Origin: Streptococcus sp.
Lineage (GTDB): Bacteria > Bacillota > Bacilli > Lactobacillales > Streptococcaceae
Reading direction: 5' to 3'
Length of the DNA: 64,000 bases
Assembly (NCBI RefSeq): GCF_032481935.1
Contig: NZ_JAWERU010000002.1
Location: 6,592-70,591 of the forward strand
A program made the translations under genes and the position numbers. This document shows, piece by piece, positions 1-64,000 of this stretch (the stretch's first letter is position 1; the number at the start of each line of letters is the position of its first letter). The notes below the pieces were generated by a model that made no database searches, was not told the DNA's origin, and saw nothing but the letters and a program-made list of their open reading frames with translations.

Positions 1-1071
1 CTTCTCATGAGCGTCTATCAACTCCAATACTTGGATAAGCTTCCTGACCATGCAGTGGTCAATGAAGCGGTGGAAATTGCAAAATCTCGTAAGAAGGGTA
101 GTGAAAAACTGGTCAATGCAGTTCTTCGCCGTATCTTGCGAGAAGGTTTGCCAGATATTGCAAGTATCAAACGTAAAAATAAGCGCGATTCCATTGCCTA
201 TTCTCTTCCAGTTTGGTTGATTTCTAAGCTAAAGGAAGAGTACGGAGAAGAGCGAGCTCAAGCTATTTTTGAAAGTCTTTTGCAACGGAATAAAGCCAGT
301 ATCCGTGTGACAGATTTGAGCCGAAAAGAGGAAATCAAAGCTTTGCTTGGTGCAAGTGATTCTCTTTTATCTCCTGCTGGTCTGGTCAAGGAGCAGGGGC
401 ATTTTGCTGGCCATGATTTGTTTGCTGAAGGGTCTATTACTATCCAGGATGAGTCTAGTCAGTTGGTTGCACCGACACTAGAGCTACAAGGCGACGAGCA
501 GGTTTTAGATGCTTGTGCGGCCCCTGGTGGAAAGACCGCCCATATGGCATCCTATTTGACGACAGGTCAGGTAACGGCTCTAGATCTTTACGACCATAAA
601 CTCACTTTGATTCAAGAGAATGCAGAGCGACTAGGTGTAGCGGACCGTGTCCAAACGCAAAAACTGGATGCTCGAAAAGTGCATGAATTTTTTAGTAAGG
701 ATCAATTTGATAAGATTCTTGTTGATGCTCCTTGTTCAGGGATTGGTCTATTGCGTCGAAAACCAGATATCAAATATAATAAAGAGACAGCAGATTTCGC
801 GTCATTACAGGAAATTCAGTTGGAAATATTAGGTAGTGTTTGTCAAACGCTACGTAAAGGTGGTATAATAACTTATAGTACCTGCACTATTGTCTCTGAA
901 GAGAACTTTCAAGTTGTTCAAGCATTTTTAGAAAGTCATCCAGAGTTCGAGCAGGTTAAACTAGAACACGAATGTAAGGATATCGTGAAAAATGGTTGTA
1001 TCCTCATTACTCCGGAATTATACGGAAGTGATGGATTCTTTATCAGCCAATTTCGCAAGATATCCAAGTAG
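1..1071 (+). CDS. rsmB: 16S rRNA m5C methyltransferase RsmB/Sun, N-terminus outside window
   Basis: Frame is open to base 1. SAM-binding DACAAPGGKT and catalytic-Cys motifs DAPCSGIG and YSTCTI of the RsmB/Sun family. Conserved position upstream of phpP-stkP. Confidence 0.9.
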   Translation, partial: LLMSVYQLQYLDKLPDHAVVNEAVEIAKSRKKGSEKLVNAVLRRILREGLPDIASIKRKNKRDSIAYSLPVWLISKLKEEYGEERAQAIFESLLQRNKASIRVTDLSRKEEIKALLGASDSLLSPAGLVKEQGHFAGHDLFAEGSITIQDESSQLVAPTLELQGDEQVLDACAAPGGKTAHMASYLTTGQVTALDLYDHKLTLIQENAERLGVADRVQTQKLDARKVHEFFSKDQFDKILVDAPCSGIGLLRRKPDIKYNKETADFASLQEIQLEILGSVCQTLRKGGIITYSTCTIVSEENFQVVQAFLESHPEFEQVKLEHECKDIVKNGCILITPELYGSDGFFISQFRKISK

Positions 1072-1086
1072 GAAGGAACTGACACA

Positions 1087-1827
1087 ATGGAGATTTCATT
1101 ATTAACAGATGTGGGTCAGAAACGTACAAATAATCAAGACTATGTCAATCTTTTTGTCAACCGTGCTGGTCGTACAATGATCATCTTGGCTGACGGTATG
1201 GGAGGACACCGTGCAGGTAATATTGCTAGCGAAATGGCAGTAACAGATTTAGGTGTTGCCTGGGTTGATACGCAGATTGACACCGTTAATGAAGTTCGCG
1301 AATGGTTTGCCCACCATCTAGAAGTTGAAAATCAAAAGATTTATCAAATGGGGCGTGATGAAGCTTACAAGGGAATGGGGACAACTTTAGAAGCCCTTGC
1401 AATCATTGATCATCAAGCTATTTATGCTCATATTGGAGATTCTCGTATCGGTCTGATTCGTGGTGAAGAATACCATCAATTGACCAGTGATCATTCTTTG
1501 GTCAATGAATTGCTCAAGGCAGGTCAATTGACACCTGAAGAAGCTGAAGCACATCCACAAAAGAATATCATCACCCAATCTATCGGGCAAAAAGACGAAA
1601 TTCAACCTGACTTAGGAATTGTCAGCTTGGAACCAGGTGACTATCTGGTCATGAATAGCGACGGTCTAACCAATATGATTTCAGGCAGTGAGATCTATGA
1701 TATTGTGACAAGCGATATTTCGCTTGATGATAAGGTAGCCACTTTGGTACGCTTTGCCAACAATGCCGGAGGGCTTGATAATATTACAGTTGCCCTTGTT
1801 TCGATTAAGGAGGAGGCGGCAGAATGA
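1087..1827 (+). CDS. phpP: PP2C-type Ser/Thr protein phosphatase
   Basis: PPM motifs [17 protein letters not shown] and DNITV. Stop overlaps the stkP start (ATGA at 1824-1827), the classic streptococcal phosphatase-kinase pair. Confidence 0.93.
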
Positions 1828-3710
1828 TCCAAATCGGCAAGATTTTTGCCGGGCGGTATCGGATTATCAAACAAATTGGCCGTGGAGGTATGGCAGATGT
1901 CTACCTGGCCAAGGATTTGATTTTAGACGGGGAAGAGGTAGCTGTTAAGGTCTTGAGGACTAACTACCAGACTGACCCGATTGCTGTTGCTCGTTTTCAG
2001 CGTGAAGCGCGTGCAATGGCTGACTTAGATCATCCCCATATCGTTCGGATAACGGATATCGGCGAAGAGGACGGTCAACAGTACCTAGCTATGGAATATG
2101 TAGCTGGTCTTGATCTTAAGCGCTATATCAAAGAACACTATCCCCTCTCAAATGAAGAAGCTGTCCGTATCATGGGTCAGATTCTCTTAGCGATGCGCTT
2201 GGCGCACACTAAAGGTATTGTCCATCGTGACTTAAAGCCTCAAAATATTCTTTTAACTCCTGATGGAACGGCCAAGGTGACGGACTTTGGGATTGCTGTA
2301 GCCTTTGCAGAGACCAGTTTGACTCAGACCAACTCTATGCTGGGTTCTGTTCACTACTTGTCACCTGAGCAGGCTCGTGGCTCTAAGGCAACTGTCCAGA
2401 GTGACATCTATGCCATGGGGATTATTTTCTATGAGATGCTGACAGGGCATATCCCTTATGATGGCGATAGTGCAGTAACTATAGCCCTCCAGCATTTTCA
2501 AAAACCTCTTCCTTCGGTCATAGCTGAAAACCCATCTGTTCCCCAAGCTTTGGAGAATGTGGTCATCAAAGCAACTGCTAAAAAGCTTACAGATCGATAC
2601 CAGTCGGTTTCAGAGATGTATGTTGATTTATCTAGCAGTCTATCTTATAATCGCAGAAATGAACCTAAACTTGTTTTTGATGATGCAACTAAGGCAGACA
2701 CAAAGACATTGCCAAAGGTTTCTCAGACAACCTTGACCTCTATTCCTAAGGTTCAACCACAGACAGAAAGCCATCAGGCAACTAAAGCTAGCCCAGAAGC
2801 AAGTGCTAAAAAATCTGTGGAAAAACCAGTGAAAAAACGTCGTTTTAAAGCACGTTATCTAGTTCTACTAGCAAGTTTCGTACTGGTTGCCGCTTCTCTG
2901 GTGTGGATTTTATCCAGAACACCAGCTACTGTTGAGATTCCAAAAGTTGCAGGTCAAACTGTTGCTGAAGCTAAGGAAAACTTGAAAAAAGCGAATTTTG
3001 AAATTGGTGAGGAAAAAACGGAAGCTAGTGATACCGTAGAGGAAGGTCGGGTTATCCGAACAGATCCAGATGCTGGATCAGCTCGCAAAGAAGGAACTAA
3101 GGTTAATCTCATTATTTCTTCAGGTCAACAATCCTTCAAGATTGGTAATTACATCGGTCGGAAATCGACTGATGTCATTGCTGAGCTCGAGGAGAAAAAA
3201 GTTCCTAAAAATCTGATTAAGATTGAAGAAGAAGAGTCCAGTGAATGGGAACCCGGTGTGGTTTTGAAACAGAGCCTTTCAGAAGGTACGACCTATGATC
3301 TTACTAAGGCCACTTCTATCGTTTTGACAGTTGCTAAAAAGAAAAAGGTGACAACTGTGACCATGCCAAACTATGTTGGATATAGTCTTGAATTTGCTAG
3401 AAATAATCTTAAAAGTATAGGTATTAGTGAAGATAGAATTGAAATTAAAGAAGTGGAGATAGCACAAGAAGGAATTAAAGAAGGCGAGATTGCGAAACAA
3501 AGTCCTGCACCGGATGAAAAACTAGATTTAAGCAATCCGATAGTTAAACTATATATTTATAAACCTAAAAAAACTTCACCTTCAAGTAGTCAACCTTCGT
3601 CAGAACATAATTCTGGTCAAACTGACACAACAAATCCTACAAATCCTACGCAGGGTAACCATCCAACAACTCCTACGCAAGATGGAACTGGAAGTCAACG
3701 AAATCAATAG
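1824..3710 (+). CDS. stkP: Eukaryotic-type Ser/Thr kinase with extracellular PASTA repeats
   Basis: Hanks kinase motifs ([32 protein letters not shown]). One TM helix ([19 protein letters not shown]), then PASTA-like repeats (I count three) and a Ser/Thr/Pro/Asn-rich tail. Confidence 0.93.
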
Positions 3711-3812
3711 ACTCTCTATATAAACCAATCTTTGTCACAGTTTTTGTGGCAAAGATTTTTTTTCCTCCGAAATTATGATAAAATAAAATGGAGTTTGAAA
3801 AAGGAGGGAAAT

Positions 3813-4571
3813 ATGGAAGAATCAAAAAAACTGAATGCAGTTATTGATGTCATCATGCTAGCTGGAACAATTCTACTTCGCAATGGTTCTGAGATTTATC
3901 GTGTTGAAGATACCATGATTCGGATTGCTCATTCACAGGGCATTATGGATTGTAATGTTTTAGCCATGCCTGCAGCCATTTTTTTCTCCATTGAAAATAC
4001 AAATATCTCTCGCATGAAGCGAGTAACATCTTCAGCTTATAATATTGAGAAGGTTTGTGATGTCAACCAGATTTCACGCCAGATCGTATCAGGACAGCTT
4101 GATTTGGAAACGGCTTTTATGCAACTAAAGGAATTAAATGCTAAGGCCTCTCCCTACACCAATGTTCAACTGACTGCTGCAGCAACCCTCAGTGCTCCTT
4201 TCTTTTCAATCATGTTTGGAGGAAATCCCTACGATGCAATTGGAGCAGGAGTGGCGACCTTGTTTGCCTTTACTTTCTCTCTTTATGTAGAGAAGTTTAT
4301 TCGTATTCCTTTTATGACAGCTTTTGCAGGTGCTCTTGTCTTCGGTTTGATTGCACAATTTTGGGCACGCTATTCTGGTTTGCCGTCGACGGCGGATTTA
4401 GTGATTGCAGGTGCGGTCATGCCTTTTGTACCTGGAATTGCTCTGACCAATGCTGTCCGAGATATTATGACCAATCACATTAACTCTGGTATGAGCAAGA
4501 TGTTTGAATCCTTGCTGATTACCCTTGCCTTAGGGGCTGGAACATCAGTCGCCCTCGTACTCATGAACTAA
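3813..4571 (+). CDS. ThrE/YjjP-family (threonine/serine exporter-like) membrane protein
   Basis: Soluble N-domain followed by about 5 TM helices, as in the ThrE family. ATG 3813 follows the AAGGAGGG RBS (3801-3808). The track start at 3732 has no RBS. Confidence 0.75.
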   Translation: MEESKKLNAVIDVIMLAGTILLRNGSEIYRVEDTMIRIAHSQGIMDCNVLAMPAAIFFSIENTNISRMKRVTSSAYNIEKVCDVNQISRQIVSGQLDLETAFMQLKELNAKASPYTNVQLTAAATLSAPFFSIMFGGNPYDAIGAGVATLFAFTFSLYVEKFIRIPFMTAFAGALVFGLIAQFWARYSGLPSTADLVIAGAVMPFVPGIALTNAVRDIMTNHINSGMSKMFESLLITLALGAGTSVALVLMN

Positions 4572-4572
4572 T

Positions 4573-5022
4573 ATGACACTATCAACATTTTTATTGCAAG
4601 CTCTGGCAAGTTTGCTTGCCATTATCACCTTTTTAATCGTCTTAAATGTCCAGCGTTCTATGCTCATCCCTGGGGGTGTTTTGGGAATGTCAATCTGGCT
4701 CCTCTATCTAATACTCAAGGAGCCAACTAATGTCATTTTAGCAACCTTTATTGCTGCGGTAATTGGTTCTTGTATCAGCCAGATTATGAGCATTATCTAC
4801 AAAACACCAGCCGTTGTTTTTGCTTTAGCCATCTTAGCTCCACTAGTTCCAGGTTACCTGTCCTATCGAACAACTTCCTTCTTCGTTACAGGTGACTACG
4901 GCCATGCCATTTCTAGTGCCATTTTAGTCATGATGTTGGCTCTCGTTATTTCCATTGGAATGGCCAGTGGAACAGTTTTGTTGAAATTGTATCATTATCT
5001 CAAAAAGAATCGAGCTAGCTAA
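4573..5022 (+). CDS. ThrE_2/YjjB-like small membrane protein, partner of the preceding gene
   Basis: 149 aa with 4-5 TM helices. Starts 2 nt after the upstream stop. This two-gene arrangement is typical of split ThrE-family exporters. Confidence 0.7.
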   Translation: MTLSTFLLQALASLLAIITFLIVLNVQRSMLIPGGVLGMSIWLLYLILKEPTNVILATFIAAVIGSCISQIMSIIYKTPAVVFALAILAPLVPGYLSYRTTSFFVTGDYGHAISSAILVMMLALVISIGMASGTVLLKLYHYLKKNRAS

Positions 5023-5035
5023 GACTCGATTTTTT
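5008..5035 (+). terminator. Rho-independent terminator after the thrE-like pair
   Basis: Stem AATCGAG / CTCGATT overlapping the stop codon, followed by TTTTT. Confidence 0.6.
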
Positions 5036-5092
5036 ATGGCTCTTCAGTTCAGTTTGTTAGAGTATCCTAAAATGAGATAAACTTTTAAAAAA

Positions 5093-5122
5093 GAACTTGA
5101 TTTGGGGAATCAAGTCTTTTTT
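5093..5122. terminator. Second hairpin with flanking A- and T-runs (bidirectional-type terminator)
   Basis: 8-bp stem ACTTGATT / AATCAAGT with loop TGGGG, an A-run upstream and a T-run downstream. Confidence 0.55.
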
Positions 5123-5197
5123 CGCTCATTTGATCTCAATTATGATAAAATAGAGATGAACGAATTTTTATAATGAATGATAAAAATAGAGGTAAAT

Positions 5198-6370
5198 ATG
5201 AAAATCGGTATTGATAAGATTGGTTTTGCGACCAGTCAATACGTTTTGAAATTACAAGATTTAGCAGAAACCCGAGGAATTGATCCTGAAAAATTGAGTA
5301 AAGGGCTCCTTTTAAAAGAATTGAGTATTGCTCCTTTGACAGAGGATATCGTTACCTTGGCTGCCAGTGCAGGAAATTCTATCCTGACTGAAGAAGAAAA
5401 GCAAGAGATTGATATGGTTATCGTTGCGACTGAATCTGGGATTGACCAGAGTAAAGCTGCAGCTGTCTTTGTACACGGTTTGCTTGGAATCCAACCATTT
5501 GCTCGTAGTTTTGAAATCAAGGAAGCTTGCTATGGTGCAACTGCGGCTCTTCACTATGCTAAGTTACATGTAGAAAATTCTCCTAAATCAAAGGTTTTGG
5601 TGCTGGCTAGTGATATTGCAAGATATGGTGTCGAAACTCCTGGAGAACCAACTCAAGGAGCCGGCTGTGTTGCTATGTTGATTAGCCAAAATCCACGAGT
5701 TATGGTATTCAACAACGATAACGTTGCGCAGACTCGTGATATTATGGACTTCTGGCGTCCAAATTACTCGACAACACCATTTGTAAATGGGGTTTACTCA
5801 ACACAGCAATATCTTGATAGCTTAAAAACGACTTGGGAAGAGTACCAAAAGCGTTATGACTGTAACTTGGAGGATTTTGAAGCTGTATGTTTCCACTTGC
5901 CATATCCGAAGCTAGCTCTCAAGGGATTGAAAAAAATCCTAGACAAATCCTTGCCTCAAGAGAAGAAGGACTTGCTTCAAAAGCACTTTGATGAATCTAT
6001 TATTTATAGCCAAAAAGTTGGGAACATTTATACAGGTTCACTCTTCTTAGGTCTCTTGTCTCTACTTGAAAATTCTGATAGTCTCAAAGCTGGAGATAAG
6101 ATTGCCCTCTATAGCTATGGTAGTGGTGCTGTATCTGAGTTCTTTAGTGTAGAATTGGTTGAAGGTTTTGAAAAGCAATTGCGGAAAAATCGCTTAGACT
6201 TGCTAGACCAACGTCAAGCATTGAGCGTAGCTGATTATGAACGAATCTTCTTTGAGGAAGCCAACTTAGATGAGTCTGGATCTGCAACGATGTCAGGCTA
6301 TGAGGGACAAGACTATGCTCTTGTTGAGATTGTAGAACACCAACGTCGCTACAGCAAGGTTGAAAAATAA
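5198..6370 (+). CDS. mvaS: HMG-CoA synthase (mevalonate pathway)
   Basis: Catalytic-Cys context FEIKEACYGATAAL and C-terminal GNIYTGSLFLGL. ATG 5198 lies 5 nt after the AGAGG RBS and is preferred over the track start at 5177. Confidence 0.9.
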   Translation: MKIGIDKIGFATSQYVLKLQDLAETRGIDPEKLSKGLLLKELSIAPLTEDIVTLAASAGNSILTEEEKQEIDMVIVATESGIDQSKAAAVFVHGLLGIQPFARSFEIKEACYGATAALHYAKLHVENSPKSKVLVLASDIARYGVETPGEPTQGAGCVAMLISQNPRVMVFNNDNVAQTRDIMDFWRPNYSTTPFVNGVYSTQQYLDSLKTTWEEYQKRYDCNLEDFEAVCFHLPYPKLALKGLKKILDKSLPQEKKDLLQKHFDESIIYSQKVGNIYTGSLFLGLLSLLENSDSLKAGDKIALYSYGSGAVSEFFSVELVEGFEKQLRKNRLDLLDQRQALSVADYERIFFEEANLDESGSATMSGYEGQDYALVEIVEHQRRYSKVEK

Positions 6371-7644
6371 TGAAAAAAAATTGGAATGGATTTGCTAAAA
6401 AATCAATTCAAGAGCGCCTAGAGTTCGTTAAGTCTCAGGCGCTTACTACTATTGAAGCCCAAGAAAGTTTGGAGCAAAATGAAAATCTTAGTCTAGCAGT
6501 TGCGGACCAACTGAGTGAAAATGTGGTGGGGACCTTCTCGCTTCCATACTCAATAGTTCCAGAAGTTCTAGTAAATGGTCAAGAGTATGCAGTTCCTTAT
6601 GTGACCGAAGAACCGTCTGTGGTTGCTGCAGCTGCTTTTGCAAGTAAGATTATCAAGCGTGCGGGTGGTTTTACTGCACGAGTTCATCAGCGACAAATGA
6701 TTGGTCAGGTAGCTCTTTATCAGGTTCCAGATAGGGATAAAGCTTGTGAGGCTATTCTGAGTCAAAAAGCAGAGTTGCTCGAACAAGCAAACCAAGCCTA
6801 TTCCTCTATTGTCAAACGTGGTGGTGGAGCGAGAGAGCTAACAGTTGAGATAATTTCTGGTGAGGCTGACTTTTTAGTGGTTTATCTCCATGTAGATACT
6901 CAGGAAGCCATGGGAGCTAATATGCTCAATACCATGCTTGAAGCTTTAAAACCAAGTCTAGAGGCTCTAAGTCAAGGGCAAAGTTTAATGGGCATTTTAT
7001 CCAACTATGCAACAGATTCTCTAGTAACAGCAACTTGTCGTATTGCCTTTCGTTATTTGAGTCGCCAGAAGGATGAAGCGCGTGAGTTGGCAGAAAAAAT
7101 GGTTTTAGCCAGCCAGTTTGCCCAAGCAGATCCTTACAGGGCAGCGACCCACAACAAGGGAATCTTTAACGGAATTGATGCTCTCTTGATTGCTACTGGA
7201 AATGATTGGCGTGCCATTGAAGCAGGAGCACATGCCTATGCGAGTCATGATGGTTCCTATCGAGGTCTTAGTCGTTGGACTATGGATTTGGAAACAGAAG
7301 AGCTAATAGGAGAGATGACTATGCCGATGCCAGTTGCTACCAAGGGTGGATCAATTGGTCTTAATCCTCGTGTAGTTCTCAGCCATGAGTTGCTAGGTCA
7401 TCCATCAGCTAAGGAATTGGCTCAAATTATCGTGTCAATTGGTCTTGCACAAAACTTTGCAGCTCTTAAAGCTCTTGTCAGCACAGGAATTCAGCATGGA
7501 CACATGAAACTTCAAGCGAAGTCACTGGCCCTCCTTGCAGGAGCCACAGAGGCTGAAGTGCCTAAGTTGGTAGAAAGCTTGATTGCTGAAAAAACTTTTA
7601 ATTTAGAAAAAGCCCAAACACTCTTGAAAAAATTTAGATCATAA
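6370..7644 (+). CDS. mvaA: Class II HMG-CoA reductase
   Basis: Motifs SENVVGTFSLPY, EAMGANMLNT and ATHNKGIFNG. The ATG overlaps the mvaS stop codon (TAATG). Confidence 0.9.
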   Translation: MKKNWNGFAKKSIQERLEFVKSQALTTIEAQESLEQNENLSLAVADQLSENVVGTFSLPYSIVPEVLVNGQEYAVPYVTEEPSVVAAAAFASKIIKRAGGFTARVHQRQMIGQVALYQVPDRDKACEAILSQKAELLEQANQAYSSIVKRGGGARELTVEIISGEADFLVVYLHVDTQEAMGANMLNTMLEALKPSLEALSQGQSLMGILSNYATDSLVTATCRIAFRYLSRQKDEARELAEKMVLASQFAQADPYRAATHNKGIFNGIDALLIATGNDWRAIEAGAHAYASHDGSYRGLSRWTMDLETEELIGEMTMPMPVATKGGSIGLNPRVVLSHELLGHPSAKELAQIIVSIGLAQNFAALKALVSTGIQHGHMKLQAKSLALLAGATEAEVPKLVESLIAEKTFNLEKAQTLLKKFRS

Positions 7645-7650
7645 GAAAAA

Positions 7651-7678
7651 ACTCAGACTAATTCAGTCCGAGTTTTTT
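7651..7678 (+). terminator. Terminator after mvaA
   Basis: Stem ACTCAGAC / GTCCGAGT (one mismatch) followed by TTTTTT. Confidence 0.6.
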
Positions 7679-7681
7679 GTT

Positions 7682-7793
7682 TATACTCAATGAAAATCAA
7701 AGAACAAACTAGGAAGCTAGCCGCAGGCTGCTCAAAACACTGTTTTGAGGTTGCAGATGGAAGCTGACGTGGTTTGAAGAGATTTTCGAAGAG
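7682..7793 (+). repeat. BOX element (boxA-boxC type)
   Basis: Starts TATACTCAATGAAAATCAAAGAACAAACTAGGAAGCTAGCCGCAGG and ends GACGTGGTTTGAAGAGATTTTCGAAGAG, matching the pneumococcal/Mitis-group BOX repeat. Related copies occur five more times in the window. Confidence 0.9.
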
Positions 7794-7795
7794 GA

Positions 7796-8761
7796 TTAAA
7801 TACTTTTACCTGGTAAGAGGCTGACTGGTAAGAAATAACCGGTTGTGGCAACTTCTTTTCCTTCGATTTTTTGAAGTAGTAAATCAACTGTCAGGCGAGC
7901 AATTTCTTCCAAAGGTTGTTTAATGGTAGTGAGGTGAGGGTAGAAATTCTCGATAAAATAAGTTCCATCATAACCAATAACCTTAAGTTGTTCTGGAACA
8001 GAGATACCAAGTTCCTGAGCAATCTTCATTACCAAGATGGCAGTCAAATCATCCGATGCGAAAATAGCATCTGGTTTTTGTTTGGTCAGGATACTTTTGA
8101 TTTCCATTTCCTTGCGGAGGGGTGAAAAGTCACTGGAAATATTGATAATGGGAGCTTTTGGGAAGATAGAAGCAAATCCTGCATGGCGAAGTCCAGTTGG
8201 TGAATTGGAGTTGTCATTACCTGTAATCATAATGACAGACTTGGCTCCAGTTTTAGCCAAGGTTTGAGCTGCAAGGACTCCACCAGCATAGTTATCAGAA
8301 GAAACGACAGGAATGTCTGGTGATAGGTTTCGGTCAAAAGAAATGATAGGAGCCGTTACGCGATTGTAGTCCTCAATCCCTAAGTTATGGCTACCAGAGA
8401 TAATGCCGTCCACTTGATTAGCTTCTAGCATTTCAAGATACTCACGTTCTTTTTCCGAATCGTGCTCACTGTTACAGATGATTGTCTTGTAGCCTTTTTT
8501 GAAGAGTTCGTGTTCCAATTTGTCAATCAATTCAGCATAGAAAACATGGCTGATTTTTGGGAAAATCAACCCAATTAACTTGGCTGATTTTCCTTGGAGG
8601 CTACGAGCAAGGTTGTTAGGTTTATAGCCCAACTCTCGCATGGCCTCATTGACCTTTTGAATGGTTTTTTCAGACAGATATCCCTTTTTATTGATGACAC
8701 GTGAAACGGTAGTAGGGCTGACGCCAGCTAATTTTGCGACATCAGTTAGTTTTGCGACCAT
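7796..8761 (-). CDS. scrR: LacI-family sucrose operon repressor
   Basis: N-terminal HTH (KLTDVAKLAGVSPTTVSRVINKKGY) plus a sugar-binding domain. Overlaps the scrB 3' end by 20 nt and lies in the sucrose gene cluster. Confidence 0.88.
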   Translation of the reverse strand: MVAKLTDVAKLAGVSPTTVSRVINKKGYLSEKTIQKVNEAMRELGYKPNNLARSLQGKSAKLIGLIFPKISHVFYAELIDKLEHELFKKGYKTIICNSEHDSEKEREYLEMLEANQVDGIISGSHNLGIEDYNRVTAPIISFDRNLSPDIPVVSSDNYAGGVLAAQTLAKTGAKSVIMITGNDNSNSPTGLRHAGFASIFPKAPIINISSDFSPLRKEMEIKSILTKQKPDAIFASDDLTAILVMKIAQELGISVPEQLKVIGYDGTYFIENFYPHLTTIKQPLEEIARLTVDLLLQKIEGKEVATTGYFLPVSLLPGKSI

Positions 8762-10196
8762 ATTCTAATTCGTAGTAAGTTCCAGTTGGGTTTCCAGATT
8801 TAATGAGGATTCCATTTTGATCTTCATGAGGGAAGACACGACCAGAAAATACTTTTTCTCCTTTATTGATGAAAATTTCAAAGACTGAATTATCGATGAA
8901 GATATTTACAGTAGTAGCTTGGTTGTCGATTGAACATGAGCGAGTAGTTCCAAATTCTTGAGCATATTGCTCACCTGCTTGACTGCGGTCAACGGTAACT
9001 TGACCATTGACAAGGTCGAAATTGATAGAGAGTCCTTTGCCATCTTTATCAGCAAGAAGAACGATTTCACTTTGACTATCAGCTTCTAAGTTAAGCTCAA
9101 GCTCGTAGGTGTTTTTAGTTTTAGAACGATTTGAAAATTCCTCTTCTGAAGCACGGAGTTCTTTGATAGCAGCTACAGGATACTGATAGAGTTTGCCATC
9201 TTTAATGGTAAGTTCCTTGACCAATGAGAAAGTCCCTTGGTGATCAAAACGATCAGATGGATAAGACACATCTGGCAAACCAAGCCAACTAACTGCCAGA
9301 GCACGTCCATCAGGCGCATTGAAGGCCTGAGTAGCGTATGCTTCGAAACCATAGTCTAGATTGTGTAGTTCAGACACATCTACCAAACGAGCATTTTCAG
9401 GATCGAAGGAAGCACCAATTTTATACATATTTGGATAGATATTGTCATAGTCAAGGACCTTTTTGTCCAAACCTTGTGGACAGTAGAGAAGGACAGGTTG
9501 TTCTCCGACAAAGACAAGATTTGGGCACTCCATCATATAGGCAGTGCGGTCATTGTTGAAGTCCAACTCGCCAACTTCTTGCCAGTTTGTATAATCATTA
9601 TCGACCGCTTTGTAGAGACGGACAAAACCTTTTTTCTCCAAGTCTTGTCCACCAACGATTGCGTAGTATTGTCCTTTAAAGTTAAAAATCTGTGGATCGC
9701 GAAAGTGGTCAGTAGCATCAGCAGGCTGATCAATCAAGACCTTATCAATCTTTTTAATATTTCCATCCTTATCCATCAAGGCACCAATCTGATAAGGGTG
9801 GCGAACCCAATTTTCATCACGGACATTTCCTGTATAGAAAAGGAACAATTGATCACCAAACTGCATAGCAGATCCTGAGTAAGCGCCGTGGCTATCCAGT
9901 GGAGTATCAGGCAAGATTTTAACACCTGTTTCAGTAAAGTGCACCAAATCGTCACTTTCAAGCTGAACCCAAGATTTTAAACCATGAGCTGCACCAAAGG
10001 GGAAGTTTTGGTAAAAGACAACCCACTTACCATCAAAATAAGAAAAACCGTTTGGATCGTTGAGAAGTCCTTCCTTTGGTTCAATGTGATAGCTGACATG
10101 CCATGGGGATTGCGCCATCTTTTCTTGGATTTCTTTTCTTTCTTCTTGTGTCCAATCTTCATAGCGTCTATAACGACGCTCGGTAGTCCATTCCAT
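8742..10196 (-). CDS. scrB: Sucrose-6-phosphate hydrolase (GH32)
   Basis: GH32 motifs LLNDPNGF, FRDPQIF and MMECPNL. ATG 10196 lies 7 nt after GGAGGA. The track start at 10211 overlaps that RBS. Confidence 0.92.
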   Translation of the reverse strand: MEWTTERRYRRYEDWTQEERKEIQEKMAQSPWHVSYHIEPKEGLLNDPNGFSYFDGKWVVFYQNFPFGAAHGLKSWVQLESDDLVHFTETGVKILPDTPLDSHGAYSGSAMQFGDQLFLFYTGNVRDENWVRHPYQIGALMDKDGNIKKIDKVLIDQPADATDHFRDPQIFNFKGQYYAIVGGQDLEKKGFVRLYKAVDNDYTNWQEVGELDFNNDRTAYMMECPNLVFVGEQPVLLYCPQGLDKKVLDYDNIYPNMYKIGASFDPENARLVDVSELHNLDYGFEAYATQAFNAPDGRALAVSWLGLPDVSYPSDRFDHQGTFSLVKELTIKDGKLYQYPVAAIKELRASEEEFSNRSKTKNTYELELNLEADSQSEIVLLADKDGKGLSINFDLVNGQVTVDRSQAGEQYAQEFGTTRSCSIDNQATTVNIFIDNSVFEIFINKGEKVFSGRVFPHEDQNGILIKSGNPTGTYYELEYGRKTN

Positions 10197-10285
10197 TTCT
10201 ATTTCCTCCATAAAATTCTACTATCTTTATAGTAAACGTTTCCTTATAAAAAAGCAAGTCTTTTACACTAAATTAACGAAAAAAA

Positions 10286-10301
10286 TGTCAAACGTTTGAC
10301 A
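10286..10301. promoter_or_regulatory. Perfect 16-bp palindrome TGTCAAACGTTTGACA, a LacI-family (ScrR/cre-like) operator
   Basis: Exact inverted repeat in the divergent scrB/scrA intergenic region. Its half-sites resemble LacI/GalR operators. Confidence 0.65.
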
Positions 10302-10453
10302 GAATGTAGAAGCACTATTTTATGAAAATAATGAAAAAATGAAAGTTTTTGAAAATTTAAAAGTAAAAACCTTGAGTTTATAGGGTATTTATTGCTGTAT
10401 TGATGAAAAAATAGCAAAAACAATCAAAAAATAAAAATTAGCAAAATTTTTTC

Positions 10454-10491
10454 TGCAAAACGCTTGACATATTTTTTAAACGTGATAGAAT
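10454..10491 (+). promoter_or_regulatory. scrA promoter with an overlapping operator-like site
   Basis: TGCAAAACGCTTGACA (a near copy of the palindrome) contains the -35 TTGACA (10464-10469). A 16-nt spacer precedes TGATAGAAT, an extended -10 (10486-10491). Confidence 0.6.
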
Positions 10492-10559
10492 AATATTCGT
10501 AGGGCGGATAAAATCGCTTTCAAACATTTTACAAATTTTTTATAAGGAGATTTTTGCAA

Positions 10560-12443
10560 ATGACGAATACAGAAATTGCAAAAAAAGTCATCGAAGCCTT
10601 AGGTGGACGTGAGAACGTTAATAGTGTAGCTCACTGTGCGACTCGTCTTCGCGTTATGGTTAAAGATGAAGCGAAAATTAACAAAGATGCTATCGAGAGC
10701 TTGGAAAAAGTTCAAGGTGCTTTCTTTAACTCAGGTCAATACCAAATCATCTTTGGTACTGGTACAGTAAACAAGATGTACGATGAAGTCGTAGCTCTTG
10801 GTTTGCCAACTTCAACAAAAGCTGAAATGAAAGCAGAAGCTGCTAAACAAGGAAATTGGTTCCAACGTGCCATCCGTACTTTCGGTGACGTCTTCGTTCC
10901 AATCATTCCAGTTATCGTAGCAACTGGTCTTTTCATGGGAGTTCGTGGTCTCTTGAATGCTCTTGGAATGACACTTCCAGAAGATGTGACAACTTACACT
11001 CAAATTTTGACTGACACAGCCTTTATCATCTTGCCAGGTTTGGTCGTTTGGTCAACCTTCCGTGTATTCGGTGGTAACCCAGCTGTTGGTATCGTTCTTG
11101 GTATGATGCTGGTATCTGGTTCGCTTCCAAATGCTTGGGCTGTTGCTTCTGGTGGTGAAGTGACTGCGATGAACTTCTTCGGATTTATCCCAGTTGTTGG
11201 TTTGCAAGGTTCAGTTCTTCCAGCCTTCATCATCGGGGTTGTCGGAGCTAAGTTTGAAAAAGCTGTTCGTAAAGTGGTTCCAGATGTACTTGATCTCTTG
11301 GTAACACCATTCGTAACACTTCTCGTAATGTCAATTCTTGGTTTGTTTATCATCGGACCAGTCTTCCACGTTGTTGAAAACTACATCCTTCTTGGAACAA
11401 AAGCTATTCTTAACTTGCCATTCGGTCTTGGTGGTTTCTTGATTGGTGGAGTTCACCAAGTTATCGTCGTATCAGGTGTTCACCACATCTTCAACTTGCT
11501 TGAAGTTCAATTGCTTGCTGCTGACCATGTCAACCCATTCAACGCTATCATCACAGCTGCCATGACTGCTCAAGGTGCTGCAACAGTAGCCGTTGGTGTA
11601 AAAACTAAAAATCCTAAACTTAAAACACTTGCTTTCCCTGCTGCTCTTTCTGCCTTCCTTGGTATTACAGAGCCTGCTATCTTCGGGGTTAACTTGCGTT
11701 TCCGTAAACCATTCTTCCTTTCATTGATCGCTGGTGCTATCGGTGGTGGATTGGCATCTATCCTTGGGCTTGCTGGTACTGGTAATGGTATCACAATCAT
11801 CCCTGGTACAATGCTCTACATTGGTAACGGACAACTTCCACAATACCTTCTTATGGTAGCTGTATCATTTGCTCTTGGTTTTGCTCTTACTTACATGTTT
11901 GGTTATGAAGATGAAGCAGAAGTAGCTTCAGAAACTACAACTGAACGTTTGGTTGACGAAGCGGTAACTGGTACTATTGTTGCTCCTAGCGAAGGTGTCA
12001 TCCAAACTCCAATCGTTGGTGACGTTGTAGCTCTTGCTGATGTGAACGACCCAGTTTTCTCAAGTGGAGCTATGGGACAAGGGATCGCTGTGAAACCTAA
12101 CCAAGATGTTGTCTATGCACCAGCTGATGCAGAAGTGACAATCGTCTTCCCAACAGGGCATGCTTATGGTTTGAAAACAGCAAACGGAGCTGAAATCTTG
12201 ATCCACGTTGGTATCGACACTGTTTCAATGAACGGTGAAGGCTTCAACCATAAAGTTTCCCAAGGTGACAAGGTTAAAGCTGGAGATGTTCTTGGAACAT
12301 TTGACTCAGCTAAGATTGCTGCTGCAGGACTTGATAACACAACTATGGTTATCGTGACAAACACTGCAGACTTTGCTTCAGTAAATCCAGTTGCTTCTGG
12401 ATCAGTTGCTAAGGGTGATGCAATCATCGAAGTTAAAGCTTAA
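10560..12443 (+). CDS. scrA: PTS sucrose-specific EIIBCA
   Basis: EIIB Cys motif VAHCATRLRV, a polytopic EIIC and an EIIA His region ILIHVGIDTV. ATG 10560 lies 9 nt after AAGGAGA. The track start at 10554 is a TTG. Confidence 0.92.
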   Translation: MTNTEIAKKVIEALGGRENVNSVAHCATRLRVMVKDEAKINKDAIESLEKVQGAFFNSGQYQIIFGTGTVNKMYDEVVALGLPTSTKAEMKAEAAKQGNWFQRAIRTFGDVFVPIIPVIVATGLFMGVRGLLNALGMTLPEDVTTYTQILTDTAFIILPGLVVWSTFRVFGGNPAVGIVLGMMLVSGSLPNAWAVASGGEVTAMNFFGFIPVVGLQGSVLPAFIIGVVGAKFEKAVRKVVPDVLDLLVTPFVTLLVMSILGLFIIGPVFHVVENYILLGTKAILNLPFGLGGFLIGGVHQVIVVSGVHHIFNLLEVQLLAADHVNPFNAIITAAMTAQGAATVAVGVKTKNPKLKTLAFPAALSAFLGITEPAIFGVNLRFRKPFFLSLIAGAIGGGLASILGLAGTGNGITIIPGTMLYIGNGQLPQYLLMVAVSFALGFALTYMFGYEDEAEVASETTTERLVDEAVTGTIVAPSEGVIQTPIVGDVVALADVNDPVFSSGAMGQGIAVKPNQDVVYAPADAEVTIVFPTGHAYGLKTANGAEILIHVGIDTVSMNGEGFNHKVSQGDKVKAGDVLGTFDSAKIAAAGLDNTTMVIVTNTADFASVNPVASGSVAKGDAIIEVKA

Positions 12444-12596
12444 TACTCTTCGAAAATCAAATTCAAACTGCGTCATACTCGCTTTGCCGTATGTATGTGT
12501 TACTGACTTCGTCAGTTCTATCTACAACCTCAAAGCTGTACTTTGAGCAACCTGCAGCTCGATTCCTAGTTTGTTCTTTGATTTTCATTGAGTACA
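12444..12596 (-). repeat. BOX element (boxC-boxB-boxA, inverted)
   Basis: Begins TACTCTTCGAAAATCAAATTCAAAC immediately after the scrA stop codon and ends TTTGATTTTCATTGAGTACA. Confidence 0.88.
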
Positions 12597-12750
12597 CTAC
12601 TTTCGATTTAATAGATCAAAAAACGAACAAATGTTATGTTTGTTCGTTTTTGATTGAATCGTAAAATTTACAGAGGAAAAACTAAAATATTGAGCAACTT
12701 TCCTCCTGGAAATATGCTATAATAGAGAAAATAAAAACTAGAGGTTTATC

Positions 12751-13638
12751 ATGACAAAATTATATGGAAGCTTGGAAGCGGGCGGTACAAAATTTGTCTG
12801 TGCTGTCGGTGATGAAAACTTTAACGTTGTAGAAAAAGTACAATTTCCAACAACAACTCCTATCGAGACAATCGATAAAACTATCGAGTTCTTTTCAAAA
12901 TTTGATAATCTTGCAGGTCTTGCAATTGGTTCATTTGGTCCAATTGATATCGACAAAAATTCAAAAACTTACGGTTTTATCACAACTACACCAAAACCTC
13001 ACTGGGCAAATGTTGACTTGCTTGGTGCTCTCCGCCGTGCTCTAAATGTACCAATGTATTTCACAACAGACGTAAACAGTTCTGCCTACGGTGAAGTTGT
13101 TGCTCGCAACAATGCTGGCGGACGTATTGAAAACTTGGTTTACTACACAATCGGTACAGGTATTGGAGCTGGTGTTATCCAACGTGGTGAATTTATCGGT
13201 GGTGTTGGACACCCTGAGATGGGACACTACTATGTAGCAAAACACCCAATGGATGAGGAGAAAGAATTTAACGGTGTTTGTCCTTTCCACAAGGGCTGTT
13301 TAGAAGGTTTTGCGGCTGGTCCAAGTTTAGAAGCTCGTACAGGAATTCGTGGTGAAAACATCGAACTCAACAGTTCTGTATGGGATGTTCAAGCCTACTA
13401 TATCGCTCAAGCAGCTGTAAATGCAACTGTAACCTTCCGTCCAGATGTCATCGTATTTGGTGGTGGTGTTATGGCCCAACAACACATGCTTGACCGTGTG
13501 CGTGAGAAATTCACATCCTTGCTCAATGGTTACCTACCAGTTCCGGATGTGCGTGACTATATCGTAACACCAGCTGTTGCAGGTAATGGTTCAGCTACAC
13601 TTGGAAACTTCGTTCTTGCTAAGAGCGTAGCAAAATAA
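12751..13638 (+). CDS. scrK: ROK-family fructokinase
   Basis: N-terminal GGTKF nucleotide motif and the ROK Zn cluster HPEMGH...CPFHKGCLE. Adjacent to scrA. Confidence 0.88.
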   Translation: MTKLYGSLEAGGTKFVCAVGDENFNVVEKVQFPTTTPIETIDKTIEFFSKFDNLAGLAIGSFGPIDIDKNSKTYGFITTTPKPHWANVDLLGALRRALNVPMYFTTDVNSSAYGEVVARNNAGGRIENLVYYTIGTGIGAGVIQRGEFIGGVGHPEMGHYYVAKHPMDEEKEFNGVCPFHKGCLEGFAAGPSLEARTGIRGENIELNSSVWDVQAYYIAQAAVNATVTFRPDVIVFGGGVMAQQHMLDRVREKFTSLLNGYLPVPDVRDYIVTPAVAGNGSATLGNFVLAKSVAK

Positions 13639-13649
13639 GTATAAAAAAT

Positions 13650-13680
13650 GAGGTCGAGATTTATCCCGGCCTCTTTCTTT
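13650..13680. terminator. Convergent terminator between scrK and the CDF gene
   Basis: Stem GAGGTCG / CGGCCTC with A-rich 5' and T-rich 3' flanks. Confidence 0.55.
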
Positions 13681-14869
13681 AGTCTTTTTCAATTTTCGTT
13701 TCCTGATGGAATATATTTTGCCAAGTTTCATGTCTGCGCCAGATACTTGTATGGATGGTGTCACCAATCTGATAGCGGATGAGTTTTGTCTTCTGACTAA
13801 TGGACGTCAAGTGAAGTTCCTTGATAGCAGAGGTTAATTCTTTTTCCTCCTTATAGGCTTCCTTGTCTAGTTCTAGTCCGTCTTGGCGAATATAAATGAA
13901 ATCTTCGGCCAGTAATTCTTCCAATTGATTTCCTTGGTCGATCAGTTGCTCTCTCATGAGCAATTTTTTATAGACATTATCAAGAATTTCATCCTCAGGA
14001 ATCGGTGCTGGTTCAATGTGGATATCGGTGTCAAAGACACCAAAGCGTTCTGATAACATGGATTCGACCTGATCGGCAATTTCGTGGCTTTCAAAAACAG
14101 AGAGGTCTGGATTCATCTCGAGAGTAATGTCCAGATAGATATTGCTTCCGTAAGTACGACCGCGTTGAGATTTGACCTTGCTAATCTTAGGAATTTCCAT
14201 GATAGCTTTTTGGTAATCTTCGAGCAAGTGTTCATCAAAACCATCAGAAAGGCTGAAGGATGACTCGATAAAGATATCATAAGCAGTTTTAAGAATAAAG
14301 AAGGTAATGATAATCGCAACCAACTTATCCACGATTGGATAGTTAAAGCTACTAGCCAGGATAGCAATAGAAGTTCCAAGAGAAGTCACAGCATCTGACA
14401 AATTGTCCTTGGCTGCTGTCTTGAGAGCTTTGGACTTAGCTTGCTTGCTCAGATGGGTATTGTAGAGATAAACGGCAAACATGATGATAGCAGAGATGAT
14501 TCCCAGAGTCGCCCCAAGTGGGTCAATGACCGTTTGCTCTCGGCTGAGTATCTTTTGAATGGTGTCCCGTAGAACATCAAAACCAACGTAAAACATGATG
14601 ATGGAAGTGATGAGACTTGCCAAGTCCTCTATTTTCCAGTGGCCGAAGCGATGATCTCTATCTGCCGGTTGGCGAGCCAAACGAATCCCGATTAGAAGGG
14701 CCACGTTTCCGACGATATCTGAAACGTTGTTAAAACCATCGGCCACCAAACTGGATGAATGGAGGAGGTGGCCAGTTGCTAGCTTAGCTGCAGACAAGAA
14801 TAGATAGGTCAAAATGCTGATAATGGCACCACGCTCAGCCAATTTTAAGTTTGAAACCGATTGATTCAT
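13679..14869 (-). CDS. mntE: Cation diffusion facilitator exporter (MntE-like Mn2+ exporter) with an extra C-terminal domain
   Basis: Six TM helices. CDF metal-site motifs HSSSLVADGFNNVSD and HRFGHWKIED, plus a cytoplasmic domain and an additional tail of about 95 aa. The symbol rests on recalled pneumococcal adjacency of mntE and the caxP/mgtA ATPase, not on sequence proof. Confidence 0.7.
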   Translation of the reverse strand: MNQSVSNLKLAERGAIISILTYLFLSAAKLATGHLLHSSSLVADGFNNVSDIVGNVALLIGIRLARQPADRDHRFGHWKIEDLASLITSIIMFYVGFDVLRDTIQKILSREQTVIDPLGATLGIISAIIMFAVYLYNTHLSKQAKSKALKTAAKDNLSDAVTSLGTSIAILASSFNYPIVDKLVAIIITFFILKTAYDIFIESSFSLSDGFDEHLLEDYQKAIMEIPKISKVKSQRGRTYGSNIYLDITLEMNPDLSVFESHEIADQVESMLSERFGVFDTDIHIEPAPIPEDEILDNVYKKLLMREQLIDQGNQLEELLAEDFIYIRQDGLELDKEAYKEEKELTSAIKELHLTSISQKTKLIRYQIGDTIHTSIWRRHETWQNIFHQETKIEKD

Positions 14870-15025
14870 CTAACTTCCCTTCTAGCATTTTAGTATTCTT
14901 TCATTATACTGGTTTTCCAAGGAAAATTCAAATGGCTATTAGGGTATTTATTCAGAAATCAACAGATTTTTATTTTGAAATATGATAGAATGATAAGGTA
15001 ATATTTATTTTAGAAAGAGTTTTTA

Positions 15026-16636
15026 ATGAATCATAAACAAATCATTGATAGAGTGATTCGAATTGGTTTGCTGTTGCTACCATTTCTTATTTTTTATGGC
15101 TATAGAGTAGTTAAGGGGTTTGATTATCCAGTGGTTGATGATATCATGGTTAATCAAACCATATTATCTGGTGATAATATGTTGCTTCCCTATATTGGAA
15201 TTTTGTTATCATCTGCTTTAGTATTTCTTCAACAATTATATACAAATTGGAATATTTATTTTATTTTTTTAGCTATCAGTTTTTGCTTGAGTTTTAGCAT
15301 CTATTTGGAGTTCTTTTTTAGAAAGAAATATTATTTCTTACTTCCCTTAGTAATTTTACTTCAAATGGTTTTAATGAAGTATTTCTCGTTTTCAGTAATT
15401 GCTTACTTGTTATCGACAGCAGCTATACTATTATTATTTGATAGAAAATACCTAACGGGAATGCTTTTGTCTGTAATAGGGTTATCGATTAGGCCGCAAA
15501 TTATTGCTAGTTTATTATTGCTTTTGCTCCCCTTCCTAGCTTTTGAAGTCATCAAAGGAAAAAAGAAAAAAGAATTATTCTTGTTATCTGCTGTCATTTT
15601 ACTTATCTTTGCTTCCAATAAAATTTATACCTTAATGAGACCAGATGTTCAAGAATACCTAAATTGGAATACTCTAAGTACCAATTTGAGAGATTTCCCT
15701 GCAATTGATTATGAGAAGCATGCCAAGGAATTTCAGGAACTGGGGGTCAGTGAAAACGACTTATCTGCTTCAACCTACTGGTTGTTTGCAGAAAAAGATG
15801 CTTTGAACAATGAGCTGTTAACAAAAATTCAATCCGTACGTTCTTTCTCTGAGAAGTACTCCTTTAATGTATTTCAGATGGTGAAAGATTATTTCCAAAA
15901 CATTATTTTGACAACCTTTCTTCTTGTTATGGTTGGCTGGTTTTTGTTCTTCAAGCCTAAGAAAGTCTATGGCTGGGTACTCCCGCTTGTTCCATTTGTA
16001 CTAATCGGTGCACTATTTGTTAGGCAGAGAGTAGTAGAACGTGTTTATATCCCGATTATCGTTAGCTTTTTAATCTTTTTCGTCTACTATGCGCCCTTAT
16101 TTTACAATAAGCGTAAACTGTTGAAAAAAAGAGGAATTTTTTATAGTCTACAACTTGTAGGAATGCTGGCGAGTATGGCCTGGGTAAATAGTGTGGGACA
16201 AGAACTTTACTGGTTCCCAATCATTCAATCATCCATGGTATCAGAGTATCATGATGTAGTGGAAAAACATTCTGATAAATTGCTTGTTTTTGGCGGTTAT
16301 GGAACACTTGTCAATTCTCAACCGAGCTTGGCTACGATTAGAAGGAAGCCTGATCAGTTGATTGAAAATACAACAACCTTAGGTAACTGGCAAACTTTTT
16401 CGCCACATTATTATCAATTAATGAAAAAGTATAATGTTGAGGAGCCTAGTAATCTTCTTTCTTCTGCTATCGATAAGGAGAATATCCTATTCTTTTGGTC
16501 ACCCTCTTCAGGAAAGATGGATCAAGTCAAGAAAATAATGAAAGAACATTACCAGAAAGATGTTTATTTTGAAGAAGTTGAGGTGGTCACTTCTGATATG
16601 AATCTTTATCGACTAAGAACAGGAGAAGGGAGATAG
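15026..16636 (+). CDS. Polytopic membrane protein, possible GT-C-fold glycosyltransferase
   Basis: 536 aa with about 12 TM helices. An acidic DD pair sits in the first external loop (YPVVDDIMV), and there is a soluble C-terminal domain of about 150 aa. Very AT-rich. The GT-C call is inferred from topology and neighbouring genes. Confidence 0.45.
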   Translation: MNHKQIIDRVIRIGLLLLPFLIFYGYRVVKGFDYPVVDDIMVNQTILSGDNMLLPYIGILLSSALVFLQQLYTNWNIYFIFLAISFCLSFSIYLEFFFRKKYYFLLPLVILLQMVLMKYFSFSVIAYLLSTAAILLLFDRKYLTGMLLSVIGLSIRPQIIASLLLLLLPFLAFEVIKGKKKKELFLLSAVILLIFASNKIYTLMRPDVQEYLNWNTLSTNLRDFPAIDYEKHAKEFQELGVSENDLSASTYWLFAEKDALNNELLTKIQSVRSFSEKYSFNVFQMVKDYFQNIILTTFLLVMVGWFLFFKPKKVYGWVLPLVPFVLIGALFVRQRVVERVYIPIIVSFLIFFVYYAPLFYNKRKLLKKRGIFYSLQLVGMLASMAWVNSVGQELYWFPIIQSSMVSEYHDVVEKHSDKLLVFGGYGTLVNSQPSLATIRRKPDQLIENTTTLGNWQTFSPHYYQLMKKYNVEEPSNLLSSAIDKENILFFWSPSSGKMDQVKKIMKEHYQKDVYFEEVEVVTSDMNLYRLRTGEGR

Positions 16637-16637
16637 G

Positions 16638-17669
16638 ATGAAAAAGCGCATAGGTTACTTAGATATGGCTAAGGGGCTAGCGATTATACTTGTTATTATA
16701 GGGCATAGCAGTTTTGTGCCTCTTCGTGCAAAAATACTCCTCTATGTTTTTCATATCCCCTTATTTTTCTTCTTGTCAGGTTTTACTTTAAATGTCACTA
16801 AATACAAAACATTTAAGGAATATTTTCTTAGCAAGGTGAAAAGTTTGGTCGTTCCCTTTTTTTGCCTGAATATTTTTGTTTTTCTCTTTCAACTCTTTGT
16901 CATGTATCCTGAACAAGTGTTTAGTTTTAATCTTATTCATTTTACTAAACAGTTATTGTTGTCAGACCGCTTGCATGTTTATTTTCAGTTATGGTTTCTG
17001 AATGTCATGTTTTTAGCACATGTTTTTAGTTACTTTATTCTCAGAAAAAAATGGACCACTATCCAATGGCTTTTGATTAGTGTATCACTCTTATTTTTAG
17101 TCGTTTTGGGACAAAAAATCTATGCTTGGAATTTTTATCTTATCTGGAATATTGACCTGGTCCCTGTAGCCATTATCTTTACACTCTTAGGTGTCGGAGT
17201 GAGAAAATATTTAGCGCAGATGGAAAAGTTTTTTGCAATTTATTATTTGCCACTTGCCTTATTGCTAACTATATTTGTTGGTAGGTTGAACTATCATTGG
17301 AGTGGGAAACAGATTGTTGATCTTTACTATCAACAGATTGGAAACCATCTCTTGTTTTACATTGCTACAATTTCAGGTATATGGTCCACCCTCATATTCT
17401 TTAAGTCAATTCCTGAAATGACTCTCTTGAAATCAATCGGTCAAAGAACCTTGATTTACTATGGTGTCCATGCCCCGATTGTTTTAGTATTGGTAGAAAA
17501 ATTAGTTTTACAATTATCTACTAGATACACCGGTATTTTTGTGAATGGCTACGTTACAACAAGTGTTGTGACAATATTGACTTTGGTAGGGTGTGAATTG
17601 ATTGTCAGAGTATTTAGAGGGACAAACTTTCCCTTTGGAATTAAAAGGTTAGGAGTCAAAAATGAGTAG
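16638..17669 (+). CDS. Acyltransferase_3-family membrane O-acyltransferase
   Basis: About 10 TM helices. N-terminal YLDMAKGLAIILVIIGH and HIPLFFFLSG resemble OatA/OafA-type acyltransferases. ATG lies 1 nt after the upstream stop. Confidence 0.7.
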   Translation: MKKRIGYLDMAKGLAIILVIIGHSSFVPLRAKILLYVFHIPLFFFLSGFTLNVTKYKTFKEYFLSKVKSLVVPFFCLNIFVFLFQLFVMYPEQVFSFNLIHFTKQLLLSDRLHVYFQLWFLNVMFLAHVFSYFILRKKWTTIQWLLISVSLLFLVVLGQKIYAWNFYLIWNIDLVPVAIIFTLLGVGVRKYLAQMEKFFAIYYLPLALLLTIFVGRLNYHWSGKQIVDLYYQQIGNHLLFYIATISGIWSTLIFFKSIPEMTLLKSIGQRTLIYYGVHAPIVLVLVEKLVLQLSTRYTGIFVNGYVTTSVVTILTLVGCELIVRVFRGTNFPFGIKRLGVKNE

Positions 17670-18630
17670 AAATAATCCGATTTTATATATCGTGATACCA
17701 TGTTATAACGAGGAGCAAGTGTTACCTCATACCAATCCGATGTTTGTTGGGAAAATTGAGGAATTGGTAAAAAATCGAGAGGTTCATCCAAATAGTAAGG
17801 TCATGTATGTGAATGACGGCAGTAAGGATAAAACTTGGGAACTTATCCAAGAATATGCTTCATCGAATCCATATGTAGTAGGTATTTCTCAAAGTCGAAA
17901 CCGTGGTCATCAAAGTAGTGTTCTTGCTGGGATGTACGAAGCTGCAGAATTTGCGGATATCGTGATTACCATTGATGCAGATGGTCAAGATGATATTGAT
18001 TGTATGAATCAGATGATTGCTGAATATAAGTCAGGTTCAGAAATTGTTTACGGCGTTCGTGATAACCGAGAGACAGATTCGGCTTTTAAACGTATTACAG
18101 CAGAGGGATTCTATAAGGTGATGCATTTATTTGGAGCAGATGTCGTTTTTAATCATGCTGACTATCGTTTAGTCTCCAAACGTTTTATTCATGAACTTGC
18201 TAAATTTAAAGAAGTTAACTTATTTCTTCGAGGTATTATGCCTCTTGTAGGATTTAAGTATTCTTACGTGACTTATAAACGTCATGAACGAATTGCTGGA
18301 GAAAGTCACTATCCACTTTCTAAAATGCTTGGTCTAGCAATGGATGGTATTACTAGCCTATCTATTAAACCTATTCGCTTGATTACTAGCTTGGGAGTTA
18401 TGACTTCACTTTTTAGTTTTTTGTTGATCATCTGGGTTTTGTGGAGCAAATTTGCTGGTAATGTAGTAGCTGGATGGGCCAGTACCTACGCCATTGTAAG
18501 CTTACTTGGCGGGGTTCAACTCATTAGTCTTGGTGTAATTGGGGAATATATCGGAAAAATCTATCTAGAAACGAAACAACGTCCAAGATATATTATTAGC
18601 AACCGCACCTATGATGAGAGTGATGAGTAA
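17662..18630 (+). CDS. GT2 polyprenyl-phosphate glycosyltransferase (GtrB/CsbB-like)
   Basis: GT2 motifs PCYNEE, VNDGSKD and DADGQDD, plus two C-terminal TM helices. Overlaps the upstream gene by 8 nt. Confidence 0.8.
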   Translation: MSRNNPILYIVIPCYNEEQVLPHTNPMFVGKIEELVKNREVHPNSKVMYVNDGSKDKTWELIQEYASSNPYVVGISQSRNRGHQSSVLAGMYEAAEFADIVITIDADGQDDIDCMNQMIAEYKSGSEIVYGVRDNRETDSAFKRITAEGFYKVMHLFGADVVFNHADYRLVSKRFIHELAKFKEVNLFLRGIMPLVGFKYSYVTYKRHERIAGESHYPLSKMLGLAMDGITSLSIKPIRLITSLGVMTSLFSFLLIIWVLWSKFAGNVVAGWASTYAIVSLLGGVQLISLGVIGEYIGKIYLETKQRPRYIISNRTYDESDE

Positions 18631-18644
18631 CCCCACCTCAAAAC

Positions 18645-18672
18645 TTGAAAACTTTTGAAATTCTGATATAAT
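18645..18672 (+). promoter_or_regulatory. Sigma-70 promoter of the riboswitch-ATPase transcript
   Basis: TTGAAA (18645-18650), a 16-nt spacer, then TGATATAAT, an extended -10 (18667-18672). Confidence 0.65.
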
Positions 18673-18678
18673 AGAACT

Positions 18679-18789
18679 ACTCAAGGGAGTAGCTGGCGGT
18701 TAACCGCGATAGTGTCGTCATTACGAATTATTTCCGGCACTATATTAAACAGCGAGACTTGTTTTTTTAAAAAACAGGTCTCTTTTTTT
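18679..18789 (+). promoter_or_regulatory. yybP-ykoY-type Mn2+ riboswitch with terminator expression platform
   Basis: Conserved segments AAGGGAGUAGC, GUGUCGUCA and ACAGCGAGAC match the yybP-ykoY motif as I recall it. A terminator hairpin GAGACTTG / CAGGTCTC with T7 (18754-18789) follows. A Mn riboswitch is known upstream of the pneumococcal mgtA/caxP ATPase. Confidence 0.7.
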
Positions 18790-18820
18790 GTAAAAAGAGG
18801 CCAAAAAGGAGGAGACTGTT

Positions 18821-21505
18821 TTGTCAAAAGAACAAAATAAAGACTTGTTTTACACACAAACCTCAGAAGAAGTCCTAAAGAACTTGGACTCATCTATCGA
18901 AGGTTTGTCAACTGCTCAAGCTCAAGAACGACTAGCGACTTATGGTCGTAATGAGTTAGAAGAGGGCGAGAAACGTAGCCTACTAGCTAAATTCCTTGAT
19001 CAATTTAAGGATTTGATGATTATCATCTTGCTTGCGGCAGCGGCACTTTCTGTGATTACAGAAGGAATGGACGGTCTAACGGATGCCATTATCATCTTGG
19101 CTGTTGTAGTCTTGAATGCTGCCTTTGGGGTTTACCAAGAAGGGCAAGCAGAAGCAGCCATTGAAGCTCTGAAAAATATGTCTAGCCCAATGGCTCGTGT
19201 TCGTCGTGATGGTCATGTGATTGAGATTGACTCAAAAGAATTGGTGCCTGGGGACATCGTCTTGCTTGAAGCGGGAGATGTCGTGCCTGCAGATATGCGT
19301 TTGTTTGAAGCAGCTTCTCTTAAAATCGAAGAAGCAGCTCTTACAGGGGAGTCTGTCCCAGTTGAAAAAGATGTGACAGGACTTGTTGAAGCAGATGCTG
19401 GTATCGGGGATCGTGTTAACATGGGTTACCAAAACTCAAACGTAACATACGGTCGTGGTATCGGTGTCGTAACCAATACTGGTATGTATACAGAAGTTGG
19501 TAAGATTGCAGATATGTTGGCTAATGCCGACGAGACAGAGACACCATTGAAGCAAAGCTTGGAACAATTATCTAAGGCCTTGACTTACTTAATCATTGTG
19601 ATTGCAGTAATTACCTTCTTGGTTGGTGTCTTTGTTCGTGGAGAACATCCATTAGAAGGCTTGATGGTGGCGGTTGCCCTTGCAGTAGCGGCTATTCCAG
19701 AAGGGCTTCCTGCCATTGTAACTATCGTTCTATCTTTGGGAACTACAACCCTTGCAAAACGTAATTCAATCGTCCGTAAATTGCCAGCGGTTGAAACGCT
19801 TGGTTCAACAGAAATCATTGCATCTGATAAAACAGGTACTTTGACCATGAACCAAATGACGGTTGAAAAAGTTTATACCAACGGTCAATTGCAAAGCTCA
19901 GCTGCTGAAATTGCGACTAGCAACAATACCCTTCGTATCATGAACTTTGCCAATGATACCAAGGTGGACCCGTCTGGCAAGCTGATTGGGGACCCAACGG
20001 AGACAGCTCTTGTACAGTTTGGTTTGGACCACAACTTTGATGTTCGTGAAGTCTTGAAGGATGAGCCACGTGTAGCTGAATTGCCATTTGACTCAGACCG
20101 TAAACTCATGTCTACCATTCATAAGGAAGCAGACGGTTCTTACTTTATCGCTGTCAAGGGTGCGCCTGACCAATTGCTCAAGCGCGTGACTCGTATCGAA
20201 GTCAATGGGGAAGTTCGCCCAATCACAGAAGAAGATAAAAATGCTATCCTTGCAACCAACAAAGAATTGGCCAAACAAGCTCTTCGTGTCTTGATGATGG
20301 CTTATAAGACAAGTCATGAAATTCCAACCTTGGAATCTGAAATTGTTGAATCTGACCTCATCTTCTCTGGTTTGGTCGGAATGATTGACCCTGAGCGCCC
20401 AGAGGCTGCAGAAGCTGTTCGTGTTGCTAAGGAAGCGGGTATCCGTCCGATTATGATCACTGGTGACCACCAAGATACAGCGGAAGCTATCGCTAAACGT
20501 CTCGGTATCATCGATCCAAATGATACAGAAGACCATGTCTTCACTGGTGCTGAGTTAAATGAACTCACTGATGAAGAATTCCAAAAAGTCTTCAAGCAAT
20601 ACTCTGTTTACGCGCGTGTATCGCCTGAGCACAAGGTTCGTATCGTGAAAGCATGGCAAAATGAAGGCAAGGTTGTCGCTATGACGGGTGATGGGGTCAA
20701 CGATGCACCATCACTTAAGACAGCGGATATTGGTATAGGTATGGGGATTACAGGTACAGAAGTTTCTAAGGGAGCTTCGGATATGGTCCTTGCTGATGAT
20801 AACTTTGCAACCATTATCGTAGCGGTAGAAGAAGGACGTAAGGTCTTCTCAAATATCCAAAAATCAATCCAATACCTCTTGTCTGCTAATATGGCTGAAG
20901 TTTTCACCATCTTCTTTGCAACCTTGTTAGGTTGGGATGTGCTTCAACCAGTGCATTTGCTATGGATTAACCTGGTAACAGATACGCTACCAGCCATCGC
21001 CCTTGGTGTGGAACCAGCTGAACCAGGCGTCATGACTCACAAACCTCGTGGGCGTAAGTCTAACTTCTTTGATGGTGGTGTCTTCGGAGCAATCATTTAT
21101 CAAGGAATCTTCCAAACTATGCTCGTTCTAGGTGTTTATGCTTGGGCTCTTCTCTTCCCAGAGCACCAAAGTCATACTGAAATTCATGCGGATGCCCTTA
21201 CCATGGCTTTTGCAACTCTCGGTTTGATCCAATTGCTCCATGCCTTTAACGTTAAGTCGGTTTACCAATCTATCTTTAAAGTGGGACTCTTTACCAACAA
21301 GACCTTTAACTGGTCTATCCCAGTTGCCTTCGTCCTCTTTGTGGTGACAATTTTGGTTCCTGGATTTAATAATCTCTTCCACGTTTCAAACTTGAGCTTG
21401 ACTCAATGGATGGTGGTCGCTGTTGGAGCGCTCATGATTGTAGTCCTTGTTGAGATTGTTAAAGCAGTCCAACGAGCACTTGGAAAAGATAAAAACGCTA
21501 TTTAA
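18821..21505 (+). CDS. caxP: P-type IIA cation ATPase (Ca2+/Mn2+ exporter, CaxP/MgtA-like)
   Basis: Motifs TGES, DKTGTLT and MTGDGVNDAP with 10 TM helices. TTG start lies 7 nt after AGGAGG. Confidence 0.88.
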   Translation: MSKEQNKDLFYTQTSEEVLKNLDSSIEGLSTAQAQERLATYGRNELEEGEKRSLLAKFLDQFKDLMIIILLAAAALSVITEGMDGLTDAIIILAVVVLNAAFGVYQEGQAEAAIEALKNMSSPMARVRRDGHVIEIDSKELVPGDIVLLEAGDVVPADMRLFEAASLKIEEAALTGESVPVEKDVTGLVEADAGIGDRVNMGYQNSNVTYGRGIGVVTNTGMYTEVGKIADMLANADETETPLKQSLEQLSKALTYLIIVIAVITFLVGVFVRGEHPLEGLMVAVALAVAAIPEGLPAIVTIVLSLGTTTLAKRNSIVRKLPAVETLGSTEIIASDKTGTLTMNQMTVEKVYTNGQLQSSAAEIATSNNTLRIMNFANDTKVDPSGKLIGDPTETALVQFGLDHNFDVREVLKDEPRVAELPFDSDRKLMSTIHKEADGSYFIAVKGAPDQLLKRVTRIEVNGEVRPITEEDKNAILATNKELAKQALRVLMMAYKTSHEIPTLESEIVESDLIFSGLVGMIDPERPEAAEAVRVAKEAGIRPIMITGDHQDTAEAIAKRLGIIDPNDTEDHVFTGAELNELTDEEFQKVFKQYSVYARVSPEHKVRIVKAWQNEGKVVAMTGDGVNDAPSLKTADIGIGMGITGTEVSKGASDMVLADDNFATIIVAVEEGRKVFSNIQKSIQYLLSANMAEVFTIFFATLLGWDVLQPVHLLWINLVTDTLPAIALGVEPAEPGVMTHKPRGRKSNFFDGGVFGAIIYQGIFQTMLVLGVYAWALLFPEHQSHTEIHADALTMAFATLGLIQLLHAFNVKSVYQSIFKVGLFTNKTFNWSIPVAFVLFVVTILVPGFNNLFHVSNLSLTQWMVVAVGALMIVVLVEIVKAVQRALGKDKNAI

Positions 21506-21514
21506 GCATTATGA

Positions 21515-21539
21515 AAAGTCATCTTCGGATGGCTTTTTG
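21515..21539 (+). terminator. Terminator after the ATPase gene
   Basis: Stem GTCATC / GATGGC with loop TTCG, followed by TTTTT. Confidence 0.55.
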
Positions 21540-21599
21540 TTTGTATATAAAGGTAAACTGACAAAGATTTTATGCTATAATCAAGGAGAATGATATCGC

Positions 21600-22025
21600 A
21601 TGGAGGAAAGAATCTTGGAAAAGAAAATAGTAAAAGATATCTTGTTTTTGTCGCAGGTATCCCAGCCTGCTAGTCAGGAAGATTTACCCCTAGCAAAGGA
21701 TTTGCAGGATACTCTACAGGCCAATCGTGAGACCTGTGTTGGACTAGCGGCCAATATGATTGGGGTGCAAAAGCGAGTGATTATTTTTAATATTGGCATG
21801 ATTCCCATGGTCATGTTTAATCCCGTTCTCAAGTCTTTTGAAGGGCCTTACGAGACCGAGGAAGGATGTTTGTCTCTGACGGGTGTGAGACCGACAACCA
21901 GGTATGAAAAAATTACCGTATCCTACAGAGATATTCATTGGAAAGAGCAGACTATTACTTTGACAGGTTTTCCGGCTCAGATCTGTCAGCATGAACTCGA
22001 TCATTTGGAAGGTCGTATTATTTAG
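21600..22025 (+). CDS. Short peptide deformylase paralogue
   Basis: PDF motifs 2 and 3 are intact (EGCLS, HELDH). Motif 1 reads GLAANMIG instead of GLAAxQ. Only 141 aa, with the C-terminal helix missing. Confidence 0.8.
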   Translation: MEERILEKKIVKDILFLSQVSQPASQEDLPLAKDLQDTLQANRETCVGLAANMIGVQKRVIIFNIGMIPMVMFNPVLKSFEGPYETEEGCLSLTGVRPTTRYEKITVSYRDIHWKEQTITLTGFPAQICQHELDHLEGRII

Positions 22026-22070
22026 GCTCAAATCCTTGGTGCTCCTAGAAAAATATGCTACACTAAGACT

Positions 22071-22793
22071 ATGAAAATTCTAATCCCAACTGCAAAAGAA
22101 ATGAACACTGAAATCCCTAGTTTAGAGGCAGAACCTTTGTCTCCTGAGAGTCAGGCTGTTCTAGATGAATTAGCTAGATATTCTGCTCAAGAACTGGAAA
22201 ATTTTTATAAAATTTCTGCTGAAAAAGCACAAGAAGAGTATGAACGCATCCAAGCTTTAAAAAATGGAACTGTAAACTCTTATCCTGCTTTGCAACTCTT
22301 TGATGGACTTATGTATCGCAACATCAAAAGGGACAATCTAAGCAAGGCTGAACAAGCCTATCTGGAGAAACACCTCATGATAACATCAGCTCTCTATGGT
22401 GTGATCCCGGCCTTTGCCCCCATTGCTCCCCACAGACTGGACTTTTTGATGAAGCTCAAAGTTGCTGGGAAAAGCCTAAAAAATCATTGGCAGGTGGCCT
22501 ATGAAGAGTCGGTGAAGGAGGAAGATTGCATCTTTTCACTCTTGTCTTCAGAGTTTGAAAATGTCTTTCCAAAAGAAATCCGAGAGAAAATGTTGACCTT
22601 TAAGTTTATGGAAGACAGAGATGGAAAACTTAAAGTCCACTCAACCATTTCAAAGAAAGCTAGAGGTGGTTTCTTAACAGCCTTGATGGAAAATCAGGTG
22701 ACTTCGGTAGAAGAAATCAAAAAGCTCAGCTTTGCAGGTTTCCACTATCGAGAAGACCTGTCTACTGGCAAGGAATTGGCTTTTGTGAAATAG
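22071..22793 (+). CDS. yaaA: YaaA/DUF328 peroxide-stress family protein
   Basis: Length and N-terminus (MKILIPTAKEM) plus the central HRLDF-type motif are typical of UPF0246/YaaA. Confidence 0.7.
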   Translation: MKILIPTAKEMNTEIPSLEAEPLSPESQAVLDELARYSAQELENFYKISAEKAQEEYERIQALKNGTVNSYPALQLFDGLMYRNIKRDNLSKAEQAYLEKHLMITSALYGVIPAFAPIAPHRLDFLMKLKVAGKSLKNHWQVAYEESVKEEDCIFSLLSSEFENVFPKEIREKMLTFKFMEDRDGKLKVHSTISKKARGGFLTALMENQVTSVEEIKKLSFAGFHYREDLSTGKELAFVK

Positions 22794-22933
22794 ATTGAAA
22801 ATAGAGTCTGTCCTAGGTTGTATCAGGGCAGGCTTTTTTATGATTTGACGCTCCTATTTTTAGTTCAGAATGGTAGGAATTTTCTCACAATTTTGGTATA
22901 ATAGGACTATTAGAAAATTTCGAGGAGACAAAT

Positions 22934-24220
22934 ATGTCAGTTAAGATTGCTTTACTTGGATTTGGTACAGTAGCCAGTGGTGTGCCATTCTTACTAAAGG
23001 AAAATGGAGAAAAAATTGTTCAAGCAGCACATTCAGAAATTGAAGTAGCCAAGGTTTTGGTCAAAGACGATGAAGAGAAAGCACGCTTGCTTGAGGCAGG
23101 AAATGATTTTAATTTTGTAACAAATATTGACGAAATCTTGTCAGACAAAGACATCACGATCGTTGTTGAGTTGATGGGACGTATCGAACCTGCTAAAACA
23201 TTTATCACTCGTGCTTTAGAAGCAGGGAAGCACGTTGTGACAGCCAACAAGGACCTTTTGGCTGTTCATGGTGCAGAATTACTTGAGATTGCCAAAGCTC
23301 ATAATGTTGCTCTTTACTATGAAGCAGCTGTTGCGGGAGGAATTCCAATCCTTCGTACCTTGGTTAACTCACTAGCATCAGACAAAATCACACGTGTTCT
23401 TGGTGTTGTCAATGGCACATCAAACTTCATGATGACCAAAATGGTAGAAGAAGGCTGGTCTTACGCTGACGCCCTTGCTGAAGCTCAACGACTTGGCTTT
23501 GCTGAAAGTGATCCTACAAATGACGTTGATGGGATTGATGCAGCATACAAGATGGTCATCCTCAGCCAGTTTGCATTTGGGATGAATGTCAAATTTGAAG
23601 ATGTGGCTCATCAAGGAATCCGCAACATCACTCCAGAGGATGTGGCAGTTGCCCAAGATCTTGGGTATGTGGTTAAATTAGTAGGTTCTATCGAAGAAAC
23701 ACCATCTGGAATCGCTGCTGAGGTTACACCAACCTTCCTTCCTAAGGCTCACCCACTTGCAAGTGTCAATGGTGTCATGAATGCAGTCTTTGTGGAGTCT
23801 ATTGGTATCGGTGAATCTATGTACTACGGACCAGGTGCCGGACAAAAACCAACTGCGACGAGTGTCGTAGCTGATATCGTTCGTATCGTTCGTCGTTTGA
23901 ATGACGGTACAATTGGAAAAGCCTTCAACGAATATCATCGTGACCTTGTTTTGGCTCAGCCAGAAGATGTCAAAGCCAACTACTATTTCTCAATCTTGGC
24001 TCCAGACTCAAAAGGTCAAGTCTTGAAATTGGCTGAACTCTTTAACGCAGAAGATATTTCCTTCAAGCAAATCCTTCAAGATGGTAAGCAAGAAGGCAAG
24101 GCTCGTGTTGTCATTATCACTCATAAAATCAACAAGGCACAGCTTGAAAATATTACAGCAGCTTTGAAGGGTGTAGCTGAATTTGAACTTCTCAACACCT
24201 TCAAGGTTTTAGGAGACTAA
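22934..24220 (+). CDS. hom: Homoserine dehydrogenase
   Basis: NAD-binding GFGTVASGV, a homoserine dehydrogenase catalytic core and a C-terminal ACT-like domain. Followed by thrB. Confidence 0.9.
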
Positions 24221-24221
24221 G

Positions 24222-25091
24222 ATGAAGATTATTGTACCTGCTACAAGTGCCAATGTGGGTCCTGGTTTTGACTCGGTTGGTGTAGCTGTAACTAAGTATC
24301 TAGAAATTCAGGTTTGTGAGGAACGTGAAGAATGGATGATTGAGCATCAACTAGGCAAATGGATTCCACGTGACGAACGTAATCTTTTGCTGAAGATTGC
24401 TTTACAAATTGCTCCAGACCTACAACCAAGACGTCTGAAAATGATTAGTGATATTCCACTTGCGCGTGGACTAGGTTCTTCTAGTTCAGTCATCGTTGCA
24501 GGAATTGAGCTGGCAAATCAATTAGGGAACCTAAAATTAACGGATCACGAGAAGTTGCAATTGGCAACTAAGATTGAAGGACATCCTGATAATGTTGCAC
24601 CTGCTATCTATGGAAATCTCGTAATTGCTAGTTCGGTCGAAGGTCAGGTTTCAGCAGTTGTGGCGCCTTTTCCAGAGTGTGCCTTTCTAGCCTACATTCC
24701 AAATTATGAATTGCGTACTCGAGATAGTCGTGGTGTCTTGCCTAAGAAACTATCTTACAAGGAAGCCGTTGCGGCAAGTTCAATCGCCAATGTGGCTATT
24801 GCAGCCCTTCTGACCGGAGATATGGTCAAAGCAGGTCAAGCCATCGAGAGCGACCTCTTTCACGAGCGTTACCGTCAAGAACTGGTACGAGAATTTGCGA
24901 CCATCAAGAAAGTTGCCAAGAGAAATGGTGCTTATGCGACCTACTTGTCTGGTGCTGGTCCGACTGTTATGGTCTTGGCTGATCCTGACAAGATGCCTAA
25001 GATTAAGGCAGAACTTGAAAAGCAACCTTTCAAAGGCAAGCTTCATGATTTGCAAGTAGATACACAAGGTGTTCGCGTCGAAGCAAAATAA
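24222..25091 (+). CDS. thrB: Homoserine kinase
   Basis: GHMP kinase motif [14 protein letters not shown] lies 1 nt after the hom stop. Confidence 0.9.
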
Positions 25092-25166
25092 ACAGAACAA
25101 TAGGATGGGGAAACTTTCTATTAGAAGGCTTCCTGTCCTTTTTTTGAAAATGAAACGTGGGAACTG

Positions 25167-25317
25167 ATACTCAATGAAAATCAAAGAGCAAACTAGGAAG
25201 CGAGCTGCAGGTTGCTCAAAGCACTGCTTTGAGGTTGTAGATAAGACTGACGATGTCAGTTACATATATCTACGGCAAGGCGAAGCTGACGTGGTTTGAA
25301 GAGATTTACGAAGAGTA
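25167..25317 (+). repeat. BOX element (boxA-boxB-boxC)
   Basis: ATACTCAATGAAAATCAAAGAGCAAACTAGGAAG ... GACGTGGTTTGAAGAGATTTACGAAGAGTA. Confidence 0.88.
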
Positions 25318-25368
25318 TGAAATGTTTCCCGTGTTTATCGACCGATAGACGGTCAAGGAGGATTTGAA

Positions 25369-26307
25369 ATGGCAGAAATATATCTAGCAGGTGGTTGTTT
25401 TTGGGGCTTGGAAGAGTACTTTTCACGTATTTCTGGAGTGTTGCAAACCAGTGTTGGTTATGCCAATGGTCAGGTAGAAACCACCAATTATCAACTGATC
25501 AAAGAAACAGATCACGCAGAGACTGTTCAAGTTATTTATGATGAAAAGGCAGTGTCGCTCCGTGATATTTTACTCTATTATTTCCGAGTTATCGATCCCC
25601 TTTCTGTCAACCAACAAGGGAATGACCGTGGTCGTCAATACCGCACAGGGATTTATTATCAATATGAAGAGGATTTACCGACAATCTATGCCCTTGTCCA
25701 AGAGCAGGAACGCATGCTTGGTCGCAAGATAGCAGTTGAAGTGGAGAAACTACGTCATTACATCTTAGCTGAAGATTATCATCAAGACTATCTCAAGAAA
25801 AATCCTGGTGGCTATTGCCATATCGATGTGAGAGATGCAGAGAAACCACTGATAGATGCTGCTAACTATGAAAAACCAAGTCAGGCAGTGCTAAAAGAAA
25901 AACTATCTGAGGAATCCTACCGAGTTACCCAAGAGGCTGCGACGGAAGCTCCTTTTAGCAATGCTTATGACCAAACTTTTGAGGAAGGAATTTATGTCGA
26001 TATCACGACTGGTGAGCCCCTCTTCTTTGCCAAGGATAAGTTTGCCTCAGGATGTGGTTGGCCAAGTTTTAGCCGTCCTATTTCCAAGGAACTGATTCAT
26101 TACTACCAAGACTTGAGTCACGGTATGGAGCGAATCGAAGTCCGTTCACGTTCAGGGAATGCTCATTTGGGGCACGTATTTACAGATGGCCCTCGTGAAC
26201 TAGGTGGTTTACGCTATTGTATCAATTCTGCATCCTTACGATTCATTGCTAAGGATGAAATGGAAGAGGCTGGTTATGGCTACCTGCTTCCATATTTGAA
26301 CAAGTAA
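25369..26307 (+). CDS. msrAB: Cytoplasmic MsrA-MsrB fusion methionine sulfoxide reductase
   Basis: MsrA active site GGCFWG at the N-terminus. MsrB domain with GCGWPSF and RYCINS. No signal peptide or TM helix. Confidence 0.92.
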
Positions 26308-26355
26308 AAAGATGGTGGGTTTTCCACCTTCTTCATGTTGGAATAGAAGGGACAT

Positions 26356-28080
26356 ATGAAACAATTACTTTCTTACTTTAAACCCTACCTCAAGGAGTCA
26401 TTTCTAGCGCCCTTGTTTAAGCTACTAGAAGCCGTTTTTGAACTCTTGGTTCCCATGGTGATAGCTGGGATTGTCGACCAATCTATCCCCCAAGGAGACA
26501 AAGATCACCTGTGGATGCAAATGGGTCTCCTATTTGTGTTTGCGGTCATCGGTGTCCTAGTTGCCTTAGTTGCTCAGTTTTACTCAGCCAAGGCAGCTGT
26601 TGGCTTTACCAAGGAGTTGACCAATGACCTCTATCGTCATATTCTCTCGCTCCCCAAGGATAGCAGAGACCGTTTGACGACTTCGAGTTTGGTGACGCGT
26701 TTGACTTCAGATACCTATCAGATTCAGACAGGAATCAATCAATTCTTGCGCTTATTTTTAAGGGCGCCTATTATTGTTTTTGGTGCCATTTTTATGGCCT
26801 ATCGTCTCTCGCCTGAATTGACCTTCTGGTTCTTGGTCATGGTTGCCATTTTGACCTTTGTCATTGTCGTGTTATCACGCTTGGTCAATCCTCTATACAG
26901 CAGTTTGAGAAAGAAAACAGACCAGCTGGTTCAGGAAACACGCCAACAGATACAAGGGATGCGTGTGATTCGTGCTTTTGGCCAAGAAAAACGAGAAATT
27001 GAACATTTTCAAGTACTAAACCAAGTCTATATGGCTATCCAAATGAAAACAGGCTACTGGTCTAGTCTCTTGACACCCTTGACCTATTTGATTGTCAACG
27101 GAACTTTGCTGGTGATTATCTGGAATGGTTATATTTCTATTCAGGGAGGCTGGCTCAGTCAGGGTGCCTTGATTGCTCTAATCAACTATCTATTACAGAT
27201 CTTGGTAGAGTTGATTAAACTAGCCATGCTGATTAATTCACTCAACCAGTCTTATATATCAGCTAAGCGCATTGAGGAAGTCTTCGCTGAAAAACCTGAA
27301 GATATTCATTCTGAGATTCATGTAGGAAAAGTATCTGGACATCGAGTTTTACAAGTTAGTCACTTGACCTTTACTTATCCAGATGCAGCTCAACCTTCGC
27401 TAAGGGATATTTCTTTTGATATGCAGCAAGGAGAAATTCTTGGAATTATCGGAGGAACTGGTTCTGGTAAGTCAACCTTGGTACAGGTTTTACTTGGTTT
27501 GTACAAACCAGATAAAGGAACAGTGGCCCTCTATCAGGCTGGGAATAGTCCTCAAAATCTGGCTCAATGGCGGTCTTGGATTGCCTATGTCCCTCAAAAG
27601 GTTGAACTTTTTAAAGGGACTATTCGTTCTAATTTGACTCTGGGTATGGAAGAGCCTGTCTCGGACCAAGAACTCTGGCAGGCCTTGGAAATTGCTCAGG
27701 CCAAGGACTTTGTCAGCGATAAGGAAGGTCAGCTGGACGCAGAGGTTCAAGCAGGCGGTCGTAATTTTTCAGGTGGGCAAAAACAACGTTTGTCTATCGC
27801 CCGAGCAGTCTTGCATCAATCACCTTTTCTCATATTGGATGATGCGACGTCAGCTCTTGATACCATTACTGAATCCAATCTTCTAAAGGCCATTCAGGAG
27901 AACTTACCTGACACTAGTTTGATTTTGATTTCCCAACGGACTTCAACCTTGAAGATTGCAGAGCAGATTCTTCTTTTAGAGAAAGGTCAGCAATTAGCAC
28001 TTGGAAATCATGAGGAATTGATGAAATCTAGTCAGGTCTATCGTGAAATCAATGCATCCCAACATGGAAAGGAGGACTAG
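26356..28080 (+). CDS. ABC exporter half-transporter (degenerate ATP site subunit)
   Basis: 6-TM domain plus NBD. Walker A GGTGSGKST and signature FSGGQKQR. Walker B is FLILDDATS, with Asp where the catalytic Glu is expected. Confidence 0.85.
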   Translation: MKQLLSYFKPYLKESFLAPLFKLLEAVFELLVPMVIAGIVDQSIPQGDKDHLWMQMGLLFVFAVIGVLVALVAQFYSAKAAVGFTKELTNDLYRHILSLPKDSRDRLTTSSLVTRLTSDTYQIQTGINQFLRLFLRAPIIVFGAIFMAYRLSPELTFWFLVMVAILTFVIVVLSRLVNPLYSSLRKKTDQLVQETRQQIQGMRVIRAFGQEKREIEHFQVLNQVYMAIQMKTGYWSSLLTPLTYLIVNGTLLVIIWNGYISIQGGWLSQGALIALINYLLQILVELIKLAMLINSLNQSYISAKRIEEVFAEKPEDIHSEIHVGKVSGHRVLQVSHLTFTYPDAAQPSLRDISFDMQQGEILGIIGGTGSGKSTLVQVLLGLYKPDKGTVALYQAGNSPQNLAQWRSWIAYVPQKVELFKGTIRSNLTLGMEEPVSDQELWQALEIAQAKDFVSDKEGQLDAEVQAGGRNFSGGQKQRLSIARAVLHQSPFLILDDATSALDTITESNLLKAIQENLPDTSLILISQRTSTLKIAEQILLLEKGQQLALGNHEELMKSSQVYREINASQHGKED

Positions 28081-28081
28081 A

Positions 28082-29830
28082 ATGAAAGGTAAACATGCAA
28101 GTCAAACCCTCAAACGTTTGGCAAAAGATTTAGCTGGTCATCCAGTTCTCCTTTTTCTAGCTTTCTTGGGGACCATCGCCCAGGTTGCCTTATCAATTTA
28201 TCTGCCAATCTTGATTGGACAAGTAATTGACCAAGTCTTAGTGACGGGCTCATCTCAGGTATTTTGGCAGATTTTTCTCCAGATGATCTTGGTGGTCATA
28301 GGAAATACACTAGTACAATGGGCCAATCCTCTCCTCTATAATCGACTGATTTTCTCCTATACCAGAGATTTACGTGAAAAAATCATTCAAAAGCTCCATC
28401 GTCTTCCGATTGCCCTTGTAGATAGACAAGGTAGTGGAGAAATGGTCAGCCGTGTAACGACAGATATCGAGCAGTTGGCAGCGGGACTGAACATGATTTT
28501 CAACCAATTTTTCATCGGAGTTCTGATGATTTTGGTCAGCATCCTTGCTATGCTCCAAATCCATCTATTGATGACTCTATTAGTTCTGCTCTTAACACCT
28601 CTGTCTATGGTCATTTCACGCTTTATTGCCAAGAGATCTTATCATCTTTTTCAAAAACAGACAGAGTCTAGGGGTATTCAAACCCAGCTGATAGAAGAAT
28701 CCCTCACCCAACAGACCATTATCCAGTCCTTCAATGCCCAAGAAGAATTTATCCAAAAACTTCATGAGGCAAACGATACTTATGCAGGATATTCTCAGTC
28801 GGCCATCTTTTATTCATCAACAGTCAATCCTTCGACTCGTTTCGTCAATGCCCTCATTTATGCCCTACTAGCTGGCGTTGGTGCCTTCCGTATCATGGCG
28901 GGTTCTACTTTAACAGTTGGGCGTTTAGTGACCTTTTTGAATTATGTACAGCAGTATACCAAGCCCTTTAACGATATTTCATCAGTCTTAGCTGAGTTGC
29001 AAAGTGCTCTAGCTTGTGCTGAACGTGTTTATGCAGTTTTAGAAAGCCCTGAGATTACAGAAACTGGTCTTAAAGAATTGAACAGCGACCAAGTCAAGGG
29101 AGCTATTTCCTTTAAGCATGTTTCTTTTGGTTACACTCCTGAAAAAATCTTAATCAAGGACTTGTATATTGATATCCCAGCTGGTAGTAAGGTTGCTATC
29201 GTAGGACCAACGGGTGCTGGGAAATCCACCCTCATCAATCTCCTCATGCGTTTTTATCCGATTAACTCTGGAGATATTTTGCTAGATGGTCATTCGATTT
29301 ATGACTATACCCGATCATCATTGAGACAGCAGTTTGGGATGGTTCTTCAAGAAACTTGGCTCAAGCAAGGAAGCATTCATGACAATATTGCCTTTGGCAA
29401 TCCTGATGCTAGCCGAGAGCAGGTCATTGCGGCAGCCAAGGCGGCTAATGCGGACTTCTTTATCCAGCAGTTGCCACATGGTTATGATACTAAGCTTGAA
29501 AATGCTGGTGAATCCTTGTCTGTTGGTCAGGCTCAGCTTTTAACCATTGCCCGTGTCTTTCTAGCCATTCCTAAGATTCTTATCTTAGATGAGGCGACTT
29601 CATCCATCGATACCCGGACAGAGATCTTGGTTCAGGATGCCTTTGCCAAACTCATGAAGGGGCGGACAAGCTTTATCATCGCTCACCGTTTGTCAACCAT
29701 TCAGGATGCTGATTTGATTCTTGTCTTGGTGGATGGAGATATTGTCGAGCACGGCAATCATCAGGAACTGATGGCTAGAAAAGGTAAATATTATCAAATG
29801 CAAGAAGCAGCTGCTTTTAGTCCAGAATAG
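28082..29830 (+). CDS. ABC exporter half-transporter (consensus ATP site subunit)
   Basis: 6-TM domain plus NBD (GPTGAGKST, LSVGQAQL, ILILDEATS). ATG 28082 follows GGAGGA and abuts the upstream stop. The track start at 28043 overlaps the upstream gene. Confidence 0.85.
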   Translation: MKGKHASQTLKRLAKDLAGHPVLLFLAFLGTIAQVALSIYLPILIGQVIDQVLVTGSSQVFWQIFLQMILVVIGNTLVQWANPLLYNRLIFSYTRDLREKIIQKLHRLPIALVDRQGSGEMVSRVTTDIEQLAAGLNMIFNQFFIGVLMILVSILAMLQIHLLMTLLVLLLTPLSMVISRFIAKRSYHLFQKQTESRGIQTQLIEESLTQQTIIQSFNAQEEFIQKLHEANDTYAGYSQSAIFYSSTVNPSTRFVNALIYALLAGVGAFRIMAGSTLTVGRLVTFLNYVQQYTKPFNDISSVLAELQSALACAERVYAVLESPEITETGLKELNSDQVKGAISFKHVSFGYTPEKILIKDLYIDIPAGSKVAIVGPTGAGKSTLINLLMRFYPINSGDILLDGHSIYDYTRSSLRQQFGMVLQETWLKQGSIHDNIAFGNPDASREQVIAAAKAANADFFIQQLPHGYDTKLENAGESLSVGQAQLLTIARVFLAIPKILILDEATSSIDTRTEILVQDAFAKLMKGRTSFIIAHRLSTIQDADLILVLVDGDIVEHGNHQELMARKGKYYQMQEAAAFSPE

Positions 29831-29934
29831 ACTTTTAATCGTTTATAAAGCAAATAAGCAAATACAGAATAAAAGTTGCCTTCGGGTGACTTTTTTGTTA
29901 CAATAGCTAGAAAAATTATCTAGTATGAAAGCTA

Positions 29935-30086
29935 ATACTCAATGAAAATCAAAGAGCAAACTAGGAAACTAGCCGCAGGTTGCTCAAAGCACTGCTTTGA
30001 GGTTTTAGATAGAACTGACGAAGTCAGTAACATATATACGGCAAGGCGACGTTGACGCGGTTTGAATTTGATTTTCGAAGAGTATA
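29935..30086 (+). repeat. BOX element (boxA-boxB-boxC)
   Basis: ATACTCAATGAAAATCAAAGAGCAAACTAGGAAACTAGCCGCAGG ... GATTTTCGAAGAGTATA. Confidence 0.88.
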
Positions 30087-30107
30087 ATTTAGAAAAGGAG
30101 CCTATTG

Positions 30108-31367
30108 ATGAAAGTCTTTCAGCATGTAAATATCGTGACTTGTGACCAAGATTTTCATGTCTACCTGGATGGTATCTTAGCTCTTGAAAATTCTCAAATC
30201 GTCTATGTCGGTCAGGAAAATCAAGAAATTCTCAAGCAAGCAGATCAAATCATAGACTATCAGGGTGCTTGGATTATGCCTGGTTTGGTTAACTGCCATA
30301 CCCACTCTGCCATGACAGGCTTGAGGGGGATTCGTGATGATAGCAATCTCCACGAATGGCTAGAAGACTATATCTGGCCAGCAGAAGCAGAATTTACACC
30401 AGAGATGACTACAAAAGCCGTCAAAGAGGCGCTAACAGAGATGCTCCAGTCAGGAACGACAACTTTCGATGATATGTACAATCCGAATGGAGTAGAGATA
30501 GAGAAGATTTATGAAGCAGTCAAGGCATCCAAGATGCGTTGCTATTTTTCTCCAACTCTCTTTTCTTCAGACATGGAGACCACAGATGAGACTATAGCAA
30601 AAACTCGTGCTGTCATCGGGACAATAAAAGGCTATCAGGATCCCAATTTCAAGGTTATGGTGGCTCCTCATTCGCCCTACAGTTGTAGTCGAGAATTGTT
30701 AGAGGCTAGTTTGAACCTAGCAAAAGAAGAAGATATTCCACTTCATATTCATGTGGCAGAAACAAAAGAAGAGTCAGGGATTATCCTGAAACGTTATGGC
30801 AAACGTCCAATAGCCTTTCTAGATGAACTTGGCTATTTAGATCATCAGGCTGTATTTGCCCACGGTGTGGAGTTAAATGAAGCAGAAATTACCCGCTTGG
30901 CAGATTCGCAAGTCGCTATCGCCCACAATCCTATCAGCAACCTCAAACTAGCTTCGGGAATTGCACCAATCATTCAATTACAAAAAGCAGGTGTTCCAGT
31001 TGGTATCGCGACGGACTCAGTTGCTTCTAACAATAACCTCGATATGTTTGAGGAAGGACGCACGGCGGCCCTTTTACAGAAAATGAAGAGCGGTGATGCC
31101 AGTCAATTTCCTATTGAAACTGCTCTCAAGGCACTGACGATTGAAGGAGCTAAGGTGTTGGGAATGGAAGATGAGATTGGTAGCCTAGAAGTCGGCAAGC
31201 AAGCAGATTTTCTCGTTATCCAACCGCAAGGAAAAATCCATCTCCAACCTCAAGAAAACATACTGTCTCACCTAGTATATGCTGTCAAATCCAGTGATGT
31301 TGATGACGTCTACATTGCAGGTGAGCAAGTCGTGAGAGCTGGGAAGGTACTAACAGTAGATTTGTAA
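30108..31367 (+). CDS. Metal-dependent amidohydrolase (MtaD/chlorohydrolase-like deaminase family)
   Basis: HxH motif NCHTHSAM, plus HVAE and TDSVASNN motifs. ATG 30108 lies 7 nt after AAGGAG. Confidence 0.75.
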   Translation: MKVFQHVNIVTCDQDFHVYLDGILALENSQIVYVGQENQEILKQADQIIDYQGAWIMPGLVNCHTHSAMTGLRGIRDDSNLHEWLEDYIWPAEAEFTPEMTTKAVKEALTEMLQSGTTTFDDMYNPNGVEIEKIYEAVKASKMRCYFSPTLFSSDMETTDETIAKTRAVIGTIKGYQDPNFKVMVAPHSPYSCSRELLEASLNLAKEEDIPLHIHVAETKEESGIILKRYGKRPIAFLDELGYLDHQAVFAHGVELNEAEITRLADSQVAIAHNPISNLKLASGIAPIIQLQKAGVPVGIATDSVASNNNLDMFEEGRTAALLQKMKSGDASQFPIETALKALTIEGAKVLGMEDEIGSLEVGKQADFLVIQPQGKIHLQPQENILSHLVYAVKSSDVDDVYIAGEQVVRAGKVLTVDL

Positions 31368-31479
31368 GTGATACTCTTTCTAAATTTTTTAAAGCTAGGT
31401 CGGTGTTGTCTTGACTTCGTATGCTCTAACAAGTTTATTGAGTGAGTATTTATTGTCCGTAATGCTGAATGATATATAG

Positions 31480-31509
31480 AAAAAAGAAGACTCGCAAGGT
31501 CTTCTTTTT
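31480..31509. terminator. Bidirectional terminator between the amidohydrolase and flippase genes
   Basis: An A-run, the stem GAAGAC / GTCTTC with a 7-nt loop, then a T-run. Confidence 0.7.
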
Positions 31510-31555
31510 GTTGTATAATATTTAATCTGAACACTTTTGAGAAGGATAAAGACCT

Positions 31556-33034
31556 CTATCTTCTTTTAATCTTAGAACGAACTAAGTCAAGCGCATAATG
31601 AAGTGTTTTATCTTTGATAATAAAGAGGGTAATGGCGTAATAGATGCCACAAGCTGCGATTGTAGAAAGAACCATGCTAATCATCTTCATCGTAACTTCA
31701 TAGCTATGAACTTGGAAGAGGGTTTTAAAAATATAATAAATTGGGATGAAACCAAGAGACACGATTGTGTAGCGAGCCAAGGTTGTAAAAATCTCTTTCA
31801 AATCCAATAGTTTGTGCTTCTGAATAAAGCTAATTTCTAGCAGTACCACGATTGATTCTGCTATAATGGTTGTTCCAATGTAGTATTCGGGACTAAAGAT
31901 ATTATTGAAAAGGAGTAGTGAGTTTAGGACTACATTGACACCGCCACCGATAAAGTAGAAAGCAGTCAAACGATTTTCATGGTCATTAATAAAGATAATC
32001 TGTTTTCCAAGGATTAATTCGATAGCCCAGATAATGGTACGAAAGGCAAAGATGCTTGTTACTATTCCTGCTTCTAGATATTTCTCAGAAGAGTAGATAA
32101 CTGTAGCATAGGTACCCAAAATCATGATGCCAATGCTGGTTGGGATCATGAGGAAGTAAAAGAGGGATGCGCCCTGATTGACCAAATTTTTATAAGAAGT
32201 AAAATCTTTTTTTCCTAGATAATAACCAAGTCGTGGGATGCTAACGTTGATAGCTCCACTGAGGACACTAGCGATCAGCATAACGATACTGGAGGCGATG
32301 GTATAGTAGGAGATAAAATTCTCATTAGGTCCTTTAGTGATGAACATACGGTCTAGCAAGGTATAGAGCATATTAGCATTTGCTAGAAGGAGCATGGTTA
32401 AGAGTGGTTTAGATGACTTGAGAAGTTCGATGAACTCAATCTTAACAAAGGAAACCTCTCGTTTAATCCAGAGGAAGCTAAGTAGATAGTTGATAATGGT
32501 TGTCGCGCTCATGATTGTAGCATAAGGGACGATATCATCAGGTGTCTTGACAAAGGCAAAGATAGCCACTAACATTCCAATTCGGATAACCAGTGTTTTA
32601 TAAAGGATAAAAGAATAATTCTCGTAGGCTTCATTCATCCACTCGATATTCAGAAATTGGAAGAGAGCTTGAATTCCAAGGATATAGTAAAGGATTTTCA
32701 GATTGACAATACTAGTATCAAAATGAATAAAGAGGAAATAGATAGCTGTTGTCAGAATTGAAGTAATCAGGGAAATATAGAATAACTTAGAAAAGACATA
32801 ATTGATCTTATTCTTATCATCCTTAACCTTACTAATAGCTCGAATCCCATAATTGTAAATCCCAAAGGCAGCTAGTGGAATGACAAAGCTCGCCCAGGTA
32901 TTGGCAGTGTTGAAGTAACCGTAATTGGATTTACTAAGAATCCGCGTTAGATAGGGATTAGTAATCAAAGGAAAAACGATATTTAAGATATTGACCAGCA
33001 AGCTAGCCAAAGCATTAACTTTTATATTTTTCAT
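31556..33034 (-). CDS. MOP/Wzx-family polysaccharide (lipid-linked oligosaccharide) flippase
   Basis: 492 aa with about 14 TM helices, the layout of polysaccharide biosynthesis/flippase proteins. ATG 33034 (MKNIKVNALASLL) is chosen. The 56 extra codons in the track ORF run into the mecA promoter region. Confidence 0.65.
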   Translation of the reverse strand: MKNIKVNALASLLVNILNIVFPLITNPYLTRILSKSNYGYFNTANTWASFVIPLAAFGIYNYGIRAISKVKDDKNKINYVFSKLFYISLITSILTTAIYFLFIHFDTSIVNLKILYYILGIQALFQFLNIEWMNEAYENYSFILYKTLVIRIGMLVAIFAFVKTPDDIVPYATIMSATTIINYLLSFLWIKREVSFVKIEFIELLKSSKPLLTMLLLANANMLYTLLDRMFITKGPNENFISYYTIASSIVMLIASVLSGAINVSIPRLGYYLGKKDFTSYKNLVNQGASLFYFLMIPTSIGIMILGTYATVIYSSEKYLEAGIVTSIFAFRTIIWAIELILGKQIIFINDHENRLTAFYFIGGGVNVVLNSLLLFNNIFSPEYYIGTTIIAESIVVLLEISFIQKHKLLDLKEIFTTLARYTIVSLGFIPIYYIFKTLFQVHSYEVTMKMISMVLSTIAACGIYYAITLFIIKDKTLHYALDLVRSKIKRR

Positions 33035-33158
33035 GAAATTTTCTTTCTTATATTCTAAAATAGATACTAGTATTATATCACATTCCAACGCCATTCTTTT
33101 GATAAAATCTGTGAAATCTTGTATAATAGATAGAACTGAAAGTATGAGGTTACGAACT

Positions 33159-33896
33159 ATGAAAATGAAACAAATCAGTGATACGACATTAAAGATCACC
33201 ATGTCTTTAGAGGATTTGATGGATCGAGGGATGGAAATCGCAGACTTTCTCGTTCCACAAGAGAAAACAGAAGAATTTTTCTATGCAATCTTGGATGAGC
33301 TAGAGATGCCAGATAGCTTCTTGGATACAGGTATGCTCAGCTTCCGAGTAACACCTAAGCCAGACAAGGTTGATGTTTTTGTGACAAAATCTAAGATCGA
33401 CCATAATTTAGATTTTGACGATTTGGCAGATCTTCCTGATATGGATGAGTTGGCTAAAATGTCTCCAGATGAGTTTTTAAAAACCTTGGAGAAAACCATG
33501 GCAGAAAAAACTAAAGATGATATTGAAGCTATTCAATCTTTAGAGCAGGTTGAAAAGGAAGAAGAAGCAGCGCTTGATGAAGCCCTCGAAGTAGAAGAAG
33601 GAAAAAGAGAGCCTTATATCTACTACATCTTACGTTTTGACGATTTATCTAGTTTGGTTTCTTTTGCCCAAACGGTTGACTACCAAATGGAAACTTCAGA
33701 ACTCTATAAGATGAATGATCAGTACTATTTGACAGTCTTAGTTGATGTAGAAGATCAACCTAGCCTTTATCCAGCTTGGTTGTTGGCACGTATGCGCGAA
33801 TTTGCGGATGATAGTGATATCAGCCGTTCGGTTCTACAAGAATATGGTCAAGTGCTCATCAATCATGATGCGGTTCAAGGACTCCAAAAAGTTTAA
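33159..33896 (+). CDS. mecA: MecA adaptor protein for ClpCP
   Basis: N-terminus MKMKQISDTTLKITMSLEDLMDRGMEIADF, an acidic linker and a C-terminal domain typical of MecA. GAGG RBS lies 8 nt before ATG 33159. Confidence 0.85.
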   Translation: MKMKQISDTTLKITMSLEDLMDRGMEIADFLVPQEKTEEFFYAILDELEMPDSFLDTGMLSFRVTPKPDKVDVFVTKSKIDHNLDFDDLADLPDMDELAKMSPDEFLKTLEKTMAEKTKDDIEAIQSLEQVEKEEEAALDEALEVEEGKREPYIYYILRFDDLSSLVSFAQTVDYQMETSELYKMNDQYYLTVLVDVEDQPSLYPAWLLARMREFADDSDISRSVLQEYGQVLINHDAVQGLQKV

Positions 33897-34406
33897 TAGA
33901 GAAAAAGCAGGGAAGGAGAACTTCTCTGTTTTCGTTGTAAATTTTAGACTTTTGTAAAATTGGAGTCAGTTTGTATTTAAAAATCTGTCATAGTATAATT
34001 TGAGAGTGAAATTAAAGGTTATGCATCATTTCATGAAAGTTTTCTGAATGATTAAAGGTTAATACAAGGTAGAAAAAAAGTCCAAAAAATAGGGCAAAGT
34101 AGTAGCTTTAATAGAAGAAATGGGGTAGAATAGTAGAAGTTGCTTTTCGGTAGTTTAGGATCGAATCAACTGACAAATCTTTTAGATATACATGTTGTTA
34201 AATCAACTATTTTACTAAACTATTATATTTTTTTTGTTTTCAAGATGGTGTTTTATGTTGTCTTGGGAAGTGAAAGAGATTAGAATCAGTTTTTGAAAAA
34301 AGCCCTCATATAGTTTTTGAATCCTAGCAAATGGACCCCTATCTTTTCCAATCTTGCTAAAATTGATGAAAAACGATATGATAGAATGAAAAAAGCGAGG
34401 TGAAAA

Positions 34407-34970
34407 ATGGACCAAAGACGGATTCAAACAGAAACACAGCAGATACTTGAAGATGTTTTAGACAGGGCTTCTTTACAGGAAGGTGCACTATTTGTCTTAG
34501 GTTTGTCTTCGAGTGAAGTGCTGGGAGGACACATTGGCAAAGATTCGAGTCAGGAGATTGGTGAGCTAATCGTCAAGACAATGTTGGAGCTGTTGACGGC
34601 TAAGGGGATTCACTTAGCTGTTCAAGGTTGTGAACATGTCAATCGCGCTCTAGTTGTTGAACGGGAAGTAGCTATAAAACATCAGTTGGAAATTGTGAGT
34701 GTACTCCCGACCCTACATGCAGGAGGTTCTGGTCAATTGGCCGCCTTTCGCTATATGAAGGATCCCGTGGAGGTCGAATTTATTAGCGCTGATGCTGGTT
34801 TGGACATCGGTGATACAGCTATCGGTATGCATATCAAACATGTTCAGGTACCCATTCGACCAGTCTTAAGAGAGATTGGTCAGGCTCATGTAACGGCACT
34901 TGCTAGTCGACCAAAACTCATTGGAGGAGCGCGTGCTCAATATCCAATAGATCATATTAGGAAGATATAA
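34407..34970 (+). CDS. UPF0340/TIGR01440 (YwlG-like) family protein
   Basis: 187 aa, soluble. The core [14 protein letters not shown] is recalled as the family signature. Its stop lies 1 nt before the metalloprotease ATG. Confidence 0.6.
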
Positions 34971-34971
34971 A

Positions 34972-37900
34972 ATGAATACTAGAAAAATGCAGTTTGAGAG
35001 AGTCATTAAATACTCTATTCGGAAGTTCTCGGTTGGTGTCGGTTCTGCGGTTATCGGGACATTTCTTTTGGGGGCAAATAACTTTTTAGTTGAAACTGTT
35101 TCAGCTAACGAAGTGGTAACACCCAACCAAGTTCATTACCGTTATTTGGCTGAACAAGAATTGACAGAAGCAGAAAAAGCTTTGATCCATCACGAACTCC
35201 CTTCTGATTTAAAGCAAGATGATGTTGTCTATCTTGTTTACAGAAAGAAGGAAGTGAATTCTCAACAATTGCCAAACACTGGAAGCAAGGAGCTGGCACT
35301 GGCAACTCTTGGTTTTGCAACAGCGTCTATGGTTGTTGTGGTGATGTCTAAAAAACACCGCAATAAAATGCTTGGCCTTCTCTTTATCGGAGCTCTAGGT
35401 GGTAGTTACTTTATCCCTCAGTCAGCTCAAGCCTTTGAGAATAAAATCTTGGTTTCCTTCAATCAAACGATTGCAGCAAGTAGTCAAGAGGACTTGGCAA
35501 AAGGTGTCATTCAAATCGAAGGATACGAATACGTCGGTTACTTTAAAGCATCAGACTTCCAAGACCAACCAGAGCAAATGACGACTGCTAAGGGAACTCA
35601 AGAAGAAGGCCACGAAGGCGAATCTTTGGTTCAACCAGAGTTGCCAGCCTACACCGACGAACTTACAGCCAAAGGCACCCAAGAAGAAGGTCACGAAGGC
35701 GAATCCCTAGTTCAACCAGAAGCTCCAGCTTATACGGGCGAGATTAGTGCCAAAGGCACCCAAGAAAAAGGCCACGAAGGCGAATCCCTAGTTCAACCAG
35801 AGTTGCCAGCCTACACTAGCGAGATTAGTGCCAAAGGCACCCAAGAAGAAGGTCACCAAGGTGAGTCTTTGGTTCAGCCAGAGTTGCCAGCCTACACCGG
35901 CGAGCTTACAGCCAAAGGCACCCAAGAAGAAGGTCATGAAGGTGAATCCCTAGTTCAACCAGAAGTCCCAGCTTATACAGGCGAGCTTACAGCCAAAGGT
36001 ACCCAAGAAGAAGGCCACGAAGGCGAATCTTTGGTTCAACCAGAGTTGCCAGCCTACACCGGTGAGATCACAGCTAAAGGCACCCAAGAAGCAGGTCATG
36101 AAGGCGAATCCTTAATTCAACCAGAAACTCCAGCTTATACCGGTGAGATTAGTGCCAAAGGCACCCAAGAAGAGGGGCACCAAGGTGAATCTCTAGTTCA
36201 GCCAGAATCCCCAGCTTATACAGGCGAGATTAGTGCCAAAGGAACCCAAGAAGCAGGTCACCAAGGTGAATCCCTAGTTCAGCCAGAATTGCCAGAGTAT
36301 AAAGTAGCTGAAGCAACTATTACAGAAACTGAAACAGTAGCAGTTCCATATACAAAGGAGTATGTAGCTGATGATACTCGTTACACTGATGAAGAAACAG
36401 TGATTCAAAACGGTCAAGCAGGAAGTCAGCTGATTCATCGTGTCTATAAGACAGTCAATGGCCAAAAAGTTGGGGACCCAATCAGCACGAGTACAGAAAC
36501 TGTTACGGCACCAGTAAACGAAAAAATTAGTCGTGGTACAAAGGCTATTGAAGGTCAAGTTGAAGAAGTTTCATTTGAAGAAATTCCTTTCGAGACAAGA
36601 ACAGAAGTAGACAGCACTCTTCCGAAGGGAACAGAAGTTGTTGCTCAAGCTGGTCAAAACGGTAAGAAAAAGATTACCAAAGTCTATAAGACTCTTAAAG
36701 GAGTGAAAACTGCAGATGCTCCAACGATTTCAGAGGAAGTTGTTGAAGTAGTTCAAGATCGTATCATCAAAAAAGGTGATCAAATCCTGACTGAGCCAAC
36801 GTTGACTCTCACTCATATAGACAAAGAAGAATTAGAGCGTAGTGCCAAGGTTCGTTACCAATTGGTCAAACCAACAGGTGTAACCATTAAATCTCTTGAA
36901 GTTGTTTTGAAAGATGGAGACACTAGCCTTCAAACAGTCAATATGTCTGAGGGAGACCTGACTGCTAATCTTACAAACTTGAAGTATTACAAGGACTACA
37001 AGATTGCGACTAAGATGGTTTACGATCGTGGAAATGGGAATGAAGAAGTAGTTCTTGCGGAAGAACCACTAAGGCTGGATTTAAAGAAAATCGAGATTAA
37101 AGATATTCTAAGAACGGATTTGATCAAATATGAAAATCAAATCGAAATGGATGAAACTCGACTGACTTCAGTGCCAACCGACTTGTCAAACTATTATCTG
37201 AAAGTTACCTCTAATGACCATAAGACCAATCTACTAGCGGTTCAAAAAATCGAAGAGTCAACAATTGATGGAAAACAAGTCTACAAGGTAACAGCAGTAG
37301 CGGAGAACTTGGTTCAACGTAATGTCGATAATCGCTTTAATGAAACTTATACCTACTATATTGAAAAACCAAAAGCTAGTCAGGATGGTGTTTTCTACGA
37401 CTTTGGAGAATTGATCCAAGCCATTCAGGCAAATCCTGCTGGTGAATTTAAACTGGGTCAAAGTATGAGTGCTCGTAACGTTGTTCCTCAAGGTAAATCT
37501 TACATTACTTCGGAGTTTACTGGTAAACTATTGAGTGATGGTGACAAACGTTTTGCTATCCATAATTTGGAACATCCCCTCTTCAATGTCATTAATGGTG
37601 GGACTATTAAGAACATTAACTTTGAAAATGTAGATATTAATCGTTCTGGTCAAAATCAAATTGCTACGGTTGGATTTAACCTTAAAAATAAAGGTCTGAT
37701 TGAAGATGTTAAGGTGACTGGTTCGGTTACTGGTAACAATGATGTTGCAGGTATTGTCAATAAGATTGATGAAGATGGTAAGGTTGAAAATGTCGCCTTT
37801 ATTGGTAAAATCAACTCTGTAGGAAATAACTCGACAGTTGGTGGTATTGCTGGTTCAAACTATATGGGCTTTGTCAATAGAGCCTATGTAGATGCGACTA

Positions 37901-40866
37901 TTACGGCGCAAAATGCAAATGCAAGTATGCTAGTGCCATTTGTCACTTACATGCTAAATAGTTGGAAATCAGGTACAAAAGCAAGATTAACAAATTCTGT
38001 TGCCAAGGGTATCCTTGATGTTAAAAATACTAGAAACGTTGGTGGTATTGCCTCTAAAACATGGCCATATGGAGCTGTACAAGATAACGTAACATATGCT
38101 AAAGTAATCAAAGGTCATGAAATATTTGGTTCTAACGATGTTAACGATGAAGATGGTGGCCCACATATTAAAGACCTTTTTGGCGTAGTTGGCTATAGCT
38201 CAGCTGAGGATGGTACTGGTAAAGATACCAAGAGTCCTAAAAAACTCAAACATTTGACTAAGGAAGAAGCTGATAAGCGTGTTGCTGGTTACAATATTAC
38301 AGCTGATAAATTCATAAGTGAATCTTATGAATTGAACAAGTTGAACAATGTAAGCACCCGTGAAGCAGCTTATGAGTCTATTCAAGACTACAATCCAGAC
38401 TATAAACTTGCTTATAAGAATATTGAAAAAATACAACCATTCTATAACAAAGATTTTATCGTTAATCAAGCTAATAAATTAGATAAGAACCACAAGTTAA
38501 ATACTAAAGAAGTTATTTCTGTTACTCCAATGAATGATAATAACTTTGTAACAGATCTAAGTGTTGCAAACAAAATTATTGTTCACTATGCTGATGGAAC
38601 AAAAGATTACTTCAACCTATCTTCTAGTGATGAGGGTCTAAGTAATGTTAGAGAATACACTGTAACAGACTTAGGTATTAAATATACACCTAATATCGTT
38701 CAAAAAGATCATAGTGCTTTAATTAACGGTATCGTAAATATCTTAAACCCTATCGAGCTTCAATCTGATCCAATTTACCAAAAACTTGGCAGAACAGGAC
38801 CTAATAAAGTAAATGCGATTAAAAATCTATTCTTAGAAGAAAGTTTCGACTATGTAAAAGCTAATCTTAATACATTAGTAACTAAACTAGTTGAAAATGA
38901 AGATCACCAACTTAATAATTCTCCCGCAGCTCAACAAATGATTCTTGATAAAGTTGAGAAAAATAAAGCTGCCCTATTATTAGGTTTAACATACTTAAAC
39001 CGTTACTACGGCGTTAAATTTGGTGATGTTAATATTAAAGAATTAATGTTATTCAAACCTGATTTCTATGGTAAAAACGTTGATGTTCTTGATAGATTAA
39101 TTGAAATTGGATCTAAAGAGAATAATATCAGTGGTTCAAGAACATACGATGCTTTCGGTGAGGTTCTAGCGAAATACACTAAATCTGGAGATTTAAATGG
39201 TTTCTTAGACTACAACAGAGGATTATTCACTAATATCGATAATATGAATGATTGGTTCATTGATGCGACTAAGGATAAGGTCTATGTAGTAGAAAAAGCT
39301 TCTCAAAATCCAGGAGTTGGCGAACATAAATATCGTGCTTATGACAATTTGACTCGTGGTCTTCATAGAAAAATGATTCTACCTTTGTTGAATCTAGATA
39401 AGACAGAAATGTTCCTCATTTCTACTTACGATACGATGTCTTATGGTACAGCTAATAAGTACAATACTACTTTGGAAAAACTTAAACCGGAGATTGATCT
39501 AGCCGCACAACGTCAGATTAATTATCTTGATTTCTGGCATCGATTGGCCTTGGATAATGTGAAGAATAGATTGTTCAAAGATATCGTCTATCCAGTTTGG
39601 GAAGGATTCTATGTTTGGGGTCACGGTTGGCCAGGCTGGCCTGAACGCTATGGCCAATTCAAAAATAGTACGGAAGTATATGCCCCAATCCGTGAAATCT
39701 ATGGACCTGTAGGAGAATACTACGGTGATAATGGAGCTGTTGCTGGAGCTTATGCAAGTATTTACGATAATCCAAATGATAATCGTGCTAAAGTAACTTT
39801 CGTTATGTCTAATATGATTAGCGAATACGGAGCTTCTGCGTTCACACACGAGACTACACACTTAAATGACCGTCTTGTTTACTTCGGTAATTTTGGTCGT
39901 CGTGAAGGTACAGATGTTGAAGCCTTTGCCCAAGGTATGCTTCAATCACCTGCAACACAAGGCCACCAAGGTGAATATGGAGCTCTAGGATTAAACATGG
40001 CATTTGAAAGACCTAACGATGGTAACCAATGGTATAATACGAATCCAAATGATCTTAAATCACGTGAAGCTATCGATAACTACATGAAAGGTTATAACGA
40101 TACTCTGATGATGTTAGACAATCTTGAGGCTGATGCAGTTCTTGGACAAAATAGTCAAGAATTGAATAATGCTTGGTTCAAGAAAGTTGATAAGCAAATG
40201 AGAGGAAACTCTAAGAACCAATACGATAATGTTCGTGCTCTAAATGATACTGAAAAAGCTATTCAACTTCATTCCGTGAACGACCTAGTAGATAACAACT
40301 TTATGACTAACCGTGGACCAGGAAATGGTATCTATAAACCAGATGACTTTAGTTCTGCATATGTCAACGTCCCTATGATGACAGGTATCTATGGTGGTAA
40401 CACAAGTGAAGGTGCTCCTGGAGGAATGTCATTTAAACATAATACATTCAGATTATGGGGTTACTACGGCTATGAAAAAGGCTTCCTAGGCTATGCTACT
40501 AATAAGTATAAACAAGAGGCTAAGGCTGCAGGTAAGAACACCCTAGGTGATGACTTTATTATCAACAAGATTTCTGAAGGAAAATTCAACAATCTTGAAG
40601 ATTGGAAGAAAGCTTACTATAAAGAAGTGAAAGACAAGGCTACAAATGGTTTGACAACCTTTGAAGTAAATGAAACTAGCATTTCATCTTACAGTGATCT
40701 TCTTCGCTTGTTCAAGGAAGCTGCTGCTAAGGATGCTGCAACCTTAAAAACAGAGAAGAATGGTAATAAGTCTGTGTCAACAAATAATGTAACCAAACTT
40801 AAGGAAGCTGTTTATAAGAAACTTCTTCAACAAACAGATAGCTTTAAAACTTCTATCTTTAAATAA
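34972..40866 (+). CDS. zmpB: M26-family surface zinc metalloprotease (ZmpB-like), 1964 aa
   Basis: YSIRK-type signal peptide (KYSIRKFSVGVGS). N-terminal sortase motif LPNTG (35269-35283) followed by two TM helices. Then 9 x 27-aa repeats, two G5 domains and a region with GGIAG (GLUG-like) motifs. HETTH zinc site at 39847-39861 with a downstream Glu (EAFAQG). C-terminus is LLQQTDSFKTSIFK. The paralogue name rests on recalled similarity to pneumococcal ZmpB and is uncertain. Confidence 0.85.
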   Translation: MNTRKMQFERVIKYSIRKFSVGVGSAVIGTFLLGANNFLVETVSANEVVTPNQVHYRYLAEQELTEAEKALIHHELPSDLKQDDVVYLVYRKKEVNSQQLPNTGSKELALATLGFATASMVVVVMSKKHRNKMLGLLFIGALGGSYFIPQSAQAFENKILVSFNQTIAASSQEDLAKGVIQIEGYEYVGYFKASDFQDQPEQMTTAKGTQEEGHEGESLVQPELPAYTDELTAKGTQEEGHEGESLVQPEAPAYTGEISAKGTQEKGHEGESLVQPELPAYTSEISAKGTQEEGHQGESLVQPELPAYTGELTAKGTQEEGHEGESLVQPEVPAYTGELTAKGTQEEGHEGESLVQPELPAYTGEITAKGTQEAGHEGESLIQPETPAYTGEISAKGTQEEGHQGESLVQPESPAYTGEISAKGTQEAGHQGESLVQPELPEYKVAEATITETETVAVPYTKEYVADDTRYTDEETVIQNGQAGSQLIHRVYKTVNGQKVGDPISTSTETVTAPVNEKISRGTKAIEGQVEEVSFEEIPFETRTEVDSTLPKGTEVVAQAGQNGKKKITKVYKTLKGVKTADAPTISEEVVEVVQDRIIKKGDQILTEPTLTLTHIDKEELERSAKVRYQLVKPTGVTIKSLEVVLKDGDTSLQTVNMSEGDLTANLTNLKYYKDYKIATKMVYDRGNGNEEVVLAEEPLRLDLKKIEIKDILRTDLIKYENQIEMDETRLTSVPTDLSNYYLKVTSNDHKTNLLAVQKIEESTIDGKQVYKVTAVAENLVQRNVDNRFNETYTYYIEKPKASQDGVFYDFGELIQAIQANPAGEFKLGQSMSARNVVPQGKSYITSEFTGKLLSDGDKRFAIHNLEHPLFNVINGGTIKNINFENVDINRSGQNQIATVGFNLKNKGLIEDVKVTGSVTGNNDVAGIVNKIDEDGKVENVAFIGKINSVGNNSTVGGIAGSNYMGFVNRAYVDATITAQNANASMLVPFVTYMLNSWKSGTKARLTNSVAKGILDVKNTRNVGGIASKTWPYGAVQDNVTYAKVIKGHEIFGSNDVNDEDGGPHIKDLFGVVGYSSAEDGTGKDTKSPKKLKHLTKEEADKRVAGYNITADKFISESYELNKLNNVSTREAAYESIQDYNPDYKLAYKNIEKIQPFYNKDFIVNQANKLDKNHKLNTKEVISVTPMNDNNFVTDLSVANKIIVHYADGTKDYFNLSSSDEGLSNVREYTVTDLGIKYTPNIVQKDHSALINGIVNILNPIELQSDPIYQKLGRTGPNKVNAIKNLFLEESFDYVKANLNTLVTKLVENEDHQLNNSPAAQQMILDKVEKNKAALLLGLTYLNRYYGVKFGDVNIKELMLFKPDFYGKNVDVLDRLIEIGSKENNISGSRTYDAFGEVLAKYTKSGDLNGFLDYNRGLFTNIDNMNDWFIDATKDKVYVVEKASQNPGVGEHKYRAYDNLTRGLHRKMILPLLNLDKTEMFLISTYDTMSYGTANKYNTTLEKLKPEIDLAAQRQINYLDFWHRLALDNVKNRLFKDIVYPVWEGFYVWGHGWPGWPERYGQFKNSTEVYAPIREIYGPVGEYYGDNGAVAGAYASIYDNPNDNRAKVTFVMSNMISEYGASAFTHETTHLNDRLVYFGNFGRREGTDVEAFAQGMLQSPATQGHQGEYGALGLNMAFERPNDGNQWYNTNPNDLKSREAIDNYMKGYNDTLMMLDNLEADAVLGQNSQELNNAWFKKVDKQMRGNSKNQYDNVRALNDTEKAIQLHSVNDLVDNNFMTNRGPGNGIYKPDDFSSAYVNVPMMTGIYGGNTSEGAPGGMSFKHNTFRLWGYYGYEKGFLGYATNKYKQEAKAAGKNTLGDDFIINKISEGKFNNLEDWKKAYYKEVKDKATNGLTTFEVNETSISSYSDLLRLFKEAAAKDAATLKTEKNGNKSVSTNNVTKLKEAVYKKLLQQTDSFKTSIFK
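35584..36300 (+). repeat. 81-bp (27-aa) tandem repeat, about 9 copies, inside zmp gene 1
   Basis: Unit AKGTQEEGHEGESLVQPELPAYTGE(I/L)(S/T). I measured an 81-nt period (for example 35587 to 35668). Copies differ by a few substitutions. Confidence 0.95.
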
Positions 40867-40875
40867 TCCAAAGCT

Positions 40876-40904
40876 CTCATCTGCTTAGCAGGTGGGAGTT
40901 TTTT
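40876..40904 (+). terminator. Terminator after zmp gene 1
   Basis: 9-bp stem CTCATCTGC / GCAGGTGGG (two G-U pairs) followed by TTTTTT. Confidence 0.65.
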
Positions 40905-41024
40905 GGTAATCAAGAAGATTATTGATTTTCCAAACAGATTCTAAGTATTTTTAGCAAGGTAGGTATATAATAGAACTACAAAGCCAATATCTATATTCAT
41001 ATAACAAAAAAGAAGGTGATGAAG

Positions 41025-41585
41025 ATGAAAACATGGCAAGCAACTGTATTGGTCTGCACTAGTCAGGTTTGTCTATCGGCTTGTAACAATCAGATGGAGA
41101 ACCAAGCTGATAAGCAAAATAGAGACAAAAATGCGCAAGTTAGTTCTCAAATGGCAAAACAAGGTGAAGCAGTTCCAGACTTTGAGCTTATGGGAGTTGA
41201 TGGTAAAACCTATCGCCTATCAGATTACAAAGGCAAAAAGGTCTATCTCAAATTTTGGGCTTCATGGTGTTCTATTTGTCTAGCCAGCCTCCCTGATACC
41301 GATGAACTGGCAAAAGAAGCTGGCGATGACTTTGTAATCTTGACAGTCGTTTCTCCTGGTCAAAAAGGCGAGCAAGCAGAAGAAGGCTTCAAGAAATGGT
41401 ATCAGGGCTTGGACTATAAAGATTTACCAGTATTGTTAGACCCTTCGGGACAACTTTTGGCGAGTTACGGAGTTCGTTCTTATCCGACTCAGGCCTTTAT
41501 TGATAAGGAAGGTAGACTCGTTAAGACCCAACCAGGTTTTATGGACAAAGAAACTATTTTACAGACGCTAAAAAGCATAGATTAG
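41025..41585 (+). CDS. etrx: Surface thioredoxin-fold lipoprotein (Etrx/TlpA/ResA-like)
   Basis: Lipobox LSAC and the thioredoxin motif WASWCSIC. Immediately upstream of membrane-anchored msrAB. The start could be 41016, 41019 or 41025; 41025 has the best RBS spacing. Confidence 0.85.
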   Translation: MKTWQATVLVCTSQVCLSACNNQMENQADKQNRDKNAQVSSQMAKQGEAVPDFELMGVDGKTYRLSDYKGKKVYLKFWASWCSICLASLPDTDELAKEAGDDFVILTVVSPGQKGEQAEEGFKKWYQGLDYKDLPVLLDPSGQLLASYGVRSYPTQAFIDKEGRLVKTQPGFMDKETILQTLKSID

Positions 41586-41594
41586 AGGCTCATC

Positions 41595-42710
41595 ATGAAT
41601 GATAAATTAAAAATAATTGTATTCATTGGAATCATCATTTGCATTATTATCGGAATTTTATTTCTTTTGGAAAAAAGGAGCGCAAGCTACACAGATACCA
41701 CTCAAATCGAGAAGGCAGCAGTTAGTCAAGGACAAAAGGCCAAGAAAAAAACTGATTCAAGTAAAGATGCTGACTTGCATGAAATCTATCTAGCTGGAGG
41801 TTGTTTCTGGGGAGTCGAAGAATATTTTTCACGAGTAGCAGGTGTGACAGATGCTGTCTCTGGTTATGCTAATGGTAGAGGAGAAACAACCCAGTATGAA
41901 TTGATCGGCCAAACTGGGCATGCTGAGACTGTTCATGTGACCTATGATGCCAATCAAATCTCTCTAAAAGAGATCTTGCTTCATTATTTCCGCATTATCA
42001 ATCCAATCAGCAAGAATAAGCAGGGAAATGATGTGGGGACTCAGTACAGAACAGGAGTCTACTATACAGATGAGAAAGATTTAGAAGTCATCAATCAAGT
42101 TTTTGACCAAGTTTCTAAGAAGTACGACCAACCTCTAGCGGTTGAAAAGGAAGCCTTAAGCAATTTTATCGTGGCTGAAGATTACCACCAAGACTATCTC
42201 CAGAAAAACCCTAATGGCTATTGCCATATCAATGTCAATCAAGCATCCTATCCTGTTATTGATGCAAGTCAATATCCAAAACCGAGCGACGATGAATTGA
42301 AAAAACTTTTGTCTCCAGAGGAGTATGCCGTGACACAAAATGGTCAAACAGAACGTGCCTTTTCAAATCGTTACTGGGATAAATTTGAAGCAGGTCTTTA
42401 TGTGGATGTTGCGACTGGCGAACCTCTCTTTTCTTCGAAAGATAAATTTGAATCGGGCTGTGGTTGGCCAAGTTTTACCCAGCCTATCAGTCCAGATGTT
42501 GCGACCTACAAGGAAGACAAGTCATACAATATGGTCAGAACGGAAGTCAAAAGTCGAACAGGGAATTCTCACCTAGGACATGTCTTTACAGATGGACCTA
42601 AGGACAAGGGAGGTCTACGCTATTGTATCAATAGTCTGTCCATTCGCTTTATTCCTAAGGATCAAATGGAAGAAAAGGGCTATGGCTATTTGTTGGATTA
42701 TGTTGAGTAA
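41595..42710 (+). CDS. msrAB2: Membrane-anchored extracellular MsrA-MsrB fusion (MsrAB2-like)
   Basis: N-terminal TM anchor ([19 protein letters not shown]), MsrA GGCFWG, and MsrB GCGWPSF and RYCINS. Confidence 0.9.
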
Positions 42711-42788
42711 TCTTGAGATTATTAAAAAGTGTTTACTTGAAATATATTTTAATTCATAAGAAGTGTAGAATTTGGATTATAGAAGCGA

Positions 42789-42943
42789 TTGGGCAATTTA
42801 ATCGAACGTGTTGGAATCACTCCTGAAAATTTTTGATTTTGAAAACAAGTAAGGTGAAAGCTATCCGTTTTTCAATGCTTGAAGCTATTTGTAAAGAACT
42901 GGGGTGTCAGCCAGGTGATATATTGGAATATGTACCAGACTAA
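42789..42943 (+). pseudogene. Truncated, frameshifted remnant of a YozG-like XRE-family HTH regulator
   Basis: One frame reads LGNLIERVGITPENF then TGA (42834-42836). The -1 frame continues KFLILKTSKVKAIRFSMLEAICKELGCQPGDILEYVPD and stops. Joined, they match the small Cro/CI-type regulator consensus (…GIT..NLS.LK.GK.KAIRF.TL..IC..L.CQPGDILEY). About 15 N-terminal residues and an ATG are missing. The shift lies in an A4T5 run. Confidence 0.6.
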
Positions 42944-42947
42944 AAAT

Positions 42948-42977
42948 GTGGTTCAGCCAATGCTGATCCACTTTTTT
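42948..42977 (+). terminator. Terminator after the HTH remnant
   Basis: 10-bp stem GTGGTTCAGC / GCTGATCCAC (one mismatch) followed by TTTTTT. Confidence 0.65.
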
Positions 42978-43094
42978 ATTTAAAAAATATCAATTTATCT
43001 CGAAAATATTTTGTAAAAAAATCAACAAAATATTATAATAAGATTATGAAAACGGAATAAAGGAGATGTCTTTAAGGACAAGAACGAAGCTGAT

Positions 43095-46000
43095 ATGGAA
43101 GATAGAAAAAAGCTACAAAAATTTGCCATTCGTAAACTGAGCATGGGAGTGGGCTCGGTATTGATTGGACTTGCCTTCATTGGAGGAACACTTGAACCGA
43201 AACTGGTTCAGGCTGATGAAACCAAGCAAGTTTCCTTTCATTACTTAGCAGAATCGGAGTTGACAGCTGCTGAACGTGAACTCATTCATCATGAATTGCC
43301 ACAAGATCTTAGTCAAGAGAGCTATTATCTAGTTTATCGCAAGCAGGGACAAGCCGTCTTACCTCAAACAGGATCCGTCACCTTCCCCTTGGCTGGTCTT
43401 GGTCTTTTGACTGCTAGTTTGGTGGTTTTCCTATTTTCCAAGAAAAAACCTTCTAAGATAGTTGGAGTGTTATTGATTGCTTCTGTAGGTAAGAGTTTAT
43501 TACTACCTTATCAAGTATTTGCTTTTGAACACAAGGACTTACTAGCTTATGATCAGACTAAAACCCTTGTGTCTGCTGATGGTTTATCACAAGGGATTAT
43601 AGACATTAAAGGCTATGACTATGTTGGTTATTTATTAGAGTCGGATTTAAGAGGAAGAGGCCAAGATCTAACGTCTAGTGGAAATCCAGAAATTCCTGCA
43701 AAGCCAGTAAATCAAGCAGGCGTTCATGAAATTCCTGAATTCACAGGTGGCGTATCTGGCGACTCCTTAGTCGAGCCAACAAAACCAACATTTGAAGGTG
43801 GAGTCAATGGCCCAGGTGCAGTAGCTGAAGCCATACCAGAGTATACACCGGAATTTAGCAGTCAAAGTGGCCTTCCAGAAGTCCGCAAAAAACCAGAATT
43901 TACAGGCGGAGTATCAGGCGAATCCTTTGTTGAGTCGTCTAAACCATCATTTGAGGGTGGTGTCAATGGCCCAGGAGCAGTAGCTGAAAGCTTACCAGAG
44001 TATACACCAGAATTTGGCAGTCAAAGTGGTCTTCCAGAAGTCCACGAGAAACCTGCCTTTACAGGCGGAGTATCAGGCGAATCCTTGGTCGAGCCAACAA
44101 AACCAACATTTGAGGGTGGTGTTAATGGCCAAGGAGCAGTAGCTGAAGCATTACCAGAGTACACACCAGAATCGAGTAGTCAAAGTGGCGTGCCAGAAGT
44201 CCACGCCAAACCAGACTTCACAGGCGGTGTATCCGGCGAATCCTTAGTTGAGCCAACAAAACCAACATTTGAAGGAAGCGTCAATGGTCAAGGAGCAGTA
44301 GCTGAAAGCTTACCAGATTATGAAGGTGGTGCAGTTCCAGTTGATACTCTGAAACAGGAGATTCCAGAGTTTACAGGTGGCGTATCCGGCGAATCCTTAG
44401 TCGAGCCGTCAAAACCAACATTTGAAGGTGGAGTTAATGGCCCAGGTACAGTAGCCGAAGACTTACCAGAGTATGAAGGTGGTGCAGTTCCAGTTGATAC
44501 TCTGAAACAGGAGCACCCAGAGTTCACAGGCGGCGTATTCGGCGAATCCTTGGTTGAGCCAACAAAACCAACATTTGAGGGTGGTGTTAATGGCCAAGGA
44601 GCAGTAGCTGAAACTTTACCAGAGTATGAAGGTGGTGCAGTTCCAGTTGAAACTTTGAAACAGGAACTATCCGAGTTTACAGGTGGCGTTAATGGTGAAC
44701 CGCTTGTTGAGCCTGCCCGACCTAGCTATGAAGGCGGAGTTAATGGCCTGGGTGCAGTGTCCGAAGCCTTACCAGAGTATGCACCAGAATTGAGTAGTCA
44801 AAGTGGCGTGCCAGAAGTCCATGACAAATCAGAGTTCACAGGCGGTGTATCAGGCGAATCTTTAGTTGAGCCGTCTAAACCAATATTTGAAGGTGGCGTT
44901 AATGGTCCGGGTACAGTAGCTGAAAGCCTACCAGATTATGAAGGAGGCGCAGTCCCAGTTGACACTCTGAAACAGGACACACCTAGCTATAGTGGTGGTG
45001 TGAATGCTACTGAAGCGCTGATTCAGGATACAAACCCGACTTTACATATTGAAGTCCGAAAAGAGTTGATTCCTAAACAAACTAGGGAAAAGATTGATCC
45101 AGACATGCTTGTCGGTGAAACAAGAATTGAGCAAGTCGGTCAAGATGGTGAGAAAGAGATTGTTACCAGCTATGAGGAAAAAGATGGGAAACGTATTTCA
45201 GAGCCGAAAGAAACAACACGGATTTTAAAAGAAGCTAAAGATCAGGTTATCATCCGTGGCAGTAAGGAAAAAGAAAAAATTAAACCTGAACCTGTCCTAA
45301 CTCTTTCAACTATTACTGGAAATTCGATGGGCCGTTCAGCTCGCCTAAGTTATAACTTGGAGAAGGCAGATGGTGTTACCATTTCAAAAATTAGTGCCAC
45401 TATTAAAGCTAAAGGGCTAGAGGATCAGACTCTTGACTTGACGAGTGATCAGCTGGAAGCAACAGTTGATAATCTGAAACTTTATACGGATTACACCATA
45501 TCTACAAGGATGGTCTTTAATCGTGGCAAGGGTGAAGAGAGCACTCTACTTGAGGAAAAGAAGCTTCGTTTAGAACTTAAAAAGCTAGAAATAAAAGATA
45601 TCAAGAAAACAAGCCTTGTTAAGGTTGAAAATGGCAAAGAGTCTGTGATTCAGCACTTGACAGAAGTGCCAAGAAACTTGGAAGACTATTATCTCAAGAT
45701 TAATTCAGAGGACCATAAGACTAGCCGTTTAGCCATCAAGTCTATTCAAACTGAAAGAATAAACGGAAAAGACTATTACAAGGTGACTGCTGAGGCAACT
45801 GACTTGATTCAACGTAATGCTCAGAAAACCTTTGAAGAAGGCTACAGTTACTACTTGGCTAAGTCAAGTGCTGATTCTCCTACGATTTCTGGTGTAAAAG
45901 AATACGCTTATCAGGATATCCAAGATTATGATAGTCGCCATGATCAAGCCTATCGAAACCTTGAAAAATTGCAACCTTTCTACAATAAAGAATGGATTGT

Positions 46001-48410
46001 AAATCAAGGAAACAAGCTGGATCTTGATCACAATCTAGCCAAGAAAGAGGTAGTCTCTGTTATTGCCATGAAAGGGAAAGACTTTGTGACAGACCTTTCA
46101 GTGGCAGACCATATCATGGTTCATTATGCAGACCAGACCAAGGATGTATTTGCAATTACCTCGCAAAATTCTGGCTTGACTGCTATTAAGGAATACAAGA
46201 TTGCTGACTTGGATGTGCTTTATACTCCAGATATGCTGGTTAAGGACCGTTCAGCCTTAGCCAAGGAGCTAACATCTATCCTGAAAACAGTGGACTTACA
46301 GTCTGAGGGAGTTTATCGAATCCTAGATGATCAAACCACTAGCCTTGATAAGAAGGTTGAGGCAGTGCAGAATTGGTACCTAGAAGAAAGCTTTGCAGAA
46401 GTCAAAGCGCAGCTGGGAAGCCTGGTTGATAAGTTACTTACAAATCTAGACTACCAGTGGAATGATTCTCTTGCTAGAACTGCTGCCTTGAAGAAAAAAG
46501 TTCAGGATCATCAATCAGCTATCATGCTTGGTCTTGCTTATCTCAATCGTTATTACGGTGTCCGATTTGCGGATTATAATCTGAAAGAACTCATGCTTTT
46601 TAAACCAGATTTTTATGGCAAAAATGTGGATGTCTTGGATCGGTTGATTGAACTCGGTTCAAGAGAAAGTAACCTAAAAGGCGACCAGACTCATGAAACC
46701 TTTGCCAGAGTCCTAGCCAAAGATACAAAATCTGAAGATTTACATGCCTTCTTAGACTACAACAGACAGTTATTGACGACTGACAAGGATATGAATGAAT
46801 GGTTTGTGAATGCCACCAAGGACCATGTGTACATAGCAGAGCGAGCTTCGAAGAATCAAGAAATTGCAAATCGGAAGCATCGTGCTTATGACAATCTGAA
46901 TAACTGGTTGCATCGCAATATGATTCTGCCTTTGTTGAATGTAAAGAAGGCGCAGATGTTCCTGATTTCCAACTACAATACCATTACTTTCGGATCAGCT
47001 GATAAATCTGGCAAAACCATAGACCAGATGAAAGCTGACATTGATCTAGTAGCGGACCGCCAGTTGACTTACTTGGACTTCTGGTATCGACTTGCTACTG
47101 ATGAAGTTAAAGACCGTATGGTTAAGAGTGATTTTAATGTAGCTACACCAGTTTGGGAAGGTTATCGCGTTGATAGACGTGGCTGGGTAGAGCGTTATGG
47201 ACATACTAGTGGTATGGAAGACTATGCACCAATTCGAGAGGTATTTGGACCAGCAGGTCGCTACTATAAAGACAATAAACTAGGAGCCTATGCCTCTATC
47301 TATCCTAATATCAATGCCAGAGATGCTGTGCACTTTGTAGAAATAGATATGATGAGTGAGTATGGCTTGTCTGTCTACACCCATGAGACAACGCACGTCA
47401 ACGATCGTATTGTCTATCTGGGGGGATACAAACATCGTGAAGGAACCTATGTAGAAGCCTATGCTCAGGGTATGCTCCAGTCACCGGCTGAGGAAGGCCA
47501 TCAGGGTGAATATGGCGCTCTCGGGCTCAACATGGCTTACATGCGACCAAATGATGGGGATCAATGGTACAATCCAGATCCAACCAAGTTGCAAACACGT
47601 CAGCAGATTGACCACTACATGAAAGGTTATAATGAGGCTTTGATGCTTCTAGATTATCTGGAAGGAGAACGAGTTCTCGCTAAGAATGATCTGGCTTTGA
47701 AGAAGGCTTGGTTCAGCAAGATGACCAAGCAGATGCGCTATCAGGACAAGGACAATAAACTCCTTGCTCCTAATCAGTGGGACTATGTCCGTCCATTGAC
47801 AGATGAGGAAGCCAAGACTCAGCTAAATTCTGTAGATGATCTAATCAAAAATAACATCATCACCAATAGGCATTATCAGGGAACTTACCGACCAGAAGAA
47901 CTCAAGACAGCTTATGTCAATGTCAAGATGGTAGATGCTATCTACGGTGGAAATACAAGTCAGGGAGCTCCTGGAGCCATCTCCTTCAAACATAATGCTT
48001 TCCGTATGTGGGGTTATTATGGTTACGAAAATGGTTTCCTAGGCTATGCTTCTAATAAATACAAGGATGAGGCCTTAAGCGAGGGACGTGACACCCTTGG
48101 GGATGATTTCATTATCCAGAAGGTTTCGAAAGGCAAGTTCCAGAACTTGGAAGAATGGAAGAAGGCCTGGTTTGACGCTATTATTGCTAAGGCAAAACGA
48201 GGAATCCATAGTTTTGAAATTGATGGTCAGCAAATTGATTCTTATGAGAAATTGCAAGATTTGTTTGACCAAGCAGTAGAAACGGATTACCGAAACTTCA
48301 AGTATGGAGGCTCAGTTGCCAATTATACAGTAGCGCTGAAGAAAAAAGTCTTCCAAAAACTATTGCAGGTGACAGATGCATTTTCATCTGAACTCTTTCC
48401 TAAAGGATAG
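43095..48410 (+). CDS. Second M26-family surface zinc metalloprotease paralogue, 1771 aa
   Basis: Signal peptide with FAIRKLSMGVGS, an N-terminal LPQTG and two TM helices. Eight 51/55-aa repeats and one G5 domain. HETTH zinc site at 47382-47396. Collinear with gene 1 but lacks its GLUG-like segment of about 320 aa. Confidence 0.85.
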   Translation: MEDRKKLQKFAIRKLSMGVGSVLIGLAFIGGTLEPKLVQADETKQVSFHYLAESELTAAERELIHHELPQDLSQESYYLVYRKQGQAVLPQTGSVTFPLAGLGLLTASLVVFLFSKKKPSKIVGVLLIASVGKSLLLPYQVFAFEHKDLLAYDQTKTLVSADGLSQGIIDIKGYDYVGYLLESDLRGRGQDLTSSGNPEIPAKPVNQAGVHEIPEFTGGVSGDSLVEPTKPTFEGGVNGPGAVAEAIPEYTPEFSSQSGLPEVRKKPEFTGGVSGESFVESSKPSFEGGVNGPGAVAESLPEYTPEFGSQSGLPEVHEKPAFTGGVSGESLVEPTKPTFEGGVNGQGAVAEALPEYTPESSSQSGVPEVHAKPDFTGGVSGESLVEPTKPTFEGSVNGQGAVAESLPDYEGGAVPVDTLKQEIPEFTGGVSGESLVEPSKPTFEGGVNGPGTVAEDLPEYEGGAVPVDTLKQEHPEFTGGVFGESLVEPTKPTFEGGVNGQGAVAETLPEYEGGAVPVETLKQELSEFTGGVNGEPLVEPARPSYEGGVNGLGAVSEALPEYAPELSSQSGVPEVHDKSEFTGGVSGESLVEPSKPIFEGGVNGPGTVAESLPDYEGGAVPVDTLKQDTPSYSGGVNATEALIQDTNPTLHIEVRKELIPKQTREKIDPDMLVGETRIEQVGQDGEKEIVTSYEEKDGKRISEPKETTRILKEAKDQVIIRGSKEKEKIKPEPVLTLSTITGNSMGRSARLSYNLEKADGVTISKISATIKAKGLEDQTLDLTSDQLEATVDNLKLYTDYTISTRMVFNRGKGEESTLLEEKKLRLELKKLEIKDIKKTSLVKVENGKESVIQHLTEVPRNLEDYYLKINSEDHKTSRLAIKSIQTERINGKDYYKVTAEATDLIQRNAQKTFEEGYSYYLAKSSADSPTISGVKEYAYQDIQDYDSRHDQAYRNLEKLQPFYNKEWIVNQGNKLDLDHNLAKKEVVSVIAMKGKDFVTDLSVADHIMVHYADQTKDVFAITSQNSGLTAIKEYKIADLDVLYTPDMLVKDRSALAKELTSILKTVDLQSEGVYRILDDQTTSLDKKVEAVQNWYLEESFAEVKAQLGSLVDKLLTNLDYQWNDSLARTAALKKKVQDHQSAIMLGLAYLNRYYGVRFADYNLKELMLFKPDFYGKNVDVLDRLIELGSRESNLKGDQTHETFARVLAKDTKSEDLHAFLDYNRQLLTTDKDMNEWFVNATKDHVYIAERASKNQEIANRKHRAYDNLNNWLHRNMILPLLNVKKAQMFLISNYNTITFGSADKSGKTIDQMKADIDLVADRQLTYLDFWYRLATDEVKDRMVKSDFNVATPVWEGYRVDRRGWVERYGHTSGMEDYAPIREVFGPAGRYYKDNKLGAYASIYPNINARDAVHFVEIDMMSEYGLSVYTHETTHVNDRIVYLGGYKHREGTYVEAYAQGMLQSPAEEGHQGEYGALGLNMAYMRPNDGDQWYNPDPTKLQTRQQIDHYMKGYNEALMLLDYLEGERVLAKNDLALKKAWFSKMTKQMRYQDKDNKLLAPNQWDYVRPLTDEEAKTQLNSVDDLIKNNIITNRHYQGTYRPEELKTAYVNVKMVDAIYGGNTSQGAPGAISFKHNAFRMWGYYGYENGFLGYASNKYKDEALSEGRDTLGDDFIIQKVSKGKFQNLEEWKKAWFDAIIAKAKRGIHSFEIDGQQIDSYEKLQDLFDQAVETDYRNFKYGGSVANYTVALKKKVFQKLLQVTDAFSSELFPKG
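43728..45000 (+). repeat. Tandem array of eight 165/153-bp units (two alternating linker types) inside zmp gene 2
   Basis: The core is (E/D)FTGGVSGESLVEP(T/S)KPTFEGGVNG(P/Q)GAVAE.LP(E/D)Y. It is followed either by TPEFSSQSGLPEVxxKP (55-aa unit) or by EGGAVPVDTLKQE (51-aa unit). The order is L-L-L-S-S-S-L-S. Confidence 0.9.
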
Positions 48411-48498
48411 ATAAAAAGTCGGTGTGATAAAAGAGGATGCTATGTTCAGATTTTCTTAGAAAGTGACATCTACTTTATCATTCTCAAAGAATAAAATT

Positions 48499-48527
48499 GC
48501 CAGATCTCCTGTTGGGGTCTGGCTTTT
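48499..48527 (+). terminator. Terminator after zmp gene 2
   Basis: Stem GCCAGATC / GGTCTGGC followed by TTTT. Confidence 0.6.
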
Positions 48528-48543
48528 ATGGTATACTTAGGAT

Positions 48544-50265
48544 ATGCATAGAAAAACAGTGATTGATTTTAGGGCTTTGGGCGAGCGATACACCTTTACC
48601 CAGCCTATCAAAGAGTTAAAAACCAGAGATTTAGCAGAAGTAACAGACTTGTTAGCTCAAGTGGAAAGCTACCAAGAGCAGGGCTATTATGTGGTGGGTT
48701 ATGTCAGCTATGAGACTGCGCCAGCTTTTGAGGAGAAGTTGGCGGTTCACGAGGGTCCCTTGTTAGGAGAGTATCTCCTCTATTTCACTATTCATGACAG
48801 CGTTGAAAAATCTAGCATTCCTCTGACTTATGAGGAGGTGGATTTGCCGTCAAACTGGCAGGAAGTAACAGCGGCAGAGGACTATGAAAAAGCGATTGCC
48901 CAGATTCATCATCATTTACGACAGGGCGATACTTATCAGGTCAATTATACTGTTCAACTCAAGCAGGAGTTGTCTGCCAATCCTTTTGCCATCTACAATC
49001 GTATGGTGGTGGAGCAGGAGGCGGGTTACAATGCCTATGTTGAACATGACGACATGGCAGTGATTTCTATGAGTCCAGAACTCTTTTTTGAACAAAATGA
49101 TCGTGAATTGACGACTCGTCCAATGAAGGGGACGACTAAACGTGGTCTGACTGATGCTGAAGATTTGAAAGAAGCAGCTTGGTTGGAGCAGGATCCCAAA
49201 AATCGTTCAGAAAATATGATGATAGTGGACCTCTTGCGCAATGACATGAATCGTCTGTCTGAGGTGGGAAGTGAGCATGTGGAACGTTTATGTCAGGTGG
49301 AACAGTATTCAACGGTTTGGCAGATGACTTCGACCATAAAGAGTCAGTTACGACCGGATGTTGACCTAGTAGAAATCTTCCGTTCACTCTTTCCATGTGG
49401 TTCTATTACAGGAGCTCCCAAGATAGCGACTATGGAAATTATCAAGAACTTGGAACCACAAGCGCGTGGAGTTTACTGTGGAACTGTTGGACTCTTACTT
49501 CCCAATGGACGAAGGATTTTCAATGTGGCTATTCGAACCATTCAACTGCATAGAGAGCAAGCCATCTATGGAGTTGGTGGTGGCATCACTTGGGATAGTA
49601 CTTGGGAGTCAGAATACCGTGAAGTCCAGCAAAAGGCAGCTGTTCTTTACCGAAAACAGCCTCGTTTTCAACTGATTACGACAGGAAAAATCAGCCAGAA
49701 AACCTTGCTCTTTGAAAAGCAACATCTAGAAAGACTACAAAAGGCTAGTCGTTATTTTGCCTTTCCATTTGACCAAGAAGTTTTGAGACAAAAGATAAAG
49801 GAAGAGTGTCAAGCTTGTGACCTCCATCAAGACTACCGTTTGCGAATCAGTCTCAATAAGTCTGGAGAAATAGACATTGATCGACAAGTATTAACACCAC
49901 TTAGTTCTAGCTTCTGTCAGGCTAAACTTTGTCGGCAAGAAGTTGATTTGCAGCAGGCCTTTACCTACTTTAAGACGACACACCGACCACATTTGACAAC
50001 AGGAGAGCAGGAAATCATCTATCACACTGCTGGTGGAAAATTGCTTGAAACCTCTATTGGCAATCTGGTCTTAAAAATGGATGGCAAGCTCTATACACCT
50101 CCTAGTCAGCTAGGCCTGTTACCAGGGATTTATCGCCAACATTTACTTGAAAATGGGCAAGTAGAAGAGAAAATTCTGACTTTAGAAGATTTGAAGCGAG
50201 CAGAAGCCATTTATGGATGTAATGCAGTTAGGGGATTGTATGAGTTGTCTGTAAAGGAGAACTAA
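48544..50265 (+). CDS. pabB: Aminodeoxychorismate synthase component I fused to an ADC-lyase-like (class IV aminotransferase) domain
   Basis: Chorismate-binding motifs PCGSITGAPK and GGGITWDS in the N-terminal ~370 aa. The C-terminal ~200 aa has a class-IV aminotransferase-like fold signature. Confidence 0.8.
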   Translation: MHRKTVIDFRALGERYTFTQPIKELKTRDLAEVTDLLAQVESYQEQGYYVVGYVSYETAPAFEEKLAVHEGPLLGEYLLYFTIHDSVEKSSIPLTYEEVDLPSNWQEVTAAEDYEKAIAQIHHHLRQGDTYQVNYTVQLKQELSANPFAIYNRMVVEQEAGYNAYVEHDDMAVISMSPELFFEQNDRELTTRPMKGTTKRGLTDAEDLKEAAWLEQDPKNRSENMMIVDLLRNDMNRLSEVGSEHVERLCQVEQYSTVWQMTSTIKSQLRPDVDLVEIFRSLFPCGSITGAPKIATMEIIKNLEPQARGVYCGTVGLLLPNGRRIFNVAIRTIQLHREQAIYGVGGGITWDSTWESEYREVQQKAAVLYRKQPRFQLITTGKISQKTLLFEKQHLERLQKASRYFAFPFDQEVLRQKIKEECQACDLHQDYRLRISLNKSGEIDIDRQVLTPLSSSFCQAKLCRQEVDLQQAFTYFKTTHRPHLTTGEQEIIYHTAGGKLLETSIGNLVLKMDGKLYTPPSQLGLLPGIYRQHLLENGQVEEKILTLEDLKRAEAIYGCNAVRGLYELSVKEN

Positions 50266-50883
50266 ATGAAATTAATATTTTTGCACGGTTTGGGACAGTC
50301 AGCAGATAGTTGGAAAGAAGTTCAGGATTTGCTGGCAGATTATCCCTCTGAAGCCCTGGACTTATTTCCTTCAGGAGTTGGGACCTACCAAGAAGCCAAG
50401 GAACGCATTTATCAGCACTTATCAAAGGAAACAGAACCTTTTGTCTTAATCGGTTTGTCTTTAGGGGCTGCACTTGCATTGGAGCTTTCAAGTTCTGAGA
50501 TACCAAATCTTCAGGCCTTGGTTTTGTCAGGATGTCCACTGAAATTAGCAGGTAACATTCCTTTTTATATTCAGTTGCTGATATTCAAATTGCTTCCTAA
50601 GAGGATATATGAGAAGCAGGGGGCAGATAAGGCTCTTATGGTTGGAGTTTCCGAAGAATTAAAAACACTTGATTTAAGAGAGATTGCCCGGAATTGCCCC
50701 TATCCAAGCTTGTTAATTTGTGGTAGTCAGGATAAGCCTAATCTCACTTCAATGAAAAGTATTCATGAACTGATGCCAGATTCCCAGTTTCAGATCATCC
50801 CTGACGGCCCTCATGTCTTGAATAAGGCAAAACCAAAAGAGTTTGCAGAATTAACCAGAAGTTTTCTTGAATTGCTGAAATAA
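50266..50883 (+). CDS. Alpha/beta hydrolase
   Basis: Nucleophile elbow GLSLG in a fold of about 205 aa. ATG directly follows the pabB stop. Confidence 0.7.
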   Translation: MKLIFLHGLGQSADSWKEVQDLLADYPSEALDLFPSGVGTYQEAKERIYQHLSKETEPFVLIGLSLGAALALELSSSEIPNLQALVLSGCPLKLAGNIPFYIQLLIFKLLPKRIYEKQGADKALMVGVSEELKTLDLREIARNCPYPSLLICGSQDKPNLTSMKSIHELMPDSQFQIIPDGPHVLNKAKPKEFAELTRSFLELLK

Positions 50884-50932
50884 GTTTGATAAAATAATAC
50901 TGAGGTTGATATTATAATTTTAGGAGAAAATC

Positions 50933-51763
50933 ATGAACAAACGTCATTTATTAAAACTAGGCTTAGCTTCTTTACCTGCCCTAGCTTTGTTTTTACAACC
51001 TGTTGTGGCAGATGAAAGTATCCATTTTTCAAGCTGTAAGGAAGCTTGGGAGAATGGTTATGCAGATATTCATAAGGGAGAACCAGGTTATTCTGCTACC
51101 CTGGATAAGGATCATGATGGGATCGCTTGTGAATCGAAGAATGCGCCTAAGGGTGTTTTAAAAGAGAAAAAGACGAGTGCATCTCAAGCTAACAACAATG
51201 TAGCACCTACCCCAAGTGTAGCAGCTGAAAGTGGCTGGGTTCGTCAAAATGGATCTTGGTACTATTTTTCTGAGAATGGAAATCCAGTAACAAATACTTG
51301 GCAGGGGGCTTACTACCTCAAGTCAGATGGAAGAATGGCTGAGAATGAGTGGGTATACGATAACTATTACCAAGCCTGGTATTACCTCAAATCAGATGGA
51401 TCTTATGCACGCAATACTTGGCAGGGAAGTTACTATCTCAAATCAGATGGTAAGATGGCTCAGGGTGAATGGATTTATGATTCTTACTACAAAGCCTGGT
51501 ATTACTTGAAATCAGATGGATCTTATGCGCATAATATTTGGCAAGGTGCATACTACCTCAAGTCAAATGGTAAAATGGCTCAGAGTGAGTGGGTCTATGA
51601 CTCTTCTTACCAATCTTGGTACTACTTAAAATCAGATGGATCTTATGCACGCAATGCATGGCAAGGAAATTACTATTTGAAATCGGATGGTAAAATGGCT
51701 AAGAATGAGCGAGTGGATGGCGGACGCTATTATGTAGATGCTTCTGGTTTGTGGAAACCATAG
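50933..51763 (+). CDS. Secreted choline-binding protein with N-terminal Excalibur domain
   Basis: Signal peptide, then the Excalibur Ca-binding motif SCKEAW...DKDHDGIACE. About 9 choline-binding repeats follow (GxWYY / YYLKSDG). Confidence 0.85.
   Translation: MNKRHLLKLGLASLPALALFLQPVVADESIHFSSCKEAWENGYADIHKGEPGYSATLDKDHDGIACESKNAPKGVLKEKKTSASQANNNVAPTPSVAAESGWVRQNGSWYYFSENGNPVTNTWQGAYYLKSDGRMAENEWVYDNYYQAWYYLKSDGSYARNTWQGSYYLKSDGKMAQGEWIYDSYYKAWYYLKSDGSYAHNIWQGAYYLKSNGKMAQSEWVYDSSYQSWYYLKSDGSYARNAWQGNYYLKSDGKMAKNERVDGGRYYVDASGLWKP
51233..51750 (+). repeat. Choline-binding repeat array (about 120-bp double units)
   Basis: Alternating WQGxYYLKSDGKMAxxE and WVYDxxYxxWYYLKSDGSYARNx units repeated about four times. 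Confidence 0.9.
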
Positions 51764-51866
51764 AATAGAAAAAAATCTGGAAAGTTAATGCAAACCTTTG
51801 CACTGATTGGCAGATTTTGTTATACTAGTACTGTAAGCATTTTCAATTAAGGATAAGGAGAAGACG

Positions 51867-52826
51867 ATGAGTCAAAAGATTATTGGGATTGACCTTGGTG
51901 GAACTTCTATCAAGTTCGCTATTTTAACGCAAGAAGGAGAAATCCAAGAAAAATGGTCTATTAAGACTAACATTTTGGATGAAGGAAGCCATATCGTAGA
52001 TGATATGATTGAAACTATTCAACACCGTTTGGGCTTGCTTGGATTGTCTGCTGAAGATTTTCGTGGAATTGGTATGGGGTCTCCTGGTGTAGTTGACCGT
52101 GAAAAAGGGACTGTTATCGGTGCCTACAACCTCAACTGGAAAACTCTTCAACCAATCAAAGAAAAAATGGAAAAAGCCTTGGGGATTCCATTCTTCATTG
52201 ACAACGACGCCAACGTGGCAGCTCTTGGTGAGCGTTGGATGGGTGCTGGTGAAAACCAACCAGACGTTGTCTTTATGACACTTGGTACAGGTGTTGGTGG
52301 CGGTATCGTAGCAGAAGGTAAATTACTCCACGGTGTTGCTGGTGCTGCAGGTGAACTTGGACATATCACAGTTGACTTTGACCAACCAATCGCATGTACG
52401 TGTGGTAAAAAAGGCTGTCTTGAGACAGTAGCTTCAGCAACAGGGATTGTCAACTTGACTCGTCGTTATGCAGATGAATACGAAGGCGATGCAGAGTTGA
52501 AACGCTTGATTGATGACGGAGAAGAAGTAACAGCTAAAACTGTCTTTGATTTGGCAAAAGAAGGGGACGACCTTGCTTTGATCGTTTACCGTAACTTCTC
52601 ACGTTACTTGGGTATTGCATGTGCCAACATCGGTTCAATCCTTAACCCATCAACAATTGTTATCGGTGGAGGGGTATCAGCTGCAGGAGACTTCCTTCTC
52701 CAAGGCGTGCAAAAGGTTTATGATGAAAATACCTTCCCACAAGTTCGTACAACCACTAAGCTGGCTCTTGCCACTCTAGGAAATGACGCTGGAGTTATCG
52801 GAGCAGCATCACTTGTATTGCAATAA
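51867..52826 (+). CDS. glk: ROK-family glucokinase
   Basis: DLGGTSIKF ATP motif and the ROK Zn cluster CTCGKKGCLE. Confidence 0.9.
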   Translation: MSQKIIGIDLGGTSIKFAILTQEGEIQEKWSIKTNILDEGSHIVDDMIETIQHRLGLLGLSAEDFRGIGMGSPGVVDREKGTVIGAYNLNWKTLQPIKEKMEKALGIPFFIDNDANVAALGERWMGAGENQPDVVFMTLGTGVGGGIVAEGKLLHGVAGAAGELGHITVDFDQPIACTCGKKGCLETVASATGIVNLTRRYADEYEGDAELKRLIDDGEEVTAKTVFDLAKEGDDLALIVYRNFSRYLGIACANIGSILNPSTIVIGGGVSAAGDFLLQGVQKVYDENTFPQVRTTTKLALATLGNDAGVIGAASLVLQ

Positions 52827-52927
52827 ATAAACATAAAAAGGAGAAAATTGCTTTCCGTAAGCGAGTGATTTTCCTCCTTTCTTTTTTTATGCTATACTAG
52901 TTAAGACAATAATTGAGGTGAGAGTAA

Positions 52928-53767
52928 ATGACAAAAGCAGACACGATTTTTAAAGAAAATATCGAGCGAATCTTGAATGAGGGTGTGTTTTCCGAGCAAG
53001 CACGTCCCAAGTACAAGGATGGAACTGTTGCCAATTCCAAGTACGTAACGGGTGCTTTTGCAGAGTATGACTTGGCTAAGGGGGAATTTCCCATCACGAC
53101 CTTGCGCCCCATCGCAATCAAATCAGCCATCAAGGAAGTACTTTGGATCTACCAAGACCAGACCAATAGTTTGGAAGTACTCAATGACAAGTACAATGTT
53201 CACTACTGGAATGACTGGGAAGTTGGAGATACAGGGACTATTGGGGAACGTTATGGGGCTGTTGTTAAGAAGCATGACATCATTAACAAGATTCTCAAAC
53301 AGTTAGAAGCCAATCCTTGGAACCGTCGCAATATCATCTCTCTTTGGGATTACCAAGCTTTTGAGGAGACAGATGGCCTCCTTCCATGCGCCTTTCAGAC
53401 TATGTTTGATGTCCGTCGTGTAGATGGGGCTATCTATCTGGATGCGACTTTGACCCAGCGTTCTAATGATATGCTGGTGGCTCATCATATCAATGCTATG
53501 CAGTATGTGGCTCTTCAAATGATGATTGCCAAACATTTTGGATGGAAGGTTGGGAAATTCTTCTACTTTATCAATAACCTTCACATCTATGACAATCAAT
53601 TTGAACAAGCTCAGGAATTGCTTCGTCGTGAGCCTTCAAACTGCCAACCACGTTTGGTCTTGAATGTACCAGACGGGACTAACTTCTTTGATATTAAAGC
53701 AGAGGATTTTGAGCTGGTTGATTATGATCCAGTCAAGCCACAGTTGAAGTTTGACTTGGCAATTTAA
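52928..53767 (+). CDS. thyA: Thymidylate synthase
   Basis: ThyA motifs [21 protein letters not shown] (catalytic Cys) and QRSNDM. Confidence 0.93.
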
Positions 53768-53834
53768 TACTCTCTGAAAATCTCTTCAAACCACGCTAGA
53801 TTCCTAGTTTCCTATTTGGTTTTTATTGAGTATA
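53768..53834 (-). repeat. Short or degenerate BOX element (boxC joined to truncated boxA, inverted)
   Basis: TACTCTCTGAAAATCTCTTCAAACCACG ... CCTAGTTTCCTATTTGGTTTTTATTGAGTATA, starting right after the thyA stop. Confidence 0.7.
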
Positions 53835-53843
53835 AAAGAATAG

Positions 53844-53878
53844 AAAAAAAGAAGTTGAGAAAAATCTCAACTTCTTTT
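53844..53878. terminator. Bidirectional terminator between thyA and the small minus-strand gene
   Basis: A7, the 9-bp stem GAAGTTGAG / CTCAACTTC, then T4. Confidence 0.75.
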
Positions 53879-53883
53879 GTTGC

Positions 53884-54054
53884 TTAGTGTGATACGCGAC
53901 GACGCGCTGCTTTCTTACGATTTTCTTCGATGAAAGCTGCTTTTTGTTCTTCTGGTTCGATCACTTTCTTTTTAACTGCGTATACTGCACCTGCAACTGC
54001 AGCGACAGTTCCTGCAATACCTGTTACAAGACCTTTAGCGAATCCTTTAGCCAT
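53884..54054 (-). CDS. Small (56 aa) membrane-associated protein, DUF3042-like
   Basis: MAKGFAKGLVTGIAGTVAAVAGAVYAVKKKVIEPEEQKAAFIEENRKKAARRRVSH. A perfect AAGGAGGA RBS lies 6 nt upstream and a terminator lies downstream. It is below the ORF-track length cutoff. The family name is recalled and unverified. Confidence 0.75.
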   Translation of the reverse strand: MAKGFAKGLVTGIAGTVAAVAGAVYAVKKKVIEPEEQKAAFIEENRKKAARRRVSH

Positions 54055-54174
54055 GAGTATTCCTCCTTTAACTTATAAATCAGCCAGCTACCTCAAGAGG
54101 TCGTATTTTTCTGACTGACCTTTTTATGATATAATAATAGTAACGAAAAAATGGGAATTTTTCAAGGAAAAAAG

Positions 54175-55059
54175 ATGAAAACAAAAATAATTGTGATTGT
54201 TGGACCGACTGCAGTTGGAAAGACAGCTCTAGCCATTGAAGTTGCTAAGCATTTTAATGGTGAAGTAGTTAGTGGAGATAGCCAACAAGTCTATCGAGGA
54301 CTAGATATTGGGACAGCCAAGGCTAGTCCAGAGGAGCAGGCAAGTGTTCCTCATCATTTGATTGATGTGAGAGAAGTAACCGAGTCTTACTCGGCTTTTG
54401 ATTTTGTTTCAGAAGCTAAGACGGCCATTGAGGATATTCAAAGTCGAGGTAAGCTCGCTATTATTGCAGGTGGGACAGGACTTTATATCCAGAGTCTGCT
54501 AGAAGGCTATCATCTAGGTGGAGAGACACCTCATGAGGAGATTTTAGCTTATCGTGCTAGTCTAGATCCTTTTTCAGATGAGGAGTTAGCCCATCTGGTT
54601 GATCAAGCAGGCCTTGAAATTCCCCAGTTTAATCGTCGTCGTGCTATGCGTGCCTTGGAAATTGCCCATTTTGGTCAGGATTTGGAAAATCAAGAGACCT
54701 TGTATGAACCGCTGATTATCTGCTTGGACGATGAACGTAGTCAGCTTTATGAGCGTATCAATCACAGAGTGGACCTGATGTTTGAAGCTGGACTTCTAGA
54801 CGAAGCCAAATGGCTGTTTGACCATTATCCAGATGTTCAAGCTGCTAAAGGAATTGGTTACAAGGAACTCTTTCCTTATTTTCGAGGAGAGCAGTCCTTG
54901 GAAGAAGCTCGTGACAGTCTCAAACAGGCGACACGCCGTTTTGCCAAGCGCCAGCTAACCTGGTTCCGTAATCGCATGCAGGTAACCTTTTATCAGATAG
55001 GAGAATCTGGTGTAAAAGACCGTATTTTAAACCAGATTGAGGAGTTTTTAAATGATTGA
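54175..55059 (+). CDS. miaA: tRNA dimethylallyltransferase
   Basis: P-loop GPTAVGKT and the SGDSQQVY motif. ATG 54175 lies 6 nt after AAGGA. The track start at 54151 is unsupported. Confidence 0.92.
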
Positions 55060-56290
55060 AACGGAGAAAAAAGAGGAGCGAGTCCTGCTGATTGGTGTTG
55101 AACTTCAGGGCATGGATAATTTTGACCTCTCCATGGAAGAACTGGCTAGTCTGGCTAAGACGGCTGGTGCAGTTGTAGTCGATAGCTACAGACAAAAACG
55201 TGAAAAATACGACTCCAAGACCTTCGTCGGTTCTGGTAAGTTGGAAGAAATTGCTCAAATGGTGGACGCAGAGGAAATCACGACAGTCATTGTCAACAAC
55301 CGTCTGACACCTCGTCAAAATGTCAATTTAGAAGAAGTTCTAGGGGTCAAGGTTATTGACCGTATGCAGTTGATTTTGGATATCTTTGCCATGAGAGCTC
55401 GAAGCCATGAAGGAAAGCTTCAAGTTCATCTTGCGCAACTCGAGTACCTCTTGCCTCGTTTGGTGGGTCAGGGGATTATGCTTAGCCGTCAGGCAGGGGG
55501 CATTGGTTCTCGTGGTCCAGGTGAAAGTCAGCTGGAGCTTAACCGTCGTAGTGTTCGCAATCAGATCACAGATATTGAGCGTCAACTCAAAGTCGTTGAG
55601 AAAAATCGAGCGACAGTTCGAGAAAAACGTTTGGAGTCAAGTACCTTTAAGATTGGTTTGATTGGCTACACCAATGCTGGAAAGTCAACTATCATGAACA
55701 CCTTGACTAGCAAGACTCAGTATGAGGCAGATGAGCTCTTTGCGACTCTGGATGCGACAACTAAAAGCATTCATCTGGGGGGCAATCTACAGGTAACCTT
55801 GACAGATACCGTTGGATTTATTCAAGATTTACCGACAGAGTTGGTGTCTAGTTTCAAGTCGACCTTGGAAGAAAGCAAGCATGTGGATCTTCTGGTTCAT
55901 GTTATCGATGCCAGCAATCCTTACCACGAGGAGCATGAAAAAACGGTTCTGTCCATCATGAAAGACTTGGATATGGAAGATATTCCGCGCCTGACCCTCT
56001 ACAATAAAGCCGATTTGGTGGAGGATTTCACGCCTACCCAAACGCCTTATGCACTCATTTCTGCCAAGTCTGAGGATAGTCGTGAGAACTTGCAGACTTT
56101 ATTTTTAGAGAAAATCAAGGAGATTTTTGAGAGCTTTACCCTGCGCGTGCCTTTTTCAAAATCCTATAAAATTCATGATTTAGAAAGTGTTGCAATTCTG
56201 GAAGAACGCGATTATCAGGATGGCGGCGAAGTCATTACAGGCTGCATTTCTGAAAAAAATAAATGGAGGTTAGAGGAATTTTATGACTGA
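55052..56290 (+). CDS. hflX: GTPase HflX
   Basis: HflX N-domain plus G-domain motifs [14 protein letters not shown] and NKAD. Overlaps miaA by 8 nt. Confidence 0.92.
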
Positions 56291-56906
56291 TATTAAAACT
56301 TTAGCTCTAAAGTATGGAGGTTATACAAGTCTGGATAAGGTCTTTCTGGATCAGCTTCTAGCTGGTAAAACAGAACAGGAGCAGTTGGCCCTTATCACGC
56401 CTCCGCCAAGTGTGGTCAATGCCTACTTTGCTGAACTCTACCAGAAAAAGAGTCCTGAGGCTGCGATGGATTATTTTGCAGAACTCAGCCAGGAACTGAA
56501 TCTCTACAATGTTGAGCCAAGCTTCACCATAGAAAACAAGCCTTTTATTCGTCTTAATTTATCTGGAAAATCCTTTGGTTTTTGCTATGAGAGTGAGGGT
56601 CTGGGTCGAATTTTTTCTGAAAATAAAGAAGTTATTTCGGAAGATTTGCTCTTTGAAATTGCGCAAATTTTTCCTCATCAACTAGTCTTTGAAGAGTCTG
56701 GTAAGATTTACATGAAGGCTGTTGGAGATGAGGAAGTTGTTAGTGTGGAGAGTCTCACGGCTTTGACGGATTTAGAAAGCTTGGCTGATGGTCGTAAGCG
56801 TCTCAAAGGCTACAGCCAAGAGGATTTACTGCAAGAAGCTAAAGCTTTTTCTGGCAAGCGCTATTTCCGATCGGAAAACCGCACAGCCATGTTATATATT
56901 GATTAA
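56283..56906 (+). CDS. Conserved hypothetical protein
   Basis: 207 aa, soluble, with no motif I recognise. Overlaps hflX by 8 nt, which implies co-translation. Confidence 0.6.
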
Positions 56907-56920
56907 TTAGAAAGTATCGA

Positions 56921-57850
56921 ATGGACATTCAATTTTTAGGAACGGGGGCTGGTCAGCCCTCTAAAGCCCGTAACGTCTCAAGTCTCGCCCTGAAACTCTT
57001 GGATGAGATTAATGAAGTTTGGCTCTTTGACTGTGGAGAAGGAACGCAAAATCGCATTCTGGAAACCACAATTCGACCACGTAAGGTCAGCAAAATCTTT
57101 ATCACCCACCTGCATGGAGACCACATTTTTGGCTTGCCAGGATTCCTTTCTAGCCGTGCTTTTCAGGCCAATGAAGAGCAGACAGATTTGGAAATCTATG
57201 GACCTCAAGGGATCAAGTCCTTTGTTTTAACCAGCCTTCGTGTGTCGGGTTCTCGTTTGCCCTACCGCATTCATTTTCATGAATTTGATCAAGATTCTCT
57301 AGGAAAAATCCTGGAGACCGATAAGTTTACGGTGTATGCAGAGGAGTTGGACCACACTATTTTCTGTGTTGGCTATCGTGTCATGCAAAAGGATTTGGAA
57401 GGAACTTTGGATGCTGAAAAACTCAAGGCTGCTGGAGTCCCATTTGGCCCACTTTTTGGAAAAATCAAAAACGGTCAGGATGTTATCCTAGAAGACGGCA
57501 CCGAGATCAAGGCAGCAGACTACATCTCAGCACCGCGACCTGGTAAGATTATCACCATTTTGGGAGATACTCGAAAAACAGATGCTAGTGTGCGTCTTGG
57601 GGTCAATGCGGATGTTCTTGTCCATGAGTCCACTTATGGTAAAGGTGATGAGAAAATTGCCCGCAATCATGGTCACTCAACCAATATGCAGGCTGCTCAG
57701 GTAGCGGCAGAAGCAGGAGCCAAACGACTCTTGCTCAACCATATCAGTGCACGCTTCCTTTCAAAAGACATTAGTCAACTCAAGAAAGATGCGGCAACGA
57801 TTTTTGAAAATGTCCATGTGGTTAAAGACCTAGAAGAATTGGAAATCTAG
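56921..57850 (+). CDS. rnz: Ribonuclease Z
   Basis: Metallo-beta-lactamase motif HLHGDH and a size typical of RNase Z. Confidence 0.92.
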
Positions 57851-57870
57851 GATCTCGAGAAAGGATAAAT

Positions 57871-58626
57871 ATGTCTACTATTCTCATTACGGGTGCTAGT
57901 GGTGGTCTAGCCCAAGAAATGGTCAAACTCTTGCCCAATGATCAATTGATTTTGCTGGGTAGAAATAAGGAAAAATTAGCTCAACTATACGGAAATCATC
58001 CTCAGGTAGAATTGATTGAAATTGATATTACTAATGAGCAAGCCTTAGAAGGACTGGTAGCTGACCTCTATCTCCGTTATGGTAAGATTGATGTTTTGAT
58101 TAACAACGCTGGCTACGGGATTTTTGAGGATTTTGACAAGATTTCTAATCAAGATATTCATCAAATGTTTGAGGTTAACACCTTTGCTCTCATGAATCTA
58201 TCACGTTTGCTTGCAGCTCGTATGAAGGAGATGCGAAAAGGGCATATCATCAATATCGTCAGTATGGCAGGATTGATAGCGACTAACAAGTCCAGTCTAT
58301 ACTCTGCGACCAAGTTTGCGGCCATTGGTTTTTCAAATGCTTTGCGCCTCGAACTCATGCCCTATGGTGTCTATGTGACAACGGTTAATCCAGGCCCAAT
58401 CCGTACAGGATTTTTTGACCAGGCTGATCCAGACGGCAGTTATCTCAAATCGGTTGACCGTTTCCTACTCGAGCCAGATGTAGTAGCTAGAAAGATTGTC
58501 AAAACCATAGGGAAAAACAAACGAGAACTCAATCTCCCAGTCTTACTCAATCTAGCCCATAAGTTTTATACCCTCTTTCCCAAGCTAGCAGATAAGTTGG
58601 CTGGAGAAACCTTTAATTATAAGTGA
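57871..58626 (+). CDS. Short-chain dehydrogenase/reductase
   Basis: TGASGGLA cofactor motif, NNAG and the catalytic YSATK. Confidence 0.88.
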   Translation: MSTILITGASGGLAQEMVKLLPNDQLILLGRNKEKLAQLYGNHPQVELIEIDITNEQALEGLVADLYLRYGKIDVLINNAGYGIFEDFDKISNQDIHQMFEVNTFALMNLSRLLAARMKEMRKGHIINIVSMAGLIATNKSSLYSATKFAAIGFSNALRLELMPYGVYVTTVNPGPIRTGFFDQADPDGSYLKSVDRFLLEPDVVARKIVKTIGKNKRELNLPVLLNLAHKFYTLFPKLADKLAGETFNYK

Positions 58627-58828
58627 TAAAGCTGTTTCCTTGAGGAATGGCTTTTTGCTTTAATTAGGAGAAGTTGTTCATCGAAAATAATCCCTAAAAA
58701 TACTGGTATTTTATCTCTATTTGATAGTTTTAGAGTATAATTGAGATAAGAAAGGTCATTAGATAAATGAAGTCCCAAACCAGCTAGCTTACCCTAGATA
58801 ATGCCCTATGTATAGTCGGAGGTCGACA

Positions 58829-59398
58829 ATGGAATTATTGACAATTGACCAAATCATTTCCCTTACCCAAGAAGAAACACAAGGGCTGGACCCTGAGATA
58901 AGAGAAGGGATTGTCCTTAATAAAACAGATTTGCCAGTGTCCGAATTGGATCGTTTGAAAAGTCAACTTCAAATCCAAGATTTGGATCCGATTTTTTGGA
59001 AGTATATTCTGGCCTATAACTGGGGGCAGGTCGGTTTTTTAAGTTACCAGTTTGGATATGGGGACGACACTAGTTTGACTTGGTTGATCAATCGCAATTT
59101 GAAATACCATGATTACTCAACTCTACAAGAAAGCGGCCTGATCATCATTGCAAATGGAGATCCCTACACTATTTTGCTGGATTGTCAATCTGGGGTAGTC
59201 TATGCTCTTGATGCAGAGATGAACTATGATGAAAAAATATGGCTGGCACCAGATTTTCTAGCATTTGTTAGAGCCATGGGAACGGCCCAATTTGCAGTTT
59301 GGAAGGGTTGTGAAAGTGACTTCATCCACTTGATGACTAGAAAAGGCCATGAGTCCAGTTTGATATTCTGGCAGAGTCTGGTCGGATTTTATGATTGA
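58829..59398 (+). CDS. SUKH (SMI1/KNR4)-like protein, putative immunity protein
   Basis: LQIQDLDPIFWKYILAYNWG followed by IIIANGDPYTILLDCQSGVVYALD, the two-block SUKH layout. ATG 58829 lies 7 nt after GGAGG. No signal peptide or TM helix. Confidence 0.5.
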   Translation: MELLTIDQIISLTQEETQGLDPEIREGIVLNKTDLPVSELDRLKSQLQIQDLDPIFWKYILAYNWGQVGFLSYQFGYGDDTSLTWLINRNLKYHDYSTLQESGLIIIANGDPYTILLDCQSGVVYALDAEMNYDEKIWLAPDFLAFVRAMGTAQFAVWKGCESDFIHLMTRKGHESSLIFWQSLVGFYD

Positions 59399-59416
59399 AA
59401 ATAGAAGGAGCAGGTC

Positions 59417-59854
59417 ATGGAATTTATAGTAGCTGAGGAGGGAATTCCTCAAAATATCGGATGTCAGGGAGCCTTGATTGCCTATTATGGCAGTGAGATA
59501 GAATTTCATTATGAAACCGTGCCACCGCACGGTGATGAGATTTTTTCTGCCAAGTTGCCTTTGTTAGAGCTTGAACTACCCTTTTGGATCTATGGGAGAA
59601 ATCTCATATTCTTAGACGCTTACTACCTTTTAGCTGAAACTGTTAAGAAAGGAACGTGGAATCCCATAACCAGTATACTTATCAACATTCATATGGGGAA
59701 GTACGCCAGCCTAGATCACTGGTACAATCATATATCTATTGAGCAAGACGGTCTTGAGTTGAAAAATGATTATGATGGACAAGTCCTGACTTTGAAAACT
59801 GTTGACAATCTTCATTGGATTGCCCTAGACGCTATATCAGAAGAAAGGAACTAA
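59417..59854 (+). CDS. Hypothetical cytoplasmic protein (145 aa) in the immunity-like cluster
   Basis: Good RBS (GAAGGAG, 6-nt spacer) and tight packing with both neighbours. No recognisable family. Confidence 0.55.
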   Translation: MEFIVAEEGIPQNIGCQGALIAYYGSEIEFHYETVPPHGDEIFSAKLPLLELELPFWIYGRNLIFLDAYYLLAETVKKGTWNPITSILINIHMGKYASLDHWYNHISIEQDGLELKNDYDGQVLTLKTVDNLHWIALDAISEERN

Positions 59855-59856
59855 AA

Positions 59857-60921
59857 ATGGCAAAGAAAAGAGTAACTTTACCCAAGGACTTCAATGAACT
59901 ACTAACTGATGGCAATATTGACCAATTAAAGGCCGTGTATGACAAGTGTGAGCTAACTGCCCATAACGGGAGATATAGTTTAAGTACGGCTCTGCATTTT
60001 GGTGGGGTTCCTGATGAGCTGGTTATCTGGCTTGTCGAACAGGGCTTAGATATTAATATCCCTGATTATTATGGTGCAACTCCTTTGTATCGTCAGGCAA
60101 CCATGGGGAGAGAGACTGTAAAACTCTTGCTTGAATTGGGGGCAGATATTGAAAAAAGCAATACTTATGGAAATACACCTCTACACATGGCAGCTGAGTT
60201 TTTTCATCCTAAGACAGTTGCGCTTCTCTTAGAAAAGGGGGCAAGTGTCCATTCTAAGAATGATAGGGGGCAAACTCCCCTAGACTCTGTTCTCACTGTC
60301 TGTCGGGGAATCTATATTGCCCAAACAGCTGAGATCGCCTCTATGCTTCTGGATGCGGGTGCTAAGAAAACACCAGCCATGAAAGAAAAGGTCGAAAATA
60401 TTGGTAAAGATTTTGAGTTTCATAGAGAAGGGATCAATCCTGACTATTTGGAAGCAGCAGATAAGGGTTTAGCCAAACTTTATCGTTTGTTTGATGTCAA
60501 GCCAGTAGCCAAACGAATAACTCATGATGGAGTTTCTACGATTTTAGTAAAAGAAGGTAGTTGGGAGGAGCAATATGAGGAACTTTGGTCCTTCTTAATC
60601 CCTTCAAGTGGCGCAGCAAAAACTGTTCAGGGAGAAGTTATCCGTATACCAGGTCGAGTTCGAGATGAACTGGATCGTAATGGTGGGGCCAACTGGGACA
60701 GGGACTATAGAAAAATGCTTCAGACTCTCCCTCAATATTTGTCTCTAGGAAATCCCCTTTCAGAACAAGAATTAGCAGAGACTAAAGACCTTATTGCTCA
60801 GGTTCATGGGAAAGATTTTGATGACGAGCCTCGCCTAGACCGCCTGTGTCAGCTAGCTATTGCTTGGATTAAGCAAAATCCTGAACCCTTTCTCCTAGCA
60901 AAAACAAGTTATAAGCGTTAA
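59857..60921 (+). CDS. Ankyrin-repeat protein
   Basis: At least three consecutive ANK repeats: GATPLYRQATMGRETVKLLLELGADI, GNTPLHMAAEFFHPKTVALLLEKGASV and GQTPLDSVL. A helical C-terminal domain of about 200 aa follows. ATG 59857 lies 2 nt after the upstream stop. Confidence 0.75.
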   Translation: MAKKRVTLPKDFNELLTDGNIDQLKAVYDKCELTAHNGRYSLSTALHFGGVPDELVIWLVEQGLDINIPDYYGATPLYRQATMGRETVKLLLELGADIEKSNTYGNTPLHMAAEFFHPKTVALLLEKGASVHSKNDRGQTPLDSVLTVCRGIYIAQTAEIASMLLDAGAKKTPAMKEKVENIGKDFEFHREGINPDYLEAADKGLAKLYRLFDVKPVAKRITHDGVSTILVKEGSWEEQYEELWSFLIPSSGAAKTVQGEVIRIPGRVRDELDRNGGANWDRDYRKMLQTLPQYLSLGNPLSEQELAETKDLIAQVHGKDFDDEPRLDRLCQLAIAWIKQNPEPFLLAKTSYKR

Positions 60922-60961
60922 AAAGCATTGGAAGACAGATAAAAAAAGAAATCATGGTGAA

Positions 60962-61552
60962 ATGATGCAACTAATTGACCAAGTTAAGAAAATAGAAACT
61001 TATATTTGTGAGTATTTTGAAGACTGGGATTTGGATGATCCCGTGGAAGAGGAACACCTAGATGATTATCAGAATATTTCTGGTGCTTCCGAGGAAGAGC
61101 TTCAAGCCTTTGAGGAAAGACTTGGTATTCGTCTACCTAGTGACTTCAAAGCGCTTTATAGCTACAAAAATGGGAGTAAATACTTCTCTATTTTACCTTG
61201 TGTGATTGACCAGAGAGAGCTGCCTTTTTCTCTCATGAGTTTGCAGGAAATGGAAAGTTGTAAAAAGTACTTTCAAAATAGAGATGCTTTATTAACAGAA
61301 TTTCCCGACTATTTTTCTAGTCAAGATCTGGAAAATATGCGTGATAGTAGAATAAAGCCCTATCTTTTTAATAAAAAATGGATTCCTTTTGCTCAGTATT
61401 GTGACTCTTGTTATCTTATGCTGGATTTTGATCCAGACCGAGAGGGTCAGGAAGGGCAGATTATTTGCTACATCCATGATCCTGATGAAATTATCTATGT
61501 AGCAGAAAATCTTACGGAGTTGATTGAAGGGATAGTGGATGAGATCAAATGA
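60962..61552 (+). CDS. SMI1/KNR4 (SUKH-1) family protein, putative immunity protein
   Basis: EEELQAFEERLGIRLPSDFKALYSYKNGS ... KWIPFAQYCDSCYLMLDFDPD ... GQIICYIHDPDEIIYVAENL, the canonical SMI1/KNR4 pattern. Confidence 0.75.
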   Translation: MMQLIDQVKKIETYICEYFEDWDLDDPVEEEHLDDYQNISGASEEELQAFEERLGIRLPSDFKALYSYKNGSKYFSILPCVIDQRELPFSLMSLQEMESCKKYFQNRDALLTEFPDYFSSQDLENMRDSRIKPYLFNKKWIPFAQYCDSCYLMLDFDPDREGQEGQIICYIHDPDEIIYVAENLTELIEGIVDEIK

Positions 61553-62298
61553 ACGGACAAATGTATCAGATAGCCTGTATCGTGGCAGCCGCTAGGAAGG
61601 CTTTAAAAAATGATAAAGAAATATGCTATAAGCCTGAAAAATATACAAATAAGTTGAGCTTTCAAATTTTGCCGTCAGAAAAGGGGGAAGTTATAGAACT
61701 ATCTGTATCTGATTGGTTTGAAAACCTTAAGGAAAAAGGTTTGAAGGATTTACAATTATTTTGTCCTATTTCAGTTGAAGACAGAGGGATTTTAGGATTT
61801 TCCAATACAACACAGAGTGCAATTCTCTGTTTTTATAAAGATGGGAAGGCAAGTTATTTCCTATCAAATTGGAAATCTGCTTCCTCAGGCAGAGGCTGGG
61901 ATGTCACCTACACCGAGTATGAATGGGAAAGGTCTTCTCAAGACATTCCTCACTATGAAAATAATCTGGAAGAATTTAAGGACGTATTGGCTCGTATAGA
62001 AGATCTAGCAATTAAAATTGAATGTGAGAACTTTGCAAAAGTCTTTCACTCTGCCAGAAACTTTTTGCTAGACCCAGAATCTGGTAAAGGACTGGCAGAA
62101 CCTCAAATTCCACCGCAACATCTAAGCATATTTAGAGCTGCAAGTGCAGCGGATGTTTTTGGAGCAATGGGTTCCTGGAATGATGAACCTGGATGGCTGG
62201 CACAAGATAAGGGACTGGGTCAAGTATACGATGAACTTTCGGATCAGTTGCTAAGAAATATTCGATTAGCCATTCTATTTGCCATCAATGAATGGTGA
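61549..62298 (+). CDS. Hypothetical cytoplasmic protein (249 aa), translationally coupled to the SMI1/KNR4 gene
   Basis: ATGA start/stop overlap at 61549-61552. No recognisable family. The conserved-looking C-terminal block is FGAMGSWNDEPGW...YDELSDQL. Confidence 0.55.
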   Translation: MNGQMYQIACIVAAARKALKNDKEICYKPEKYTNKLSFQILPSEKGEVIELSVSDWFENLKEKGLKDLQLFCPISVEDRGILGFSNTTQSAILCFYKDGKASYFLSNWKSASSGRGWDVTYTEYEWERSSQDIPHYENNLEEFKDVLARIEDLAIKIECENFAKVFHSARNFLLDPESGKGLAEPQIPPQHLSIFRAASAADVFGAMGSWNDEPGWLAQDKGLGQVYDELSDQLLRNIRLAILFAINEW

Positions 62299-62303
62299 TT
62301 GTT

Positions 62304-62409
62304 TATACTCTTCAAAAATCAAATTCAAACCACGTCAGCTTCGCCTTGTCGTACTCGAGTACAGCCTTTGGCTAGCTTCCTAGTTTGCTCTTTGATTTTC
62401 ATTGGGTAT
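62304..62409 (-). repeat. BOX element (boxC-boxA, inverted) inside the immunity-like cluster
   Basis: TATACTCTTCAAAAATCAAATTCAAACCACGTCAGCTTCGCCTTG ... CTAGTTTGCTCTTTGATTTTCATTGGGTAT. It starts 6 nt after the upstream stop and ends 1 nt before the next gene's RBS (TAGGAGGAAG). Confidence 0.85.
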
Positions 62410-62422
62410 TAGGAGGAAGAAA

Positions 62423-63379
62423 ATGGGGAAGCTAAAGTTAAGCCTATTAAAAAAATGGGAACTAGACAAGGACTATAATAGTGTTCTCAATTCTGTCATG
62501 TTACAGGATGGTAGAGCCTTTGTCTTGACCAGTGAGAAGGAAGATTTCAATCGCTACTGTCTGCTTGAAGTATCGCCTTTGGGTGTGAAGGAGATAGATG
62601 CTTGGGATTGTGACCATGTTTGGGAGGAAGAGCCTCTACTCTTTACAGATGGACAAAACATTGGCATCATCAAGGCTGGTAAGGAAATAGTCTATTATAC
62701 TGGTGATTTTTCTCATCCAGAAATCATTGCCATAAAGGATTCGCAAAGTATACTTCCTAAAAAGGCACAAGAGAGATATTTTCAAATAGTATCAGATAGC
62801 GACCAGATACCCGTGTGTTTTGAAGATCAAGTTTATTCAAATCAGGCAAGAAACTTTGCCCTTTTAGAATTTGATAGAGAGAAAAAGCAGGCTAAGTGGA
62901 CCACTTATTCGCATATTGATAAAAAAGATTTAAACCACCACGACAGGAGCACAGATGCTTGTCCTAAAATCGATAGTCTGAAATGGTGGCAGCAAGAGCT
63001 TTATGCCTTTAGCTCTGGAGAAAGCCAAACCTCCGTCAATAAATGGGGCATGGACTATTATGCCCTAGTTAAAATCTCTAGTGATGGTCGTATTATCGAA
63101 AAGTTATTAGAATCTGAACATTTAAAGGCTTTAGGTAAAAAAGCTGGTGTCAATGGACTCTTTACGGATTCGCCTTATCTTATCCTGAGCCCCCTATTTA
63201 AGAATGATGACTGGAAAGGCAAGCAAAAGCTATTTTCTCTGGCAACAAGAGAACTGTGCGAAATAGCCATGCCTAGAGGAATGAGTAAACATAAGGTTCA
63301 AAATATAACAGACAACTATTGTTTAACCTTTCTGTACGACAGAGGATTAAAAGAACTTGCCCTTTGTCAGATTGACTAG
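62423..63379 (+). CDS. Hypothetical cytoplasmic protein (318 aa)
   Basis: ATG 62423 lies 7 nt after AGGAGGA. The track start at 62402 lies within the BOX element. No recognisable family. Confidence 0.55.
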   Translation: MGKLKLSLLKKWELDKDYNSVLNSVMLQDGRAFVLTSEKEDFNRYCLLEVSPLGVKEIDAWDCDHVWEEEPLLFTDGQNIGIIKAGKEIVYYTGDFSHPEIIAIKDSQSILPKKAQERYFQIVSDSDQIPVCFEDQVYSNQARNFALLEFDREKKQAKWTTYSHIDKKDLNHHDRSTDACPKIDSLKWWQQELYAFSSGESQTSVNKWGMDYYALVKISSDGRIIEKLLESEHLKALGKKAGVNGLFTDSPYLILSPLFKNDDWKGKQKLFSLATRELCEIAMPRGMSKHKVQNITDNYCLTFLYDRGLKELALCQID

Positions 63380-63575
63380 GCTGTGAGGCTGATTTTGAGA
63401 GCTTTTTTATTGATAGGTGCTGAAATTTCTTGATTAGTCTACAGTATCTATTTTGTGCTGTTTTTTGTGAAATTTGACCAAGTATTGCAAATAAACAGTT
63501 AAAATAGTATACTAGAACTAGCAATTATGAAAATGTTTGCACTTTTGTTGATGATGATTATTTAGGAGACAAGAC

Positions 63576-64000
63576 ATGGAATTAACAGCCATTTATCATA
63601 GACCAGAATCAGAGTATGCTTATCTTTATAAGGAAGGTCAGCTACATATTCGAATTAGAACCAAGAAAAATGATGTCCAGCAGGTCATTCTACACTATGG
63701 TGATCCCTTTATTTTTATTGAGGATAAGTATGAAGCTAAGAATGAAATGACCAAAGTAACCTCAGACGCCTTGTTTGATTATTGGCAGGTTACAGTATCG
63801 GTTGATTTTGCACGGATTCAGTATCTCTTTGAACTTCTTGATAAGGAAGGTCAGGGAGTCTTCTACGGAGATAAGGGTTGTGTAGAACATACTCAAGAAA
63901 ACTTGGATGCTGAAGGAAATGGCTTTAAACTTCCTTACATTCACGAAATCGATGGTTGCCAAGTTCCAAGCTGGGTTTCAAATACCGTTTGGTACCAGAT
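63576..64000 (+). CDS. GH13 neopullulanase/cyclomaltodextrinase-type alpha-glycosidase, N-terminal part (continues beyond window)
   Basis: Frame is open from ATG 63576 (AGGAG 6 nt upstream) to the window end. The N-terminus MELTAIYHRPESEYAYLYKEGQLHIRIRTKKND resembles the N-domain of maltogenic amylase/neopullulanase enzymes. Absent from the ORF track because there is no stop in the window. Confidence 0.6.
   Translation, partial: MELTAIYHRPESEYAYLYKEGQLHIRIRTKKNDVQQVILHYGDPFIFIEDKYEAKNEMTKVTSDALFDYWQVTVSVDFARIQYLFELLDKEGQGVFYGDKGCVEHTQENLDAEGNGFKLPYIHEIDGCQVPSWVSNTVWYQ

Follow-up and report, generated by a model that had tools for sequence, protein, structure and literature searches.

Gut Bacteroidales reportedly carry acquired interbacterial defence (AID) gene clusters, described by Ross et al. 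in 2019. Criteria for polyimmunity loci were set out by Zhang, de Souza, Anantharaman, Iyer and Aravind (2012, Biol Direct 7:18, PMC3482391), and that paper lists Streptococcus oralis as one of the oral taxa whose polyimmunity loci hold many immunity genes while their toxins are few. In streptococci, orphan tipC immunity genes are kept without their cognate LXG toxin (Klein et al. 2018, PMC6193138).

The locus analysed here is an island of six genes in a Mitis-group streptococcus, flanked by SDR and GH13 genes (Table 1; positions refer to the window, the whole 64,000-nucleotide stretch of DNA). Like the Bacteroidales AID clusters, it is an orphan immunity-gene array that varies between strains and is shared horizontally; carriage on mobile elements is also paralleled, here by ORF5 relatives on ICE/IME-like elements of gut Firmicutes. 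Unlike those clusters, the island holds no mobile-element genes and adjoins no recombinase gene, its apparent movement being by homologous recombination, and what it would guard against is T7SSb or other Gram-positive toxins, not T6SS effectors. The likeness to heterogeneous polyimmunity loci, as PMC3482391 describes them, extends to every descriptive point that could be tested: a tandem, same-strand, tightly packed array of mutually unrelated immunity-type proteins, with two SUKH genes and an ankyrin gene, no intervening toxin genes, gene content variable between strains and species, and an oral host. The island departs from that description in that ORF2, ORF5, ORF6 and the C-terminal domain of ORF3 fall outside the Pfam Imm families, and no XerC/D-type recombinase adjoins it. 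Since toxin-poor, immunity-rich S. oralis is already on record there, the type of locus is not itself new, and the first-pass annotation overstated its novelty. The orphan tipC genes also lack a cognate toxin and presumably act against neighbours' toxins; however, TipC (PMC6193138) is membrane-anchored, surface-exposed and directed against a cell-wall toxin, whereas the island proteins are all predicted to be cytoplasmic and are unrelated to it. We consider it reasonably probable that the six genes make up a single accessory operon, a polyimmunity locus of the heterogeneous type, with each protein most likely blocking toxins of neighbouring cells.

Gene structure and expression signals

Table 1. 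Features of the island and its edges, in window coordinates.
Feature	Position	Strand	Size	Assignment or basis
ORF1	58829..59398	+	189 aa	SUKH superfamily, divergent (homology and predicted fold)
ORF2	59417..59854	+	145 aa, acidic	family unplaced
ORF3	59857..60921	+	354 aa	N-terminal ankyrin repeats (~residues 40-175); unassigned C-terminal domain of ~175 aa
ORF4	60962..61552	+	196 aa	SMI1/KNR4 (SUKH-1)
ORF5	61549..62298	+	249 aa	family unplaced, highly conserved
ORF6	62423..63379	+	318 aa	family unplaced
BOX-type repeat (boxA + boxC), ORF5-ORF6 gap	62304..62404	+		boxA 62304-62339; boxC 62371-62404
Terminator-like (intrinsic) hairpin	58628..58654	+		just past the SDR stop codon; left island edge
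TATAAT, perfect -10 box	58736..58741	+		candidate island promoter, read off the sequence
Right junction and retained GH13 promoter/RBS region	63450..63596	+		alignment with empty-site genomes
Promoter-like site TTGCAA-17-TATACT	63485..63513			promoter scan; inside the retained GH13 region

The gene models of the first-pass annotation hold, in strand, coordinates and start codons alike. The starts at 58829, 59857 and 62423 are preferable to the longest-ORF starts at 58808, 59815 and 62402, because GGAG-type ribosome-binding sites precede them and they give homologue-like lengths of 189, 354 and 318 aa. Successive intergenic gaps from ORF1 to ORF6 measure 18, 2, 40, -4 (an ATGA overlap of ORF4 and ORF5) and 124 nt, as tight as had been described, with the BOX element in the last gap.

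Both signals previously placed ahead of the cluster were recovered. The terminator scan returned the hairpin at the left edge, whose 11-bp stem runs into a T-rich tail; in alignments, the terminator at this site differs in empty-site genomes. No good -35 element was found for the TATAAT box, which is therefore missing from the list of the consensus promoter scan; from its sequence it may serve as the island promoter. On the other side, collinearity with empty-site genomes holds from ~63450 onward. Pfam domains of the flanking genes (tRNase Z-type metallo-beta-lactamase, adh_short SDR and GH13 N-terminal domain) agree with the housekeeping context originally assigned (rnz/SDR and GH13).

The six proteins lack TM-like segments (19-residue Kyte-Doolittle scores peak below 1.2), as the annotation had stated, and all are acidic, with a pI of 4.2-5.7. 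Its statement that no toxin gene lies in or beside the cluster is also borne out: no toxin-type or secretion domain was detected in the six ORFs by Pfam and NCBIfam or in the flanking genes by Pfam.

Protein families and their neighbourhoods

At least three of the six proteins belong to families that serve as polymorphic toxin immunity proteins, and all three had been recognised at first reading. ORF4 matches SMI1_KNR4 (PF09346) at 8.3e-25, and its 88 bits exceed the cut-off of 25. ORF1 has no direct Pfam match; nevertheless, 35 of the 46 sequences in its alignment with relatives match SMI1_KNR4, and its AF2 (AlphaFold) model (pLDDT 94) finds 3d5p (SMI1/KNR4), Knr4, YobK (2prv) and Syd as top Foldseek matches in the PDB. 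By transitive homology and predicted fold, ORF1 is thus a divergent SUKH protein. YobK, which we take to be the immunity protein of the B. subtilis LXG toxin YobL, is a counterpart of both ORF4 and ORF1 by family or fold, but no toxin gene adjoins the genes here, and the divergence of ORF1 puts it beyond the reach of the Pfam models. ORF3 carries ankyrin repeats (Ank_2 at 1.1e-27, in three stretches), and neither Pfam nor the PDB gave a match to its C-terminal half.

The remaining three genes, ORF2, ORF5 and ORF6, come from uncharacterised families, with no match in Pfam, NCBIfam, PADLOC, PHROGs or the PDB. The ORF2 family was found in streptococcus-like contigs only: its members adjoin an ORF1-like SUKH gene in contigs L104 and L190, and one in L095 accompanies an ORF3-like ankyrin gene, DUF4241 and SUKH. 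ORF5 has 450 homologues; it displays the motifs LGFSN, DVFGxMGSWNDxP and a C-terminal NEW, and its alignment keeps 63 invariant columns, polar residues included, down to 50% identity. The annotation had held that a metabolic or housekeeping fold among the unplaced proteins would speak against it. For ORF5, the one of the three that was modelled, no such fold was assigned: the AF2 model (pLDDT 82) comprises an alpha+beta N-terminal domain and a C-terminal helical bundle, with only weak NTF2-like matches and none that is significant. Some ORF5 homologues are solitary among housekeeping genes, others accompany SUKH and Imm33 genes, the SUKH neighbour recurring in unrelated contexts. In gut Firmicutes, ICE/IME-like elements that carry serine recombinase, Mob_Pre or DUF961 genes have ORF5 relatives as cargo, some of these relatives lying directly 3' of the Mob_Pre relaxase or DUF961 gene. 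ORF6 homologues 50-61% identical occur in Clostridia, Treponema and Bacteroidota, one of them two genes away from PoNi (Imm-PA2201).

ORF2, ORF5 and ORF6 have relatives in other streptococci, Clostridia, Treponema and Bacteroidota, where they are arrayed on one strand together with SUKH, Ank, DUF4241, Imm33, Imm68 or PoNi proteins. In contig L104 (35% GC), ORF1-ORF5 are syntenic and extended by Imm68 and an adjoining ORF6 paralogue of 27% identity. This repeated co-location favours the proposal that ORF2, ORF5 and ORF6 are new immunity families. Against it, no recognisable toxin gene lies beside their homologues in about 20 distinct neighbourhoods sampled, an outcome that the annotation had named as adverse; yet polyimmunity loci are toxin-free by definition, and the sample is small. 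The broader interpretation of an immunity arsenal holds for the polyimmunity character of the locus and stays conditional for these three putative immunity proteins.

On family membership and gene neighbourhoods, the array would be a toxin-free tandem set of small, acidic, cytoplasmic proteins, each most likely working singly by binding and blocking a cytoplasm-acting toxin domain of a neighbour-delivered effector, in Firmicutes typically a T7SSb/LXG toxin. The strain would thereby survive toxins not of its own making. Besides the toxin-free neighbourhoods and the missing recombinase, the conservation of ORF5, unusual for an immunity protein, and its sometimes solitary position count against this polyimmunity reading.

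Variation, selection and competing explanations

The interval is variable and not universal, as comparison across the Mitis group revealed: 26 of the 80 species representatives carry the island, making it accessory, and some genomes have empty sites of ~180 nt. Variants lack ORF1, retain ORF3 and ORF4 only, carry an extra ankyrin gene, or have a pseudogenised ORF4, ORF5 or ORF6. Purifying selection acts on all six genes (dN/dS 0.14-0.26, against 0.02-0.07 in the flanks), which rules out chance ORFs. At synonymous sites the island has diverged 3-4 times less (dS 0.14-0.23) than the flanks (0.62-0.68), ORF3 being the most divergent island gene at 0.50, and the window is a mosaic in which three species representatives each match a different segment with 100% identity. 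Judged by low dS and mosaic identity, the island is shared horizontally, and it appears to have spread by homologous recombination between conserved flanks. The array would thus move among Mitis-group species while individual genes are gained, lost or decay.

That behaviour bears on whether the genes might instead form a co-functional operon for a process unrelated to toxins, such as a stress, regulatory or protein-interaction module in which SUKH and ankyrin domains are generic binding parts. Such an operon would explain why the arrangement of ORF1-ORF5, in order and in spacing, is the same in Mitis streptococci and in a distant contig of only 59-76% amino-acid identity, the spacing of 18, 2, ~41 and -4 nt that stays constant over 26 related loci except at inserted extra genes, the ORF4/ORF5 overlap and the recurrent SUKH partner of ORF5. 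We regard it as rather unlikely, for the modules separate freely: ORF5 can be solitary, ORF6 stands alone in other phyla, ORF3+ORF4 or ORF1+ORF2 occur by themselves, islands exist without ORF1, ORF2 and an ankyrin gene are found with other partners, and single genes decay while the rest persists.

It is improbable that the island serves anti-phage defence, or is anti-defence cargo, instead of conferring interbacterial immunity. Two PADLOC candidate models do match, PDC-M40A for ORF4 (7.5e-18) and PDC-M72A for ORF3 (3.4e-14), and ORF5 homologues on ICE/IME-like elements lie near restriction-modification and toxin-antitoxin genes, but those matches are domain-level only and the candidate models unvalidated. 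Moreover, the window contains no known defence-system component, PHROG matches of the ankyrin and SUKH proteins are to unknown-function families only, no ORF6 relative was found in the viral contigs searched, and the ORF5 model has no fold match in BFVD. Also hard to credit, and a little more doubtful, is that ORF2 and/or ORF5 are toxin-like or enzymatic modules with a downstream antidote (ORF3, ORF6 or elsewhere SUKH), either as toxin-immunity or TA-like pairs or as the remnant of an LXG locus minus its delivery domain. The enzyme-like conservation of ORF5 with its invariant polar residues, a SUKH or SUKH-like gene 3' of ORF5 in several lineages, an ankyrin gene 2 nt downstream of ORF2 in three contexts, and HipBA and PemK/MazE modules close by in some loci fit this scheme. 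However, the gene just 3' of ORF5 differs greatly between loci (ORF6, an 87-aa protein, a 119-aa protein, DUF6892, SUKH, DUF4240 or nothing), unlike that of a toxin with a dedicated antidote; ORF2 and ORF5 are acidic full-length ORFs, each with its own RBS and no Pfam toxin domain, and among toxin and enzyme folds the ORF5 model finds no match.

The BOX element between ORF5 and ORF6

The boxC motif occurs five times in the window against none expected. The ORF5-ORF6 gap is 124 nt in six related loci and the window; in the 20 loci without BOX it is 18 nt, so the element is a polymorphic insertion of ~106 nt.

Layout and borders of the island

All six plus-strand ORFs proposed by the first-pass annotation are present and form an island between a short-chain dehydrogenase (SDR) gene and a GH13 gene; the order from 54 to 64 kb is miaA-like, hflX-like, unknown gene, rnz, SDR, island, GH13. 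For the flanking genes that it had named, Pfam returned a metallo-beta-lactamase of the tRNase Z type, an SDR (adh_short) and the N-terminal domain of GH13. The starts proposed for ORF1, ORF3 and ORF6 are upheld by upstream GGAG-type ribosome-binding sites and by product lengths that match homologues. Consecutive genes are separated by 18, 2, 40, −4 and 124 nt, and the single orientation and short gaps imply a putative polycistronic message. Its other proposed signals were also located: a terminator-like hairpin after the SDR gene and a perfect TATAAT box, the latter lacking a good −35. As claimed, none of the six proteins contains a TM-like segment; all six proved to be acidic (pI 4.2–5.7). 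Chance ORFs or pseudogenes are ruled out by dN/dS values of 0.14–0.26 and by full-length homologues. Between the hflX-like gene and rnz lies a 207-aa ORF with no Pfam match, which appears to be a conserved core gene.

The final gap contains a BOX-type repeat, an element typical of pneumococcus and Mitis-group genomes. Because the ORF5–ORF6 gap measures 18 nt in 20 related loci versus 124 nt in six loci and the window, the BOX is a polymorphic insertion of about 106 nt. The window has five copies of the boxC motif and two of boxA, where chance would give none. Comparison with empty sites puts the right junction of the island near 63450; neither flanking direct repeats nor att-like junctions emerged when empty and occupied sites were aligned. 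The reading as a prophage or ICE fragment was rejected, since the window has no mobile-element genes.

Coordinates of the island and of related features (window positions, or loci of related genomes and contigs retrieved for comparison, numbered L001 onwards)
Feature	Location	Detail
ORF1	58829–59398	189 aa
ORF2	59417–59854	
ORF3	59857–60921	354 aa
ORF4	60962–61552	
ORF5	61549–62298	
ORF6	62423–63379	318 aa
Terminator-like hairpin	58628–58654	
TATAAT box	58736–58741	
BOX-type repeats	7688–7721, 12557–12590, 25172–25205, 29940–30086, 62304–62404	last copy: boxA 62304–62339, boxC 62371–62404
207-aa ORF	56283–56906	
M26 proteases	34972–40866, 43095–48410	
Mosaic segment	56.8–58.8 kb	100% identical to Streptococcus sp. 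HMSC056C01
Mosaic segment	60.0–60.4 kb	100% identical to S. infantis SY98
Mosaic segment	61.6–63.6 kb	100% identical to S. infantis OMI699
Extra ankyrin gene	L031:13071–14138; L009, L029, L044, L059, L084; L104:4932–6008	
207–209 aa gene 3' of ORF5 homologue	L001:10823–11446, L104:7487–8116	two unrelated lineages, 65% identical
ORF5 homologues as mobile-element cargo	L168, L170, L174–L182, L185–L188	gut-metagenome Firmicutes
DUF4241 / third SUKH-1 past GH13	L007–L086, e.g. L009:17900–18622, L038:14460–15020	
Divergent cargo after SDR gene	L035, L048–L051, L054, L066, L078, L081	
Insertion between ORF6 and GH13	L024:15657–17082	
Remnants, Ank–DUF4241 interval	L095:10100–10361	

Protein families encoded by the island

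ORF4 belongs to the SMI1_KNR4/SUKH-1 family (PF09346, 8.3e-25, 88.2 bits against a cut-off of 25.4). ORF1, which the first-pass annotation had guessed to be a second SUKH protein, has no direct match in Pfam, NCBIfam, PADLOC or PHROG. Searched exhaustively with phmmer, 1.8 billion representatives yielded 74 relatives; of the 46 sequences in an alignment that joins ORF1 to 45 full-length relatives, 35 match SMI1_KNR4. Its AlphaFold (AF2) model (pLDDT 94) finds as top PDB matches the SMI1/KNR4 family structure 3d5p (E 5.6e-4), yeast Knr4, B. subtilis YobK (2prv) and Syd. The matches of its relatives and of its model thus identify ORF1 as a divergent SUKH protein, in agreement with that guess. 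The N-terminal half of ORF3 consists of ankyrin repeats (Ank_2, 1e-27), whereas its C-terminal 175 aa matched nothing in Pfam or in a single-sequence search of the PDB. Single-protein PADLOC matches of ORF4 to PDC-M40A (7.5e-18) and of ORF3 to PDC-M72A (3.4e-14) are domain-level matches, reflecting SUKH and Ank respectively, and both models are unvalidated candidates. Hidden SUKH domains are unsupported in ORF2, ORF3, an extra ankyrin protein found in related loci and a 209-aa partner of ORF5, since hhalign of an ORF1/SUKH profile against them gave nothing significant; by eye, the C-terminal 120 aa of the extra ankyrin protein look SUKH-like, for which hhalign gave no support.

The remaining products gave no matches in Pfam, NCBIfam, PADLOC, PHROGs or PDB, the last searched with a single sequence for ORF2 and with both single sequence and profile for ORF5 and ORF6. 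ORF2 has 260 homologues, 70–96% identical among the matches listed. In another streptococcus (L095), the order is two-component system, ORF2-like gene, a 354-aa Ank protein, DUF4241, SUKH and aldose epimerase. Its Ank–DUF4241 interval still holds traces of two lost genes, the N-terminal end of the extra ankyrin gene and the C-terminal end of ORF4, both short and in frame; they make up a deletion scar and show that such arrays lose genes. On an oral metagenome contig, an ORF1-like SUKH gene precedes the ORF2-like gene and fragments follow; a further contig carries an ORF2-like gene within a long same-strand run of small unannotated genes.

ORF5 has 450 homologues and its family is very conserved. 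A single-sequence match to 3d0j (E 0.025) disappeared once a profile was used. In the ORF5 model (pLDDT 82), the N-terminal domain is alpha+beta and the C-terminal part a helical bundle; no significant fold match exists in PDB or BFVD, and the best PDB matches are NTF2/SnoaL-like and weak (E 0.08 or worse), so an NTF2 fold is not claimed. A metabolic or housekeeping fold in the unplaced ORFs was an outcome that the first-pass annotation had named as contrary to its reading; none was assigned to ORF5, the one modelled among ORF2, ORF5 and ORF6. In a distant contig of 35% GC (L104), the ORF5 homologue is syntenic with ORF1–ORF4, and the array continues with the 209-aa partner, Imm68 and a 27%-identical paralogue of ORF6. 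The 207–209 aa protein encoded directly 3' of ORF5 homologues may be a conserved partner of ORF5; the 207-aa version matches SMI1_KNR4 below threshold (E 0.003). One further assembly places the ORF5 homologue beside DUF4240, DMP19 and a SUKH gene, and in two lineages it stands alone amid housekeeping genes. Gut Firmicutes homologues lie directly downstream of AAA_25 and Mob_Pre relaxase genes or of paired DUF961 genes of Tn916-type elements, on contigs that also bear a large serine recombinase, SUKH, Imm33, DUF5037 lipoproteins, small membrane proteins, restriction-modification, HipBA, a group II intron reverse transcriptase and a PBP-transpeptidase-like gene.

ORF6 has 224 homologues; those at 50–61% identity span three phyla, and a scan found no relatives in viral contigs. 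In Clostridiales bacterium COT073, the homologue belongs to a same-strand array in which a PoNi_N+PoNi_C protein, of the family that Zhang et al. call Imm-PA2201, is encoded two genes away. The Treponema putidum homologue has a series of small unknown genes after it, and another copy sits on a Bacteroidota contig bearing gldB/gldC.

Population variation and recombination

Variation was surveyed in Mitis-group species representatives, with 10 kb to either side of the SDR gene. They are the best 80 of 478 SDR matches, which tilts the sample towards relatives of this strain. Of these 80 loci, 26 carry the island. ORF2 through ORF6 occur in 24 of the 26, five of them lacking ORF1, and the other two carry ORF3 and ORF4 alone. 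In six Mitis loci and the distant contig L104, ORF3 and ORF4 are separated by an additional ankyrin gene (355 aa), and some island-bearing loci have a truncated or split ORF4, ORF5 or ORF6. Four of the 80 genomes have an empty SDR–GH13 site of about 180 nt, nine have a small membrane-protein gene alone at this site, and the rest show quite different gene content after the SDR gene. The variable interval expected by the first-pass annotation is thus borne out, with at least five content variants besides empty sites.

More generally, variation concentrates at the site 3' of the SDR gene. In one S. infantis representative, an AraC/GyrI-like regulator and a DUF1706/DinB-like gene are inserted between ORF6 and GH13. 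In many S. mitis representatives the cargo after the SDR gene is quite different and includes surface proteins with choline-binding repeats (up to 1193 aa), an Rgg-like regulator, small membrane proteins and, in one genome, a 920-aa double-AAA protein; others have a 2601-aa surface protein. Many island-bearing genomes also have a DUF4241 gene and a third SUKH-1 gene just past GH13, beyond the window end. Because the same DUF4241–SUKH pair lies directly 3' of the ORF2-like and Ank genes in L095, GH13 may sit within a larger, split immunity region.

Substitution rates were computed over 17 island-bearing loci and the window. The flanking genes hflX, rnz and SDR have dS of 0.62–0.68 and dN/dS of 0.02–0.07; ORF1, ORF2, ORF4, ORF5 and ORF6 have dS of 0.14–0.23 and dN/dS of 0.15–0.26, and ORF3 has values of 0.50 and 0.14. 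The island genes are kept by selection, yet under weaker constraint than the housekeeping flanks. Island alleles much younger than the species sharing them point to horizontal exchange. The stretch 56800–63600 is a recombination mosaic, with segments 100% identical to three different species representatives (L007, L024 and L052), compared with 94–97% for the best match elsewhere.

The polyimmunity reading and its rivals

As defined by Zhang et al. 2012 (PMC3482391), polyimmunity loci consist of tandem immunity genes without intervening toxin genes, in one orientation with short gaps and with strain-variable content. An XerC/D-type recombinase adjoins them in 'several cases' and is thus not obligatory; none occurs among the genes at 54 to 64 kb. 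The island contains several unrelated immunity-type proteins in tandem, three of the six being assignable (ORF1 and ORF4 as SUKH, ORF3 as ankyrin), and the ankyrin repeats of ORF3 in such a locus agree with the definition of Imm-Ank. Its genes share one orientation with small gaps (the last 18 nt without the BOX insertion), and their number and type differ between close strains. No toxin gene interrupts them: as first noted, the six ORFs lack toxin-type domains (Pfam, NCBIfam) and the flanks are rnz, SDR and GH13 (Pfam). Since the island shares every feature of the definition bar the optional recombinase, a polyimmunity operon is the best explanation. We consider it probable that the island is an orphan, heterogeneous operon of this kind, each product of which would bind one cytoplasm-acting toxin delivered by neighbouring bacteria, a mechanism suggested by what is known of SUKH and ankyrin immunity proteins as families and by guilt by association for ORF2, ORF5 and ORF6. 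The first-pass interpretation of a polyimmunity island is partly supported, as regards locus architecture and ORF1; the toxin neighbours sought for the ORF2, ORF5 and ORF6 families were not found, no toxin gene being recognisable in about twenty contexts sampled. Likewise, no toxin-like ORF cluster was seen among the clusters examined within 10 kb downstream of the SDR gene in the 80 related loci, part of these clusters being scanned with Pfam.

Against the polyimmunity reading, no toxin neighbour was found for any unplaced family, ORF5 shows more conservation than is usual in immunity proteins and at times stands alone, and ORF1–ORF5 travel en bloc into a fairly distant genome. That the six genes form a co-functional operon is unlikely, as the modules separate freely. 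Anti-phage or anti-defence cargo, for which the support consists of the domain-level PADLOC candidates and the occurrence of ORF5 relatives on mobile elements, seems more doubtful still. We give least credence to ORF2 or ORF5 being a toxin or enzyme module with an antidote encoded downstream: the gene 3' of ORF5 is highly variable, both proteins are acidic and neither matches a toxin domain, a fold check covering ORF5. T7SSb/LXG toxin–immunity loci have a toxin, WXG100 or EssC gene beside the immunity gene, whereas no LXG or other secreted toxin, WXG100 or EssC gene lies in or beside this cluster within the window. Acquired interbacterial defence (AID) clusters reside on mobile elements with their own recombinase or conjugation genes, which the window lacks; among the island families, only the gut Firmicutes relatives of ORF5 ride ICE/IME-like elements.

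The same paper names Streptococcus oralis, Treponema denticola and Capnocytophaga as oral taxa poor in toxins but rich in immunity genes, and the latter two fit the cross-phylum distribution of ORF6. The locus is well delimited and belongs to a species group in which such loci had been pointed out before. In the literature searched, no paper dealt with this particular locus or with DUF4241. Because the concept, and even the host species, was described in 2012, the advance is incremental and consists in mapping one locus and its variation across the population rather than in a system of a new kind. If the polyimmunity reading is right, a toxin-poor oral commensal would persist in dense biofilms by stockpiling antidotes and swapping them between species. 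Further interest lies in the ORF5 relatives riding mobile elements beside known immunity genes and in three uncharacterised families, ORF2, ORF5 and ORF6, concrete candidates for new immunity proteins whose cognate toxins could then be sought. Only tentatively do we propose that these three, perhaps with the C-terminal domain of ORF3, are new immunity families absent from Pfam, that the ORF5 family spread between oral and gut Firmicutes as Mob_Pre- or Tn916-type cargo with SUKH and Imm33, that the ORF6 family crossed Firmicutes, Spirochaetes and Bacteroidota, and that the island is a Gram-positive counterpart of Bacteroidales AID.

Elsewhere in the window, two large M26 zinc metalloproteases of the IgA1-protease/Zmp type carry a YSIRK signal, G5 and Peptidase_M26_N/C domains, and between their genes lie a redoxin gene and an msrAB fusion.
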